The notes: generated from the sequence alone by a model not told the origin. DNA of 64,000 nucleotides from Fibrobacteraceae bacterium (GCA_017625775.1 JAGAKE010000012.1:29120-93119), one strand, 5' to 3'. Positions 1 through 64,000 are shown, counted from the first letter of the stretch. Numbers and translations are program-made.

Positions 1-31
1 GTACTTAGGCTCCATAATAATATTTTTAAAT

Positions 32-703
32 CTATTCAATTAAATTGAGAATTTCCTGAATTTCAGCAATATGTCGTTGAGTGAACCATAGGGTTTTATT
101 TTGGTCTATTTGAATATCAACATGTTCTTTAGCTGAAGAAATATCATTTTGATTTAATTGTTTTATTGAATCTGTAATCTCTTCCATTTTTTTTGAATTG
201 CTTCTAATAATTTGATATTCTCGCTTACAGTTTTGGCATAAACACAGATGTAACGGATTTATCTCCTTAGGTAATCGTTCGAGTAGTTGAGGCCCCTCAA
301 AATTCAAAAATTCTTCATGACAAAGTTGACAGGCAATATTGTCGGTAGATTCAATCTCGTACATATGTTTTAGATATGTACGATAGCTGTTAGGCTTTAA
401 GGAGATACAGACTGAACGAATTTTCGACTCATATTTAACAAGATCAGCGAAAAAAAGTTCCTTAGCGACATGTATTTTCAACCGATCCCAATCATTGACT
501 TTCTTTATTGGAAACCCCCGTATGGTATTGGCAGATGTTTTCTGAATAGCTAGTCTAAGCGCCTCTTTTTGCGGACAATTATTTGGCAGCTGACTTATCA
601 ATTTTTCAATTGAATCCATAATGGTTGTGGAACTATCCTTAAATCCCAGCCATTTGCAAATTTCTGTATTGTGTTTTATTTCACCATAAATACACGTACT
701 CAA
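32..703 (-). CDS. hypothetical protein with Cys-rich (zinc-ribbon-like) C-terminal half
   Basis: 223-aa ORF whose first in-frame start is TTG. It has cysteine pairs CQLCHEEF and CLCQNCKREY and is AT-rich. The frame stays open upstream without an ATG (see finding). Confidence 0.45.
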   Translation of the reverse strand: MSTCIYGEIKHNTEICKWLGFKDSSTTIMDSIEKLISQLPNNCPQKEALRLAIQKTSANTIRGFPIKKVNDWDRLKIHVAKELFFADLVKYESKIRSVCISLKPNSYRTYLKHMYEIESTDNIACQLCHEEFLNFEGPQLLERLPKEINPLHLCLCQNCKREYQIIRSNSKKMEEITDSIKQLNQNDISSAKEHVDIQIDQNKTLWFTQRHIAEIQEILNLIE

Positions 704-908
704 TTTTTCTTTAGAGATTTCTTTAGGAGAAACAAGATTATTCTTTTTATCATATAACCATTTCGTTTTTCTTTTTTCAATCCAAAATTACTTTCTCTAA
801 GTCGGCTTCCTTGAACGCCATGCAGTAAAAATAAATTCATTATTTTTCTGCGCAATAAGTAAAATGGCGATTTTGAGGAAAAAAACTCTCTTCGCCAAAA
901 TATAGGTC

Positions 909-954
909 GAAAATTTGCCAAAATCTTGGTTAAAAACTTGCCAAAATCTTGGTT
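909..954. repeat. 23-bp unit tandemly duplicated (aaaa[t/c]ttgccaaaatcttggtt x2)
   Basis: Read directly: the 17-nt core ttgccaaaatcttggtt occurs at 915-931 and 938-954. Each core contains CCAA-N4-TTGG. The repeat lies just upstream of the ATG at 973. Confidence 0.85.
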
Positions 955-972
955 TTAGATTATATTAAGACC

Positions 973-2244
973 ATGGAATACAGAAAACGCCTAGCAGACG
1001 AAGTATTAAAGGACAAACTCGAGGCCTCCGGAGCGGTCCTGGTCGAGGGGGCCAAATGGTGCGGAAAGACCACCACATCCAAGCAAATCGCGAAAAGCGT
1101 ACTCTACATGCAGGAGCCGGCGCAAAAAAAGCAGAACTTGTTAATGGCAGACACGAATCCGTCATTACTTTTACAGGGCAAAACTCCCCGCCTTATTGAT
1201 GAATGGCAACTCGCCCCAAAGCTTTGGGATGCAGTGCGCTTCGAAGTGGACCAGAGGGACGATTTCGGGCAGTTTATTCTTACCGGTTCCGCGGTCCCTC
1301 CCGATACATCAGAAATTTCCCATTCCGGGACAGGACGTATTTCGAGAATGCTCATGCGGCCCATGTCGCTTTTTGAATCGGGGGAATCCAGCGGGAGCGT
1401 TTCCCTTGAAGGCCTGTTCAATGCGGATTACGAAGTTTCCGCCTCTGTAGAATCCGACATAGAAAAACTCGCGTTCTTGATATGCCGTGGCGGTTGGCCG
1501 AAAGCGGTTGGCAAATCCGTCAAGGTCGCACTTCAGCAGGCGCTGGATTATTACGATGCCGTCGTGAATTCAGACATTTCTCGGGTTGACGGCAAGGAGC
1601 GCAACCCCGAGCGGGCCAAGCTCCTTTTGCGCTCGTATTCCAGGAACATCGGGTCGCAGGCAAAATTCGAAGAGATTCGTCAGGATATTCTCGGCAACGA
1701 TGTTGATTCGTTCAGCATCGACACATTGTACGACTACTTGAATGCGCTCAAGAAAATTTTTGTGGTAGAGGACGCGCCCGCATGGAACCCGAATCTCCGT
1801 TCAAAGGCCGCCATCCGAAATACGGACACGCGCTACTTTGTTGACCCGTCAATCGCCACCGCCAGCATGGGCCTTGGTCCCAAAGATCTAATTAACGACC
1901 TAAGCACCATGGGGTTGCTTTTTGAGAATCTTTGCGTCCGAGACCTGCGTATTTATGCACAATCTATTGGCGGCGAAATTTATCATTACCGCGACAAGAG
2001 CGGGCTGGAATGCGATACGGTAGTTCACCTGCGTAACGGCTCCTATGGGCTTGTAGAAATCAAACTCGGTGGCGACAAGTTAATTGAAGAGGGCTGCGCG
2101 TCCTTAAACAAATTCGAAAAAATCATCGACACGACTAAAATGAAATCCCCCAGCTTCAAGATGATTCTAACCGGTGTCGGGAACTATGCGTTCAAGCGCC
2201 CTGACGGTATTCTTGTTGTGCCCGTAAGAAGCCTGGGAGTTTAA
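973..2244 (+). CDS. AAA family ATPase, DUF4143-type (COG1373-like)
   Basis: Walker A GAKWCGKTT near the N-terminus. Length and overall sequence are typical of AAA_14/DUF4143 ATPases. The ATG at 973 (MEYRKR) is preferred over the TTG at 949. Confidence 0.85.
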   Translation: MEYRKRLADEVLKDKLEASGAVLVEGAKWCGKTTTSKQIAKSVLYMQEPAQKKQNLLMADTNPSLLLQGKTPRLIDEWQLAPKLWDAVRFEVDQRDDFGQFILTGSAVPPDTSEISHSGTGRISRMLMRPMSLFESGESSGSVSLEGLFNADYEVSASVESDIEKLAFLICRGGWPKAVGKSVKVALQQALDYYDAVVNSDISRVDGKERNPERAKLLLRSYSRNIGSQAKFEEIRQDILGNDVDSFSIDTLYDYLNALKKIFVVEDAPAWNPNLRSKAAIRNTDTRYFVDPSIATASMGLGPKDLINDLSTMGLLFENLCVRDLRIYAQSIGGEIYHYRDKSGLECDTVVHLRNGSYGLVEIKLGGDKLIEEGCASLNKFEKIIDTTKMKSPSFKMILTGVGNYAFKRPDGILVVPVRSLGV

Positions 2245-2715
2245 TCGCTCTTGGCAAACGCTTTCTAGTCAACCCCGTTATCGTATCGAGATTGTAAAAA
2301 GAGACATTGCGCTTTACGGAACGGGGCCCTTATTTTTGAACTACCGAGATTTCATCGGCAGTTCGATTCTTTTCCAATTCGCCGCTTCCATACACTTTTT
2401 TTTATGCAGGCGGTTCCAATCCATGCAGCCGTTATGCCTGTACCATAGTTCCCTAATAGTCGCCTATCCGCCGTTATCCGCAACCTTGACAGCGACCGCC
2501 TCGTCAATATTCCTGGGGAGATTGCCGCCGTCGATATATTCGCGAATTTTGCAACTGAGCTTGTCTTGGTCCAAAAGTTCGCCCATGGTTTGCTGGGAAC
2601 CGGGCCATATCATGCTACGTGCGCGAGGAATTGTAAGGAACAGGGAGGACATGGGGATTTATAGCAAGGATTCTCGTCTAAAAAAGTATAATTTTTATAG
2701 TTCGTCCCAAAATAC

Positions 2716-2744
2716 TTGACTTTTGTCCCAAGATTATTTATATT
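2716..2744 (+). promoter_or_regulatory. sigma70-like promoter TTGACT-17-TATATT
   Basis: Hexamers at 2716-2721 and 2739-2744 with a 17-nt spacer, 24 nt upstream of the ATG at 2768. A gtcccaa motif is repeated at 2704-2710 and 2725-2731. Confidence 0.35.
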
Positions 2745-2767
2745 AAGGAACAAGGTAGGTCTAGTCC

Positions 2768-3943
2768 ATGAAAAAGAAGAATGTCATCAATCTGATTCGC
2801 TATTACGCCGAGAAAAACGACCCCGCATTCCGCGAGGAGGCATACGAAATAGCCCGGGATTTTGACGCTAGCGGCGATTTTCAGCTTTCGGAATACATCA
2901 TGGCACTCATGTCCAGCGCGAACGCCTTTGTGCCGCAAATGCACGAAGACCAGATGACCTTTTTCCGCAAGGTCGCCCCTTCGCACGATTCGCTGCCGCT
3001 CCCCACGCCCATTGAAAAGGACGTTATCGGAATCATCAACGCCATCCAACGGAACATGGGAATCAACAAGTTCCTGTTCCAGGGCGCACCCGGAACGGGC
3101 AAGACCGAATCCGTACGGCAAATCGCCCGTATTCTGGAGCGCGACCTGTTCTGCGTCGATTTCGACACCATCATCGATAGCAAGCTCGGCCAGACACAAA
3201 AGAACATCGCCGCACTGTTCGACGAACTGAACCATTTTGCGCACCCCGAAAAAATTCTCGTCCTGTTCGACGAGATAGACGCCATCGCCCTCGACAGAAC
3301 CAACTCTCACGACCTTCGCGAAATGGGCCGCGCCACGTCGGCCATTCTCAAGGGCTTCGACAACCTGAACGAACAGATTACCGTCATCGCCACGACGAAC
3401 CTTTTCAAGCACTTTGACAAGGCCCTTTCCCGCCGTTTCGATTTAATTGTCGATTTCAACAGATACACGCAAGAAGACATGCAAGAAATCGCGGAGTCTA
3501 TTTTGAATAACTTCCTAAGCAAATACAAAATCGGCTATCGCAACACTCGCCTGTTTCGCAAGATTCTCGACTTGCAAAAGAAAATGCCTTGTCCGAGTGA
3601 AATGAAAAAAATTCTGCGAAACGCAGTCTGCTTCTGCGATGAAACAATCACGGGCGACTATTTAGGCCGCGTCTATGAATTACTCACAGACGGCACCACC
3701 GGCAATCTACATCGCCTGCATGAACAGGGTTTTACCGTCCGCGAAATCGAGATTCTTTCAGGAGTATCCAAAAGCCAAGTTGCACGATTCCTAAACATTT
3801 CGCAACAAACAGCCGGAACATCCAAACCTTATAAGAACGGCATCCCGCAACGAAATCAACGCAATTTATACGCCAAAAGACTTGACGAGATAAATCTTGC
3901 GGAAGTCTATAAAAAAGGCGAAGAAGAAATCGTGTGGAGATAA
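2768..3943 (+). CDS. classical AAA+ ATPase with C-terminal helix-turn-helix
   Basis: Walker A GAPGTGKT, Walker B ILVLFDEIDAI, sensor-like ATTNL and an arginine region ALSRRFD. The C-terminal segment GFTVREIEILSGVSKSQVARFLNIS looks like an HTH. Confidence 0.8.
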   Translation: MKKKNVINLIRYYAEKNDPAFREEAYEIARDFDASGDFQLSEYIMALMSSANAFVPQMHEDQMTFFRKVAPSHDSLPLPTPIEKDVIGIINAIQRNMGINKFLFQGAPGTGKTESVRQIARILERDLFCVDFDTIIDSKLGQTQKNIAALFDELNHFAHPEKILVLFDEIDAIALDRTNSHDLREMGRATSAILKGFDNLNEQITVIATTNLFKHFDKALSRRFDLIVDFNRYTQEDMQEIAESILNNFLSKYKIGYRNTRLFRKILDLQKKMPCPSEMKKILRNAVCFCDETITGDYLGRVYELLTDGTTGNLHRLHEQGFTVREIEILSGVSKSQVARFLNISQQTAGTSKPYKNGIPQRNQRNLYAKRLDEINLAEVYKKGEEEIVWR

Positions 3944-3946
3944 GGA

Positions 3947-3982
3947 AAGCCGAACCAGCATTACTAGTTCGGCTTCGTTTTT
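3947..3982 (+). terminator. intrinsic terminator after the AAA-HTH gene
   Basis: Stem aagccgaac (3947-3955) pairs with gttcggctt (3967-3975), followed by cgttttt. Confidence 0.6.
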
Positions 3983-4433
3983 AGTGCTTCTTACGAACAG
4001 GGATTTTCCATGCCTTGTGACCGTAATCCCGCGCATCCAAGACTCGATTTGAGTTTTTTACGCGACGGGTCTGAACAAAGATGTATCCACATACCGCAGT
4101 TTTAGGCCTTTTTGAAGGCAAAACAGGAGTATACACATCGTTCCTCTCCTTAGATAAGGTTAAATGACACCCCGAACAAAGGTCCCATCAGCAACTTTCG
4201 GAAGGAAACCAATCTATATTTGGGTTGGGTAGTCAATACAACCCATATAGGTCGGCTTTGTTCGAACCTCTCGGGAACGCAATTCCAGTTGCGTTCCCTT
4301 TCTGTATCATAAATATAGTAAAAATTTTTACCAAATGTGATTTTTTCACTTATGTATTTGCTTTTTATCGACAATTTTGTTAAATTAGGTGATATAAAAG
4401 AGAAATTTTCACAACTAAACGCGGACGGAAGAT

Positions 4434-5795
4434 ATGCTGATACGTTTTAATGTCAAGAATTTCCTCTCTTTCGATTCAGAAGATCGTGCAACTCACGATA
4501 CTTCTAGCCAGGAATTTTCGATGATTCCCGGAAAAGTCCGTAGCAAAGAAGACCATATCCTCAAGACCGGCAAACAGAACCTTCTTAAGTTTGCCGCCAT
4601 TTACGGTGCTAACGCGGCAGGGAAATCCAACCTGATTAAGGCGATGGCGTTCTTCAAAAATTGCACCTTAAACGGAACCGCCCTACCCCAAGACGCCAAC
4701 CTGTATTGCAAGACCGATCCGAATAACAAAGACAAAACCAGTTATTTTGAAGCAGAATTCATCGTCAATGATGAAGTGTTTGCGTATGGTTTCGAAATTA
4801 TTTTAAGTACCGGATTATTTGTTTCCGAATGGCTCTGCAAGCTCACCCCCTCTAAAGAAGAATATCTTTTCAAGAAAGAGGACTCCCAGCATGGCTACGA
4901 ATTCGGCGGGCCACTCGCAAAAAACGAGATGCTCAAAGTTCTTGTTTCCAGTTTCTATGGAAGCAACGGACTCTTCTTGAATTTTATCAACCGAACCATG
5001 GCCGGCTTTTACAAGACCAACCCGCAAGCGGAAGTTTTACGAACCGCATTCAACTGGATAGCGAACAACCTAGATATCAACTACCCGGCCAACCCACTTT
5101 CGACCTCTTCATTCCTTGCAAACGAAGAGGCTCTTTGTCAAGCTTCGAAACTGCTGAAAGCGTTCGGCACTGGAATCGAAGATGTCAAGTCCGTTCAGGT
5201 TCCCCTGGAAAAAGTCGCCCCGTTCTTTCCGCCACTCTGGCTTCAAAACGTAGCCAAGCAAATGGAAATGAGCAATACCCCCAAGAACGATATTTTCATC
5301 AGGGATCGAAACGAAATCTTCGTAGTGAAAATGGAACGCGGGAAAAAGGACAAGGCGTATTCCATCCAGTTCAAGCATAACTTCCAGAATGCAACCTTGT
5401 TCAAGATGGCCGAAGAATCCGACGGCACCGCGCGTCTTTTCGACCTTCTCGAAATATTGCTTTCCAAATCCAACAAGACTTACGTTATCGATGAACTGGA
5501 CCGTTGCCTGCATCCATGCCTTTCGTATCAGTTCGTGAAGGCGTTCTTTGAATATTCCAAGAACCGCAACGTCCAATTAATTGTAACCACCCATGAATCA
5601 CGTCTGATGGACTTCGATTTGTTGCGTCGTGACGAAATTTGGTTTGTGGACAAGGACCAAAACGGCGCAAGCAACATCTACTCGCTGGAAGAATACAACG
5701 AACGCTTCGATAAGAAAATAGACAAAGCCTACCTCGAAGGCCGCTATGGCGGTGTACCGCTGTTTACCTCGATTTTCCCAATTGAGGAGGCTTGA
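4434..5795 (+). CDS. AAA_15/AAA_21 (ABC/OLD-type) ATPase, AbiLi/RloA-like
   Basis: Walker A GANAAGKS, Walker B YVIDELDRCLHP and the downstream motif VTTHES. Its stop overlaps the next start (ATGA). Confidence 0.85.
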   Translation: MLIRFNVKNFLSFDSEDRATHDTSSQEFSMIPGKVRSKEDHILKTGKQNLLKFAAIYGANAAGKSNLIKAMAFFKNCTLNGTALPQDANLYCKTDPNNKDKTSYFEAEFIVNDEVFAYGFEIILSTGLFVSEWLCKLTPSKEEYLFKKEDSQHGYEFGGPLAKNEMLKVLVSSFYGSNGLFLNFINRTMAGFYKTNPQAEVLRTAFNWIANNLDINYPANPLSTSSFLANEEALCQASKLLKAFGTGIEDVKSVQVPLEKVAPFFPPLWLQNVAKQMEMSNTPKNDIFIRDRNEIFVVKMERGKKDKAYSIQFKHNFQNATLFKMAEESDGTARLFDLLEILLSKSNKTYVIDELDRCLHPCLSYQFVKAFFEYSKNRNVQLIVTTHESRLMDFDLLRRDEIWFVDKDQNGASNIYSLEEYNERFDKKIDKAYLEGRYGGVPLFTSIFPIEEA

Positions 5796-6745
5796 TGAGA
5801 GAGTCTAGAACCTTCGGAAAAAGAAAAAGGGAAGAACTTCCTCAACGGGAAGTCAACATCAAGTATATCCTTTTGACAGAAGGGACCGAGACGGAGCCTC
5901 AGTATTTTGAAGCCGTAGAAGAAAACAAGAAACAACTGGGTATTCCTCCCATTATCAAGATTCTCCCCCTGATGCGGAGTTATGGGGAAAATGGGTGGAG
6001 CAATCCGAAAAAGATTCTTGACAGGCTACTGTTGAACCTTGAGGAATCAACATCAAACAAAATCTCGTATAGCACCTTGCTAAACGCTATGATCGACTGC
6101 CTGTATTATAGCGAATACCTGAGCAAGCACAAGGAACTGATTCCCGAAATCAGCAACTTGCTAGATAGGATTTATCGCAATGTCCTAAAAGTTACTCCAG
6201 ATGATTTCGTCGAAGACAAAGAAGCGACCGTAACGAAGGTGACGGAATTTCTCGCCAAGGAAAAGCCGCGAATTTGCGAACTCATCATCAAGAATATCGG
6301 TGATGCCCTAAACGAGCAGTCCATCCCGTACGCTCCAGACATAGACAAGATTTGCCTGGTCGTTGACCGCGACCCCATGAGCTTTACCAGTTCTCAATTC
6401 GATTATGTAAAGAACACCTGCGCAACAAACAATGTTCAATTCTACATCAGCAATCCCGGATTTGAACTGTGGCTCTTGATGCACAGCAGCAATTTCGCTA
6501 CGATGAAAGATGACCTAGCGGCAAAATTTTTAACTATGACCCCGCCGGAATTCTTGGACCACATCGAAAGTCTTTTGAAACAGGAATTCGATGGATACAA
6601 CAAGTCTAAACTGAAAACGCAACCGTTTATGCAGGCTATCGACACGGCTATTGCAAACGAAAAAATGTTCACGGAGAGCGTTGACGCGTTAAAGAATGAT
6701 ATGGGATCGAATATTGGGCTGTTAATTCAGGAGATGAGAAGGTAA
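5792..6745 (+). CDS. RloB-like (TOPRIM-like) protein, AbiLii-like
   Basis: N-terminal ILLTEGTETEPQYF and C-terminal YISNPGFELWLLMH match the RloB family signature as I recall it. It has a 4-nt overlap with the upstream ATPase gene. Confidence 0.8.
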   Translation: MMRESRTFGKRKREELPQREVNIKYILLTEGTETEPQYFEAVEENKKQLGIPPIIKILPLMRSYGENGWSNPKKILDRLLLNLEESTSNKISYSTLLNAMIDCLYYSEYLSKHKELIPEISNLLDRIYRNVLKVTPDDFVEDKEATVTKVTEFLAKEKPRICELIIKNIGDALNEQSIPYAPDIDKICLVVDRDPMSFTSSQFDYVKNTCATNNVQFYISNPGFELWLLMHSSNFATMKDDLAAKFLTMTPPEFLDHIESLLKQEFDGYNKSKLKTQPFMQAIDTAIANEKMFTESVDALKNDMGSNIGLLIQEMRR

Positions 6746-6753
6746 AACATACA

Positions 6754-7410
6754 ATGATTCTCGATAACGACCCACTCGGCATACACAGCATCGATGTCAA
6801 ATACGAAGGTTCGACTAGAGCGACCCAGTATTGCATTGACGATTTTATGAAACGTCTTTATGGCAGCCGCAAAATTACAGACATGACCATTTTAACTTGC
6901 CAAAATTATCACGCCTTAATGCTATGCTTTGAAAATCGGGACCTCGTTGTCTTTATCAAAAGCGGACTGACTTCGGGTTATTCTGGCGAAGGCCCCAAGG
7001 GAACATCGCTTATTATTCGCCTTGCCGAAGAAGCAGGAATTATCATTAAGGAATTGAAGGCAGCACCTTCGCTATTCAAGAGAATCAATTCTTCTCGTGC
7101 TACAGTTAAAGATGTGGAATTCATCAAAAAGAACAGCACGGAAAATTTTGATTACGACCGTCTTTGCCTACCGAATGTCAATAACGAATATGTCAAACGA
7201 GCGAAGGAATCCTTCAAAAAGGACAAGGATATCATTTTCGTTAGGGCCGAAGACGAAAAAACGAAGGATGCCGTTGAGATTGACAGGGCTAAGGCACTAA
7301 AGATGCTGCAAGAAATTCACGATGCTGTGATCAAATCAAAAGATTCAGCGCTCTTGTCCGACTTTGGGAACGCCTCTTCAATTCTGTCATTCATCAAAAG
7401 CTTTTTTTAA
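6754..7410 (+). CDS. hypothetical protein, third gene of the AbiL-like cluster
   Basis: 218-aa ORF starting 9 nt after the RloB stop. A GAGAAGG RBS lies inside the RloB 3' end. No motif recognised. Confidence 0.6.
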   Translation: MILDNDPLGIHSIDVKYEGSTRATQYCIDDFMKRLYGSRKITDMTILTCQNYHALMLCFENRDLVVFIKSGLTSGYSGEGPKGTSLIIRLAEEAGIIIKELKAAPSLFKRINSSRATVKDVEFIKKNSTENFDYDRLCLPNVNNEYVKRAKESFKKDKDIIFVRAEDEKTKDAVEIDRAKALKMLQEIHDAVIKSKDSALLSDFGNASSILSFIKSFF

Positions 7411-7445
7411 ATATTTGCGTGTTAGCAGGTTTCCGCTTATTTTGA

Positions 7446-8816
7446 CTAAATTTCTTCGTCATCCTCTTCATTATTAAATTGATGTCTAGAAATAATTTCA
7501 TCGATAAAATTCATATCATTTTCATCAATTTCAAGGCAAATTGGATTTTTATTCTCTATCGCCCAATTCATTTTATCTCTAGCCTTATTCACCGTTCTTG
7601 AAATATCTATAGAGTCATTAACGCAAGAAAACAACCGTTCTACATCCTTCTTTTGTTCAATCATGTATGGTAAAGAAGATACTTCATATCCTAAAAAATA
7701 TCGGCTAAGTCTATCATTTTCCGAATCCCGAATATTCTCTACCTTTTCAGACCATTTTTTTAAATGGTCTTCTTTTACAGGTTTCACGTGTCCATTGGAA
7801 ATAAGATCATTCTGAATCTTTGTTGCTGCATTAACAACTTCTTTTAATTTCTCATTGCTCGTAATCTTTTTAAATGCTTTGTAGAATTCATCAAAATTTT
7901 TCTCACCTTTACCCTCGTCTTCTGGATTAATTTTAGCAATCAAATATTCCCAAGCGCTTTTGGGGCACCATCGCCCCCAAAATGTTTCTATAGTATAACT
8001 AGTAATAAATGACTTTGGTACAAGTTTTTCGGGCAAAGTTTCTAATTCAAGTACTTTTCTCATAAGCTTTTTCCCTAGCGAAAATGAATTCTCAGCTAAG
8101 TCAAACGGAACACCTTGCTTTATTTTTTTTACGGCTGTTTCAGTCAAATTATATGATATCGCTAAATCTTGCTTTAAATTGCCCGCCCATTTATGTAGGA
8201 ACACTCCCGATTCTAGCAAGGCATAATGAAATAAATATTCTTCCTGCTCAAAAATCTGTTTGTCAATTTTAGTTTTGCCAAATGTATTTTTATGTTTTTC
8301 GAAAACCTCTTCAAATTCTTGAACAACCTTTTTCGAAAATGACAATTGTCCAATTTCAACATTTTCGCCTTCAAAACCTGGCCTAGTAAAATTTGACGAA
8401 GTAATTAGCGTAAATCCGGCAATAATTTCATTTGCTGCATTTTTTTGTAATACAGCATACCCTTTGCTATGTGTCAAGTTGGATGATGCGAGAAAAGCGT
8501 ATTCAAAATCTATTCCTAATCCTTTAAATTTCTTTTGTATAGATTTGATTTTTTTATCAACAAATACGGGGCCAATTCTATATACTTCAGAAAAATCAAA
8601 TAAGAACTTTATCTTTGATATCTTTATTTTTTTTGCTAGCTCATTATAAAAAGGCACTAAAATATCTAAATCCACATAGCATGTTAAGATCAATAATTCA
8701 TGATTATGCTTTTGCGGTTTCAACAGAAAATCACAAGAATCAAGCAAAGCGACTCGCGCCGAATTATAATGCGCACAACCCGCAGCATTTTGATTTAATA
8801 TGAAAATATTTTTCAT
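7446..8816 (-). CDS. PLD-like (single degenerate HKD) domain protein with long unknown C-terminal region
   Basis: LTHSKGYAVLQ...LITSSNFT (codons at about 8390-8471) resembles HxK(x4)D..GSxN, but lacks the Asp. Acidic tail EEDDEEI. Last gene of the four-gene operon. Confidence 0.65.
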   Translation of the reverse strand: MKNIFILNQNAAGCAHYNSARVALLDSCDFLLKPQKHNHELLILTCYVDLDILVPFYNELAKKIKISKIKFLFDFSEVYRIGPVFVDKKIKSIQKKFKGLGIDFEYAFLASSNLTHSKGYAVLQKNAANEIIAGFTLITSSNFTRPGFEGENVEIGQLSFSKKVVQEFEEVFEKHKNTFGKTKIDKQIFEQEEYLFHYALLESGVFLHKWAGNLKQDLAISYNLTETAVKKIKQGVPFDLAENSFSLGKKLMRKVLELETLPEKLVPKSFITSYTIETFWGRWCPKSAWEYLIAKINPEDEGKGEKNFDEFYKAFKKITSNEKLKEVVNAATKIQNDLISNGHVKPVKEDHLKKWSEKVENIRDSENDRLSRYFLGYEVSSLPYMIEQKKDVERLFSCVNDSIDISRTVNKARDKMNWAIENKNPICLEIDENDMNFIDEIISRHQFNNEEDDEEI

Positions 8817-8835
8817 TTGACCGATACCATGATAA

Positions 8836-9864
8836 TTATACGATTTGCTTAACAGCGTATACCAAATTCAGCAGATTCACACCCACAACTGGCTTATGCA
8901 AGCTCTCATCCATTTCATTAAACCCTCGGTCTATAAAATCCTTTCGCCATTTTTGCAGGCCATTATACCATGACGGACGGCAGCATGCATTTTGTGATTT
9001 TTGAAGACAAAAGAGGACAGCAATGTCCAAGAATCGTTTGTTTAGGTATTTTTTTAGACTTTCAAGAAATTTCTTAACATGGATATTAGTGTCGTCCGTA
9101 TAAGTCAAGGCCCAAAAACTTTTATTATTGGCATCAATACCTAATGTCATACCGATTAGGGGTGCAAGGCTTTTCATATCTTCATGAAACAATACCGTTT
9201 TCTTGTCGATGGTATGAGAAGGAACCCAGCCTCCAGTACACATCACAGGAGCCATTACATCAAAGCTAAAGACAATAGCCTTGACATCTTTATTTGCATT
9301 TTTCGTAGAAAACGCTTTCTCGCACACACTTATTTCTTTTTTCAAGTCGTTTAAGGCTATAACATCTCTTTCTTTCGTAGTTTCCACCATATCGTATAAA
9401 AGGTTTTTGTCAGCACCGTCACTAGAAAGAATTTTTTCAAGAAATTCAATGGATGCTTTTTTATGAAAATATTCATAGCTCATCGCCCTATAATGCAACT
9501 GAAGAATAACTTCGTCATTAAAAGAAGTTATAGGCTTGTCAATCAAATTAAATAACTGCGTATCATGACAATTGCAAAAGCCTTCGAATGTAGACGCTTT
9601 CTGAATTGTCCAAGGCTCAAATAACGTTTTTTGAGTACCTCCGCTTTCATCCATTAAATGAAAACATTTGGAAATGCTGTTGTTCCAAACACAGACTTTG
9701 TCATTTTCAGCAATACGTTTTAATTGTTCCGATCTTGCAATAGAATGAGATGTAATCGGCTCGCCCGAACAATGCGCAGCATCAAAATTATGCGCAATAC
9801 AAATCTGGTTCGCCTTAATTTTCTTATCTAAATCTTCAAGCTCTTTTCTTGTCATATTTATCAT
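8836..9864 (-). CDS. hypothetical Cys/His-rich protein
   Basis: The ORF is open from a TTG at 9885; the ATGs at 9864 or 9855 are more likely starts. It contains CIAHNFDAAHCSGEPITSHSIARS and FEGFCNCHDTQLF clusters. No family recognised. Confidence 0.65.
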   Translation of the reverse strand: MINMTRKELEDLDKKIKANQICIAHNFDAAHCSGEPITSHSIARSEQLKRIAENDKVCVWNNSISKCFHLMDESGGTQKTLFEPWTIQKASTFEGFCNCHDTQLFNLIDKPITSFNDEVILQLHYRAMSYEYFHKKASIEFLEKILSSDGADKNLLYDMVETTKERDVIALNDLKKEISVCEKAFSTKNANKDVKAIVFSFDVMAPVMCTGGWVPSHTIDKKTVLFHEDMKSLAPLIGMTLGIDANNKSFWALTYTDDTNIHVKKFLESLKKYLNKRFLDIAVLFCLQKSQNACCRPSWYNGLQKWRKDFIDRGFNEMDESLHKPVVGVNLLNLVYAVKQIV

Positions 9865-9900
9865 ATATGTTATAAGAAATGTCAATGACTATTTAACAAT

Positions 9901-10746
9901 CTACGCTCTTTCAATTTTCCACACGCCTATCCCTGTTCGGGAAGAATCACTAACATCTTTGGTACACCTAAAAAGTATTGTTTTTAAGCTTTTTATTTGT
10001 TGAAAGTATTTATCTATACTACCATATATATCATTATATTCTTTTGATAATTTATAGTGGCATCCTTTTTCATCTTTAAACGCATCAATCCTGGATTTTA
10101 TATCTGGATTATCAAACACTAAAATTTTTTCTGCTTTTTTATCATCCATAGCATTTTTTACTTCAACGCCGTTACCATCTTTCAAATCTTTTGTTGTATC
10201 ATTTTCAAATATAAACATTTCTTCATAGGGATTTATTTTTGTAGGAACTGTTTTGTTTGCCGGCGCTATAGAAGGTCCATCTAGATTTGGGTTAACGGGC
10301 TCCTTTCCAAGATTTTTAAAATTCCGAATAAACTTCGATTTTTCGCCAATCATCATAAAGTAGCATTCCATATTATCCGAAACAGTATTTAATCGGATCA
10401 AATCGTTAAACACTCGCTGTATTTCATCGGGATTTCCTGTATAATTGTCTCTGGCAAATTTAAATTCGAATACATAATCTTTTCCATTCACACGAAAATA
10501 CAGATCAAAATCCCTATCATAAAACGCATCTATTTTCTTTTCAAACTTTATATCACCTGTATATTGAGCAAGATAATCTGCTATAGGATACTTTATGGAT
10601 TTTTCCTCCAAAATTAATTCTCTATTCACGGCAACATGATAAGAAAACCAAGACACAGCAACATCAATCAAATCCTTGACATCAAATGGTTGGCCCGGCT
10701 TAGTAGGAGGATTACTTTTGTTTTCAGATTTAGGATCATCAGCCAT
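9901..10746 (-). CDS. PD-(D/E)xK-like nuclease-fold protein (putative)
   Basis: DRDFDLYFRVNGKDYVFEFKF gives a D-x12-E-x-K pattern (codons 10459-10506), preceded by an E-rich helix (ILEEKS). The ATG at 10746 overlaps the upstream stop (TAATG). Confidence 0.65.
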   Translation of the reverse strand: MADDPKSENKSNPPTKPGQPFDVKDLIDVAVSWFSYHVAVNRELILEEKSIKYPIADYLAQYTGDIKFEKKIDAFYDRDFDLYFRVNGKDYVFEFKFARDNYTGNPDEIQRVFNDLIRLNTVSDNMECYFMMIGEKSKFIRNFKNLGKEPVNPNLDGPSIAPANKTVPTKINPYEEMFIFENDTTKDLKDGNGVEVKNAMDDKKAEKILVFDNPDIKSRIDAFKDEKGCHYKLSKEYNDIYGSIDKYFQQIKSLKTILFRCTKDVSDSSRTGIGVWKIERA

Positions 10747-11237
10747 TATCTTACCCAAGCTATATCATTCAATCCAACAATCACAACACGAACATACGGA
10801 TTTTGTAGCGATGAATCAACAAATCCATTGTAAGAACGCCCATGAACTACATACATGACAGCATCATCCAAAACTTGCTTAGGATTTGGAGTCTGGGGAG
10901 GAATATAAAGAATATGCAATTCAGAAAACACTCCTGTAAAGGGATTATTCCATTGCTCCGCATAATGCCTCACAGCATTATTATTGGGTAGAGGATTATA
11001 GTGCAAAGTGTTTATTCCTCTAATAATAAGGCGAAGCCAAGGATCATCAAGCCATTCTTCCACAAATTCATAATATACAGCATCTTGAATTTGCGGCTGG
11101 TTAATTAGACCTTGAATAGCATTATTAATTGAAGGTGTTGGATTTTGAACATACGGGCTTTCAGAAAAAATTGCAAAGTCCACCATATGGCCAGGCTCCT
11201 GATTATATCCATGAAATCGTCTATAGAAAAATTGCAT
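10746..11237 (-). CDS. hypothetical protein (first gene of the four-gene operon)
   Basis: 163-aa ORF with a strong AAAGGAG RBS 6 nt upstream of the ATG. No motif recognised. Confidence 0.6.
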   Translation of the reverse strand: MQFFYRRFHGYNQEPGHMVDFAIFSESPYVQNPTPSINNAIQGLINQPQIQDAVYYEFVEEWLDDPWLRLIIRGINTLHYNPLPNNNAVRHYAEQWNNPFTGVFSELHILYIPPQTPNPKQVLDDAVMYVVHGRSYNGFVDSSLQNPYVRVVIVGLNDIAWVR

Positions 11238-11321
11238 ACTAGCTCCTTTATTTTACTTAACTCATTTTAATCTTGATTTTATCATTGCTAATAAAATCCA
11301 AAAGACAATCTAATTGATTTT

Positions 11322-12584
11322 TCATAATCCGTCCTTTTTCTTCCCCACCTCAACCTGGCCGTTCATGAGAAGCGGGAGGAGTTTGTCACGGAGGGTGGTT
11401 AGGCGAGAGATTTCTTTCACCTTGTTAAATTGAACATCAAAGATGGGAGCCACCTTTTCTTCAAAAGTGGCAATCAACTTTTTTGGCGGATAAAGAATTG
11501 CGAATCGACCCAATTCATCTTTTGAGACTTCTTTAAATGTGGTTCCGGTTCCCAGATTTTGGATTTGCGGAATATGCTGCTGAATCGTGTAATAAAGATA
11601 CTTAGAATCAGTCATATCGTTAGGAACCATATTTTTAAATCCCTGATTTGTGCACAAATCACATTGTGCTATAGAAAGAAGCCCTATCGGAGCTCTGCTT
11701 GACATTACAACCGTCCCTTTTGGAACCATTGTCGTGCTGCAAGAATCGTAGCCAGCTTGGGTTATGTTCCTTGCACCTTGATAAACGAATTTACAATTCT
11801 GGTCAGATAAATCTTTGGGCGTTATCCAAACAATTTCACCGCCGTAATTTTCTTCTTCAGTCGTAGACGGCGTTGAACCATTGAATATCTTGGTAATATC
11901 GCAGATTTGCTTTACTTCCCAGCCCACAGGGATTTCGCGTTTGAGGGTGGGGTTGTAGGTCATGGGGCCGCCGGTGGTTTTGTAGGGGCGGCCGTTTTTG
12001 TCGGGGAAATCGTATTGGACGAACCAGTAGTCGTATAGGCGTTTTGCCATTGCTTCGAGTTTTTGGTTCATCTTTTTGTTCAGGGCGATTTTGTCGTCTA
12101 ATGCTGAAAGTACGGAGGCGATTTTCTTTTGCTCTGATAATGGAGGGATGCACAACTCTAACGCTTTTATTCCATCTTGTGACAAATTATCTCTTGCTGA
12201 ACCTGTACTCAATCCAACAAGATAATTATACATCGTATCTAGTTTGTATTTTAAAAAGCGAGGCAACAAAATATCCTGATTTGGCATAATCGCGCAAATC
12301 GCCTGGTTTGTGCATGCTTCAAACTCAAGTAAAGACGCCTTACCTGCAGTTGCTCCATACATTGCCAACAAAACTGTTTGCGGAGGAAACAATTTGGCAC
12401 TTGAGTTGTCATACCCTTTTTGAGTGATAAAATTACTTGTAGTGCTAATAAAAGGATTATTTAATTCCCCGCTATTTATCCAAGGAATATTCCCATTTTC
12501 ATAATATTCTGCGACTGTAGATTTGGGAGTCCCTCCAGATCCCGTTTTCGCAATATCACCCAATTTGTATTTCGTCATTTCCAT
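11322..12584 (-). CDS. hsdS: Type I restriction-modification specificity subunit
   Basis: Two target-recognition halves are separated by a conserved IPPLSEQKKIASVLSALDDKI...LEAMAKRLYDYWFVQ spacer, and the C-terminus has RDKLLPLLMNGQV. The ATG at 12584 has a GGAAAGG RBS. Confidence 0.9.
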   Translation of the reverse strand: MEMTKYKLGDIAKTGSGGTPKSTVAEYYENGNIPWINSGELNNPFISTTSNFITQKGYDNSSAKLFPPQTVLLAMYGATAGKASLLEFEACTNQAICAIMPNQDILLPRFLKYKLDTMYNYLVGLSTGSARDNLSQDGIKALELCIPPLSEQKKIASVLSALDDKIALNKKMNQKLEAMAKRLYDYWFVQYDFPDKNGRPYKTTGGPMTYNPTLKREIPVGWEVKQICDITKIFNGSTPSTTEEENYGGEIVWITPKDLSDQNCKFVYQGARNITQAGYDSCSTTMVPKGTVVMSSRAPIGLLSIAQCDLCTNQGFKNMVPNDMTDSKYLYYTIQQHIPQIQNLGTGTTFKEVSKDELGRFAILYPPKKLIATFEEKVAPIFDVQFNKVKEISRLTTLRDKLLPLLMNGQVEVGKKKDGL

Positions 12585-12588
12585 ATTC

Positions 12589-12639
12589 AAACCTTTCCTA
12601 GATCCTTCGACTCCGTTGCACTCCGCTCAGGATGACACC
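12589..12639. repeat. 51-bp direct repeat, copy 1 (hsdS leader)
   Basis: aaacctttcctagatccttcgactccgttGcactccgctcaggatgacacc is identical to 13086-13136 except for one base. Confidence 0.9.
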
Positions 12640-12644
12640 CCGAG

Positions 12645-12926
12645 TTACCTTCTTCCTGCCTTTTTCCACAGATATCTCGCCCTTGCGATTTCCATCTTGC
12701 TATAACCATATAAAGAGATTGGTGCGTCGGTCACACCCATTGCATCTAACTCAGCTTGAGCATCTTCACGTTCCCTTTTTGCCATTTCTTTTTTTGCAAG
12801 TTCCTCTTTTTCGGCTTCATATTTCCGCTGCTGTTTTAAAATGACAAAAGGAACTATAATTGCACCGATTGCAGCAACAGCCGCAATCAAAGAAATCAAG
12901 CCAGAATAGTTATTCAGAATTTCCAT
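12645..12926 (-). CDS. small membrane-anchored coiled-coil protein (hypothetical)
   Basis: 93 aa with an N-terminal hydrophobic helix LISLIAAVAAIGAIIVPFVIL followed by a charged KE-rich segment. It sits between the two 51-bp repeats. Confidence 0.45.
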   Translation of the reverse strand: MEILNNYSGLISLIAAVAAIGAIIVPFVILKQQRKYEAEKEELAKKEMAKREREDAQAELDAMGVTDAPISLYGYSKMEIARARYLWKKAGRR

Positions 12927-13085
12927 CTACATTTCCATGAACGCCGTTAGGCGTGAACAAATCCGTGTGGCATTATCGGGGCGTTGCGGGGTGTCCCCGC
13001 TAGAAGGGGTAGCGAGCAACGGAGTGCGAGCGAGGGGGAGACTTCCCCCTTTGTATATCCTTTCAATTTCATAACCATCTTTACT

Positions 13086-13136
13086 AAACCTTTCCTAGAT
13101 CCTTCGACTCCGTTACACTCCGCTCAGGATGACACC
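13086..13136. repeat. 51-bp direct repeat, copy 2
   Basis: Same 51-mer as 12589-12639 with a G>A difference. On the minus strand it is followed by a 43-aa stub ORF (12947-13078). Confidence 0.9.
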
Positions 13137-13149
13137 ATCGTCATAGGAG

Positions 13150-13170
13150 ATTCCCGGTCAAGCCGGGAAT
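13150..13170. repeat. REP-like hairpin containing the hsdM stop codon
   Basis: attcccgg / tcaag / ccgggaat: an 8-bp stem and a 5-nt loop. The hsdM TGA (13158-13160) lies in the loop. Confidence 0.7.
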
Positions 13171-14810
13171 GACAATGATGCAAGCTGTTTCTGTATTTCC
13201 TTCTCAAGTTTGTGGCTTTCGGCGAACATGGCGGCGAGTTCTTCGGTGTCGGCCTTCATTTGTGAATTAAATTCTTCTTCCGTAATATCCACATAATCAA
13301 TTTTGATGTCAAAATACTGGCCAGCGCTCAAACTGTAGCCTTTTTCTTTGACTTCGTTGTAGGTTACGACTACACTGAAGTCTTCGACGGCTTTGGCCTT
13401 GCGGAATGTGCTCACGATTTTTTCTATTTCGTTGTCTTCTAAGCGGACTTTCTTGAGGCCGTTCGCATCCTTGTATTCCTTACCAAGTTTGCTTGCATCA
13501 ATAAGGGTGACTTTGTCGCTGTCGGTCTTTTTCTTGCTCTTGTCGAAGAAGAGTACGCTTACGTTGGTGCCAGTATTTGCAAATACGTTGCTTGGCATGC
13601 TCACTACGCCATAGACGATATGTTCGTCAACGATGCGTTCCAAAATTTTGCGCTCGATGCCGGATTTCGCGGTGATGAACCCGGTGGGGATAACGATGGC
13701 GCCCTTGCCGCCTGCCTTGATGCTGTTTACCACGTGCTGGATAAAGCAGGTGTAGATGGCCATGCTTTCTTTTTTCTTGTTTGGAATTTTTGGGACGCCT
13801 GCCCAGAAGCGGGCATTCCATTTCTTCTCGATGTCGTCGCGGGTGTCGCTGAAGTCCATCTTGAAGGGCGGATTGCTCACAACATAATCGAACTGTTTGA
13901 GGCTCTTGCCGTCGTCGCTCTTGTGGTAGGGTTCCAGGAGGGTATCGCCCTGCACGGCGTGATCGAGGCTCGAAACGAGTCCGTTCAAGAGCAGGTTCAG
14001 CTTGAGCATTTTGTTACTGCGCTGCGAGATGTCTTGCGCAAAGATGGTGCAGCGGTCTTCGCCAATCTGGTGGCTGAGCGCCATGAGCAAGGTGCCGGTG
14101 CCTGCACTGGGGTCGTAGCATTCTACGTTGTGCAAGTCGGCGTTGTCGCCCACCAAGAGGCGGGCCATGATTTTCGCGATGGCCTTGGGGGTGTAATATT
14201 CGGCGTACTTGCCGCCGCCCGCGGTGTTGTAGTCCTTGAGCAGGTATTCGAAGATGTCCGAGAAAAAGTCGTAGTGTTCGGCGAAGGCGTCTTCGAAGCT
14301 GAAGTTCACGAGCTTATCGACAAGGGCGCGGGCGAAGTTTGCACGCTGGGCGTCGTCGGTCACGAAGATGGTGAGCTTTTCGAAGATGGGAATTTTCGTC
14401 TCTTGCGCGGTCTTGGTGTAGAATACGTCCAGGTTGTCCTTCGCGATGGCGACCATGGTCTCGTCAAAAATCACGTCGAAATCGCCCTTGGCCTGCTTGT
14501 TCCAGAGGTTTGCAATCAGGTAGTCGGGCTTGAACACCGGGACTTCGGGCGGCAAGAACAGGCTCACCTTTTCGCGGTCGGCTTTGGAGAGTTTCGCGTA
14601 TTCCTCTTCCCACTTTTCGGACTTCTTGAGGGCCTTCAGGCAAGGGTCTTTGATTTTCTTGAGTTCATAGCCGAACTTGTCGGCCATAAACTTGTACAAA
14701 AACACCTGAGTGATAATCTTGTATTCGTTGCCGTCATTGCCCATGCCGTACGTTTGGCAAGTGGCCTTGAGAGAGTCGATCAGAGCTATGGTTTTGTCTT
14801 TGATGTTCAT
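13158..14810 (-). CDS. hsdM: Type I R-M N6-adenine DNA methyltransferase subunit
   Basis: Catalytic NPPF (VVSNPPFKMDF) and SAM-binding-like DPSAGTGTLL. The N-terminal region is HsdM_N-like. Confidence 0.95.
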   Translation of the reverse strand: MNIKDKTIALIDSLKATCQTYGMGNDGNEYKIITQVFLYKFMADKFGYELKKIKDPCLKALKKSEKWEEEYAKLSKADREKVSLFLPPEVPVFKPDYLIANLWNKQAKGDFDVIFDETMVAIAKDNLDVFYTKTAQETKIPIFEKLTIFVTDDAQRANFARALVDKLVNFSFEDAFAEHYDFFSDIFEYLLKDYNTAGGGKYAEYYTPKAIAKIMARLLVGDNADLHNVECYDPSAGTGTLLMALSHQIGEDRCTIFAQDISQRSNKMLKLNLLLNGLVSSLDHAVQGDTLLEPYHKSDDGKSLKQFDYVVSNPPFKMDFSDTRDDIEKKWNARFWAGVPKIPNKKKESMAIYTCFIQHVVNSIKAGGKGAIVIPTGFITAKSGIERKILERIVDEHIVYGVVSMPSNVFANTGTNVSVLFFDKSKKKTDSDKVTLIDASKLGKEYKDANGLKKVRLEDNEIEKIVSTFRKAKAVEDFSVVVTYNEVKEKGYSLSAGQYFDIKIDYVDITEEEFNSQMKADTEELAAMFAESHKLEKEIQKQLASLSFPA

Positions 14811-15836
14811 TTAATTTCCATTCCATTTTACCAGCCAAGAACCTGTCTTGTTGCTGCCAATACGTTCGATGATTTGTCTTTCTTTTAACGCTGCCAAAAT
14901 ACGCTGGATCTGGCGAGCACTCATTTCCAGTTTTTCGGCCATGGATGCCGCCGAGAGCGAAGAATCTCCTCGCAACATATCCAAAACCTGTCTTTCTATA
15001 TCGTTTACTACGACATTTATTACGACATTTTTAGGCTTTATTACGACATCATTAGCCATAGACCGCTTAAATTCGTCTATTTCCTGCCGTAAATTAGCCG
15101 CATGCTCTCTGAACAGGAAGTCACAAATAATGCAGACATCGTCATTTTCGCGAGACTTCTGTAACGCCATAATGTATTCAGCCTTATTGGTCGCAATAAT
15201 TTTTGAAGGCACTAGTCCAAATTCCATCTGCAAATAGTTCATAATCAGGCGAGACATTCTACCGTTGCCATCGACCCACGGGTGAATCGACACCAAGTAA
15301 TAGTGAGCGCAAAAGCTCAACCGATAAAGGGCAGCAATATCCGACTTATCAACTTGCGAGCGTTCCTTGTTCAGCCAGTCGCAAAAATCCAAAAGCCGCG
15401 CTGGGACCTTTTGAAAGGCAAGGTAAGATGCCCCGCCCACCCCAGCCGTCACATTCACAAGACGGAGTTCCCCTTTTGATGAATCAAATTCGCCAAACAC
15501 CGTATTATATTTTGAACCCGTACTATGCATGACGATTGAAGACAGATGCTTCAAAAAATCAATGTCTATTTGAGGATGTTGCGGAGCTACCTTAATACAT
15601 TCGTCGTAGGCGGCCTTAAGATCTAGGTTCATAAGTTGTTCTACCATAGAACGACCCTTAGCAGAGATTCCCTCATCAAACAATAGTCTATTTTCGATTT
15701 CGGTGACAGTAGAACCTTCTATTGCAGTAGAATGGGTAATCAAGGAATACAGATAGAACTTGTTATAATCGATTTGTTCATCTATACGAAGCGCCTTATA
15801 TTCGCCTAGAACATCAAGAAGTTTTTGTTCGTACAT
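14811..15836 (-). CDS. Fic family protein with C-terminal winged-HTH
   Basis: Fic motif HPWVDGNGRMSR and upstream inhibitory-type motif STAIEG. The C-terminus is MarR-like (LSAASMAEKLEMSARQIQRILAALKE). An AGGAG RBS directly follows the hsdR stop, and the Fic stop abuts the hsdM ATG. Confidence 0.9.
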   Translation of the reverse strand: MYEQKLLDVLGEYKALRIDEQIDYNKFYLYSLITHSTAIEGSTVTEIENRLLFDEGISAKGRSMVEQLMNLDLKAAYDECIKVAPQHPQIDIDFLKHLSSIVMHSTGSKYNTVFGEFDSSKGELRLVNVTAGVGGASYLAFQKVPARLLDFCDWLNKERSQVDKSDIAALYRLSFCAHYYLVSIHPWVDGNGRMSRLIMNYLQMEFGLVPSKIIATNKAEYIMALQKSRENDDVCIICDFLFREHAANLRQEIDEFKRSMANDVVIKPKNVVINVVVNDIERQVLDMLRGDSSLSAASMAEKLEMSARQIQRILAALKERQIIERIGSNKTGSWLVKWNGN

Positions 15837-15847
15837 GCCGTTCTCCT

Positions 15848-18800
15848 TTAATTTCCGTAATAGGCGTTATATTGATTTATGTACTGCTTGGCAATGCGCT
15901 GCTGGATAAACAGGTAATCAGGCATTTCGGGCTTGATTTGTGGGAAGTGCGCAAGTCCATCTGCAATTTCTTTCATCACGGTCTTGCCGAAGTAGGCATC
16001 CTGTTTGAGGATATCGTTGCGATCAAAAACCTTCGCGTCAATCGTTCCCTTGATAGTCAAGAGAGCCTGCACGATTTCTTCGTCGAACTTCGAGATAATC
16101 GGTGCCTGGTGCTTGGGTTCGCGGGCCTTGTTCTCCTCGCGAATACGCTTGTGAACATAGGCGAATTTCGTGTCGCCATTGTACTTGCGCAAAAGGGCTT
16201 CGTTAGCCTTGCGGAGTTCTTCAAGGCGTTTCAGGATGTCGTTCATCGCCTGGTTCTGCTCGTTATAAACGGCAAGATTTTCCGGGGTAAAGCCATGCTT
16301 GTCAAAGATGCGCTTGAACTCCTGTTCCAATTCAACAAATACAGGGTCTTCGTGGTCGAAGTTATCCAAGAATCCGCGGAGTGCGCGCTTGTACTTTTCA
16401 CGCAGTTCCGTGCCGTTGTCGATGATTTTCAGTTCCTCCGTGCCAATGCAGCTAAAGTTGAACTCGATGTTCATCATGGCTTCGTTCACGGCAAACTGCG
16501 TCGCTTCGCTGTTGGTCCACGCCTCTTTCTGGTTAATCATCGCAATGCGGTGGTTCACTTCCGAAAGCATGAGCGGCAACTTTTCGATGTTCAGCTTTTC
16601 AAAGTCCTTTTTAAGGGCATCGTCACCGAAAGTGCGCACAAGGTTCATGGCATCTTTCGCGAGTTCCAAGGCCTTGCGCAACTCAATTAAAACCTTCTTA
16701 TCTTCAAGGCTAGAAATCTCCGTAGAGAAAACTTCCGCGTTATCGGTAGTATAACTGAACAAAGCCTGACGTGCCACCTTCATGTGATTAATAAGGGCGT
16801 CCTTATCTTCCATGACTTGATTGTACATGTCGGGCAAGTTATCGTCCGGGTCAGTATCGGCATCGTTGTAGCGGTTCAGTTCCTGCAAATACGCGGCATT
16901 GGTTTCGTCGAAATTCTTCTTGATGTCGGCAAAGTCAATCAAGAACCCGCGTTTCATATTCTTGTACGGGCGATTCACGCGTGTAATTGCCTGCAACAAA
17001 TTGTGGTCCTTGATTTTCCGACCGAAATATAATCGCTTAAGACGAGGCGCATCAAAGCCAGTCAAGAGCATGTTGAAAACAATCAACACATCAATCGTGT
17101 AGTTCTTCTTGAAATTTTTGACAATCTGCTTGCGAGTTTCTTTGTCATCACTATCGAAAAGAATCAGACCTGCCTTCAAATTGATTTTCTGGATGCGATT
17201 TTCGTTGAGTTCGTCCTGAATCTCATTGAAGAACTTATACAGGTTTCGTGCCTGTTCCGAAGATTCGCAAATAATCATACCACCCAAGTCGTTGTCACCC
17301 TGCATGGCCCGGAACCTGACCAAATCATTGATGATGTAGCGGAGCAACGCCTTAACGTATGTGGGGTGCCGAATAATCATGTCCTTCGAGACAGAACCCT
17401 TCTCCACCAGTTTCTGCACGCTTTCGTAAGCATCGTTCAGTTTTTTGCGGTAACTGGTTTCGATATCTTCGCGGATAATCTTTAGCGTGTAGCCGTCTTG
17501 AATGGAACGGTCGTAATAATACGTGTGGAAGTAATCGCCAAAGACCTTGCAACTCGCCTTTTCACTCCCGATGAGCGGTGTGCCGGTAAGCGCAATCTTG
17601 ATGGCGTTCTTGTCGGCATTGAAAAGGTTCGAAAGGAAACATCCGCCCGGTTTGTAGCCGCGATGCGCTTCGTCCATAATGAACACGCGTTGCAAATTCG
17701 TGGCGTAATTTGGGATTTCCACTTTCTCGGTGTCATTTTCAAACTTCTGGATGTTCACCACGGTAATTTCATCGACACCGGCGTTGCCCTGCAAGGCCTG
17801 CTGCGTGCGGAACTGCTCCATGAGTTCCGTGCGGGAATTAGCCGTTGTCACCTTGAGGCCGCGATTGCTCAATTCTTCGGTCGCCTGCTCCAGCAAATCC
17901 AGACGGTCCACAATAAAGTAGAATTTCGCGACCTTGTTCTGCTTGGCGTACTCGTCCTTGAGGACTTTGCTCAAGTGGAAAGAAAGCGCCGTCTTGCCTG
18001 AACCCTGCGTATGCCACACAATGCCGGACTTTGCACCCGCTGCCAGTTTTTCACGGATAATCATGGCCGCAAAAAATTGCTGGTAACGCATGATGTGCTT
18101 TTCGTGGCGGCTCTCGATTTGGCCATCCTTCTCTTTTTCGACATGCAAGTAAGCGATGCCGTACTTGAGCAAAAAGAGCAAACGCTCCGGGCTCACCATC
18201 GAAGTAAGCACGCGATTCGTGGGCGTATTGATGTCTAGATTCGTCTTGTATTCCGGGTTCTCTTTCAATACCGGAACATTGAAATCCATCAGGACTCTCT
18301 TTTCGAGATCCGCAGGAATCGGCAAATAAGGATAATTGGCGTGGAACGGCGCGATTGCCGCACGCTTGGGGTTTTCTTCCCTGAAGCAGTTGAAACGCGC
18401 TTCGTTTTTCGCAGCCGTGCAATAGAACACGCCTTCAATCGGGACAACGCCGCCCTTGGCATCGTACTCCATGTTGTTGGAGAAAATCATCAACTGCGTG
18501 ATGTTGATAAAACGGCGGAACTTTTTCTTCGGGAACCGCTCATCGTTCATCCGCTTGCTTTCGGCCACCATGCCGCCTACATTGTTCGGCTTCTTGACCT
18601 CGATAAACACGAGCGGAAGCCCGTTGATGAACAACGTAATGTCGGGGCGAAAACTTTCATCGCCGTTCTTGCAACTAAATTCCGCCGTGCAATGGTATGT
18701 GTTATTTTCCAGATGTTCGAAATCAATCAAGCGAAGGGTCGAACTGCTGGTAAGGCGCTTATAAAACTGCTGTCCCAAATCATCGTCATCCAGTTCCTTC

Positions 18801-19066
18801 TGGATGTCCGAAAGCACGCTCTGTGCAGAAACTGTCGCAACTGGATTCAATTTTTTGAACTGCTTTGCAAAGATATCCACAAGAATGTTTGTTTCTGGAT
18901 CAAACGCAATGTTCGCCAATGCTGCGTTGGAAGCATCTTTCAATGTTCCTGATCCGGAAATCGCACAACACTCTGAAATTTTACCTAAATACGTATAACC
19001 GATACGAGCCAAATGCTGAATCGCAGTCAGTTGAACGCGCGTCGCTTCCGTAAAAAGATTAGACAT
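15848..19066 (-). CDS. hsdR: Type I restriction enzyme R subunit (helicase-nuclease)
   Basis: Walker A HTQGSGKT, DEAH-type box FIMDEAHRG, and an N-terminal nuclease-like FIEVKKP. The ORF is open to 19147, but MSNLFTEA at 19066 is the likely start. Confidence 0.95.
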   Translation of the reverse strand: MSNLFTEATRVQLTAIQHLARIGYTYLGKISECCAISGSGTLKDASNAALANIAFDPETNILVDIFAKQFKKLNPVATVSAQSVLSDIQKELDDDDLGQQFYKRLTSSSTLRLIDFEHLENNTYHCTAEFSCKNGDESFRPDITLFINGLPLVFIEVKKPNNVGGMVAESKRMNDERFPKKKFRRFINITQLMIFSNNMEYDAKGGVVPIEGVFYCTAAKNEARFNCFREENPKRAAIAPFHANYPYLPIPADLEKRVLMDFNVPVLKENPEYKTNLDINTPTNRVLTSMVSPERLLFLLKYGIAYLHVEKEKDGQIESRHEKHIMRYQQFFAAMIIREKLAAGAKSGIVWHTQGSGKTALSFHLSKVLKDEYAKQNKVAKFYFIVDRLDLLEQATEELSNRGLKVTTANSRTELMEQFRTQQALQGNAGVDEITVVNIQKFENDTEKVEIPNYATNLQRVFIMDEAHRGYKPGGCFLSNLFNADKNAIKIALTGTPLIGSEKASCKVFGDYFHTYYYDRSIQDGYTLKIIREDIETSYRKKLNDAYESVQKLVEKGSVSKDMIIRHPTYVKALLRYIINDLVRFRAMQGDNDLGGMIICESSEQARNLYKFFNEIQDELNENRIQKINLKAGLILFDSDDKETRKQIVKNFKKNYTIDVLIVFNMLLTGFDAPRLKRLYFGRKIKDHNLLQAITRVNRPYKNMKRGFLIDFADIKKNFDETNAAYLQELNRYNDADTDPDDNLPDMYNQVMEDKDALINHMKVARQALFSYTTDNAEVFSTEISSLEDKKVLIELRKALELAKDAMNLVRTFGDDALKKDFEKLNIEKLPLMLSEVNHRIAMINQKEAWTNSEATQFAVNEAMMNIEFNFSCIGTEELKIIDNGTELREKYKRALRGFLDNFDHEDPVFVELEQEFKRIFDKHGFTPENLAVYNEQNQAMNDILKRLEELRKANEALLRKYNGDTKFAYVHKRIREENKAREPKHQAPIISKFDEEIVQALLTIKGTIDAKVFDRNDILKQDAYFGKTVMKEIADGLAHFPQIKPEMPDYLFIQQRIAKQYINQYNAYYGN

Positions 19067-19402
19067 AAAAATTTTACCTTCCAAATTGGCGTTCACAAGG
19101 TATGTTATCGCCGTCGCCATCCATTTGATTAGCCTCAGCAAAACCAAAGCCTTTGGCTTTATTCCAAACAGAAATTTTTACAACATTTATTATAGGCATA
19201 GCAATCTCTAACGAGAATATAAATTTTTAATCTGTCACTAAGACAATTTTCTAACCAATTAACACTTTTTAAGATATTCTCAAAAGGGGAATTCTCAACC
19301 TTGACAAATACTGCACAAAAGTATAATTTATAGAAAAATATTTAACAAAATATCTGCGTTCAATCTATTAAACAATTTGCATGTACGCAGAAAGGAGCGA
19401 AA

Positions 19403-19567
19403 ATGTACAATACCGCAAACGGCAAAGTGAATGACGACGAGGCAGCCATTATAGAAAATCTCAATCATGAAATTTGGGAAACATTCTGGAAAATCCCACG
19501 CGACAAAAGGACTCGTGAACACTGGGAAAAATTATTCGATATTCAAATACTTGTAAAGAGTAAATAA
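19403..19567 (+). CDS. small hypothetical ORF (54 aa)
   Basis: An AAAGGAG RBS lies 6 nt upstream of the ATG. The ORF is below the track cutoff and has no recognisable motif. Confidence 0.25.
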   Translation: MYNTANGKVNDDEAAIIENLNHEIWETFWKIPRDKRTREHWEKLFDIQILVKSK

Positions 19568-19570
19568 CTT

Positions 19571-20473
19571 CTACCCAACTTTTTCAAGAATTTCTTTTAA
19601 AACTATCGTTGATTTTTTTTCAGCCAAATCTATTTCAGAGGCTTTAACTTGATGACGAAACCAAGTGAGTTGACGTTTAGCAAAGCGCCTGGTTTCTTGC
19701 TGCACTACAGACAAACATTGTTCCTTGGAAATATTGCCTTTAAGCATTTCTAAAATTTCACGATAACCAATGGATTTCCAAGCAAACGCATCAAGAGGCA
19801 CTCTTTCTGATAATTCTACAACCTCTTCAACCCAACCATTTTCAAACATTTTTTCAGCACGTTCATTAATTTGTCTGTATAAAATTTCTCGTGAACGATT
19901 TAAGAAAAAAGTTGGAATTTCACCAAGGCCACCTTCCCGTTCTTTTTGCCATGAAGATAATGGGCGCTTTGTAGCTATAGCAACTTCAAGCACTCTAAAA
20001 ATACGCTGTTTATCTTCTGCAGAAATTTTTTTCATTGCCTCAGCATCAAGTTCTCTTGCCTTTTCATAACAGAAACGCAAACCATTTTCCAAATACATAT
20101 TTAGAACATCAGCTCGTACACTTTCTTCAATTTCAGGAATTTTCGGAAGTCCTTCAATTAAAGCCTGCAAGTACAAACCAGTTCCGCCCACAAGAATAAA
20201 ATCCTGAGCGGAATTTTCTAAAATCATACGAACGCTATTTAAAAATTCACCCGCAGAAAAAGACTGAGTCGGCAAAAGAAAATCAGTTAAATGATGTTTC
20301 ACTCTAGCACGTTCCGCAAAAGTTGGCTGAGCCGTTCCAATTCGAAATCCTTCATAAATTTGCCTAGAATCTAAGCAAATGATTTCTGCCTTAAGTTCCT
20401 CTGCAAGACTTAAGGAAAGTTCCGTTTTTCCAACCGCAGTTGGCCCAACAAGCGCTAATCGTATCGACATCAA
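19571..20473 (-). CDS. miaA: tRNA dimethylallyltransferase
   Basis: N-terminal P-loop LVGPTAVGKTELS and a family-typical DSRQIY motif. Length is about 300 aa. Confidence 0.95.
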   Translation of the reverse strand: MMSIRLALVGPTAVGKTELSLSLAEELKAEIICLDSRQIYEGFRIGTAQPTFAERARVKHHLTDFLLPTQSFSAGEFLNSVRMILENSAQDFILVGGTGLYLQALIEGLPKIPEIEESVRADVLNMYLENGLRFCYEKARELDAEAMKKISAEDKQRIFRVLEVAIATKRPLSSWQKEREGGLGEIPTFFLNRSREILYRQINERAEKMFENGWVEEVVELSERVPLDAFAWKSIGYREILEMLKGNISKEQCLSVVQQETRRFAKRQLTWFRHQVKASEIDLAEKKSTIVLKEILEKVG

Positions 20474-20500
20474 GCGTAATCTAGCTATATTTTAAAGACG

Positions 20501-21610
20501 ATGCAAAAGAAACCCACCATAATCGCTTCTATAATCCTTTCATCTGTATTGCTTGCAGGCATTGCAGCAATCATTGCGTTGCGTTTGCCTCTCGCTTCCG
20601 AACAAAAAACTACTGAAGTTCAAGAAGACCAAGTCACGCCAGCCGACACATTGTCTTTGAAAGAACACTTAAAACAGTCATTAGAAGTAAAACAATCAAA
20701 ATTCAACAAGAAAAAAAAGCGTGAGATATGGCTGCTCGGGCAAGGGCGTTCTATTATTCAATATTTACTAGAAGCTCAAAAAATGATACAAGAACGCGGC
20801 GGGAAAATTTTATCTATGGAAGAAATTTTTTACGACCGTTCTAGTTTAGCTTCATCAGTATTCCAAGCCGCCACTTTATCTTTTTTAGATTCACTTCATG
20901 ATACTTCTCATGTAGAACTTCAAATTTCAAAAAAATTATTTATTTCAGGTGGTTCATCTAAAATAGCCATTGTTTTTCAAGGAGAAAATCTTCACAAACA
21001 AATGGATTTTTTAAATGGTTTAGAATACCCTCACTCTGTTTTAATAACGCCATGGAAATTACCTCCAGAAATATTAGGGCAATTACGTTCATCGAAAAAT
21101 CGCGAACTCGTTCTGTGGCTTTACATGGAATCATCAAAACTTCGTTCCATAACAGCTCCGCGTCCTATTCGCTTTCATCTCACAGAAAACGACATTCAAA
21201 AAATCATTTTAGATGCAAACGCACTTATTCCTGAAGCAAAGGGAATCGCCTCTCGCTTTGGAGAACAAGCCGTTGAACATTCGCACTTAATGAACGCCAC
21301 GCTACGCCCTCTACAAGAACTATCACTTTACTTTTTAGATTTAACCGGAATCAATTCTTCGCTTACTAAAAAAGTTTGTTCAGAGCTAGAACTTCGCTGC
21401 GATTCACCAGATGCTTACAACGCAGACAATAGCCTCCCCGAAGATTACATCCGCAAAAAAATTGCAGAAGCCGCTAAAAACGGAACCGCTATTATGATTT
21501 TACCATTGAACAACAAAATTCAAAAAGAACTAGAAAATATTCAAGAACGCCTTCAGAAACAAGGCACAGAAATAACTACATTAGAATCACTCGTGGAACT
21601 ACGTCAATAG
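20501..21610 (+). CDS. membrane-anchored divergent polysaccharide deacetylase-like protein (catalytic residues apparently substituted)
   Basis: N-terminal TM helix. The blocks KIAIVFQGEN, ELVLWLYMES, GIASRFGEQ and LYFLD align by eye to the YibQ/PF04748 pattern as I recall it, with the DD/H/NH positions replaced. Confidence 0.45.
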   Translation: MQKKPTIIASIILSSVLLAGIAAIIALRLPLASEQKTTEVQEDQVTPADTLSLKEHLKQSLEVKQSKFNKKKKREIWLLGQGRSIIQYLLEAQKMIQERGGKILSMEEIFYDRSSLASSVFQAATLSFLDSLHDTSHVELQISKKLFISGGSSKIAIVFQGENLHKQMDFLNGLEYPHSVLITPWKLPPEILGQLRSSKNRELVLWLYMESSKLRSITAPRPIRFHLTENDIQKIILDANALIPEAKGIASRFGEQAVEHSHLMNATLRPLQELSLYFLDLTGINSSLTKKVCSELELRCDSPDAYNADNSLPEDYIRKKIAEAAKNGTAIMILPLNNKIQKELENIQERLQKQGTEITTLESLVELRQ

Positions 21611-21619
21611 GAGTTTAAA

Positions 21620-22357
21620 ATGGCTGTCAAACTAGGTGTAAATATCGATCATATCGCCACAATTCGCGAAGCTCGAAAAATCAGAGAACCAGATCCAGTC
21701 GCAGCGGCTGTTTTAGCAGAACTCGCTGGTTGCCACGGCATTACCGCTCACTTAAGAGAAGATAGGCGTCACATTCAAGATAGAGACATTCGTCTTTTGC
21801 GCGGCATGGTAACCACGCACCTCAATATGGAAATGGCTCCTTCGCCGGAAATGATTCAATTCGCTTTAGATTTACACCCAGACATGGCAACACTCGTGCC
21901 AGAAAATCGTTTAGAAATCACTACTGAAGGTGGCTTAAATGTAGCGGCAAAGGCAGAAGAACTTTCTAAAGCTATTGCAAAATTAAAACAGAATGATATT
22001 TTAGTCAGCGTGTTTATCGATCCAGAATCAAGCCAAGTAAAAGCAGCAAAAAAAGTAGGTGCCGATTTTGTAGAATTTCATACCGGAAAATACAGTAACG
22101 CTTACGACATGGGAGATTCTCGTGAAGTAGAAAGCGAACTTTCTGCCATTCAAGACATGACGCTTCTTGCTCACAAATACGGTTTAAGAATCAATGCCGG
22201 GCATGGTTTAAATTACAGAAATGTAGGCCCTATTGCTGCGATTCCTCACATTGAAGAATTAAACATCGGGCATAGCATTATTGGCAGAGCCGCTCTTGTT
22301 GGTATGGAACGCGCGGTTAAAGAAATGCTTGAAGCAATCCGCCGGGCAGATTCCTAA
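21620..22357 (+). CDS. pdxJ: pyridoxine 5'-phosphate synthase
   Basis: KLGVNIDHIATIREAR and HLREDRRHI motifs. Length is 245 aa. Confidence 0.95.
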   Translation: MAVKLGVNIDHIATIREARKIREPDPVAAAVLAELAGCHGITAHLREDRRHIQDRDIRLLRGMVTTHLNMEMAPSPEMIQFALDLHPDMATLVPENRLEITTEGGLNVAAKAEELSKAIAKLKQNDILVSVFIDPESSQVKAAKKVGADFVEFHTGKYSNAYDMGDSREVESELSAIQDMTLLAHKYGLRINAGHGLNYRNVGPIAAIPHIEELNIGHSIIGRAALVGMERAVKEMLEAIRRADS

Positions 22358-22366
22358 TTCAAATTT

Positions 22367-23857
22367 ATGAACTGCCTTAGCGATAAAATTTGCACTCCCG
22401 AAGAGGCTGCCGAATTAATCCAGAACCAAGAAGTTGTCGGTGTTTCCGGCTTTACACTTTCTGGCTACCCAAAACTTGTGCCTAAAGCTTTGGCCAAAAA
22501 AGCAGAACGCTTACACCAAGCAGGAATTCCTTTTGCAATCACATTATACTCCGGTGCTTCAACCGGAGAATCTTGCGACGGATTACTTGCTTTAGCGAAC
22601 GCCGTTGATGAGCGCGCCCCTTACCAGTCTAACGCCACGTTAAGAAAAAAAATCAACGAAGGAACCATTCGTTATTTAGACGAACACCTTGGCTTAATGG
22701 GAGTAAAAATTCGAGAAGGCTCTTTACGTGCGCCAACTACTGTCATCATTGAAGCTTCTCATATTTCTCCAGACGGCAAAATCTACCTTTCCACTTCAGG
22801 CGGAAATTCTGTCGCCTTTTTAGAACGCGCCGAAAACGTAATCATTGAATTAAACTCTCGCTATGGCGAAAAATTCATTGGACTTCACGACACATTTATC
22901 CCAGATTTAACGCCAGGTGCATCTCCTATTCCACTGCGTTTTTCAAGCGACCGAGCCGGAAAAGATTACATACAAATTGCTCCTGAAAAAATCAAAGCCG
23001 TTGTACTTTCCGATGCATACGACGAAGTAAAACCTTTCACCCAACCAGATTCTATCGCTACAAAAATTGCAGAACAAATTCTTGATTTCATTTCTTACGA
23101 AATCAAAAAAGGAAAACTTCACGAAGGTTTGGCTTACCAAAGTGGTGTAGGAAATGTGGCGAACGCCGTACTTACGGCTATGGCCAGCAATCCGTCTCAA
23201 GCGCCAGTATCGCTTTTTACTGAAGTCATTCAAGAAGCTTGCTTACCTCTTTTAAAAACAGACAAATTAAAGGTAGCCTCTGGCACGGCGCTCACCTTAT
23301 CGCCCACAGCACAAGATGAATTTATTCAAAATATTGATTCTTGGAAAAAGCATTTTATTTTACGCCAACAAGAAGTTTCAAACAGCGCGGAAGTTATTCG
23401 TCGAGTTGGTGTGATTTCAATGAACACCGCTCTTGAATGTGATATTTTCGGAAACGTCAATAGTTCTCATGTATGCGGAACTTCTATGATGAATGGAATT
23501 GGCGGAGCTGCAGACTTTGCGCGTAATGCTCGACTTGGTTTCTTTATGACTCCTTCAACAGCAAAAGACGGAGCAATTTCTTCAATCGTTCCGCTTGTAA
23601 GTCACGTAGATCACACAGAACACGACACTATGATTTTTGTGACAGAGCAAGGTTTAGCCGATTTGCGCGGACTTTCTGCCGAGCAAAAAGCAAGAGCCAT
23701 TATTCAAAATTGCGCTCACCCAGATTACCGCGAAGAACTTCTTGAAATTTTAGAACGTGGTCTAAAAACCGCCAAAGGTCGCCACATTCCTCTTGATTTA
23801 TCAAGTGCTTTTAAATTTCACCAAAGATTTTTAGAAACGGGTTCAATGAAATCGTAG
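22367..23857 (+). CDS. acetyl-CoA hydrolase/transferase family protein (succinate/acetate CoA-transferase-like)
   Basis: About 500 aa with sequence characteristic of the family, e.g. GVSGFTLSGYPK and NGIGGAADF. Confidence 0.85.
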   Translation: MNCLSDKICTPEEAAELIQNQEVVGVSGFTLSGYPKLVPKALAKKAERLHQAGIPFAITLYSGASTGESCDGLLALANAVDERAPYQSNATLRKKINEGTIRYLDEHLGLMGVKIREGSLRAPTTVIIEASHISPDGKIYLSTSGGNSVAFLERAENVIIELNSRYGEKFIGLHDTFIPDLTPGASPIPLRFSSDRAGKDYIQIAPEKIKAVVLSDAYDEVKPFTQPDSIATKIAEQILDFISYEIKKGKLHEGLAYQSGVGNVANAVLTAMASNPSQAPVSLFTEVIQEACLPLLKTDKLKVASGTALTLSPTAQDEFIQNIDSWKKHFILRQQEVSNSAEVIRRVGVISMNTALECDIFGNVNSSHVCGTSMMNGIGGAADFARNARLGFFMTPSTAKDGAISSIVPLVSHVDHTEHDTMIFVTEQGLADLRGLSAEQKARAIIQNCAHPDYREELLEILERGLKTAKGRHIPLDLSSAFKFHQRFLETGSMKS

Positions 23858-23858
23858 T

Positions 23859-24494
23859 TCACCACAGCGAGTAATTTTCTTTCTCTGTACCTATCGTCGT
23901 TTTTGGTCCATGCCCACAAAAAACAGTCGTATTACTTGGTAACAAAAAAAGCTTATTTCGAATGGTGTTATCTAAAATTTCGTAACTACCGCCGGGCAAA
24001 TCCGTTCGCCCAACGCCTTGATAAAATAAAACATCCCCACTAAATAAAATTTCACTTTTCGAATCGTAAAAAGAAAGACTCCCTGGAGAATGCCCCGGCG
24101 ATTCAAGCACTTTTAATTCAGTATTTCCAAAAGAAATAATGTCATTTTCTTTCAAAAAACTTTCTGGCAAATTAAAATTCCCTGAGTACGGCAAGCGAAA
24201 CATTCTCGCTTGTTCTGCAAGATTTTCACCCAAAAATAAATCAGGCCCACCCACTTTTGCTTTTAAATTCCATGCCTTTTCAACAAAAGAATTTCCGCAG
24301 CAATGATCTAAGTGCAAATGCGTATTCACAAGTGCCACAGGTTTTAAATTTTCTCGTTCTACAAACAAACAAGCTTCTTGAAATTCCGTTTCATCAAAAA
24401 ATCCAGAATCAATAAAAACGGCTTCACCTGTTTCGTCATAAAGCAAATAAGTGTTTACCTGAAAGGGATTACAAACAAAAATTTTAATTTTCAT
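23859..24494 (-). CDS. MBL-fold metallo-hydrolase (glyoxalase II-like)
   Basis: HLHLDHCCG (HxHxDH) motif. The likely start is MKIKIF at 24494; the ORF is open to 24551. Confidence 0.85.
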   Translation of the reverse strand: MKIKIFVCNPFQVNTYLLYDETGEAVFIDSGFFDETEFQEACLFVERENLKPVALVNTHLHLDHCCGNSFVEKAWNLKAKVGGPDLFLGENLAEQARMFRLPYSGNFNLPESFLKENDIISFGNTELKVLESPGHSPGSLSFYDSKSEILFSGDVLFYQGVGRTDLPGGSYEILDNTIRNKLFLLPSNTTVFCGHGPKTTIGTEKENYSLW

Positions 24495-24797
24495 TTTTTC
24501 AAAATAATAAATTTCAGAATTCCTAGTGTAGCAGAGTAAGCATTTTGCCAAATTACCGACTACCCTTACCCATCAAGGTCATTTCTTTTCCTCGAAACCT
24601 TCAAATTTTTATTTCTTTTCAACATATCTAAAAACAATGTATTTTCTACCGCACTATCAATTCTAAAACATTTCTATTTTTTTGCTATAATCAATGTTTT
24701 TGGACCGAAATCGGTAACGTTCGTTTTTGTGTAAGCCCTATTCCTGTTTTTCACCTTTAATAAAGCATTTGTAAGATAAAAGTAATGATTTTCGTTT

Positions 24798-26557
24798 TTA
24801 TACAATTTCACTAATTAAGGCGACTATTTTTTCATAATATGTCTTTGCCCATATTTTTCCTCTCTTGAAAATATCATCCTCAGCCCAAGAAGCCTTTTCT
24901 GAACTTTCATTAATAAAATTATGAACCATACTATATTTCGAATCATTATAATAAACTAATTTTTCTTCAAAACTGCTATTTGCTGGTATTCCAGAGTTAA
25001 TGCGTTGTTCTAACAATATTAAGTTGCCAATTAAACAAGTTTCCTCATCATTAGCGACTTCATCTTTTATATGTTCTATTGAAGAATCTGGCAACATTGT
25101 ATCAGAACCATCTAAAATGCATTGCCATTTGTTAATTGTATATTTTGTTAAAACGTTAGAGGGAATACTCTTTTTGCTATACTTTAATGTAGTGAAATTC
25201 TCTACAAATTCTTCCTCTGTTGGCAAAAGACCTATTAGCGATTGCTTTAATTCTTTTACAATATCTCTTATTTCATTATTGTTTTCTGCATGAAACATAT
25301 TGTATGCAAATGTATTCAATGGAGATTCTAGGCTAGAGGTTCTTTTTGAACATATTGCATTGTAAGCAAAATGAAAACAAGACAATCCTTTAATGATTTT
25401 TTTAAACATTTTATAAGTAAGGACTTTTTTTTCTAAATGCATATAAAGTAGCGATAAGAAAACTGGCCTTGTTTGAACAATAGAGAATACATTATTTATT
25501 GATGCTAATTCCTCAATTACAAAAGCATATTCTTTTTTGTTGCTAAAATCTTCTAAATTAGGTTTTAAGATAATAGCATATCTTTTTGATGCACCTTCTA
25601 TTTCCTTTAGAAAACTTAAGTAACTTTCTTCATTTTTAGGAACTTTTTTTTGAAAATCTGAGTATAACTTATTATCCTGTACTTTTCCATAATGCGAAAT
25701 CCAAAAATGTCTATAAAATGATGCAAATTCTACACGCAATGCACGACTACATAAACTATTTCTTATTTGTAGCCAAGTTTCCTTAGCGGTGTCTGCAGGA
25801 ACTTCGTTATCTAGTTTCTCAAATATAGCATTCTTAATTAAGTCGACACTTGCAAGTTCTTTTCCTTTAGCATTAAGTACTTCAAATATCATATTTGCAT
25901 ACTCGGTATCAGTTGTAGTAATACAAATAACAAAACTACGCAGTAATTGGTCCCTAATTACTTTTAATAATTCAACATACTCAAAATTACAACAATCGTC
26001 TTTTCGCAATCTTTTTAATCTTTTAATAAGTCCTGTTTTGGATAAATTATTTTTGAAAAATTTATTAGCCTTTAAAATCTTTTCTTCTTCAGTATTTTTA
26101 GGCTCTATTTTTTCTTCCACTAGTTTTTGAATAATAAATTGAAAAAACGGCTTAGGTGTTTCATTTTTTAATATAGCAAATGGGTCAGTATTCGCATCTT
26201 TACCAATTATATACTCCCATAATGCGTTTGATAGCCCTTCTTGTTTTTCTTTTGCAAAAAGTTTGGAAATAACAGATAAAAAGATTGTCATAGTTGTAAT
26301 TCTTTGTTGTCCGTCAACAACTTCAACTGATAACTCTTTTTGGTCATCCAAATTACCAACTAATAATAAACTACCCCAAAAATATTCGCTTGTGTCTAAT
26401 TTGGAATCATTGATGTGTATTCTTGATAAAATATCATCTAAAAACTCATTTAACTCTATTTTGTCTCAGGTGTATTCTCTTTGAAAACGAGGAATAACAA
26501 ATTGTTTTTTGCAACTAAATAATCCGCTTATTGATTTTTCCCTGACTTAAAATCCAT
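24798..26557 (-). pseudogene. GmrSD-like DUF262/DUF1524 Type IV restriction enzyme, disrupted
   Basis: An AGGAG RBS precedes the ATG at 26557. The frame is lost in an A5 run after 8 codons. The N-terminal motif FVIPRFQREYT is followed by TGA (26466-26468) where Trp is expected. The downstream 517-aa frame has DGQQRITT and a C-terminal EHI...GNLILLEQRIN. Confidence 0.8.
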
Positions 26558-26573
26558 AGTATATCTCCTAATT

Positions 26574-27527
26574 CTATTTCCAACTGCAATTTATTGAAAT
26601 TATGGTTGTTGGCATTCCTATTATTTGTATATCAAATTTTAAACTTTGTTCAACCTTGGTTGAGGCATTGTGTATTCTAAAATTAAATTGCCAACCACCA
26701 TCCATATATAATTCAACAGTATTAGAACTGTTTGGCTTAAAATCAAAACTCACAATTCTTGTTGGCAACAAAACAACAGGAATTTTTATTTTTGGATTTA
26801 TAGTTCTCGTTGATTTATTTAATGTTCCATGCAAATTGTAAGATTGAATTTGTGTGATTCTTTTTGAATCAATGCTAATAACTTTATAGAAGTCAAATTC
26901 ACCAAGTAGGTATTCAACCATTTTTTGTGGAACCATAGGATTTTGTTTTGTACTTTCTTTTATCTCCTCCATGAAAGCATTTAATATTGGTTTGTAGACA
27001 TTATTGTTTTTCGATGGTAAGTCACTCCAATTTTTGTTCTGTGAAATTTGTTCAGCAAGATAATCAAAAACGGGTTTAATATTATTCCAATAAGTTTCAG
27101 AACAGGGAATTGCAAACCATTTCTTGCCAAAATCTAAATTTCTACCTAATCGACTATGTTTAACTGCAAAGTGATTGTGTTTGATGCTTAGACCGATTTC
27201 CCAGCAAACATCTTTACGAGAAATTAGAATGTCTCTAACATCGCCTTCTTTGCCTTCATTGTCAGTTTGAATCTGTAATTTTAACACATCATTTCCATCT
27301 TCAATAATCATGGATTCCATATCAAATATGGTTTGTACCGCAACTTTTGCACTCTCGCTTAGTAAAGATTTAAAATTATCATCAACAAAATTCCAAGCAT
27401 TTTGTGCAGCTGTGAATGCACTATTTTCAATAATTTCGGATTTACGAATTTTATTTATTTCTTCATTAAGAGTTAATAAGCAAATATATTCATATGCACG
27501 ACCTTGATTATTGCTTTGTACACTCAT
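26574..27527 (-). CDS. Type II restriction endonuclease, HaeIII-like (putative)
   Basis: 317-aa ORF 3 nt downstream of the m5C methyltransferase gene. The N-terminal NNQGRAYEY resembles the RE_HaeIII family as I recall it. Confidence 0.6.
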   Translation of the reverse strand: MSVQSNNQGRAYEYICLLTLNEEINKIRKSEIIENSAFTAAQNAWNFVDDNFKSLLSESAKVAVQTIFDMESMIIEDGNDVLKLQIQTDNEGKEGDVRDILISRKDVCWEIGLSIKHNHFAVKHSRLGRNLDFGKKWFAIPCSETYWNNIKPVFDYLAEQISQNKNWSDLPSKNNNVYKPILNAFMEEIKESTKQNPMVPQKMVEYLLGEFDFYKVISIDSKRITQIQSYNLHGTLNKSTRTINPKIKIPVVLLPTRIVSFDFKPNSSNTVELYMDGGWQFNFRIHNASTKVEQSLKFDIQIIGMPTTIISINCSWK

Positions 27528-27530
27528 GTT

Positions 27531-28523
27531 TTACTCCTTTGTTTCTTTTAATTTTTTCATAATACATTCAGCAACTTGTTTTGCTAATTTAACAGGAACG
27601 GCATTACCAATCATTTTATATCCATCTGCAACATCTCTATAATAGAATTTGAAATCGTCTGGGAATGTTTGTATTCTTGCACACTCTCTCACACTTAATC
27701 TTCTATATAAATCTTCTTTACCTGGAACAAAAATTCTCTTATTTTGCTCAACAAACAACATTTTAGGGGCTTGTGGGTGAATTGGTGCATGTCTGCCACC
27801 TGCTTGTATAGTAAACGAAGGCTCTTCCCAAGACCTAACCCTATTTCTTGACATAAATATAGTTGAGAATGAACCGGTTAAATATTCGTGATTTGGTATT
27901 TTACACTCATCTCCATTAGTTTTATTTAATGGTTTGGCAGGCAACACATTTTCTTGCAAATCCCAAATAACATCTTTTAATGGTACAATAGGTTGTTTAA
28001 TTAGGTTTAATTCAAAATCCTTAATATTTAAATCTTTTCTAAATCCTATATAAAAAACCCTTTTTCTATCCTGTGGAACACCATAGTCAGACGCATTCAC
28101 TAATGTTAATGACACATCATAATTTGCATCATTAAATAATCTTAATATATTTTGTACAGCATCACCATGGACAGAAGAAAGCATGCCAACAACATTTTCA
28201 GCTACAAAGAATTTTGGTTGTTTATCTTTCAATATTCTTATAAACTCAAAAAATAATTGACCTCTTGCATCTTCAAAACCCTTCATTTTCCCGGCCTCGC
28301 TCCAACTTTGACAAGGTGGTCCACCAATAATACCATCACAATCAGGTATTTCTTCCGACTTTATATCTCTAATATCCCTTTTGTCTAAAATTGCAGAATG
28401 ATTTTTTTCAAAAGTTTCCCAAATAGTTTTATCATATTCATTTGCATAAATAATATCAAAACCAGCTTGTTCAAATCCTAAATCCAAACCACCGGCACCA
28501 GAGAAAAAACTAACAACTTTCAT
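27531..28523 (-). CDS. DNA (cytosine-5)-methyltransferase, M.HaeIII-like
   Basis: Motif [13 protein letters not shown], motif [14 protein letters not shown] (FVAENV), [11 protein letters not shown] and GNAVPV. It is 330 aa and collinear with my recollection of M.HaeIII. Confidence 0.95.
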
Positions 28524-28744
28524 ACTTAAAATTCCTTTAAATATTATCTAATAGCATTATAATATAAACTTTTAAATTTTGTATTAAATAATTAAATTTT
28601 TACAAAAAAAATAAAATCTTGTCTCATAACTTTTTATTTAACCTTTTTTTAAGTCATATATTGCAAAGTTTTTGTAGGGTCCCAAAATACTTTGTCCGAT
28701 ATTTTGGGGATATTATATAAAACATTCTTTTTATCTCATCTACA

Positions 28745-28784
28745 TTTTAAAAATCCAAAACCGAACTTTACTCGTGAAGTAAAG
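28745..28784 (-). terminator. intrinsic terminator after uvrC
   Basis: Stem ctttac (28766-28771) pairs with gtaaag (28779-28784), followed on the minus strand by a T-rich tract. Confidence 0.45.
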
Positions 28785-28793
28785 CCACAAAGG

Positions 28794-30629
28794 TTACTCT
28801 TCTTCTACGATTTTCTGAACCGCTGCACGAATTTTTTGGCTACGGACTTTACCGAGAAGCTGTTCTAAATCTTCTAACGGAGCGCTTAAGAAATCTTCTG
28901 CCGAACGGTATTTAGAAAGGATTTTAATTCTCGTTTCCCGCCCAACACCTTCTACATCTAACCATTTCACTTCTAAAGAAGATTTTCTTTTAGAGCGTTG
29001 GTAAGTAATGGCAAAACGGTGAGCTTCATCACGGGCGTTCTGCAAAAGTTTTAGCGCGGGGTTTGTGCGTTTTAAAATAACCGAAGGTTTATCTCCAGGA
29101 AACACAATTTCTTCAAGGCGCTTCGCAAGCCCAATTAAAGGCAAATGCTCATAACCTAATTTTTTCAAAATAGAATAAGTAGCTTCCACTTGACCTTTAC
29201 CGCCATCGCACACCCACAAATCAGGAAGTTCTAAACCCTCTTCTTCTAAACGCCGTAACCGCCTAGACATCACTTCTTGCATACTGGCAAAATCATCAAT
29301 TCCGTCAACCGTTTTAATAATGAATTTTCTGTAATTCTTTTTATCTGGCCTTCCATTTTTAAAAGTCACAACACTTGCAACGGTATTACTGCCAGAAAGG
29401 TGAGAAATATCCGCACATTCAATTCTAAAAGGTGCTTTTGGCAATTCTAAAATTTTCTGCAATTCAAAAACGCCCTTTTCAATATCATCATATTTTTTTG
29501 ATTCTGCAGCCATTTCAACCAAAAGCATTTCTGCATTTGCGATAGCAAGTTTCATAAACCCTAGCTTTTCGCCTCGCTGCGGCACAAACAAATTCACTTT
29601 TCGCCCGGCACGTTCTGAAAGCATTTCTTCTAGCAAAGCCCCAGGTTCGCCTAAATCACGTTCTAAAGCAATTTCTGGCGGAATTTCCGTTTCTTCTGCA
29701 TACCAAATCGGAATCATTTGCCTACAAATTTCAGTTTCATCATCTTCTAAATTACATTCTAATCGAAAATGCCTGCGACCATAAAAAACGCCTGCTCTAT
29801 ATTCAAGAATCACTGCCACCGCTTTCTTTTCATGACGCCTAACCGCTAAAACATCCATTTTCAAAGAAACATCTGCACTATCAGCTTTTTGTTTTGCCGC
29901 TGTAGTTTGCAAAGCAAAAATTATATCACGCTTTTTCGCCGCCGTTTCAAAATCAAATTTTTCACTAGCTTCCTGCATTTCTTGTTCATACAGCGTAATC
30001 AAATCATCTCGCTTACCAGAAAGCAGCTGAAGAGCTTTTCGTGTATTTTCCTTATATTCTGACACATCGCATAAATTAGCACACGGACCAAGACAACGCC
30101 CAATATGATAATTCAAACAAGGTTTCCCACTTGCGGCAGGAAGTTTCAAAGAGCATTCTCGTATTTTAAACAACCGTGCCGAAAGATCCACCAAATGCCG
30201 AATAACCCGCGTTCCCATATAAGGTCCAAAATACATGGCGCCATCATTTTTCACAGAACGCGTCACTTCTAAACGCGGAAAAGGCTCGTGCATATCCACT
30301 TTTATGTAAGGAAAATGCTTGTCATCTTTTAAACGAACATTGTAAATCGGGGTGTGTTTTCGAACTAAATTTGCTTCTAAAATTAGCGCTTCTCGTTCAG
30401 ATTCCGTAATAATCCACTCTATATCGTGAATATGAGGAAGCATCAAAGAGGCTGCCCTGTGCCCTGCATGATCTCTGCCATCAAAATAACTTCGAACTCG
30501 ATTTTTTAAAATTTTAGCTTTTCCAATATAAATAATATGCCCTTTGGCATTTTTCATCAAATAAACGCCCGGCCGTAGCGGTAATTCAGACAAACGTTTA
30601 GAAAGGTGTTCGGAAATTATAGTACCCAT
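28794..30629 (-). CDS. uvrC: excinuclease ABC subunit C
   Basis: GIY-YIG N-terminus (PGVYLMKNAKGHIIYIGKAKILKNRV) and a C-terminal HhH region. The likely start is MGTIIS at 30629; the ORF is open to 30674. Confidence 0.95.
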   Translation of the reverse strand: MGTIISEHLSKRLSELPLRPGVYLMKNAKGHIIYIGKAKILKNRVRSYFDGRDHAGHRAASLMLPHIHDIEWIITESEREALILEANLVRKHTPIYNVRLKDDKHFPYIKVDMHEPFPRLEVTRSVKNDGAMYFGPYMGTRVIRHLVDLSARLFKIRECSLKLPAASGKPCLNYHIGRCLGPCANLCDVSEYKENTRKALQLLSGKRDDLITLYEQEMQEASEKFDFETAAKKRDIIFALQTTAAKQKADSADVSLKMDVLAVRRHEKKAVAVILEYRAGVFYGRRHFRLECNLEDDETEICRQMIPIWYAEETEIPPEIALERDLGEPGALLEEMLSERAGRKVNLFVPQRGEKLGFMKLAIANAEMLLVEMAAESKKYDDIEKGVFELQKILELPKAPFRIECADISHLSGSNTVASVVTFKNGRPDKKNYRKFIIKTVDGIDDFASMQEVMSRRLRRLEEEGLELPDLWVCDGGKGQVEATYSILKKLGYEHLPLIGLAKRLEEIVFPGDKPSVILKRTNPALKLLQNARDEAHRFAITYQRSKRKSSLEVKWLDVEGVGRETRIKILSKYRSAEDFLSAPLEDLEQLLGKVRSQKIRAAVQKIVEEE

Positions 30630-30731
30630 TGTTCTAGGAATGTAAAAAATAATATCTAATATCGTATCTATCAAAAAACAAATTTATTATCTTAAAGTTA
30701 AGATGTTTTTCTTAACCGCCAAGGAGCTCGT

Positions 30732-31904
30732 ATGAACCTAGAACAAATCCATTCTCTTAGCCAAAAAATCGAACGAGTTTTGGAATCTTCTCGCGTTTTA
30801 AAGGCTGAAAATGGTCATTTACGGGCAAGAACCGAAGAACTCCAGCAAAAATTAAATGAATCAGAAACTCAAAAACAAGAAGCAACCGCTCAAATTGCTC
30901 AAAAAGATGAAGAAATTTTTGATTTGAATTCAAAACTTGTTGAAACAGAGCGAAATCTAAAGGCTACTTCAGAAAAAGTGAATACAGGAGTTACTGCATT
31001 AGAGGAAGCGAAAACAACAATTAAAGTTCTTTCTGATGAAAAAGATGAACTTTCCGCTAAACTTGAAGAGCTTCAAAAGCAAAATGAAATTCTCCAGCAA
31101 TCTGTAAACGAAAAGCAAGAAGAATTAGCCGCTTTTAACGAAGAAAAAGAATCTCTAAAACAAGAAACAATTGAATTAAAAAATGTCTCAGAATACAAAA
31201 CATCACAAATTAACGAAAAAGAAGCTGAAATTCAAACTTTACAGGAATCTGAAAGCAAACTAAATAGCGAACTTGAAAACCTACGTCAAGAACTTGCCCA
31301 AAAAGAGGAAACGATTTCAGCACTTCGCCAAGATACTGAAAATTTAACGGCAGAAAACCAATCTTTGAACGAAACTTTGCAAGAAGTTCAACAAAAATTT
31401 GAAGATTTAAACAGCATGCTTCAAAACACGCTCGATTTAGAACTTCCTCTCGCAAGCGCCCCACAAGAAGTTTACGAATCTACTTCTAATGAACCTACTC
31501 TTTCCCAAGAAGTTTCAGAAGAAGAACTCGATCAAGTTTCTGCCATTCGCGCCGAAATGGATTTTTCAGAATCGCCTTTTTCAGAAGAACCTGAAGAATC
31601 TTTAGAAGAAACTGAAGAAACTATTTCAGAAACCATTCAAGAAAATAATTCAAGCAACACTTCTACAGAAAATGAAGTTCCCGAATTTTCCGCCGAAGAA
31701 AACATAGCGAAAATTAGAGAAGAAGCTCTTGAACTAGATTTTTCTGCTCCACCTCAAGAAGAATCTGTTGCAGAAACAAACGAACCAGAAGAAGCAAAAA
31801 AAGAGGCTTCTTCTACTGCTCCAAAAACCGAAAACGAACATGGAAATTATTTCCGACTGAAATGGATGATGTCTAATGACCCATTTGGGGTAGGGAGTAA
31901 ATAA
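30732..31904 (+). CDS. coiled-coil protein with ZapB-like N-terminus and acidic C-terminus
   Basis: Heptad-rich E/K/Q/L sequence throughout. Its stop overlaps the zapA-like start (TAATG). Confidence 0.75.
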   Translation: MNLEQIHSLSQKIERVLESSRVLKAENGHLRARTEELQQKLNESETQKQEATAQIAQKDEEIFDLNSKLVETERNLKATSEKVNTGVTALEEAKTTIKVLSDEKDELSAKLEELQKQNEILQQSVNEKQEELAAFNEEKESLKQETIELKNVSEYKTSQINEKEAEIQTLQESESKLNSELENLRQELAQKEETISALRQDTENLTAENQSLNETLQEVQQKFEDLNSMLQNTLDLELPLASAPQEVYESTSNEPTLSQEVSEEELDQVSAIRAEMDFSESPFSEEPEESLEETEETISETIQENNSSNTSTENEVPEFSAEENIAKIREEALELDFSAPPQEESVAETNEPEEAKKEASSTAPKTENEHGNYFRLKWMMSNDPFGVGSK

Positions 31905-32230
31905 TGGAAAAACAATCCCTAGCACTACGCCCTGCTAAAATCACGATTGCACAAGAACGGCTCAATATTCAAACAGATCTTTCAGATCAAGAACTCGAAA
32001 AGATTCTTGAATACTTAAACCGAAAAATTGAAAAGTATATTGGCGAAAATACTAATGAAACTAAAAAGCGCTTGCTTCTAATGGCGCTTGATATTTCTGC
32101 TGAATTTTTTGATGTTCGTCACCGCTACCATAAACTTGCTGAAAACGAAAAAAACATAGAAAAAGAAATTTCTACACTCAATAATTTGCTTCAGCAAGAA
32201 TTAGACGATCAAAAAGCAAGTGAATCATAA
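31904..32230 (+). CDS. zapA: cell division protein ZapA-like
   Basis: 108 aa. The pattern (KITIAQERLNIQTD...LEKILEYLNRKIEKY...LLLMALDISAEF) matches the ZapA layout as I recall it. Confidence 0.55.
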   Translation: MEKQSLALRPAKITIAQERLNIQTDLSDQELEKILEYLNRKIEKYIGENTNETKKRLLLMALDISAEFFDVRHRYHKLAENEKNIEKEISTLNNLLQQELDDQKASES

Positions 32231-32315
32231 ATTTATTCTTTTTATCTTACTAGAAAACAGATTATCTACGCAAAAATACTTCTTGTCAAGTAAGCGTGAT
32301 TTTCAAAAAAAATAC

Positions 32316-32344
32316 TTGTTTCTTCCACCTAGATAGTTTATATT
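32316..32344 (+). promoter_or_regulatory. sigma70-like promoter TTGTTT-17-TATATT
   Basis: Hexamers at 32316-32321 and 32339-32344. The predicted start at about 32350 coincides with the 5' arm of the long closing stem. Confidence 0.4.
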
Positions 32345-32349
32345 AAAGT

Positions 32350-32533
32350 AAACATCCTAGCGACGCATGCCCGATCTAACAGGATACTAAAAGCTCGTTA
32401 CTCTCGAATTTCGTTTATACGTGCATGTCATGAAAAACAGAATCTCGAGGAACTGCTATCTTTTCATCGAAAGTAGCTTCGAGCATTAACCGCTTGGGAT
32501 GTTTCCTCCGCTCTTTCGGCGGAGTTTTTTTTT
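32350..32533 (+). ncRNA. ssrS: candidate 6S RNA (ssrS) with intrinsic terminator
   Basis: The 5' aaacatcctagcg (32350-32362) pairs with the 3' cgcttgggatgttt (32491-32504). Internal pairs are gctcg/cgagc and atgaaaa/ttttcat. The terminator is ctccgc..gcggag plus T9 (32506-32533). The element lies immediately downstream of zapA. Confidence 0.45.
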
Positions 32534-32541
32534 GAGGATTT

Positions 32542-33576
32542 ATGCACCCTATATTAAAACACGCTCTTGAAGGCAAGCGAATTGATTCAAACGCCGCGCT
32601 TGAAATTTTACGCCACGCCAACTGGACTGAAGTAGTCCAAGTAGCTAACGCTTTACGCCACCAAAAATTGCCCGAAAACAAAGTAGGCTACACTGTTTTT
32701 AGAATCATCAATTACACCAATATTTGCAGCGTTCGTTGTTCTTTCTGTTCTTTTTGCAGGTATGACAATGACAACGATGCCTACACACTTTCCCTAGAAG
32801 AAATTCGCAAAAAAACAAAAGAAGCAAAAGCCATTGGAGCCGATCAAATCTTTTTACAAGGCGGAGTTCACCCAGGCTTGCCTTTGAACTATTATACAGA
32901 AATTTTAGAAATGCTTACTCAAGAAGAAGGCGTTTCCGTGCGAGCTTTTTCCCCAGTCGAACTCAAGCGCATGAGCGAAAACTTTAAAATTCCATTGCCA
33001 GAACTCTTAGAAATTTTAAAGAAGTCCGGACTTTCTTCAGTTCCTGGAGCCGGTGCTGAAATTTTATCTGACAGAATGCGAGAAAAGCTCAGTCCAAGAA
33101 AACTCAGTGCCAAAGAATGGTGCGACACAATGCAAGCGTGCCATGAATCAAACTTACCGGGAAGCGCCAATATTGTTTTTGGAAGCGACGAAACTCCAGA
33201 AGAAATTATCGAACATTTAACTCATATCCGAAATGTTCAAGACAAAACAGGCGGCTTCAAATCCTTTGTCGTATGGACATTCCAACCGCAAACAAACGAT
33301 TTCCCTATTCGCCATGTGAGTGGCATGGAATATTTAAAACTTCTTGCTCTCTCCAGAATTTTTTTAGACAACGTTCCGCACATTGAAGTTTCCATTCTCG
33401 GCATGGGACGTGTACTAGGCGAAATGGGTCTTCACGCAGGCGCCGACGACATCAACAGCATAGTCATCGAAGAAAACGTTTTACAATCCCAAGGTTTAAC
33501 TTCAATAGCCGAAGCAGAAGAATTCATCCGTCAAGCAGGTTTCACGCCATACAGACGTTCTTTAAATTTTGATTAA
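32542..33576 (+). CDS. radical SAM menaquinone (futalosine pathway) enzyme, MqnC/MqnE family
   Basis: CSVRCSFCSF (CxxxCxxC). The family-typical NYTNIC, PGAGAEIL and IEENV blocks are present. Confidence 0.85.
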   Translation: MHPILKHALEGKRIDSNAALEILRHANWTEVVQVANALRHQKLPENKVGYTVFRIINYTNICSVRCSFCSFCRYDNDNDAYTLSLEEIRKKTKEAKAIGADQIFLQGGVHPGLPLNYYTEILEMLTQEEGVSVRAFSPVELKRMSENFKIPLPELLEILKKSGLSSVPGAGAEILSDRMREKLSPRKLSAKEWCDTMQACHESNLPGSANIVFGSDETPEEIIEHLTHIRNVQDKTGGFKSFVVWTFQPQTNDFPIRHVSGMEYLKLLALSRIFLDNVPHIEVSILGMGRVLGEMGLHAGADDINSIVIEENVLQSQGLTSIAEAEEFIRQAGFTPYRRSLNFD

Positions 33577-33578
33577 GA

Positions 33579-33655
33579 ATTTTCTGCGGCTTTTTGTTGA
33601 AGGCTCAAAAATCGGCGTTCTCTCAAAAAAGCGTCGTATAAAAGCCGCAGAAAAT
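33579..33655. repeat. perfect 16-bp inverted repeat with 45-nt loop
   Basis: attttctgcggctttt (33579-33594) pairs with aaaagccgcagaaaat (33640-33655), starting 3 nt after the mqn stop. Confidence 0.8.
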
Positions 33656-33766
33656 CAGCTACATATTTCCAATATTCCGCTTTGAATTTTATTTCCAATT
33701 TGATTTTTCATTTTAAATAAAATCCTCTGCGTTTTTCATACTTCATTTTTTTATTTTTAGAACGTT

Positions 33767-35527
33767 ATGAAACAATTTATCCTTTTATTTCTTCTGTGTT
33801 CAGTAGCGCTTCACGCAAGAATCGCTTTAGAACCAAACATCAACAAAGACCGTTTAGAAGCAAAAGAAGAATTTGAACTCCACATGGATGTTCTAAAATC
33901 AGACTTAAAAAACTTTACTCCTAGAGAATCTCCGCAACTCAAAGTAGAAAGTGATTTTCATTTTCTCGGATTAGACAGTGCCGACACGTACGTTTCTGAT
34001 TTTTTTGATCGCTACCCTGTTCGCCGTTACAAATTCAAATTAAAAGCACCAAATAAAACTGGTCGCCAAAATATCGGTTCTGTAACTTGGAAAATTCAAG
34101 ATTCAGAATACACCGTTTACCCCTCATTACAAGTTACCGTTCATCAATCTTACAATTCCCCCGCATTACGCGTTTCTTTAACGCCAAGCAAAAAAACAAT
34201 TTATGAAGGCGAACAATTTTATGTTACCATTTCATTTCACACATTTGAACATTTTGCCGGAGCTCTTCAAGCAAAATCAATGGATTTAGGAAACGATTTT
34301 ATCGTTCATCGTTCTGATTTAGCAAACTTAGAATTCAAAAGAGTTCCAAATTCTCACGAACAAAAAGCAAGTGCCAAATTTGCTTGGCTAGCCCCAACCA
34401 AAAGTGGTTCATTAAACATTCCATCTTTTACTTTTTCATATACAAAACAAGGCGCTCCTAAAGTTGTTGAAGAAAACAAATCACGCGGCGGCTTTTCAAT
34501 GAGTTTCAAATCTATTAAGCAAGAAACCGAAGAAGCCGAAGCCGCTACAGCACCGGTAAAAATCAATGTGCTACCACTTCCTCCAAACGCTCCTTCAAAC
34601 TTTTCTGGCATGGTCGGCGCTTATTCTTTCAAAGCAGAAATTGACAGAGATTCATTAAAAGTTGGCGAAGCTCTTACTTTATCTATTTCTATTCGCGGCG
34701 ACGGAAAACCAGGCACCATTACAGATCCAAAACTTCCTGATTTTAGCGAGTTTCGTTCAGTTCCGCCAGAAACGAATATTCAGAAAAAAATTTCTAACGG
34801 AAAAACCATTACTTCAAAAGACCTAAAAATATTCCTTTATCCAAAACGTAAAGGTGAATTTGAAATTCCTGCCATCAGTTATTCTTGGTTTAATCCAGCA
34901 AAGAAAAAATATGAAACTTCTAGCGCAGGACCTTTTAAAATAAAAGTTGAAAAAGGCGAAACTGTTGCAGAAACGCCAAGCACTTCTATACCATTAAGCG
35001 TTACCAAACAAGAAATTGAAACTCTTGGCTCCGATATTCGTTTCATCAAAAAAGTTACTCCAAAAACAAAAGCAAATCCTCTTTACAAAAACCCACTTTT
35101 CATCATTTTCTTCTTATTCCCTATTCCACTCTACTTTATTCTAATTATGCTTTGGAAACGCTATCGTCGAAATCAAAACGATGCCGCATTCCTTCGTCAA
35201 AGAAAAGCATCTAAAAATTATAAAGAAGCCATTCAACTAGCCGAAAAAGCAATGCAAGCCAATGATTCAAAATCTTTCTATGCCGCTATTGAAACGGCGC
35301 TTATCGGCTACCTAAGCGATAGAACGAATTTAGAATTCCGCGGCATGTTACGCGATTCCAGAGAATCTGTTTTACGCGAAAGAAAAATTTCTGATGAAAA
35401 AATTTCACAAATAGAATCTTGGCTCGAAAAATGTGCCGCTGGCCGATTCCTGCCAGGATCAGCCCCTGCAGAAAACAACATGCTCCTACAAGAATTCAAA
35501 AAATTTGTTTCAGGGCTGGAGGTTTAA
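33767..35527 (+). CDS. BatD-like (oxygen-tolerance family) membrane protein
   Basis: Signal peptide, a large extracytoplasmic region, a late TM helix (LFIIFFLFPIPLYFILIML) and a cytoplasmic tail. It is followed by a BatE-like gene. Confidence 0.65.
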   Translation: MKQFILLFLLCSVALHARIALEPNINKDRLEAKEEFELHMDVLKSDLKNFTPRESPQLKVESDFHFLGLDSADTYVSDFFDRYPVRRYKFKLKAPNKTGRQNIGSVTWKIQDSEYTVYPSLQVTVHQSYNSPALRVSLTPSKKTIYEGEQFYVTISFHTFEHFAGALQAKSMDLGNDFIVHRSDLANLEFKRVPNSHEQKASAKFAWLAPTKSGSLNIPSFTFSYTKQGAPKVVEENKSRGGFSMSFKSIKQETEEAEAATAPVKINVLPLPPNAPSNFSGMVGAYSFKAEIDRDSLKVGEALTLSISIRGDGKPGTITDPKLPDFSEFRSVPPETNIQKKISNGKTITSKDLKIFLYPKRKGEFEIPAISYSWFNPAKKKYETSSAGPFKIKVEKGETVAETPSTSIPLSVTKQEIETLGSDIRFIKKVTPKTKANPLYKNPLFIIFFLFPIPLYFILIMLWKRYRRNQNDAAFLRQRKASKNYKEAIQLAEKAMQANDSKSFYAAIETALIGYLSDRTNLEFRGMLRDSRESVLRERKISDEKISQIESWLEKCAAGRFLPGSAPAENNMLLQEFKKFVSGLEV

Positions 35528-35530
35528 ATC

Positions 35531-36286
35531 ATGAAAATAATTTTCTTACTTTTACTCAGTTTATTTTCTGCCTCTCTTGCCGAAAATTCCAACATAGCTT
35601 TAAAAAATGCCACAAAAGCATACGAGCAAAATGACTTTTCGCAAGCCATTGATTTGTGGAAACAAGAATTAGAAAAAGGTCTCTACAACGACCAAATCCT
35701 GTATAATCTCGGAAATGCTTATTATCGAGAAGGGAAAATTGGTTACGCCATTTTCTATTACGAATCGGCGCTCAAATTAAATCCAACCGACCAAGATATT
35801 GCATATAACTTAAAGCTTGCAAAATCTCAAACCAAAGACAAAGTAGAATCATCAGCAGAAGAAAACCCTATACTTTCTACATTGTTCTCAATTCACCATT
35901 TTCTAAGCCTAAAATCACAACTTATCTTGCTTGGCGTTTTAGTTTGGCTTCTAAGTTTATTTGCTTTCTTAAGAATTGCACTTCCGTCTCCCAAAGCAAA
36001 AAATATCACCATCGGTTTTATTTTTGGATTTTCTTTAATATTCTGCATTTTGCTTTCTAGCACAGCCTACAAAATTTATCAAGCAGAAACCGATTCTCGT
36101 GGCGTTGTAATTGCCGCGAACACCGACGTTTTCAGCGGACCGAACGAAAAAAATTCCACACTTCACACGCTTTCAGAAGGAACCGTTTTTCAAGTGTTAT
36201 CCATACAAGGAAAATGGGCTGAAATTTCCATTGGCGAACGAATCCGTGGTTTTGTTTCACTTTCTGATGTAAATGTAATTCCATGA
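35531..36286 (+). CDS. TPR + SH3-like domain protein (BatE-like)
   Basis: Signal peptide, TPR signature (LYNLGNAYYREGKIGYAIFYYESALKLNP), TM helices, and a C-terminal SH3b-like VFQVLSIQGKWAEISIGERIRGFV. Confidence 0.6.
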   Translation: MKIIFLLLLSLFSASLAENSNIALKNATKAYEQNDFSQAIDLWKQELEKGLYNDQILYNLGNAYYREGKIGYAIFYYESALKLNPTDQDIAYNLKLAKSQTKDKVESSAEENPILSTLFSIHHFLSLKSQLILLGVLVWLLSLFAFLRIALPSPKAKNITIGFIFGFSLIFCILLSSTAYKIYQAETDSRGVVIAANTDVFSGPNEKNSTLHTLSEGTVFQVLSIQGKWAEISIGERIRGFVSLSDVNVIP

Positions 36287-37074
36287 ATTTCCTATCTGAT
36301 GTTTCTTGGCAAGGCGCTCTCGCTAGTTTAATTGCAGGTTCAGCAACCGCAATAGGAGCCGCTGCTGTTTTTATAACGCCAAGTCAAAATCAGAAACTTA
36401 AAGACGCCATGATGAGTTTTGCCGCAGGCATTATGCTTGCCGCTACTTTTTTTGGCTTAATTCTTCCAGGAATAGAATCAGCTCAAAATCTCGGGCTTAA
36501 AAAAGAGTTAAGTACCTTTATTGTTGTCTTTGGTATTTTAGCAGGAACAGTAGCCATTTGGCTGCTCAACCGACTCATTCCTCATGAACACTTTGAAATG
36601 GGGCATCACGGTCCAGAAACAGCTAAACACTTGAAAAAAATATGGCTCTTTGTCATTACAATAGCTATTCACAATTTCCCTGAAGGCATGGCGGTTGGCG
36701 TAGGTTTTGCCGGTGATAATTTTGCAAATGGTTCTTCTATGACATTAGGAATTGCATTGCAAAACATTCCAGAAGGATTTTCCGTCGCCATAGCACTTCT
36801 TGCGGTAGGCTACAAACGCTTATATTCCTTTGCCGTAGCGTCCTTAACTGGATTACTTGAATTTGCTGGAGGCTTAGTAGGCGTTCTAGCGATTAACTTT
36901 GCACAAATGTCTTATCCAGTTATTCTCGGCATCACTGCGGGCGCTATGCTTTTTGTTATTTCAGACGAAATCATTCCAGAAACTCACCACCAAGGAAATG
37001 AATCTATTGCAACTTTCTGCCTTATTTTCGGCTTTTCTTTAATGATGATTTGCGATGTTCTGCTAGCGTTTTAA
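36283..37074 (+). CDS. ZIP family metal transporter
   Basis: HNFPEGMAVG and NIPEGF motifs in a multi-TM protein. Confidence 0.9.
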   Translation: MNFLSDVSWQGALASLIAGSATAIGAAAVFITPSQNQKLKDAMMSFAAGIMLAATFFGLILPGIESAQNLGLKKELSTFIVVFGILAGTVAIWLLNRLIPHEHFEMGHHGPETAKHLKKIWLFVITIAIHNFPEGMAVGVGFAGDNFANGSSMTLGIALQNIPEGFSVAIALLAVGYKRLYSFAVASLTGLLEFAGGLVGVLAINFAQMSYPVILGITAGAMLFVISDEIIPETHHQGNESIATFCLIFGFSLMMICDVLLAF

Positions 37075-37075
37075 T

Positions 37076-37879
37076 TTACACCATAGAAGCTACCTTCACC
37101 GCAAGCAATGCGCTATTTTGTTCTTCCAATAAGCTGTCAAAAGTGGACTCAAAAAAATGTTCATGTTCTTTTTCTAAAGCGTCCCATTTTGCATTCTCTA
37201 AAAAAGAAACGCTCTTCTTTTTCTCTTCCAATTCCATCACAATTTCTCGTTTGCTATGAGAAGCCTTTCTATTCACACTAAAAAGAACACGACGTTTTTC
37301 ACAAAGTAATTCTAGTTCAATAAAATGTTCTTCTTTTTTTACCTGAACTATTTCCCACTTTACGTTTTTCGCTAAAGCAAAAAATAATTCTAAATCATGC
37401 ACCAAAAGGTCAAAAGCAACAGAAACATCTAAACCGCGATTAGAAGGCAAATTATGACGAAAAAATGAAATTTTCGCACCAGGCTTCCAAAATTCAGCAA
37501 AAGATTTTTGAAGTTCCGCAAACTGAGAATGATAATGTTCACTATGTCCAGGAAACAAAATTCGTTTACGTTCTAACGCAAGAGAAATCAAATCATTCGC
37601 TTCATTTGTGTTTAACGCCAAAGGTTTTTCAACAAAAACATCAAAGCCTAATTGCAGCCCCCTTTTCGCATATTCGTAATGAGTAGTTGCTGGCGAAGCA
37701 ATTAAAAGAATTGGTTTTTCTTTTTTTTCACTATATGTTTCACCCCAGGCGTTCATAAATTCTTCTACTGCTTCAGAAGAATCTAATTCAGCAAGGAACT
37801 CACAGTTGCGGCGCCGCAAGCGTTCTCGATGGCGTTTTCCCATGGCGCCGCAACCTATTAAAACAACACAATTCCTCAT
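37076..37879 (-). CDS. Gfo/Idh/MocA-like NAD(P)-binding oxidoreductase
   Basis: N-terminal Rossmann VLIGCGAMGKRH and a VFVEKP motif. Confidence 0.7.
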   Translation of the reverse strand: MRNCVVLIGCGAMGKRHRERLRRRNCEFLAELDSSEAVEEFMNAWGETYSEKKEKPILLIASPATTHYEYAKRGLQLGFDVFVEKPLALNTNEANDLISLALERKRILFPGHSEHYHSQFAELQKSFAEFWKPGAKISFFRHNLPSNRGLDVSVAFDLLVHDLELFFALAKNVKWEIVQVKKEEHFIELELLCEKRRVLFSVNRKASHSKREIVMELEEKKKSVSFLENAKWDALEKEHEHFFESTFDSLLEEQNSALLAVKVASMV

Positions 37880-37903
37880 GGTTTGTGAAATTAGAAAAAA
37901 ATT

Positions 37904-38608
37904 TTATATCAGCCAATCTTCTTGTCTATCTGCAACAAAATCTAATTCCACAGAAATTGGCTTTTCAAAAAGAAGCGTACAAACTTTGATGTTATTATAA
38001 CCATTGCGTTTCAATGCATAAGCGCAGGCGCCAGTTGTCGCACCAGTTGTAAAAACATCATCAATAATCACAATCAAATCTTTGGGCGACAAGTTCATTC
38101 TTTTTTTGAGAACAAATGCTCCGGCCACATTTAAAACTCTCTCTGATTTTGAAAGTTTCGTTTGAGAAACAGAAAAAGAACGCCTGGCAAGCGCCTTCCA
38201 CACCTTACCTCCACAAGAAACTGCTAGAGCTTGAGCAATTTTTTCCGTTTGATTATAACCTCTTTCGCGCAATCTCGAAGAATGTAACGGAACCGGAACA
38301 AAATACACTTTTCCCTCTGTCGCTACCCAATTTTTAAAATTTTTTAATCCTTCGCGCGCCGAACGCACCAAATACGAAGCTAATCCAGGCATAGAAGAAT
38401 ATTTTAATCCATGAATTAACGAACGACTCACCGCGCCCATTGAATATAGGGAAAATGCCGATTCAGACACTTCGCCGCCTAATAATTCTGAACTCAACTT
38501 AGCTCTACAATCCTCGCAAAGCCAAGGGTCTAATGGTTTTTCTGTATCCCCACAAGAAAGGCACGTGTTGCCAAATAAAAACTTGGATAAAATCCCAGTA
38601 CTAAACAT
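37904..38608 (-). CDS. comF: ComF family phosphoribosyltransferase-like protein
   Basis: N-terminal CLSCG...CEDC zinc finger and a PRT motif IVIIDDVFTTGAT. Confidence 0.85.
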   Translation of the reverse strand: MFSTGILSKFLFGNTCLSCGDTEKPLDPWLCEDCRAKLSSELLGGEVSESAFSLYSMGAVSRSLIHGLKYSSMPGLASYLVRSAREGLKNFKNWVATEGKVYFVPVPLHSSRLRERGYNQTEKIAQALAVSCGGKVWKALARRSFSVSQTKLSKSERVLNVAGAFVLKKRMNLSPKDLIVIIDDVFTTGATTGACAYALKRNGYNNIKVCTLLFEKPISVELDFVADRQEDWLI

Positions 38609-38675
38609 ATTGTTTCTCCAAATAGGTCTCTATTATAAAGAAACAACTGAGAAGTCAAAATGTGTACTTTTTATT

Positions 38676-39941
38676 TTAATTTTTTCCTTTCATTTTATAG
38701 CCCTGCAAACGCATGTTACACAAAAGTCCAACAAGGCACATACAAGTCATCGCAAATGAGCCTCCATAAGAAAGGAATGGTAATGGAAGTCCAGTCACGG
38801 GCATTAACCCAATTGTCATAGCGATATTAACCGTCACATGGAAAAAGATGATTGCACAAACTCCTGAAGAGAGAATCACCACAAAGGGGTGTGCATACAA
38901 TTTGGCTATTTCCATAGCACGCCAAAGGAAAAGAAAATAAAGAATCAAAACAATCGCACAACCGATAAAACCAAATTGTTCGCCAAGAACACTGAAAATA
39001 AAATCAGTATGTTCTTCTGGCAAAAAACTCAAATTTGTTTGCGTTCCGTTTCCAAAACCTTTTCCAGATAATCCACCGGAACCAATAGCTGTCATTGATT
39101 GCAGCACTTGATAGCCGTCGCCTTTAGGGTCTGCCATCGGATTAAAAAACGTTTCTACTCGCTTTTGCTGATGCGGCTCTAAATGATTCCAAGCCATAGT
39201 GCTCGTGTAACCGGCAAAAATATTAATCAAGAAAATGGCCATTCCAAGAGCAATAGGTAAACGCCGACGATAAAGCAAAAATCCTAAAACACAAATAAAT
39301 CCACCCCAAAATAATTGAGAATACGCCACCTGAGAATGAGAAAGAATAACTGAAAAGAATGGGCTTACAATAAAAAAGACTTCGCTTAACCGCAAACCAG
39401 CCATAAAAAGCCCCGTTAAAGTAACCATCGTAAATACAAGCGCAGTACTTAAATCTGGTTGACGCAAAACTAAAACAAACGGGAAAATAAAAAGAAGCCC
39501 AGGAACTACAAAAGTTTTAAACTTTAAAAAATCAACAGGGTGTTTAGATAACCAAGTTGAAATCATTAACAGGTAGGCAATTTTTGCAAATTCAGAGGGT
39601 TGCAATTTAAAAAAGCCAAGATCAATCCATCGACCAGCACCTTTAACATCTCCGGCAAAAAATAAAACGATTATTAATAAAACAAGTGAAACTAAATATA
39701 AAGGCAAAGCAATTTTTCGCCAAACTGTAATTTTTATAAAAGTCAAACCAATCGCTATCACAATACCTGCTAAAAAATACGCAATTTGCTTAAACCAAAG
39801 TGTTTGGTAAAATGGTATTTCTGAAACGGTGGATGTCGCAGAATACACAAGCAAAACCCCTATTCCCATAAGTAGAAGGGTCACGCCTATAAAAAACCAA
39901 TCCATTTTTTCTGTTTTTCCTAGAATTGAAAATTTCTTCAT
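38676..39941 (-). CDS. rodA: SEDS peptidoglycan polymerase RodA
   Basis: Multi-TM FtsW/RodA-type sequence. It overlaps the mrdA stop by 4 nt. Confidence 0.9.
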   Translation of the reverse strand: MKKFSILGKTEKMDWFFIGVTLLLMGIGVLLVYSATSTVSEIPFYQTLWFKQIAYFLAGIVIAIGLTFIKITVWRKIALPLYLVSLVLLIIVLFFAGDVKGAGRWIDLGFFKLQPSEFAKIAYLLMISTWLSKHPVDFLKFKTFVVPGLLFIFPFVLVLRQPDLSTALVFTMVTLTGLFMAGLRLSEVFFIVSPFFSVILSHSQVAYSQLFWGGFICVLGFLLYRRRLPIALGMAIFLINIFAGYTSTMAWNHLEPHQQKRVETFFNPMADPKGDGYQVLQSMTAIGSGGLSGKGFGNGTQTNLSFLPEEHTDFIFSVLGEQFGFIGCAIVLILYFLFLWRAMEIAKLYAHPFVVILSSGVCAIIFFHVTVNIAMTIGLMPVTGLPLPFLSYGGSFAMTCMCLVGLLCNMRLQGYKMKGKN

Positions 39942-41803
39942 GGATTTTCCTTTCTTGAAAACACCGAATCTCTAGAAAAATAAGCTTCCATTACTTGCCG
40001 AGCTACAGGAGCCGCTAAAGCGCCACCGCCTCCAGAAGATTCTAAAATCACAGAAACAGCAATTTCTGGTGCATACAATGGAGCAACCGCAGCAAACCAA
40101 GCATGTGTCTTTTCACCTTTTTTCCATTCACCAGAACCAGTTTTTCCGCCGACTCGAATTCCTTTTAACGCGCCACGTTTTCCAGTTCCTCCTGGGTGAT
40201 TCACCACAGAATCCATTCCAGCTAAAATCACTTGATGCGTAGATTCCTTCATTTTTCCTGGACGCACAATTTCTGGAGTAAACCGTTTCACAACAGTTCC
40301 ATCTCGACTTCTTAATTCCTTCATCAAGTGCGGGCGATAAACCCCTGCATTCGTCGCTAGAGACCCCACTAAAACCGCTTGCTGTAATGGTGTCACTAAT
40401 TGCCCTTGACCAATAGCCAAATTCAAAATCAAACCTCGAGCCCAGCGCCAACCAGAACGCTTATTTCTTTTATTAAAACTAGCTGAATCTGGCAACCAAC
40501 CACGGCGTTCTCCAGGAATATCAACTCCTAGAATTTCTTCGCCTAATCCAAAACGACGACCAAATTCATTAATCCGCTCCATATCAATTTCAAGACCTGC
40601 TTGATAAAAATACACATCACAAGAAAGACGAAGCGCATTTACCACATTTAAATTTCCATGAACACCCCAACATTTCTGGTAGCGATTTCCAAACTGATAA
40701 CCGCCATCGCAACGATGAGGATAGTACTTATTTACAGAAAGAAGATTATGTTCCATTCCGGCGCCAGTTGTTACTAGCTTAAAAATAGAAGCCGGTGGAT
40801 AAACTCCAGCAATAGCTCTATTCAACAAAGGTCTTGTAGAATCCAAAGCTACTTTTGCCCACCCACGATTTCGTTCCTTTCGTTTCAATGAAAAAACGTT
40901 TGGATCTAAACGAGGTGAACTAACCATCGCTAAAATTTCTCCATTTCTAGGATCTATTGCAACAATTGCCCCACGCACGCTATCAGGTAAAGCTTTTTCT
41001 GCGGCTAATTGAACTCGCAAATCCAAAGTTGAAACTAAATGCATTCCAGGAATCGCCGGTTGTTCTCCCATTCCCTTCATTTCACTTACAATTCGACCAT
41101 AAGCATTCACTTCAACCGTTTTAACACCATCTTTACCGCGGAATTCAATATCATACTGTTGCTCTAATCCTTTTTGCCCAATGCGATCACCTGATTCATA
41201 CTTATCTTTATACTCTTCACTTGCTAATTGTTTTTCTGAAATTTCACTAGTATATCCCAAAGCATGGGCCGCTAAAGTTCCATACGGATAATCTCTTCTT
41301 GATTCTATAATTGCGTAAACACCAGGTAATTCCTGAGAATGTTCTTCTATAATAGCCACTTCTTCAGGAGAAGCATCCTCAAGAATACGAATCGGACGAT
41401 TTCTAATCCATGCCGTTCGCTGAAATGCCGTATCCAACGATGCAGAATCAAGCATTCGCACGCCTAATTCATTTCTAATTTCAAGAAGCAAACGGAATAA
41501 GGAATCCTTAGCGTCTTTTTTTCTCGGCATTTGCTCTGCATCTATTACAATCTGATATGAAGGCCTGTTACGAACTAATATTTCACCATTTCTATCATAA
41601 ATAAACCCTCGCTCTGCTTCAATTTCCATTCGCCTAATTCGGTTATTTTCAGAGCGTTCAAAGTTTTCTTTGTAATGCACATACTGCAAATGAAATAATC
41701 TAAATCCCAAAATGCAAAACGCAATCCAAACAAGCAATAAATAGATAAGAACCTTCATATTTCGGTTCTGAACATCTTCATTGTTGTTCAATGAATTAAA
41801 CAT
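39938..41803 (-). CDS. mrdA: penicillin-binding protein 2
   Basis: Transpeptidase motifs SIFK (SxxK) and KTGS (KTG). It sits in the mreBCD-mrdA-rodA context. Confidence 0.92.
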   Translation of the reverse strand: MFNSLNNNEDVQNRNMKVLIYLLLVWIAFCILGFRLFHLQYVHYKENFERSENNRIRRMEIEAERGFIYDRNGEILVRNRPSYQIVIDAEQMPRKKDAKDSLFRLLLEIRNELGVRMLDSASLDTAFQRTAWIRNRPIRILEDASPEEVAIIEEHSQELPGVYAIIESRRDYPYGTLAAHALGYTSEISEKQLASEEYKDKYESGDRIGQKGLEQQYDIEFRGKDGVKTVEVNAYGRIVSEMKGMGEQPAIPGMHLVSTLDLRVQLAAEKALPDSVRGAIVAIDPRNGEILAMVSSPRLDPNVFSLKRKERNRGWAKVALDSTRPLLNRAIAGVYPPASIFKLVTTGAGMEHNLLSVNKYYPHRCDGGYQFGNRYQKCWGVHGNLNVVNALRLSCDVYFYQAGLEIDMERINEFGRRFGLGEEILGVDIPGERRGWLPDSASFNKRNKRSGWRWARGLILNLAIGQGQLVTPLQQAVLVGSLATNAGVYRPHLMKELRSRDGTVVKRFTPEIVRPGKMKESTHQVILAGMDSVVNHPGGTGKRGALKGIRVGGKTGSGEWKKGEKTHAWFAAVAPLYAPEIAVSVILESSGGGGALAAPVARQVMEAYFSRDSVFSRKENP

Positions 41804-42290
41804 GCGTTTTCCGATGCTTTCTGTGGAATAAGAAATAGAAAATCAAACCTCCGCAAATAACCGTATAAATTCCATTAGGAATAGAACGAGTTAAGAAAAG
41901 TTGTGTTACTTCCCCATGCGAAAGATTGGTTAGCGACAAAAAGAGTAAATCGTAAAAAACATAACCAAAAGACAAAATAACAATGCGCAAACTTAAACGC
42001 ATCATTAAAAAACGTTCTTCTAACAAACCTACTAAAAAACCTAAAAGAGTCATTGAAACAGTGCCTGCTCCAAGCCATTCCACAGGTCCATAAATATCAC
42101 AAGAAAATCCAATTACAAAACCCCATAAAGCAGCAGGTACCGTTCCATGTTTAAATGCTTGATACACCACAAAAATCAATAGGAAATCTGGCATAGCACC
42201 AAAAACAGAAATCCATTTTGCTACCGTAGTTTGCAAAATCACACAAACTAAAAAAGCGAAAAGCGTAACAATAATTTTCAATCCTTTCAT
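41796..42290 (-). CDS. mreD: rod shape-determining protein MreD
   Basis: Small polytopic membrane protein between mreC and mrdA. Confidence 0.8.
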   Translation of the reverse strand: MKGLKIIVTLFAFLVCVILQTTVAKWISVFGAMPDFLLIFVVYQAFKHGTVPAALWGFVIGFSCDIYGPVEWLGAGTVSMTLLGFLVGLLEERFLMMRLSLRIVILSFGYVFYDLLFLSLTNLSHGEVTQLFLTRSIPNGIYTVICGGLIFYFLFHRKHRKTHV

Positions 42291-43111
42291 TGTAACAACT
42301 CCCGCACAATCCAGTCTGGTTCCTTTTGCATTACAAAAACTTCTTCTAACTGACTCACTTCCTGGAACGGACGAATAACCATAAGAGACAATACTTCCAT
42401 ATCTAAAGGTTGAATTTCACTTACAGTACCAACTCCAATTCCCTTAGGGAAAATACCGCCCAAACCAGAAGTCACTAATGTATCTCCTACTTGAATTCCA
42501 GCATAAGTCGGAATAGTAGCCGTTAACATTTTCCCGTCCATAGTTTCTGCAAAACCAATCGTTCTTGTACGAATATTTAAAACAGAAAATTTCAGGTTAG
42601 GATCTGCAATTACTTGCGCTTGTGCATGGTGAGCTGCCACTTTAGAAATTTTTCCAACCAAGCCAGACATTGAAAAAACGGGCATGTCTTTTTTTAAGCC
42701 GTCTGAAATTCCTCTATTTAAAATAAGGGTAGTAACCATACGTCCAGGGTTGCGCCCAATAATTCTAGCTGTTACGATTGGATAATCCCATTGGTTGTCA
42801 AAACGCACTAACGCCCGCAAACGCGTTAATTCTCGCATGCCATCTCTTGCATAATCTAATTCAAGGCGCAAACGAGCATTCTGTTCTTTTAACTTTTCAT
42901 TTTCTTCTATTACATTGCGATAATCATCCACAGAAGCCACTAAATACTGGACTGGATAAAAAACGGAAGATAGGAAAAATGAACTTAAACGCTCTTTAGT
43001 AGGCACTGGCAACATTAGCATTCCAACGCCCAAAAACAACAAGAACGCCAAAACGAGAATTCCTCGTCCAAACGCACAAAACCTACGGATCAAACCGCCA
43101 AGTTTTAGCAT
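42287..43111 (-). CDS. mreC: rod shape-determining protein MreC
   Basis: N-terminal TM helix, coiled coil (NEKLKEQNARLRLEL), and a beta-rich C-terminus with SGLGGIFPKGI. Confidence 0.9.
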   Translation of the reverse strand: MLKLGGLIRRFCAFGRGILVLAFLLFLGVGMLMLPVPTKERLSSFFLSSVFYPVQYLVASVDDYRNVIEENEKLKEQNARLRLELDYARDGMRELTRLRALVRFDNQWDYPIVTARIIGRNPGRMVTTLILNRGISDGLKKDMPVFSMSGLVGKISKVAAHHAQAQVIADPNLKFSVLNIRTRTIGFAETMDGKMLTATIPTYAGIQVGDTLVTSGLGGIFPKGIGVGTVSEIQPLDMEVLSLMVIRPFQEVSQLEEVFVMQKEPDWIVRELLQ

Positions 43112-43123
43112 ACAAAATTCCTG

Positions 43124-44149
43124 CTAATTAGAAGATGCTATCAAAACAGGGCGATACTTTTCCAAATCTTCCAAAATGCGAGCTGTTCCCTTGCATACAC
43201 AAATCAAGGAATCATCAATTACATTTACAGAAAGACCTGTCACCTGACGAATCTTGGAATCAAAGCCACGCAATAAAGAACCACCGCCAGTCATAATAAT
43301 TCCCTTATCATAAATATCTGCGGAAAGTTCTGGTGGCGTATGGCTCAATGTATCTTTAATGGCATCAATAATTGCCGTTATAGGTTCATTAAGAGCTTCT
43401 CTAATTTCTTCACTTGTAATGGCTACAGTACGAGGCATTCCTGCAATGTGATCATGCCCCTTCACTTCCATAGTCAATTCTTCTTCAAGAGGGAATGCAG
43501 AACCAATGTTTATCTTGATTTGTTCTGCAGTAGTAGGTCCTACCCCTAAGTTATACATTTGACGCATATAACGGATAATTGCTTCATCCATTTCATCGCC
43601 AGCAGTACGCACAGAATTTTGGCAAGCAATACCATTTAAAGCAATTACAGCAATATCAGAAGTACCACCGCCAATATCCACCACCATATTTCCAGTAGGA
43701 TCTTCCACAGGTATTCCCATTCCAATTGCAGCAGCCATCGGTTCATGCACTAAATGCACTTCCTTGGCGCCAGCGTGGGTCGCAGCATCGATCACAGCTC
43801 TCTTTTCAACTTCCGTAATACCAGAAGGAACACCGACTACCACTCGCGGATGAACAATGAACAAAGGATACTTCTGAACTCGCTTAATAAACGTGGTCAA
43901 AAGCGTTTCTACTAGATCAAATTCTGCAATCACCCCATCTCTCATTGGGCGCACAGCACGCAACAAATCATCAGGAGTTCTTCCTAGCATCTTTTTAGCT
44001 TCTGAGCCAATAGCTGCTATACGATTGTTTTTTACATCTACAGCAATCACAGTAGGCTCATTAATCACTAGCCCTTGATTTGCCACATGAACCAAAGTAT
44101 TTGCTGTACCTAGGTCAATTCCAATATCACAAGAAAATAAACCGAACAA
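43124..44149 (-). CDS. mreB: rod shape-determining protein MreB
   Basis: Actin-fold motifs IGIDLGTANT and VVDIGGGTSD. Confidence 0.97.
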   Translation of the reverse strand: MFGLFSCDIGIDLGTANTLVHVANQGLVINEPTVIAVDVKNNRIAAIGSEAKKMLGRTPDDLLRAVRPMRDGVIAEFDLVETLLTTFIKRVQKYPLFIVHPRVVVGVPSGITEVEKRAVIDAATHAGAKEVHLVHEPMAAAIGMGIPVEDPTGNMVVDIGGGTSDIAVIALNGIACQNSVRTAGDEMDEAIIRYMRQMYNLGVGPTTAEQIKINIGSAFPLEEELTMEVKGHDHIAGMPRTVAITSEEIREALNEPITAIIDAIKDTLSHTPPELSADIYDKGIIMTGGGSLLRGFDSKIRQVTGLSVNVIDDSLICVCKGTARILEDLEKYRPVLIASSN

Positions 44150-44190
44150 AATAGAATCCTTTTTTAGGTGCTTTTAAAGTTTAAATATAG

Positions 44191-44547
44191 TTATTCAGAA
44201 AACGTTCCATAATTCCACTTTTTCAAATACCTATCCCATTGCCTATAATGAACATCATAACGGTATTTTCTTTTTTGGAACATAGGGATTTTATCATAAA
44301 CAAAAAAATCTACTTCAGCATATGCTGAATAAATTTCAGCAGAAGCACCTTCAAAAAATCTCAAATCACGAATAACATAATACGGAGAATCTAAAAGAGC
44401 CGAAGGTTGACCACCCGCCATTACTTCAGCAACCATAAATTTCAAATCTTCTTGTAAATAATCCGACAATTTTGATTCTAATTGTTCTGGGCGTTCAGCG
44501 CAAGCAACGAATAAGAAGAAACTCAACAATAAAAGAATTTTTTTCAT
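44191..44547 (-). CDS. small lipoprotein (hypothetical)
   Basis: MKKILLLLSFFLFVAC lipobox. The ATG at 44547 is preferred over the one at 44592. Confidence 0.55.
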   Translation of the reverse strand: MKKILLLLSFFLFVACAERPEQLESKLSDYLQEDLKFMVAEVMAGGQPSALLDSPYYVIRDLRFFEGASAEIYSAYAEVDFFVYDKIPMFQKRKYRYDVHYRQWDRYLKKWNYGTFSE

Positions 44548-44609
44548 TTCATAAAAATAAAAAACTCTCCAATAAAATATTGGAGAGTTCATAAAAAATT
44601 TTTTCGTAA

Positions 44610-45902
44610 TTAGAAAGCGTATGTAGCAGAAATGCGAGAGAACAAACGACCTTCACCCTGGAATGGATTGCGGAAAAGCAAATCTTCTGCAACCAAGACA
44701 TCGATTTTCAACTTTTCTTCAATGTTAATTCCAAAGCCGAATCCAACATGGTCATCTGCAGTGCCATTCCCAAGTGGGTTCGTGCTAAAGTAATTTCCAT
44801 CTGTTGGGCACAAGCCATCTGTTTTACCAGCATTAGCCCAGTGTCTGTCGCAATCGGTGTAGAGAATGGACTTTTTACCACCAACACGAATTACAAACCA
44901 ATCCCACCAAATGTTTCTTTCAATACCGAAGCTGATTTGACCACCAATTTCTTCTTTTTCATCACGATAATCACGTTCTGCAGAAGCATCATAAGTTGTT
45001 TCTCCAGTTTCATGATTAAATGACCAATTACCTGCTTCCATTTTATTCCAAATAAAGTCAACACCTAACCAGAAGAATCCTCTGTCTAGAGCAACATTTA
45101 TACCAACACCAACTTGAGCACGAATATCTTCAATGCCAGGAGCTTGAATAAAATGAGCAGAAAGTGCAGGAACCAATTCGCCATCAAGAGCTTCTAAAGA
45201 GAAGAATGCACGAGCTTTTCCTAAGTAAGAGAAATCTCCATCATCAAAGAAATTCTTATGCTCGTTACCATATTGAATTCTTGCCAAACCAAAAGCTAAT
45301 TCCAAATCAGCATTACTTCCTAGTTGCCAGTTAATACCCCCATCAGCACGAACAACAGAAGCATAAGCAGAATAATCTGGCTGGTAAGAACCATCACTTA
45401 CTTGGCGACCACCATCTTGGTGGGCAAGGAAAATATGAAGACCAAGAGCATTGCCGTTTGCTAAAGTTCCACCTAAAAAGCCATCAAAATTGGTAACTGT
45501 TTCTGGAACTTCTGACGTATTACCATTAGGAAGAATTACATTCGTTGGCAAGAATCTTCCTAGTTCAGAATCCATACGACCAAAAAGACCACCGATAGTC
45601 AATCGAGGATCAGGATATTCACCTTTTCCCAAACCCAAAGAGAATATACCACCAAAATTCGGATGTTGGGGATCCATGTTTTCCCCTACTTGAACATTTT
45701 CGTTATACAAGCCGAATTCACCAATCAAATAATTTGGATACAAATTGACGTTTGCTGGGTTATCAAAAATACTAACATCATCCATAATGTAGGTCGTATT
45801 TTTTCCCATAGATTCTACACGGGCAAAAGTAGCAAATGCAGAACCTAGACCTAGAATTCCAAACGCAGCCCCAACGGCCATTGCAGATTTCAAATTCATC
45901 AA
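44610..45902 (-). CDS. outer-membrane beta-barrel protein (hypothetical porin-like)
   Basis: Signal peptide ending GSAFA, alternating-hydrophobic strands, and a C-terminal aromatic ...ATYAF. Confidence 0.6.
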   Translation of the reverse strand: MMNLKSAMAVGAAFGILGLGSAFATFARVESMGKNTTYIMDDVSIFDNPANVNLYPNYLIGEFGLYNENVQVGENMDPQHPNFGGIFSLGLGKGEYPDPRLTIGGLFGRMDSELGRFLPTNVILPNGNTSEVPETVTNFDGFLGGTLANGNALGLHIFLAHQDGGRQVSDGSYQPDYSAYASVVRADGGINWQLGSNADLELAFGLARIQYGNEHKNFFDDGDFSYLGKARAFFSLEALDGELVPALSAHFIQAPGIEDIRAQVGVGINVALDRGFFWLGVDFIWNKMEAGNWSFNHETGETTYDASAERDYRDEKEEIGGQISFGIERNIWWDWFVIRVGGKKSILYTDCDRHWANAGKTDGLCPTDGNYFSTNPLGNGTADDHVGFGFGINIEEKLKIDVLVAEDLLFRNPFQGEGRLFSRISATYAF

Positions 45903-46042
45903 ATGACTCCTCTGATTAAAGATACCCTAAAGTTAGATTTATCTAAAAAAAAACGCAATATTTTTTTTGATTTATTCTTCTTTTTCTAAAAGATAAAACA
46001 TTTTATCCTTAAAATAACACCTATTCTCATAAATTTCAGCAA

Positions 46043-46081
46043 TAAAAAAACGGGTCAAGCATCCTTGACCCGTTTTTTTTT
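46043..46081 (-). terminator. bidirectional-looking intrinsic terminator after the TonB-like gene
   Basis: A 10-bp stem, acgggtcaag / cttgacccgt (46050-46073), flanked by an A7 run and a T9 run. Confidence 0.7.
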
Positions 46082-46092
46082 CTCAACAAGAA

Positions 46093-47049
46093 CTATTCAG
46101 AGAATGTGAATGGAATCGTAACTGTTGTATTTCCAGACTTAACCTTGGAGAATGTCCAACGGCTAACGGCACCTTTAACAGCTGTATCAAATTCACCAAA
46201 CCCGGTTGTTGAAGAAGCGATAGAGATGCTAATGATATCACCACCAGGAGCAATGGTGAACTTCAGCGTAACCTTACCGCTAAATCCAGGTTTTTTCTTC
46301 AAGAACTTGTTATAAATGTGGCGCAAACCAGGAGTACGTTGACGAACGACTTTCATGATGTCAGCGGCACTACGAGAGCCACCACCAGCACCCATGTCGA
46401 TATCGCGTTCTGACGGAGTCTTGATACGACCTTTTGCTTTAGTGGAAACTCCACCGCCGCCACCGCCAAGAAGACCGGCCAAACCATCACCGATACCACC
46501 AGAACCACCTTCGGCATAACCTTCATTGAAGCCACCATCAGCTTTACCGCGACGGCCACCCATAACAGTTTTACCAGTGGTCTGCAAACCAGCAACATCC
46601 TTAAGAACCTTATCAATGTCCTTAGTGAAGTTTTGGTTTTTCATCAAGTCGTAAGCACCTGCGCTAGCATTTTTGGTTTGAGCAGTCAAGAGTTTCAACA
46701 CACCACGAGTTTGTGGAGCATTTGGCTGACCCTTACCACGTGGCTTACCGCCACCACCAGCTTTCTTACGAGGTTTTTCAGGTTCTTTCTTTTTCTTTTC
46801 TTCTTTCTTTTCTTCCTTCTTTTCCTCAATTGTCATAGAGGCAGAAAGATCAGCAGCTTCAGAGTCTTCAAAGATAACTTCTTCAACTACTGCTTCATAC
46901 ATGGAAGCCCAAAGAGAGAATGCAAGAGCGACTACAAGAGAAATACCTGCAATTCCAGCCATCTTCTTATCCGATTCCGGCATCAAAGACGCTACTAAAG
47001 GATCCATACGTTGGGTTTTCTTCTTTGCTTTTTGTTGTACTTCAGCCAT
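46093..47049 (-). CDS. TonB-like energy transducer with AgmX/PglI-type C-terminal domain
   Basis: N-terminal TM helix, EK-rich and Gly-rich linkers, and a C-terminal GKVTLKFTIAPGGDII...AVSRWTFSKV...VTIPFTF. Confidence 0.7.
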   Translation of the reverse strand: MAEVQQKAKKKTQRMDPLVASLMPESDKKMAGIAGISLVVALAFSLWASMYEAVVEEVIFEDSEAADLSASMTIEEKKEEKKEEKKKKEPEKPRKKAGGGGKPRGKGQPNAPQTRGVLKLLTAQTKNASAGAYDLMKNQNFTKDIDKVLKDVAGLQTTGKTVMGGRRGKADGGFNEGYAEGGSGGIGDGLAGLLGGGGGGVSTKAKGRIKTPSERDIDMGAGGGSRSAADIMKVVRQRTPGLRHIYNKFLKKKPGFSGKVTLKFTIAPGGDIISISIASSTTGFGEFDTAVKGAVSRWTFSKVKSGNTTVTIPFTFSE

Positions 47050-47051
47050 AA

Positions 47052-47588
47052 TTATTCCTCCCCGCCGTTTTTCATCATCACAGCAAAGGACAGGTTAGTA
47101 TAACCTTGCCTTAGCGAAGTACCAGAGCCGTCGCAATTTGGAACGTTTGCAAAACCGCAAGTTGCCATCACCTTATACATTGCGTCGTAAGGGATGTTCT
47201 TGTCAATCTGGATAACGACTTGACCAGCTTCATCAGCAGGTAAGCCTGCGGCCAAAGCATGTTCTTCTTCAACCTTACGACGTTCGTAAAGCGTAGAAAG
47301 AACAGCAGGAATGCAAAGATCCTTCGAAGCAAGCACTTCTTCAGTAGTAATAACTTTCTGGTTATCCACTAGAACGTGACCTGCATCGACAATAACCGTC
47401 AAAGAAACTTCTTTAGGTTGAATTTTAGACGTAGAAACTGGTAGAACCAAGTTTTCTGCCTGAGTTACAAGCTGACCTTCCGCATCAATGTTCTTAATCA
47501 TGAACACGAGAATAATGGTCATCATGTCCATCATTGACGTAAGAGAGAAAGGTACGTCTTTAGCGTATTGACGCATTTTTCTAGCCAT
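47052..47588 (-). CDS. exbD: biopolymer transport protein ExbD/TolR
   Basis: LTSMMDMMTIILVFMI TM helix followed by a periplasmic domain. It is adjacent to exbB. Confidence 0.85.
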   Translation of the reverse strand: MARKMRQYAKDVPFSLTSMMDMMTIILVFMIKNIDAEGQLVTQAENLVLPVSTSKIQPKEVSLTVIVDAGHVLVDNQKVITTEEVLASKDLCIPAVLSTLYERRKVEEEHALAAGLPADEAGQVVIQIDKNIPYDAMYKVMATCGFANVPNCDGSGTSLRQGYTNLSFAVMMKNGGEE

Positions 47589-48478
47589 TAGCCACCTCCG
47601 AGTTTAGCCAAGTTGACTTTGGCAAATCCAGCAGATTTGGCACGGTCCATCAAAGAGATGATCTTGTCAAACTGCGTATCATCGTTAGCAACGACAATGA
47701 TGTTATCTACGTCTTCAAGGTCAATGAATTGCGTATGAATAGCAATCAAATCCTTAGCAATTAAATCATAAGCGGAAAGCGGATAAATGATGTTTCTTTG
47801 AGCATCTTCCGGTTTGAGCTTACGAGCGGAGTTTGGAGTAAGGGTTGCTAGCGGGGTTCCAGGATTTGGCTTTTTCAAAGCAGCCGGAGCCTTCAACCCA
47901 CCAGGACCTTCACCAGTCATAGCAATAAATGAGTTATTGCCATCTACAAATGCGCTATCAGGAACATTTTCTCCTTGAGAGGAATAAACAGCCCAAATAA
48001 CACGACCTGGATCTTCTTCTGATGTTTTTTCCAAAGCCCACAATTCAATGCTTTCAATTTCGTAGAGATATTTTTCCTTGTCCATTTCCTTGCCATCTTG
48101 GCACTTAGGACCATGGCCCGCATCTACAGCAGCCTTCACTTCTTCAGGAGAATAGGTGATAAGCTTTGAATCTGATTTGCAACGGAACGTCCACATTTCT
48201 TTAAAATAAACGTTAGGTTGGAAACCACCACGAGCACCAATCACTAAGTAATCGGAAGTAATAGCCAAGGAGAGATTCAATGCCTGCTGATCCGGTTCTG
48301 GTGGAGCATCGTTTGTCATATTCATCATACTTCTTTCTGGAAGTGTGATTTCAACGATAGCGAGCTTCTGGAACGCGGTCATAGACAATAGCATCGGAAT
48401 CAGAATCGTAAATAGACCCATTGCCGGAAGTAGGTCCGGTTCATCTGGATCTTTTGGCGGCTTGAGTTCTTTTGCCAT
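47588..48478 (-). CDS. ExbD-like protein with enlarged periplasmic domain
   Basis: An ExbD-type TM helix (LLPAMGLFTILIPMLLSM) and the C-terminus KIISLMDRAKSAGFAKVNLAKL. Its stop overlaps the next start. Confidence 0.6.
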   Translation of the reverse strand: MAKELKPPKDPDEPDLLPAMGLFTILIPMLLSMTAFQKLAIVEITLPERSMMNMTNDAPPEPDQQALNLSLAITSDYLVIGARGGFQPNVYFKEMWTFRCKSDSKLITYSPEEVKAAVDAGHGPKCQDGKEMDKEKYLYEIESIELWALEKTSEEDPGRVIWAVYSSQGENVPDSAFVDGNNSFIAMTGEGPGGLKAPAALKKPNPGTPLATLTPNSARKLKPEDAQRNIIYPLSAYDLIAKDLIAIHTQFIDLEDVDNIIVVANDDTQFDKIISLMDRAKSAGFAKVNLAKLGGG

Positions 48479-48524
48479 ATATTACCACTCCATTTGTTAA
48501 ACTATTAAACCAATGTTTTAGAAA

Positions 48525-49145
48525 TTAGGACAAAGAGTTAATAATCTTAAGACCTTTTTCTTCCATTTCTTGAATCAAGCGTTCGCTGTTCATATTGAGG
48601 AGACCAACGATAACGAGAAGCGGAACTGCGGAAAGAAGACCGAGAAGCGTCGTACCCATAGCAATAGCGATACCGTCAGCAAGTGCTTTTGGACGTTCAG
48701 CAGCAGGTTTGTTAGCCACAGCATCGAACGTAAAGATAAGACCATAAATCGTACCCATAAGTCCAAGAAGCGTTGAGATAGAAGCCATAACTGAAATGAT
48801 GCTTACGTAACGAGTTAAACGAGGTGCTTCAGTAAGGAAAACTGCATCGCTAGCATTTACCATTGCATCACGACCTTTGTCGTGGTTAGCAACGATAGCA
48901 GCCATCACCTTAGCGATAGGGAGCTTTGACTTTTCAGCAAAGCTTAAAGCCTGGTCATATTGTTGAGAAGAAACGAGTTGACCGAACTTCTTCAAGAAGT
49001 CAGCACGGCCGGAGCTACTCTTCAACATAATGTAAATGATACGTTCAATGGAGAAACCAAGGCCGATAATGAAAACGACCAAGATAATCCACATAAATTG
49101 CCAACCATCAGATTCTGGACTGAAAGATTGAAGCATTTTTCCCAT
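48525..49145 (-). CDS. exbB: MotA/TolQ/ExbB proton channel protein
   Basis: Three TM helices and the conserved ISTLLGLMGTIYGLI...GIAIAMGTTLLGLL. Confidence 0.9.
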   Translation of the reverse strand: MGKMLQSFSPESDGWQFMWIILVVFIIGLGFSIERIIYIMLKSSSGRADFLKKFGQLVSSQQYDQALSFAEKSKLPIAKVMAAIVANHDKGRDAMVNASDAVFLTEAPRLTRYVSIISVMASISTLLGLMGTIYGLIFTFDAVANKPAAERPKALADGIAIAMGTTLLGLLSAVPLLVIVGLLNMNSERLIQEMEEKGLKIINSLS

Positions 49146-49602
49146 GATATTACTCCTTATTCGAGAGGTTAAATTAAATGATTCCTAGACCATATTTATC
49201 TTTTTTCTTAACGATTGGACGCATTAAGGTGGTAAAAAATTCTTTACGGCTTTTTAAAAAACAAGATTTTTTTACTAAAAAAGCCGTTTTTTTACGAATA
49301 TTATTTTCTTTTTTCATTGTTAACGCAATTTTACAGTCATAACTCTTCCTTACACAGAAAATTAATCGCTTCTTAATCCCTAATTTTGCACTTTATCTTA
49401 ATAATTCTACCTATTATTTGTCGAAATGAAACAGGTAAATTAACTGATTTATGTTGCTTATTTTCTTAGAAAAATTTCATATAAATTAAATTTAATTTTC
49501 TTTTAACACTTCATAACTTTTATTACTACACGGCGCAAATCTCTTTGCTTTATATCGTTTTTTTTAGATATATTCTTTAATTTTTTTTTGAACTAGTATA
49601 AT

Positions 49603-49638
49603 AAAAAAACGGGTTGTATTTAAGACACAACCCGTTTT
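49603..49638 (-). terminator. intrinsic terminator after the giant TPR gene
   Basis: Stem acgggttgt (49609-49617) pairs with acaacccgt (49626-49634), flanked by A/T runs. A roughly 450-bp AT-rich spacer follows. Confidence 0.6.
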
Positions 49639-49652
49639 AAATTTACGAATGA

Positions 49653-52600
49653 TTATTGAGCAGCAGCAGGTGCAGCACCAGGAGCAGCGGCTCCTGCAGG
49701 AGGTGGAGGAGGAGCCAACTTGGCACGTAATTCCTTCAATTCCTTCATCAACTTTTCACCTTCAGCCTTAGCTTCTGCGATAATGTCGCGGTAAGTTGCA
49801 ATCTTTTCTTCTGGAGTCATCACAGTAGAAGCTGCAATCTGTTCGATACGAGCCTTCGTCTTGAAGTATGCTGGATCCTGGAAGAGAGTGCTTGGGTCAA
49901 ACTTTTCAATCTTAACAGCCAAAGCTTCGTTTGTCTCATCCAAAGACTTTAGTGTTTCATAAAGTTTGCCAGTCCATTCGTTTTCAATTCCGTAATGCGC
50001 TGCGGCCTTAATACCAGTAGCACACTGTGGAGCAGCAAGGTCCTTAGCTGCTTGAGAACGATTCTGCAATTCTTCTCTATAAGCTTCCAAATCTTCGTGT
50101 ACTGCGAACTGAGCATCTTCAAGAGCCATTCCTTCGTATTCTACGTATTCATTTACGATAGTAACACTATCAGGAAGTGGGGAATTTGCAAATGCATCAG
50201 CAACTTCAACGAACACGGCGCAACCTTGATAGTACATTTCAATGTAACCAGCTTCAGCAGCAATCACATCTTCATTGTAGAAACCCTGGTCACGAGCAAG
50301 GTCAATGTTCTTCTGGAAGATTGGACGGGCTTGTTCGTAGTAGCTTGGGAGCTGTTGAACAATACCAATACGTTCCGCAAAGATTTCTTCGTCAGTTTTA
50401 CCATTCAATTCCTGTTCACGAATCTTAGCAGCCATCGTTACGAAGAGCATACCCATTTTGTTCGTTGCACGGAATGTCCACTTTTCAGAAGCATAGGTAG
50501 CAGACTTAGAATAATGAGACATAGCCTTCTGCAAAATATCTACCAAACTCTTGATGATTTTTGCTTTTTCCTTTTCAGAACCTTGCAATACAAGTGGGTT
50601 CATCTTTTCTTGTTCAAATTCACCCAAGTAGTATGCAGCTTCAGCAGGAACAGATGGATCAGCATTCTTAATCTGCAAACCATACTTATCGTAAGTTTCT
50701 AAAGTCTTTTGATAGTATGTAGCAGCAGAAGCATAATCTTTAAGTTCCATGTAAGCACGAGCAGTTCCGATGTAAGCAGCAATCAACTTTTCCTTATCTT
50801 CTTGATAGTTCTTGATAAAGAATATGTATTCTTGAGCAGCCAAATCCCACTTCTTAGCATTCTGGTATGCAAGAGGAATACTGAATGCAGCATCAAGAGC
50901 ATAAGAAGACTTTGGATAATCCTTCACCAAATCTTTAGAGCAGCGAATAGCTTCTTCAGTCATCTTAGCTTCATCGTAAGTTAAGCAAGCACTATAAAGC
51001 ATACTTGGAGTCTTTTCATGCTTAGGATAACGCTTGTAAGCGATTTCATAAGTCATAGCAGCTTGCTTCTTATCTGGAATAGAATCATAAGTTGTAGCTG
51101 CAAAGCCAATAGCTTGGAATGCCATAGAATCTTGCGGGAAGTTTTCCGTAATGAACAAGAAGGTCATAGCAGCTTCACGCATTTTATTGTCTTTCTTGTA
51201 GTTAGAAGCAGCACGCAAGATAGAACGAATGGTCAAAGGAGAACTTGCATAAGAACGCGGCATCAACATAAAGGTTTCAGCAGCCTTCGAATACATCTTT
51301 GCACTTTCGTAAGCAGCAGCAGCTTCAAAGATAGCCTTATCAGCAAAAGAAGCATTTGGATAACGATTAACAAGAGCTAAGTAAGCTACAGCACCCGCTT
51401 CGAATTGACCCGCCTTTACTGCACGTTCTGCTTTTTGGAACAATACAGCAGCAATAGCCTTTTCAATTTCTTTTGCCATAGAATCGTTACGTGTTTCCTT
51501 GACTTCAGCATATTGCTTGTACAACCATTCAAATTCAACTTGAGATTCATCTAACTGATTAGATTCAAGCAAAGATTGAGCAAGCATACGGCTAATCAAC
51601 AAGATATACTTGTGTTTCGGGAATTTCTGTTTCAAATCACGAAGCACAACCACTGCAGTTTGATGCTGTTTAGCATTGTAATGAACAATTGCAGCGTTAT
51701 AAGCAAGTTCAGCAGCTTCTTCTTTTTGCCCGAACTTCTTCATATAAGTATCAACTTGAGCAAAGTAAGCTTTAGTTTCAGGCAAAGCGTATGCTTTTAC
51801 AGGATCATTTCCAGCCTTAGTTTTCAAAGCTTCTTCACGAGCCTGATCCATCATAAGAACTGCGTTATAACCAGCTTCTTCTTTCTTAAGAGCCACATCT
51901 GTGTTAGGTGGACGACGACCATAGCGAGCGGTATCGCAATCAACAATCCAGTTAAACATTTTTGCAGCTTGAGCGTATTGAGCCATTTCTTGATATACGA
52001 GTGCTAAGTTGATATGCACCTTGTATTCATCCCAAGATGGTTCTTTAGCATAACGTTTCAAGAATGCATTGTAACCTTCGATAGCTTTTGCATATCTTGC
52101 CTTTGCACCTTCTGTATCACCAGTTTTCATAAGCTTAGCAGCTTGAGCGTGGTCATACTGAGGAATATCTAACATAGCGCTACGAATTGCAGCTTCAGCA
52201 TTCTTTACAGATGCTGGGTATTGTTGGTTTTTCTTATACCAAGAAGAGTTGCGATCATAGCGTTTTACAACAGTGTAGCGATAGGCTTGAGCATCGTCAA
52301 ATTTTTGTTGCAAAATAAGAATTTCAACGATAGCAATATCTGCCAAAGGAGCATCAATATAATCTGGGTTGATATCCATCAAGCGACGGAAAGATTGAAC
52401 TGCTTCTTCGTTACGGTCATGATCTTTGTTCTTCATACCGATACGATAGTAGAGAGAATCTTTAAATGCAACCTTTTTATCTTTCAAGAATGATTCAGCT
52501 TCTTCTACACCACCACCTTCTAAGTCAGAGAATGCGGCAGCCATAAAGTCCATTGCTTCAGCACGCAAGTCGCTTGGATATTTTCCAGCATCTGCACCTA

Positions 52601-53426
52601 CGATATAATCAAAGTACTTCACTGCAGCAGTTTCAAATTCAGCAATGTTGTAGTAAGATTCAGCTAAGTGATACATAGCAAGAGCGGCTTCCTTTCCGGT
52701 AAGGTTTTGGAAACCAGTAACCTTGTTATAAGCACCAATAGCATCTCTAAATTTACGATTCATGAAGTGGTATTCAGCAATGCGAAGCCATGCTTTTGGC
52801 ACAAGACCATTGTCTGGGAAGTTTTTTACCAACTTCATACGTAATTCATAAGCTTCTTTTTCCTTGCCAGAGGCTTCCAAAACAAAAGATGCTTGGAACA
52901 TCACAACAGGAGCGCGATCAGCCTTCGGATACTTATCAATATATTCTAAGAAGTATGCCAAAGATTTTTCGTGATTAGCCTTTGGGAATTCTCCTAAAGA
53001 CTTACACTTGGCCGGCTCGTTATCACGGTCAGCACACCAAGCAGCGTCTTCTTCGTATTTAGCCATTTTATCAAGATGGAGTTTTTCTTCCAACTGATAT
53101 TGATAATGACCTAACTGCTGCAAGGAACTTGCACAACGGCTACTCTGCTTTCCTTTACACAAAGCAACCTGCTTTTCCCATTGAGCGATAGCATCTTTCA
53201 TGCCTTTTTCGTCAAGACCGCCAGAACGACAAGCTTGTTCTGCTTGGTTTTTCAAAATCTTATATGAACTAGCGCAACTTTTATAATCAGACGATCCCTT
53301 CTTCATCGCCTTACATTTTGCAAAAAGTTTCTTCGCTTCGGCAGTTTTATCCTTACAAGGGTCCGCTGCAAAAGAAGTCCCGATTAACGAGGCCAGAGCA
53401 ACGGCAACTAGAAATGTTTTCTTCAT
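49653..53426 (-). CDS. giant secreted TPR-repeat protein
   Basis: 1257 aa with a signal peptide, many TPR-like A/Y/L repeats, and a Pro/Ala-rich tail PPPPPAGAAAPGAAPAAAQ. Confidence 0.85.
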   Translation of the reverse strand: MKKTFLVAVALASLIGTSFAADPCKDKTAEAKKLFAKCKAMKKGSSDYKSCASSYKILKNQAEQACRSGGLDEKGMKDAIAQWEKQVALCKGKQSSRCASSLQQLGHYQYQLEEKLHLDKMAKYEEDAAWCADRDNEPAKCKSLGEFPKANHEKSLAYFLEYIDKYPKADRAPVVMFQASFVLEASGKEKEAYELRMKLVKNFPDNGLVPKAWLRIAEYHFMNRKFRDAIGAYNKVTGFQNLTGKEAALAMYHLAESYYNIAEFETAAVKYFDYIVGADAGKYPSDLRAEAMDFMAAAFSDLEGGGVEEAESFLKDKKVAFKDSLYYRIGMKNKDHDRNEEAVQSFRRLMDINPDYIDAPLADIAIVEILILQQKFDDAQAYRYTVVKRYDRNSSWYKKNQQYPASVKNAEAAIRSAMLDIPQYDHAQAAKLMKTGDTEGAKARYAKAIEGYNAFLKRYAKEPSWDEYKVHINLALVYQEMAQYAQAAKMFNWIVDCDTARYGRRPPNTDVALKKEEAGYNAVLMMDQAREEALKTKAGNDPVKAYALPETKAYFAQVDTYMKKFGQKEEAAELAYNAAIVHYNAKQHQTAVVVLRDLKQKFPKHKYILLISRMLAQSLLESNQLDESQVEFEWLYKQYAEVKETRNDSMAKEIEKAIAAVLFQKAERAVKAGQFEAGAVAYLALVNRYPNASFADKAIFEAAAAYESAKMYSKAAETFMLMPRSYASSPLTIRSILRAASNYKKDNKMREAAMTFLFITENFPQDSMAFQAIGFAATTYDSIPDKKQAAMTYEIAYKRYPKHEKTPSMLYSACLTYDEAKMTEEAIRCSKDLVKDYPKSSYALDAAFSIPLAYQNAKKWDLAAQEYIFFIKNYQEDKEKLIAAYIGTARAYMELKDYASAATYYQKTLETYDKYGLQIKNADPSVPAEAAYYLGEFEQEKMNPLVLQGSEKEKAKIIKSLVDILQKAMSHYSKSATYASEKWTFRATNKMGMLFVTMAAKIREQELNGKTDEEIFAERIGIVQQLPSYYEQARPIFQKNIDLARDQGFYNEDVIAAEAGYIEMYYQGCAVFVEVADAFANSPLPDSVTIVNEYVEYEGMALEDAQFAVHEDLEAYREELQNRSQAAKDLAAPQCATGIKAAAHYGIENEWTGKLYETLKSLDETNEALAVKIEKFDPSTLFQDPAYFKTKARIEQIAASTVMTPEEKIATYRDIIAEAKAEGEKLMKELKELRAKLAPPPPPAGAAAPGAAPAAAQ

Positions 53427-53471
53427 CTTGTTGTTTCCACCTATGAATTGTGAAAGAAAAGGAAAACTGGA

Positions 53472-55703
53472 TTACTCCAGTTCTCCCAAATCTTCAAGTT
53501 CTTGAAGTTCCTGAGATGCTTCTCCAGCACCACCGGCCATTTTTGTTTTTACAGTAGCAAGGGTAAAGCCAGCATCTTCGGCGATACGCTTGCGGTTAGA
53601 TTCAAATCTGTCACTCTGAACAGAACGTTGCATAAAGGCTGCATGATCTTCAATTGCCTTGTTCGCCTTATCAAAGGATGGACGAAGAGCAGCACGTTTT
53701 TGTTCCACACGAGGAGTTGGAAGCTGACGAGACAAATCCAAAACCTGAGCTTGAACAGAATCGAATTCAGCGAGTTGGTTATCATAAGCTTGCTGAGCAC
53801 TATCACGAGCTGCAGCAGAAACAACTGGCTGATCGGTCAACTTAGTTGCCTGAGACAAGGCTTTTTCTGCATTCGGATAATCTTTCTTCATGAAGTAGCA
53901 GTAACCTTGAACAAGATAAGCTTCTGATACTAAGAAAGAATTAGGAAGGTTAGAAATAATCCATTGAGCGTGTTTCATTGCATCGTCTGGTTTATTAACC
54001 TTCAAGAATGACCAAGCAATACCGAGTTGAGCTTCATCGTAAACAGGAGAACTTGGTTGAACTTGAGCATACAAAGCAGCTGCAGCAGCAATATCTGGAT
54101 TTTCACCTGAGAAGTAGATGTGTCCGAGTTTTACCTTTGCAGCATCTTGCAAATCACGTTCAGAAAGGTTAGAAGTTACTTGTTCTGTAATGTCGCGGAA
54201 ACAACTTTCAGCTTCATCCCACTTGCCCATGCGGCTGTAAGCAATACCCATGGTATAGCGAGCATAGAAGTAGTTAGCGTTACCTGGAAGAATTGCAGCC
54301 AACAATTCAACAGATTCTTGATACAAACCTTGTTCAAACTTAATCTGACCAGCGATATAGTCAGCATCGGCCTTCACATCACTTTCACCAAAACGCTTAG
54401 CAATGTTCTGATACTTCTTCATTGCTTCGTCAAATTTTCCTTCCTTATAATCGATATTCATCAACTGGAAGTGGTATTTGGCACGTTGGTCAGAATTTGG
54501 ATAACGCTTGATAGCATCTTCGTAAACTGCACGTGCTGCAGCATGCATACGCAAGTTTTCAAATGATTTTGCCTTGTAGAATGCAGCTTGGTCCACCAAG
54601 TGGAATGCAGGGTACTTAGTTTGAACCTTACCAAAGGCATAAGCGGCGCCAAGGAAGTCACGATTTAAATACAAACGCATAGCAGCACGGTAATCGTTTT
54701 CAGGTTCAATCTTCAAGCGACGATATCTTTCTTCACCAATAGATTCTTCACGAGTATTACCGAAACGAGTTGTCAACTTGAGAGCCCAAATGAAACCACG
54801 ATTTTTCTTTTCAATCAAATCGTCGTGAGACATTTCAAAATCAAGAGCTACGTAGTTCAAGAAGAACAAATCTTTAACGTTTACAGTAGCACCAACTACT
54901 GGGTAACCTTCCTTCGTAAAGCGAAGACGAACACCCAAGTGAGAAGATAAGTAGTAAGTAGCAGTAAAGCTCATTTCAAGGTTCATGCCATCACCACCTT
55001 CACTATCTTCATGCAAAACGTCGATTAAAGAGAATTCAGCTTTAACTTCAAGCATTCTGTTCAATCCACGATAGAAGAGAGAAAGGTTTAAGTTGCTAGG
55101 AACCTTATAAACCTGATCTGCAGTAAACAACACGAAAGAGTAACCAGAAGATTCTGCTTCAGTGCTAACCGCAGGAGGTAACAAGTTTTGGAAAGCAAGT
55201 CCAACTTGCAAGAAACCAAAACGTGAATTAGCAACAGGATTCCAACTGATACCGAAGTCAGCACCAATGGTTAATTGCTTATTTTCACCAAATTGGTCGA
55301 TTTGCAAAATGGAAACATCTACACCGATAGAAAGGCATTGCATTAAGTTATATGCATAACCAATCATATAAGCGTTTTCAATATAAGACTTTCCACCATC
55401 AATAGAAGCACCGTTTTCGAAGAACGAAAAACCAAGTGTATGCTTGTAGTCCATCGGTAAAGTGAAAGACACATATTCTTGGCTAGCTTCGCCACTAATG
55501 GATTGGAAGAAGCCAATACTTAATTCCATTTGGTCTGTTTCTGCAATACCAGCTGGGTTTACATACATCGAGGTATTTCCCCCGAATTCTCCAAACCAGT
55601 CGTTTTGCTGGTACTTGTGAGGAGAATAGGTGGGAGAAGCAGCCAAAGAACTAACAAGCGCAAGCCCGAGGGCAGTTGATTTGATGAAGCTATAGCGAGT
55701 CAC
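53472..55703 (-). CDS. beta-strand-rich N-terminal domain + TPR-repeat protein
   Basis: Signal peptide. The first ~320 aa show alternating beta-strand patterns (possible OM barrel). The C-terminal half is TPR-like. Confidence 0.8.
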   Translation of the reverse strand: MTRYSFIKSTALGLALVSSLAASPTYSPHKYQQNDWFGEFGGNTSMYVNPAGIAETDQMELSIGFFQSISGEASQEYVSFTLPMDYKHTLGFSFFENGASIDGGKSYIENAYMIGYAYNLMQCLSIGVDVSILQIDQFGENKQLTIGADFGISWNPVANSRFGFLQVGLAFQNLLPPAVSTEAESSGYSFVLFTADQVYKVPSNLNLSLFYRGLNRMLEVKAEFSLIDVLHEDSEGGDGMNLEMSFTATYYLSSHLGVRLRFTKEGYPVVGATVNVKDLFFLNYVALDFEMSHDDLIEKKNRGFIWALKLTTRFGNTREESIGEERYRRLKIEPENDYRAAMRLYLNRDFLGAAYAFGKVQTKYPAFHLVDQAAFYKAKSFENLRMHAAARAVYEDAIKRYPNSDQRAKYHFQLMNIDYKEGKFDEAMKKYQNIAKRFGESDVKADADYIAGQIKFEQGLYQESVELLAAILPGNANYFYARYTMGIAYSRMGKWDEAESCFRDITEQVTSNLSERDLQDAAKVKLGHIYFSGENPDIAAAAALYAQVQPSSPVYDEAQLGIAWSFLKVNKPDDAMKHAQWIISNLPNSFLVSEAYLVQGYCYFMKKDYPNAEKALSQATKLTDQPVVSAAARDSAQQAYDNQLAEFDSVQAQVLDLSRQLPTPRVEQKRAALRPSFDKANKAIEDHAAFMQRSVQSDRFESNRKRIAEDAGFTLATVKTKMAGGAGEASQELQELEDLGELE

Positions 55704-55716
55704 CTAACCTTCTCCT

Positions 55717-57252
55717 TTACTTAATATCCGTACGCTTGAATTCGATGCGACGATTCTTCGCACGACCTTCAGCAGTCTTGTTAGAAGCAACCGGTTCTGA
55801 ATCGCCCATACCTTTAGTGGTAATACGGCTTTCTGCAATTCCTTTTTCTACAAGGAATGACTTCACCGCAGCAGCACGATCAGCAGACAATTGCTTGTTC
55901 TTTTCTTTACGACCTACGTTGTCGGTATGACCAACAATTTCAAAAGTCGTTTCCGGGAAAGATTCCATAATATCAACAACCTTCATGAGGGAGATATAAG
56001 AATCTTGAGTAATTGTAGCCTTACCGGATTCAAAGTTTACACCATCAAGAACAAAGACTTTCTTAGGTGGTTCAGGCACTTCGTCTGGACAACCATCATC
56101 ATCTTTGTAACTGTTAAATGCTTCAGCTTGTTCAGGGCAAAGGTCAACGTTCTTACATACATGAGCATATTGGTCAAATTGAGCCTTAGCTTCAACCCAT
56201 GGATCACAAATACCATCGCGGTCATTATCAGCATCTGGGCAACCATCGTCATCCTGAACACCATCAAAATCTTCAGCTTCTTCTGGGCATTGATCAAGAC
56301 CAGAGCAAACTTCCATGAACTTATCTGCCACATTTTCTTCAGTTACCCATGGGTCGCAAAGACCATCAGCATCGGTATCTGGGTTTCTTGTTTCTTCAAC
56401 AACTTCTACAACCACTTCCTTTGGTTGAGTTGTTAAACCAATATCAGATTTACCCTTACCACGTTTCAACAAAGGAGAGGTCGGAGAACAATAGAAGTTA
56501 GGATCCGACAAAGAAGCGTTGTTGAACTTAGGATCAAGAGAAACGTTTGTACGGTTTACCTTGATGAAACGGTTGAATGGGTAGTAGTTCTTGTAAATGT
56601 TGTTGTATTCAACCTTGGTTTGACCTGCAGCAGGATCTGCATAAACACCGTAATAATGGTTATCCATGAAGATATTGTTGCGAGCTACAACGTTAGATGG
56701 TCCTTTCAATGCAAGACCAGAATAGCCATTTCGCATTACAACGTTGTGTTCAATGTTGGCATCGAGGGACTTAGCACCCCAAGCCAAAATGCCGGACCAG
56801 CGGTTCCCGTACACCACATTATTGCGAAGGTCTGGTAACGAAATGAATGCGGCTATACCGGTTGCTTTGTTGTCTAGAACATAGCAATCATGGATATAAG
56901 GAGCCGCGTTTTCGCATAGAATTCCTTCGATACCATTACGAATGGTAAAATGAGACATTTCCGCCCCTGATGTTCCCATCACGGTCGGACCACGACGACC
57001 ACCATCGATAATGGTTGTTTTTGGGTCTTCACCCTTCAAAACAACACCCATCACCAAGGTAATGTTTTCATTGTAAACGCCGCGCGCTACCTTGATAGTA
57101 TCGCCAGCATCTGCATTGCCAAGAGCATCAGCGATCTTCGGATAATCGCCGGGGACATTGATAATCTTTGCCACGGCATTTCCGGAGAGGAACACTGCCC
57201 CGGCCAACAAAAAGACCAGTTTCTTTAGGGTCATATTGCTAGTTTTCTCCAA
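55717..57252 (-). CDS. OmpA-family protein with right-handed beta-helix and thrombospondin type-3 repeats
   Basis: Signal peptide, NosD/pectin-lyase-like repeats, Ca-binding DTDADGLCDPW / DADNDRDGICDPW, and a C-terminal OmpA motif GHTDNVGRKEKNKQLSADRA. Confidence 0.85.
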   Translation of the reverse strand: MEKTSNMTLKKLVFLLAGAVFLSGNAVAKIINVPGDYPKIADALGNADAGDTIKVARGVYNENITLVMGVVLKGEDPKTTIIDGGRRGPTVMGTSGAEMSHFTIRNGIEGILCENAAPYIHDCYVLDNKATGIAAFISLPDLRNNVVYGNRWSGILAWGAKSLDANIEHNVVMRNGYSGLALKGPSNVVARNNIFMDNHYYGVYADPAAGQTKVEYNNIYKNYYPFNRFIKVNRTNVSLDPKFNNASLSDPNFYCSPTSPLLKRGKGKSDIGLTTQPKEVVVEVVEETRNPDTDADGLCDPWVTEENVADKFMEVCSGLDQCPEEAEDFDGVQDDDGCPDADNDRDGICDPWVEAKAQFDQYAHVCKNVDLCPEQAEAFNSYKDDDGCPDEVPEPPKKVFVLDGVNFESGKATITQDSYISLMKVVDIMESFPETTFEIVGHTDNVGRKEKNKQLSADRAAAVKSFLVEKGIAESRITTKGMGDSEPVASNKTAEGRAKNRRIEFKRTDIK

Positions 57253-57429
57253 TCATAGAACACATTCTTGCTCGTTTTGCAAAATTACAAAACGAAATCC
57301 AACGTGGAATATACCTTCAAAAAGGACATTAGTCAAACCATTTTCGCAAAACAATGGTTTTTTTTACCTTTGTAAACAAAAAAATTCGTTTTTCAAAGGT
57401 AAAAAAGCCACGCTAGAGAGGAAATTCTC

Positions 57430-57612
57430 TTACTTGCTTTCCTCGTCCTTCTTGCTTTCTTGGATATAATTTCGAATATCCTGACTAATTTTTTTGATGT
57501 CCTGCAAACTTTTGCGTGCGCGAGTGCCTGCAGATTTATTTCCTCTTTCGAATTTTTCAAATTCTCTTTTGAAAGATTCGAAGGCCTGTTCCATTTCTGA
57601 TACTAAATTCAT
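57430..57612 (-). CDS. histone H1-like small DNA-binding protein
   Basis: FERGNKSAGTRARKSLQDIKK matches the bacterial histone-H1-like signature (GNKAAGTRARK) as I recall it. The ATG at 57612 is preferred. Confidence 0.7.
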   Translation of the reverse strand: MNLVSEMEQAFESFKREFEKFERGNKSAGTRARKSLQDIKKISQDIRNYIQESKKDEESK

Positions 57613-57713
57613 AAGAACTCCCAAAAAGATGGTTTTTTGGGAAAATAAATAAAAATTGTGGAAATAGCTAAAAATTTCTTAATTTTCGCATGATTTAAAC
57701 TTTTTATTACACT

Positions 57714-58514
57714 TTAATGTGAATTAGTGGTGGAAAAATCCCATAATTTACGTAAAGCGATCATTCCTTTTTCGCCAATATCATAAGAAAAATCTGTCAC
57801 AAAAGTTCGAATATGAGCTTCCATTACAGAATCATCGTCAATTTGAGCCTTTTCTCGAATAAAAGGCGTTATCGAGGTCTTTCTCTCTTGAGCCGCAAGA
57901 ATGCTTTTTCGAATTTCCGCTTCTACCGCCTCTTTACAATCAGTAGAAAAGCTTTTTTTCATTACCGCAATGCCTAACGGAACAGGAATTCCCGTTTGTT
58001 GTTCCCAAAAATCACCTAAATCCTGGATTAAAAATAGACCGTCGCGTTTCCATGTAAAACGATGTTCATGAATCACCACCCCTTGAGAATATTTTTTTTC
58101 TAACAAAAACCGATATACTTCATCAAAAAAAGCGTATTCTAAAAATGGTACTTTTTTTAGATTTTTTTCTGCAAAGAAACGAAATAATAAAGCGGCGGTT
58201 GTGTCTTTTCCCGGCAACAAAACAGGCTGCGATAAATCACAATCATTTTTTGAAGTTCCCAGTAATAATGGACCGCAGGAATAACCTATAGCGCCCCCAC
58301 ACGATAAAATATTGTAATTGTCTATAATAGAAGGAACCACACCACAACTAACCTTAGCTACATCTAATTCCTCACGACGAACCATTTCATTCAATGTTTG
58401 GACATCAGCAAAGCAAACATCCCATGTAAAAGAAGAATTAGGCAAGCCTTTTAACAAAGCTTCATAAATATATGTGTCGTTTGGACAAGGCGATAGACCT
58501 ATTTTTAATCGCAT
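57714..58514 (-). CDS. mqnD: 1,4-dihydroxy-6-naphthoate synthase
   Basis: The N-terminal GLSPCPNDTYIYEAL signature of MqnD. It is adjacent to an MqnB-like gene. Confidence 0.8.
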   Translation of the reverse strand: MRLKIGLSPCPNDTYIYEALLKGLPNSSFTWDVCFADVQTLNEMVRREELDVAKVSCGVVPSIIDNYNILSCGGAIGYSCGPLLLGTSKNDCDLSQPVLLPGKDTTAALLFRFFAEKNLKKVPFLEYAFFDEVYRFLLEKKYSQGVVIHEHRFTWKRDGLFLIQDLGDFWEQQTGIPVPLGIAVMKKSFSTDCKEAVEAEIRKSILAAQERKTSITPFIREKAQIDDDSVMEAHIRTFVTDFSYDIGEKGMIALRKLWDFSTTNSH

Positions 58515-59188
58515 AAAAAACCAGCCTCATTTAATAATCCTTTTAAAGCAGATAATGCTTTTGGTATTTCCCATAAGGATGTTTGGCGTGTTGTGACATA
58601 ATTACTAATAGCTCGAATTTCATAACACGGAATACCAAATGAATTACAAACGGCAAAACAAGCCGCTCCTTCCATTGATTCAACATCCACATTAAATAGC
58701 GCCTGACGTTTTAATGCACTGTTTTCTGTTCCTGAACAACAATTAACCGAAACGCCTGCTACAGAACGCAAATGATTTAACCAATCAGGTGATTTTTCTA
58801 AAGACAACGTTCTATAAATTTTGGGATTTTTTTTTGATATTTCTGACCAAGGAAGAAAGGTGGTGTCGCTATTTTCAGCCCCTAAATCACCTATAATTTC
58901 TGATTCCACACGAACGACATCACCAATCGAAATTCCGCGGTTTAAAAAAGCTCCTGAAATTCCGATTTGAAAAACTATAGAATATTTTTGCTCTGCCAAA
59001 AGCTTAGAAAGCGAGACCGAGAAATCTAACAAACCAACCCCTAAAACAGAAACATACGCTTTTTTGCTTGGCAACAAAATAGCTTGATTTATGGGAAGAG
59101 AAAGAGAAGGAAAAAGCCCTAAAAATTCCTTTTCAGAAGGAATGGCCATCAAAGGCAAACATTCTGTATTATCTAATGGTTGACTCAT
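58505..59188 (-). CDS. mqnB: futalosine hydrolase (PNP/UDP nucleosidase family)
   Basis: A 227-aa nucleosidase-fold sequence (ESMEGAACFAVC) that overlaps mqnD. Confidence 0.7.
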   Translation of the reverse strand: MSQPLDNTECLPLMAIPSEKEFLGLFPSLSLPINQAILLPSKKAYVSVLGVGLLDFSVSLSKLLAEQKYSIVFQIGISGAFLNRGISIGDVVRVESEIIGDLGAENSDTTFLPWSEISKKNPKIYRTLSLEKSPDWLNHLRSVAGVSVNCCSGTENSALKRQALFNVDVESMEGAACFAVCNSFGIPCYEIRAISNYVTTRQTSLWEIPKALSALKGLLNEAGFLCD

Positions 59189-60159
59189 TCCGTTATGTTT
59201 TCAACCATATCAGCTAATTCTTTTTCCATAGCGCTGACTCGTGCTAAAGAAAGTTCCCATGGTTGTTCCACTTCACAGCGAGCTGATCCTACAGCAGTTG
59301 CTTTAACTAAGCACTCTTCAACCGAAAGGCCTAAAGAATCGGCGTAAATCCAACCAGCTAAAAAAGAATCTCCAGCACCAATACAATTCACGACTTCCAC
59401 AGTAGGAGGTTGAAGTTGTAGAATTTGTAATTTTCCTTCTAAAACAAAGAATACTCTAACAGGATTTTCTTCGTCGGTAACGACTATATGCTTAATAGGC
59501 AATCGTTCTAAAACAGCCATTGCTGAGATTTTCCAAAATTGCGGAGATGAAGTTACTAACGGAATAGAAAGGCGCTGTAAAAGTTCACAATATTCTTCCA
59601 TATTCAACTTCAAAACTTCAACTTCTTTTTCTAGAAGGCCATCAATATCTTTTACTGCATCAATAAAAAGGCGTTTTCCAGTAAAATCAAATTGAGTCAA
59701 AGCATTCATATCAAAGCTTTTTGGACTAGAACCACAAAGAGCTATTCTTGGAACGCCATCCCATATTTCTTGGAGACTCTGTTTGAAATCTTCCATTTCT
59801 TGGGCTGTCAACTCTGGAGATGGTTCTATAAGTTCTGTTGTTTCCTTATTTTGAATATCTTTATTTGTCACAATGGTTGTGCAAATTCGAGTAGGAGAGG
59901 CTATCCAAACAGGAACTTGGCGTATTTCTGAATCGGCGACAGCATCAAAAATTTTATCGCCATAATCTGCTCCAAGAAAATGAGCTAAGATTAATTTTCC
60001 GCCTAATAATTGCAATACCCGAGCGCAATTTATTCCTTTACCTGAAGCAAATTCAACGGCTCTTGGCATACGACGAACTTCACCAAGATTTAATTCATCT
60101 AGAAGAAAAAGTCGCTGCCAGGCAGGGTTTAAACCCAAGACTAGAGTTTCTTGATTCAT
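59185..60159 (-). CDS. PfkB-family sugar(-phosphate) kinase (1-phosphofructokinase-like)
   Basis: N-terminal LNPAWQR...ASGKGINCARVL and C-terminal GAGDSFLAG motifs. Confidence 0.8.
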   Translation of the reverse strand: MNQETLVLGLNPAWQRLFLLDELNLGEVRRMPRAVEFASGKGINCARVLQLLGGKLILAHFLGADYGDKIFDAVADSEIRQVPVWIASPTRICTTIVTNKDIQNKETTELIEPSPELTAQEMEDFKQSLQEIWDGVPRIALCGSSPKSFDMNALTQFDFTGKRLFIDAVKDIDGLLEKEVEVLKLNMEEYCELLQRLSIPLVTSSPQFWKISAMAVLERLPIKHIVVTDEENPVRVFFVLEGKLQILQLQPPTVEVVNCIGAGDSFLAGWIYADSLGLSVEECLVKATAVGSARCEVEQPWELSLARVSAMEKELADMVENITE

Positions 60160-61463
60160 TGAAAATTCACCTTGAAATAGTTACGCTTGCCAATTTGAAC
60201 AACAATCATTGCGCTTGCTGGAACCTTAAGGATTGCCATAGCATCATCAACTTTCCATTCAGCCCATTCTTCATCTATTGATTTGAATTTTTCTGAAGCA
60301 CCTGTACATACGACATCTGCAACGCTAACAGAATCTGCGTATTTTAAACGCAATTTAACACCACCATTTTGCACCATACGACGAGCTTCGCCTTTACTCT
60401 TAAATGCACCTATTTCAACAAGCAAATCAAGTACTTGCTTTTCACCACTTACCAGAGTTACTTCTTTTGCATCGCCAGGAATCGCACTACCACTATGAAC
60501 TTCACGCTCTTTTTGAGCGGCCGCTTCCGCTGCTTCTGCTCCGTAATACTGCGTTACAATATCAATTGCAAGGCGATGTTTAGCCTCGTTAGGATTCATT
60601 TTTCCATTTGCTATAGCAAGAGTCATTTGGCGAACTTCTTCTAAAGGGACTTCAGTTAAAAGTTCAAACCAGTTTTCAATTAAGGAATCAGCCAAACTAT
60701 AAATTTTATGATACATTACATCGGCCGGTTCATTTAAGCCTACGTAATTACCAATCGATTTGCTCATTTTTACTTTACCATCGGTTCCAAGCAAAATTGG
60801 CATGAACATTCCGATTTGCGGTTCCATTCCTTCAAAAATTTGAAGATCACGACCACGAAGCACGTTAAACTTTTGATCAGTTCCACCTAATTCAATATCG
60901 CTATTAATTGCTACAGAATCATAACCCTGCATCATTGGGTACATGAATTCATGTAAACTAATTGGTTGATTAGAAGTATAGCGATTGTTAAAATCTTCGC
61001 GTTCAAGCATTTGGGCTACGGTAAATTGGCCCATGAGTTCTGTTACTTTAGAAAATGGAAGTTTTGAAAACCATTCGCCGTTATAATGAATTTCAACTTG
61101 TTCGCGACGAACGACTTTAAAAAATTGCTCTTGATATTCTTTAGCATTTTCAAGCACTTGTTCATGAGAAAGTCGAGGACGAGCTTTGTTACGACCACTA
61201 GGATCGCCTATCTGCGCCGTATAATCACCAACAATTAGAACGACTGTATGCCCTAAATCCTGAAATTGGCGAAGCTTTCGCATAACAACTGTGTGTCCAA
61301 AATGAACGTCAGGCGCTGTTGGATCTACACCTAATTTAACTCGAAGAGGAGTTCCTGTTTCATACGATTTTTGAAGTTTCTTTTCTAGTTCATTCTGAGG
61401 AACGATTTCCGTAACACCACGAAGTAAGATTTCTAACTGTTCTTTTACAGGACGAAATTGCAT
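60156..61463 (-). CDS. tyrS: tyrosine--tRNA ligase (type 2)
   Basis: HIGH-type HFGH, KMSKS and GDPSGR motifs, plus a C-terminal S4-like domain. Confidence 0.95.
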   Translation of the reverse strand: MQFRPVKEQLEILLRGVTEIVPQNELEKKLQKSYETGTPLRVKLGVDPTAPDVHFGHTVVMRKLRQFQDLGHTVVLIVGDYTAQIGDPSGRNKARPRLSHEQVLENAKEYQEQFFKVVRREQVEIHYNGEWFSKLPFSKVTELMGQFTVAQMLEREDFNNRYTSNQPISLHEFMYPMMQGYDSVAINSDIELGGTDQKFNVLRGRDLQIFEGMEPQIGMFMPILLGTDGKVKMSKSIGNYVGLNEPADVMYHKIYSLADSLIENWFELLTEVPLEEVRQMTLAIANGKMNPNEAKHRLAIDIVTQYYGAEAAEAAAQKEREVHSGSAIPGDAKEVTLVSGEKQVLDLLVEIGAFKSKGEARRMVQNGGVKLRLKYADSVSVADVVCTGASEKFKSIDEEWAEWKVDDAMAILKVPASAMIVVQIGKRNYFKVNFQ

Positions 61464-61643
61464 AATAAATTCCTTTTAAATTTTCCGAGAAAATATAGAA
61501 AAACAAAAATACTCTCTGAACTTTATATTCTAGGAATCCTTTAAAATACAAAAGGAAAAGAGTCTCTTAATTTTTTCATTATAAAAAAAGGCGGTTCTTT
61601 GCTTAAATTTTAAAAACAATAAAGACTATTATTTTTCAAATAT

Positions 61644-62522
61644 TTATTTCATAGGGCAAAAAGAGCAATTTGCTTCTTTACTTTCTTGATTTCCAAAACG
61701 ACGTTCTGGATTTGGACAATTTGATTTTGAGCCATCTGGATAAACCCAAAGTTCTCCTTTAAATCGACAGACTTCCTTTGATTTTAATTCGGATGATTTG
61801 AAAAACAAACTTCCTTCTGCTATTACTGATTTTTCCTGGCTAAACTTTAGAATGGTGTTTTGCAATTCCGCTTTATGTTCTGTAGAAATTCCATATTTCA
61901 AAAATAAATCTTTTGAGCAAAGAGAAAGAAAAACCGGCCAATTCCATTTGATACGATTTATCTTATGAATAGATGCAAACTCTATAATTTCTTGTATCGA
62001 GTTTAAATTCAATGCATTAAGCGTGACTTGTAAAGACAGCGTAGATACAGATTTTTTTTCTTTTATAAGTTCATTTCTTATACGCGACAAGGTTTCTACG
62101 TTTGATTTCCATTCCTTAAACGATAAGCCAGGCATTAATTCCTGAATCTGATTTTCAGAAAACCCCATAACACTGATTTTTATATCTGAGCAATTTTCAA
62201 GCAGAAAAGATAATTTACCAAAGGATTTATAATTAGGAAAAGACCCATTTGTTGTTAAATTCATTCTTATTTTTTTTTCTGAACAAAATTCTAATAATTC
62301 ATCAAAGTACGAATAAAGTAATGGTTCTCCCATTGTAGAGGGAATGATTTCTTTTAAGTTTTTTTCATTTTCTAAAATAGCAGAACGAGCTATTTCAAAA
62401 GGCATTTCGCCTAAGCCAAAAGGAACATTTCTTTGACGTAAAAAACATAACGGACAAGACAAATTACACTTATCTGGATTTGTCAACAAAGTAATACGCC
62501 AAATACTTTCTTCGTTTAGCAT
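61644..62522 (-). CDS. radical SAM protein with Cys-rich C-terminus
   Basis: CNLSCPLCF (CxxxCxxC) and C-terminal cysteines CRF...CPNP...CSFCP. It abuts the trxB-like gene. Confidence 0.8.
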   Translation of the reverse strand: MLNEESIWRITLLTNPDKCNLSCPLCFLRQRNVPFGLGEMPFEIARSAILENEKNLKEIIPSTMGEPLLYSYFDELLEFCSEKKIRMNLTTNGSFPNYKSFGKLSFLLENCSDIKISVMGFSENQIQELMPGLSFKEWKSNVETLSRIRNELIKEKKSVSTLSLQVTLNALNLNSIQEIIEFASIHKINRIKWNWPVFLSLCSKDLFLKYGISTEHKAELQNTILKFSQEKSVIAEGSLFFKSSELKSKEVCRFKGELWVYPDGSKSNCPNPERRFGNQESKEANCSFCPMK

Positions 62523-63407
62523 TTACTTTGAATTTTCCCTTAAAAATTGATTCGCTGCTAAAGCCGCTTCGGCACCTTCAGCCACAGCAACGGCTATTTG
62601 TAAAGTTCCTCCAGTGCAATCTCCTGCGGCATATAATCCAGGAACAGAAGTCTGATAACTAGAATCTAATACCAATTTTCCTTGTTCAAAAGCAGCACCG
62701 GCTTTGCGAGCTAAATCTGTGGCGGATGCGTTTCCTAATGCAACAAATAAGCCATCAAATTGAGATTCTGTTTTATCTGCAAATCGAATTCCTTCAAATT
62801 TTTCAACACCAATAATACTTTCTATTTTCTTTTTTTCTATCAAGAAATTTTGAGTATTTTCAAAACTTAATTCTTGATTATTGGTGAGTATAGTAACAGA
62901 GGCTGCTACTTGTTTTAATTCTGAAGCTTCGTGCAAAGCATATTCCCCTGAACCTAAAACAGCAACATTTTTTCCGCGATAAAAGAAGGCATCACAAACA
63001 GCGCAATAACTGACACCATGGCCTTCTAATTTTGACAACCCTGCAAATGGTTGCTTTTTACGAGCAGCACCTGTCGCTAAAACACAAACTCTACCTGAAT
63101 ATTGGTTTTCTTTAGAACTTGCTATGAACAAAGAACCGTCAAAAAATAAATCCGCAATTTCATCTTCGCTAATTTCTGCCCCTAATTGACGAGCTTGCGA
63201 TTTGCCTATTTCTAAAAGTTCTTTGCCTGAAATTGGAGTTGCTAATCCATAATAATTTTCAATCAAATGAGCTTTCGCTAAAGCACCACCATCATAACCA
63301 ACTATTTGAACGGAACGTCCAGAACGTAAGGCATACAAAGCCGCAGAAATTCCTGCTGGGCCATATCCAATAATTAAAAAATCATAAACTTTTTTTTCCA
63401 TGTTCAT
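62523..63407 (-). CDS. trxB: thioredoxin-disulfide reductase-like flavoprotein
   Basis: FAD motif IIGYGPAG, redox CAVCD, NADPH motif VLGSGEYA and GLYAAGDC. Confidence 0.8.
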   Translation of the reverse strand: MNMEKKVYDFLIIGYGPAGISAALYALRSGRSVQIVGYDGGALAKAHLIENYYGLATPISGKELLEIGKSQARQLGAEISEDEIADLFFDGSLFIASSKENQYSGRVCVLATGAARKKQPFAGLSKLEGHGVSYCAVCDAFFYRGKNVAVLGSGEYALHEASELKQVAASVTILTNNQELSFENTQNFLIEKKKIESIIGVEKFEGIRFADKTESQFDGLFVALGNASATDLARKAGAAFEQGKLVLDSSYQTSVPGLYAAGDCTGGTLQIAVAVAEGAEAALAANQFLRENSK

Positions 63408-63457
63408 AAATTAAATATTCTTCTTAAGAAAAAGAATACTTCTTGTTTAGTTATTAC

Positions 63458-63492
63458 AAAAAAAGCCTCGGAAGTTGTTCCAACTTCCGAGG
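63458..63492 (-). terminator. intrinsic terminator after rpsA
   Basis: A 12-bp stem, cctcggaagttg / caacttccgagg (63466-63492), followed by a T7 run on the minus strand. Confidence 0.7.
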
Positions 63493-63531
63493 ACATTTTC
63501 CGCCAAAGCGAATTTAATTTTTCAAGAAAAA

Positions 63532-64000
63532 TTATTCAGCGGCTTCTTCGCTGGCTTTTTTCTTGGATGCCTTTTTCTTAGGAGCTTCCGCATTTTCACC
63601 TGGCTTATGAGCATTCATCCATTCTTGAACTTCAGCTTCATCGCGGTTTTTGAAATAATCGGAAACAGATAAGTAAAGCTTACGATTATCCATATCGATT
63701 TCTGTAACTACAGCAGGAACTTCGTCGTTTACCTTAAAGGCATCGGCAGGAACCTTGATGTATTCTGCAGAAAGCTTAGATACTGGAATGAATCCTTCCA
63801 AACCATCGTCTAATTCAACCACTACACCGCGGTCCAAAAGACGAACGATTTTACCCTTCACTTCAGAATCAACTGGATGAGTAGATTCAACAACATCCCA
63901 TGGATCTTCAGTCAAGTGCTTCATGGAAAGAGAAATGCGACGTTTTTCACGATCTACAGCCAAGACAACACATTCAACCTTATCGCCCTTCTTAACGAGT
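63532..64000 (-). CDS. rpsA: 30S ribosomal protein S1, C-terminal part (runs off the window)
   Basis: S1-domain repeats (GKIVRLLDRGVVVELDDGLEGFIPVSKL) and a lysine-rich tail. The frame is still open at 64000. Confidence 0.85.
   Translation of the reverse strand, partial: LVKKGDKVECVVLAVDREKRRISLSMKHLTEDPWDVVESTHPVDSEVKGKIVRLLDRGVVVELDDGLEGFIPVSKLSAEYIKVPADAFKVNDEVPAVVTEIDMDNRKLYLSVSDYFKNRDEAEVQEWMNAHKPGENAEAPKKKASKKKASEEAAE

Follow-up and report, generated by a model that had tools for sequence, protein, structure and literature searches.

Several described anti-phage systems, including Shedu (SduA, a DUF4263 protein of the PD-(D/E)xK type), Gabija, Septu, Zorya, Lamassu, Mokosh, Druantia and Kiwa, are nuclease-based and located in defence islands. 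Dense packing of genes on the same strand is common in such islands without functional coupling, and many of their toxin-antitoxin-like modules have proved to be abortive-infection systems. BREX and related loci are reported to take up auxiliary or backup HKD, HNH and PD-(D/E)xK nucleases inside their operons (PMC12839542). The cluster of four genes (A–D) described here lies in a 64,000-nt stretch of DNA (the window) from a Fibrobacter-type bacterium, where it forms part of a phage-defence island. An earlier, sequence-only reading had proposed it as one candidate undescribed defence system. Its island location and predicted nucleases resemble those of the systems listed above, yet none of the four proteins has a PADLOC match to any of them at E ≤ 0.01.

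The four co-oriented ORFs were called again on the minus strand at the coordinates first read from the sequence: gene A at 10746–11237 (163 aa, ATG start), gene B at 9901–10746 (281 aa counted from the ATG), gene C at 8836–9864 and gene D at 7446–8816 (456 aa). They are not chance ORFs, since each has homologs (25–97% identity) in other assemblies. The third gene had been given as about 343 aa; an ORF of 342 aa is indeed present, but a start at 9855, giving 339 aa, is more likely because the homologs begin with MTRKEL. Gene callers chose the same start in L001. The junctions agree with the earlier reading: the stop codon of A overlaps the start codon of B by 1 nt (TAATG), B and C are separated by 36–45 nt, and C and D by 19 nt. 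The strong ribosome binding site proposed for the first gene (AAAGGAG) was located at 11249–11243, 5 nt ahead of the ATG of A. It lies in the 84-nt minus-strand spacer between hsdS and A (11238–11321), which also holds a module junction at ~11257 and a promoter-like match (11291–11264) at chance level. No terminator-like site was found in this spacer or in the spacers between A, B, C, and D.

Upstream of A, on the same strand, is a Type I R-M block (11322–19147) supported by PADLOC and Pfam matches. It consists of hsdR (15848–19147), a Fic/SoFic-like gene (14811–15836), hsdM (13158–14810), a 93-aa ORF (12645–12926) and hsdS (11322–12590). The other flank is on the plus strand and contains AbiLi (4434–5795, PADLOC E 6.5e-79), AbiLii/RloB (5792–6745, PADLOC AbiLii E 3.6e-16, Pfam RloB) and an uncharacterised 218-aa gene (6754–7410), all convergent with D. 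Both flanks, with AbiLi/AbiLii at 4434–6745, are thus as they had been named.

Named systems were searched for with PADLOC-DB v2 (E ≤ 0.01) in the ten proteins encoded at 4434–15836 of the window, and Pfam, NCBIfam and PHROGs were also used. A, B, and C gave no match in any of these four libraries. The PADLOC-DB v2 models, including the PDC candidates, contained no component matching A–C and gave just weak DrmC matches for D. No named system in these libraries fits the cluster, in agreement with the sequence-only reading. The DISARM protein DrmC is the named defence protein closest to D, as both have small PLD-type nuclease domains, and the PADLOC DrmC models match residues 133–174 of D with an E-value of 7e-5. 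Unlike DrmC, D scores 16.5 bits against an NCBIfam DrmC cut-off of 133, is twice as long, and aligns just over a motif region of ~40 residues. DISARM was rejected because D is far under the DrmC cut-off and neither DrmA nor DrmB was found among the ten proteins scanned.

A is an acidic, soluble protein. A profile comparison of its N- and C-terminal halves (probability 99.7%, E 1.2e-25) identifies it as a tandem duplication of an undescribed predicted domain of ~72 aa. Each copy has the consensus NP..(L/M)D.AV...YN.F(V/I)E..LDNPW(V/I)RV(V/I)I.G(I/L)N. The family comprises 37 representative clusters among 1.84 billion proteins; 18 of 20 members have a pI below 6.2, and none of the 20 has a Pfam match. 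The domain is absent from the libraries searched (Pfam, PADLOC, NCBIfam, PHROGs, and PDB), and no HTH, RHH or AbrB domain was detected in Pfam searches with the window protein and family members. Single-domain A-like ORFs are also found in phage contigs, where B is absent (E 2e-17 to 1e-13 in a search confined to ORFs from the fetched loci). They would fit, rather than prove, a phage counter-measure.

B is a probable PD-(D/E)xK-fold nuclease in which a linker that varies joins the nuclease region to a C-terminal domain that is conserved. The nuclease signature (E48/E69, D81, E94-x-K96, then E108, R111, and D115) includes the D...(D/E)-x-K motif with an upstream acidic residue. The D..ExK noted earlier is a family feature, as E48, E69, D81, E94, and K96 are invariant in all nine B-family sequences, down to 26% identity (alignment A6). 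A poor AF2 model (pLDDT 46) predicts the secondary-structure order α-α-β-β-α-β-α, where strands 82–86 and 89–97 carry D81 and E94/K96. Foldseek gave nothing significant for this model (best E 0.026); the PD-(D/E)xK-fold entries in the list, i.e., bunyavirus endonucleases and 2okf, were all non-significant. None of the nine members scanned falls into a curated PD-(D/E)xK family at threshold, and PF08011 (PDDEXK_9) has weak sub-threshold matches in three of them (best E 0.009).

The closest described counterparts of A–B are type II toxin-antitoxin/Abi-like pairs and the auxiliary PD-(D/E)xK effectors of BREX-related loci (PMC12839542). A–B resembles these modules, in which a nuclease gene is paired with a partner gene, in the translational coupling of small, acidic A to PD-(D/E)xK-type B and in its location within R-M, BREX, or DISARM-like operons or at their ends. 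Unlike type II antitoxins, A has no recognisable DNA-binding antitoxin domain.

C is a Cys/His-rich protein with invariant C22, C32, S39-H40-S41, H100-D101, C181, C209, and C294-C295 (alignment A2), and its homologs form 29 clusters with 47–94% identity. The conserved Cys/His set suggests metal binding, and C is probably a metal-binding protein whose fold has no detectable relative. It has no Pfam match and no sequence relative was found for it in PDB. A structure search with its AF2 model (pLDDT 82 in one of five models) gave no match in PDB (best E 0.19) or BFVD (best E 0.046). In behaviour C is closest to the single-gene Abi proteins AbiJ, Abi_2, AbiH, and putAbiC: it has ~340 aa, stands alone, hops between islands rich in Type I R-M and Abi genes, and is sometimes a pseudogene. 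A frameshift is seen in two lineages, one of which (L031-33, three assemblies) has A, B, and D intact. C differs in that it shows no sequence or fold similarity to any Abi family or to solved or viral predicted structures, and to our knowledge metal binding is not a feature of these four families.

D is predicted to carry one NgoFVII-type nuclease domain (HKD/PLD superfamily) in its N-terminal part and a family-specific C-terminal domain of ~260 aa, which contains an invariant GRWCP motif (G281–P285). H116, K118, S140, and N142 are invariant in 30 of 30 D-family sequences, which bears out the HKD/PLD-like HxK..SSN reported earlier, and Q124 is invariant in place of the Asp of the HKD motif, whose position is not conserved. 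The window protein matches PLDc_2 with E 1.1e-5 and 25.7 bits, under the cut-off of 27. Among its relatives, PLDc_2 is matched at E ≤ 0.01 in 23 of 30 (best E 4.9e-6) and RE_NgoFVII in 19 of 30 (best E 2.4e-5). More than 80 clusters of D homologs were found, and a sequence profile search found no relative in PDB. Closest to D are the NgoFVII/BfiI-type HKD nucleases (PF09565, PF13091), which it resembles in its one predicted HKD-type domain, located N-terminally, where H-x-K and S-x-N are invariant. D differs from them in its weak profile scores, in the unconserved Asp position, and in a C-terminal domain that is not recognisably B3-like by sequence. Unlike these restriction enzymes, it also has no cognate methyltransferase next to it; the nearest is the Type I hsdM ~4.3 kb away, and no methyltransferase flanks the homologs in L007, L009, L010, L035, and L049.

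To score the presence or absence of each gene, every fetched locus was searched with tblastn and with profiles, the latter run on all six-frame ORFs. The sample is small and mostly from rumen or gut metagenomes, and the homolog search was word-index based, so that distant relatives of B and C were possibly missed. On this sequence comparison only A and B are constantly linked. B directly follows A in nine of nine informative lineages (window/L039, L031, L015, L034, and L040–L044), which span identities of 33–100% for A and 25–100% for B, with gaps of 4–5 nt or overlaps in L040–L044. C follows A–B in only four lineages (window/L039, L031, L034, and L015). It is absent from L041–L043, which are distant A–B loci with sequence downstream of B, and is found without A or B in six contexts (L018-20, L021, L022-24, L025-27, L028-30, and L046-48). 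D accompanies A–B–C only in window/L039 and L031/32; it is absent from the A–B–C loci L015-17 and L034 and from the A–B loci L041–L043, and stands alone in ten contexts (L007–L014, L035, and L049), including proteobacterial genomes. Profile searches of the six-frame ORFs found no remote hidden copies of C or D at these loci. Co-occurrence thus held for A and B but not for C and D.

The module boundaries can also be seen at the DNA level. Homology to L034 and L015 ends at the C stop codon (8834–8843) and homology to L031 at the D stop codon (7447) according to blastn. In L031/L032 a GmrSD gene is inserted exactly at the ~11257 junction, breaking the homology, the AbiLi/AbiLii/218-aa block is missing, and a NERD-like gene follows D. 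The order A–B–C–D is kept in L039 and L031/32, L031 having ~91% nucleotide identity to the window. Identities form a mosaic between modules: A is 83% and B 97% identical to L039, while B is 73% and D 97% identical to L031. Separate acquisition had earlier been argued from G+C contents of 20/60 (7561–7620) and 37/60 (14041–14100). These hand counts were exact on recount, but the contrast was overstated, as the A–D block (0.338) is just ~1.2 sd below the window mean of 0.395 (sd 0.046, 2-kb windows). The four genes are similarly low (0.32–0.37), lower values are found elsewhere in the window (0.29–0.31 at 24–28 kb), and the unusually G+C-rich part is hsdM and hsdR (0.48–0.51). It is the indel junctions seen on locus comparison, not the composition, that reveal modular acquisition.

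All three units keep defence-island company, comprising Type I R-M, BREX, DrmD/DrmMI, GmrSD, Abi genes, and WYL regulators, and homologs beside known defence genes were seen for each of A, B, C, and D. A–B is located on the same strand 3′ of hsdS in the window (84 nt), of GmrSD in L031 and L034, of BrxL in L015-17 (11 nt), and of DrmMI in L041 and L042 (13–14 nt; PADLOC E 1e-194 and 1e-199); the contigs of L040, L043, and L044 begin at A, so this position rests on the other loci. The neighbours of C include AbiJ, Abi_2, putAbiC, AbiH, DUF2971, Type I and Type III-like R-M, Mrr, KAP NTPase, and DUF1016. D is found near WYL/WCX regulators, Type I R-M, a TIR_2 protein, and an integrase, and its homolog in L049 adjoins an integrase, transposase fragments, and a RelE pair. 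It is from these neighbours only that we infer a defence role for A–B, C, and D.

We favour, with moderate confidence, reading the cluster as three candidate defence modules that were inherited independently and now lie head to tail, downstream of a Type I R-M operon, in a defence island of Fibrobacteraceae. The analysis establishes gene structure, motif conservation, and the distribution and neighbours of each gene; how the modules might act, nuclease activity included, is inferred. The first module would be the translationally coupled A and B, with B as a PD-(D/E)xK-type nuclease effector and A as its obligate partner. A may keep B inactive, or serve as a sensor or specificity subunit, until infection, much like a toxin-antitoxin or abortive-infection pair, and other DNA-targeting defence systems would repeatedly have gained the pair at their 3′ ends. 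The second module, C, would act alone as a probably metal-binding protein, comparable to the single-gene defence systems of the Abi type. The third, D, would be an HKD/PLD nuclease that also stands alone. Nuc, BfiI and other nucleases with a single HKD build their one active site by dimerising, and D is therefore expected to do the same; its unique C-terminal domain may supply target recognition.

If A–D were instead subunits or steps of a single machine encoded in one operon, as first proposed, their common orientation, the overlap and 19–45 nt gaps free of terminator-like sites, and the similarly low G+C would be readily explained. The conserved order in L039 and L031/32, with sharp junctions at 11257 and 7447, would also fit; the block moves between different flanks (L031 vs. 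the window), so a functional link in this lineage is possible. The distribution nevertheless largely refutes one four-gene system: D is missing from L015-17, L034, and L041–L043, C is missing from L041–L043, both stand alone elsewhere with no hidden remote copies found, C is frameshifted in L031-33 beside intact partners, and the identities are mosaic. We consider a single system quite improbable. Much the same low standing is given to the view that nothing here serves defence: A–B would simply be an addiction module of the toxin-antitoxin kind, and C and D would be cargo, whether selfish or housekeeping, that gathers in a recombination hot-spot. The layout of A–B, a small acidic upstream gene overlapping a nuclease-like gene, is that of a type II pair, C is a pseudogene in two lineages, and the surroundings of the L049 homolog of D point the same way, but known defence genes dominate every sampled A–B neighbourhood and nearly every C neighbourhood. 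The toxin-antitoxin and defence readings moreover overlap, given how many such island modules proved to be abortive-infection systems.

Somewhat less improbable, though still unlikely, is that A–B, with or without C and D, acts as a non-autonomous auxiliary or backup effector of the upstream DNA-targeting system, for example firing once a phage anti-restriction protein has blocked that system. This concept is documented for BREX and related loci (PMC12839542), and it agrees with the same-strand position of A–B directly 3′ of Type I R-M, BREX, and DrmD/DrmMI and with the lack of a terminator-like site between hsdS and A. The gaps of 11–14 nt after BrxL and DrmMI suggest co-transcription with A–B. 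However, the gene upstream of A–B is of a different kind from locus to locus (hsdS, GmrSD, BrxL, DrmMI), which makes a specific protein-protein partnership unlikely; just three kinds of upstream system were sampled, three contigs beginning at A, and dense same-strand packing is frequent in defence islands anyway. We also regard one specific combination as doubtful: that A and B form an undescribed anti-phage module of two genes, based on a new repeat domain of ~72 aa and acting as a guard or backup nuclease 3′ of Type I R-M, BREX, and DrmD/DrmMI, that phages, including huge phages, carry single-domain copies of A as counter-defence, and that C provides defence as a single gene and has a metal-binding fold that is new.

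The practical reach of these findings is limited, as A, B, and C belong to rare families, seen so far almost only in rumen/gut metagenomes (Fibrobacter-type genomes). The cluster illustrates that close spacing and a shared orientation within a defence island do not amount to evidence of one system, as the gene-by-gene distribution splits it. If experiments confirm these genes, the known anti-phage genes would gain three protein families that none of the libraries searched contains. A–B would then add to the nuclease modules found appended to R-M, BREX, or DISARM-like operons, an arrangement whose role as backup against phage anti-restriction proteins is under debate. The presence of the A domain in phage contigs as well makes for a testable defence/counter-defence pair.

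Genes A (10746–11237, 163 aa), B (9901–10746, 281 aa counted from its ATG), C (8836–9864, 342 aa) and D (7446–8816, 456 aa) follow one another on the minus strand, and an ORF check placed all four where the sequence-only reading had them. The junctions it described were also recovered: the stop codon of A and the start codon of B overlap as TAATG, B and C are 36–45 nt apart, C and D are separated by 19 nt, and an AAAGGAG RBS lies 5 nt ahead of the ATG of A. As the homologs of C begin with MTRKEL, its likely start is at 9855 (339 aa). The string is flanked, as claimed, by AbiL-type genes on the D side (AbiLi, AbiLii (RloB) and a 218-aa gene, 4434–7410, plus strand) and by a Type I R-M system on the A side (hsdR, a Fic/SoFic-like gene, hsdM, a 93-aa ORF and hsdS, 11322–19147, minus strand). 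hsdS and A share a strand and are spaced by 84 nt, and A–D therefore extend the R-M gene string at its 3′ end. A promoter scan with the sigma-70 consensus, from which Fibrobacter promoters may differ, gave promoter-like matches at chance level only, and scans of the window found no tRNA genes or Rfam RNAs. The locus is also present on a 155-kb metagenome scaffold, and the B protein is 100% identical to the NCBI entry of a Fibrobacteraceae MAG.

The 218-aa gene (6754–7410, plus strand) starts 8 nt past the stop codon of AbiLii (RloB). It is conserved alongside the AbiL pair in the related loci L001–L006 and in L039, a locus of the window's own lineage (91% identity in L039), and may be the third gene of this AbiL module. 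It has no significant match in Pfam, PADLOC or NCBIfam, and in PHROGs a weak one to the function-unknown family phrog_19231 (E 2e-4). The Fic/SoFic-like gene (14811–15836, minus strand), with a C-terminal winged helix, sits between hsdM and hsdR, an arrangement that an unrelated Type I locus of Fibrobacter type also has (L018, 10398–11375; L019, 5890–6867). The 93-aa ORF (12645–12926, minus strand) between hsdM and hsdS has no family match, is called as a gene in L001–L003 too, and has an 89-aa counterpart in L031; an intrinsic-terminator-like hairpin lies within it at 12737–12721. A 422-aa ORF (13620–14888, plus strand) runs antisense to the intact 550-aa hsdM. In the public annotation underlying L001, gene calling favoured this antisense ORF and kept only a 146-aa piece of hsdM; this truncation is an annotation artefact and not a broken gene.

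The four genes had been proposed to form a single undescribed defence system. We fetched 50 loci and ran tblastn and profiles of all four families on all six-frame ORFs. B lies directly 3′ of A in nine of nine informative lineages: the window/L039, L031–33 (A 83%, B 73% identity), L015–17 (A 57%, B 44%), L034 (A 54%, B 47%) and the five loci L040–L044 (A 33–39%, B 25–32%, with 4–5 nt gaps or overlaps). C follows A-B in the first four of these lineages only, and was not found in L041–L043, the distant A-B loci with sequence downstream of B. It occurs without A or B in six other contexts: after a DUF2971 gene and adjoining AbiJ and Type I R-M (L018–20), adjoining a PLDc_2 protein, Mrr, Type I R-M with AbiJ, and also Abi_2 (L021), in an Abi_2/DUF2971 island (L022–24), after putAbiC and adjoining a Type III-like R-M (L025–27), adjoining AbiH and Type I R-M as a frameshifted copy (L028–30), and adjoining DUF1016/YhcG and a KAP NTPase (L046–48). 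Only the window/L039 and L031/32 have D together with A-B-C, and it was not found in L015–17, L034 or L041–L043. Elsewhere D is a lone gene in eight proteobacterial genomes (L007–L014), beside a TIR_2 protein (L035) and beside an integrase (L049). With C and D missing from distant A-B loci and each found alone elsewhere, the proposal of one four-gene system was not sustained.

The DNA break-points follow the same divisions. L034 and L015 are homologous to the window from the 3′ end of B through the spacer to the C stop codon (8834–8843), where homology ends; that of L031 is broken at 11257 by a GmrSD insertion and ends at the D stop codon (7447). In L031/32, D is followed by a NERD-like membrane protein; at 2404–2652 (minus strand) the window holds only a remnant of this protein (N-terminus, 72% identity over 111 aa), which marks an indel scar. 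The block of AAA ATPase, AbiLi, AbiLii and 218-aa gene (about 2.7–7.4 kb) is present in the window and not in L031/L032. Percent identities are mosaic across the modules, and the L031 lineage has C frameshifted but A, B and D intact in each of three separate assemblies. From this gene distribution, the break-points, the C frameshift and the mosaic identities, the string is best read as three units, A+B, C and D. The whole A–D block does shift between flanks as one piece over a short distance (∼91% nucleotide identity), and a functional link of the four genes specific to this lineage is conceivable; such a link is not conserved.

The AT-richness of the block had also been taken to argue for separate acquisition. 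The G+C hand counts of the sequence-only reading (20/60 and 37/60) were exact, but the argument is weak, because the block (G+C 0.338) lies just ∼1.2 sd under the window mean of 0.395 (sd 0.046), other stretches of the window fall below it, and hsdM and hsdR are themselves G+C-rich outliers. Composition as evidence of a separate origin was rejected on the size of this deviation. The lowest G+C of the window, 0.29–0.31, is found at 24000–28000.

Protein A consists of two tandem copies of a ∼72-aa domain (N-half against C-half profile: probability 99.7%, E 1.2e-25), each copy carrying the pattern NP..(L/M)D.AV...YN.F(V/I)E..LDNPW(V/I)RV(V/I)I.G(I/L)N. The family is mostly acidic and without membrane segments, and only 37 relatives turned up among 1.84 billion representative proteins in a full HMMER scan. 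Neither the single protein nor the whole family alignment matched PADLOC, Pfam, NCBIfam or PHROGs, a profile search of PDB sequences gave no relative, and tblastn against GenBank phages and GenBank plasmids gave no match; the domain is undescribed in the libraries searched. Single-domain A-like ORFs without B were detected, in a search of fetched-locus ORFs only (E 2e-17 to 1e-13), on three IMG/VR contigs, at 5977–6360 in L036 and about 5926–6195 in L037/L038, and a further single-copy domain lies at 5164–5454 of a 642-kb uncultured phage (GenBank LR756502.1). These viral genes are found among small early-type genes with no B-like gene close by; the neighbors in L037 are an HNH homing endonuclease, a DprA-like gene and a DNA methyltransferase.

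B has few relatives. In an alignment that reaches down to 26% identity by including distant members from metagenome loci, E48, E69, D81, E94, K96, E108, R111 and D115 are invariant, which bears out the proposed D..ExK signature (D81, E94, K96). The pattern 'cDl.Fkl ... FEFKy' is the classical motif II/III pattern of PD-(D/E)xK enzymes. Three of nine members match PF08011 PDDEXK_9 weakly and below threshold (best E 0.009). With only seven sequences in the alignment, AF2 gave a low-confidence model (pLDDT 46), and a fold search with it, which had no significant match, is not interpretable; the order of the model's secondary structures is compatible with a PD-(D/E)xK fold. A profile search of PDB sequences found nothing. 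B is probably a PD-(D/E)xK nuclease.

The homologs of C form 29 clusters at 47–94% identity, from Fibrobacter wherever the host can be told. Their invariant Cys/His set (C22, C32, SHS39–41, H100-D101, C181, C209 and C294-C295) suggests one or two metal sites. Neither protein nor family alignment matched Pfam, PADLOC, NCBIfam or PHROGs, and a PDB profile search gave no sequence relative. One of five AF2 models was confident (pLDDT 82), and Foldseek found no match to it with E below 0.04 in PDB and BFVD. C is undescribed in the libraries searched. In two distinct lineages a frameshift divides the gene (L031, 8069–9087, L032, 4211–5229, and L033, 1925–2676; L028, 8001–9022, L029 and L030). Both breaks recur in three independent assemblies each, which probably reflects real pseudogenisation instead of assembly error.

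The D family is larger, with more than 80 clusters, mostly proteobacterial and mostly ∼425 aa. H116, K118, S140 and N142 are invariant, in agreement with the HxK..SSN signature noticed earlier, as is a C-terminal GRWCP motif. Matches to PLDc_2 (23/30 members) and the NgoFVII N-terminal PLD domain (19/30) are all weak, and a PDB profile search and tblastn against GenBank plasmids found nothing. D is predicted to be a divergent single-HKD nuclease with a family-specific C-terminal domain, which is undescribed in the libraries searched. DISARM DrmC was considered and rejected, since its models align with the motif region of D only and score far under the cut-off; a classical Type II restriction enzyme was rejected because no cognate methyltransferase adjoins D. 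The closest relative of D outside Fibrobacter loci (L035, 341–2954, 56% identity) overlaps the 3′ end of a 410-aa TIR_2-domain gene and is followed by a RAMA-domain gene; the TIR_2 gene and the D relative may be a different two-gene pairing for this family.

Homologs of A-B, C and D adjoin known defence genes, in line with the suggested defence-island setting. At loci with upstream sequence, A-B is always on the same strand and directly 3′ of a DNA-targeting immune system; the contigs of L040, L043 and L044 begin at A. The upstream gene is hsdS in the window (84 nt), GmrSD, itself placed after hsdS, in L031 and L034, BrxL of a complete-looking BREX in L015–17 (11 nt), and DrmMI in L041 and L042 (PADLOC E 1e-194 and 1e-199; 13–14 nt), with a DrmD/DpdE-like SNF2 helicase ahead of DrmMI in L042. 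No DrmA, DrmB or DrmC was found in the 6 kb following the DrmMI-type methyltransferase (L041, 88–3696; L042, 9–5986), and these loci may represent a non-canonical DISARM-like or BREX-related arrangement. After DrmMI they hold A-B, small unknown genes, an HNH protein and a PDC-S56 candidate. Homologs of D lie behind WYL/WCX regulators and adjoin Type I R-M. The closest published frame is the documented recruitment of auxiliary or backup nucleases of the HKD, HNH and PD-(D/E)xK types into the operons of BREX and BREX-related loci (PMC12839542).

For A+B, C and D alike we infer how the proteins might act. B would be the nuclease effector of the A+B pair, and A its acidic, pseudo-dimeric partner, either masking B in the manner of an antitoxin or sensing a phage cue, with translational coupling fixing the protein ratio. 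That A-B follows R-M, BREX or DISARM-like genes points to a second line of defence, which may be on a transcript common to both; A-like proteins of phages could serve as decoys. C may be a stand-alone enzyme or sensor of Abi type, probably metal-dependent. Nuc and BfiI are homodimers that build a single HKD active site and cut DNA; D would by analogy do the same, its GRWCP domain providing target recognition.

None of A–D reached the threshold of a curated family or named system among the models tested in PADLOC, Pfam, NCBIfam and PHROGs, and literature searches returned no paper describing any of the four families. The overall kind is familiar, namely nuclease-centred modules in a defence island, and A–D are credible as new candidate defence genes. 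The families are rare, and the headline of one four-gene system does not hold; what is intriguing is that A-B is constantly attached 3′ of modification-based systems and that phages carry A-like domains.
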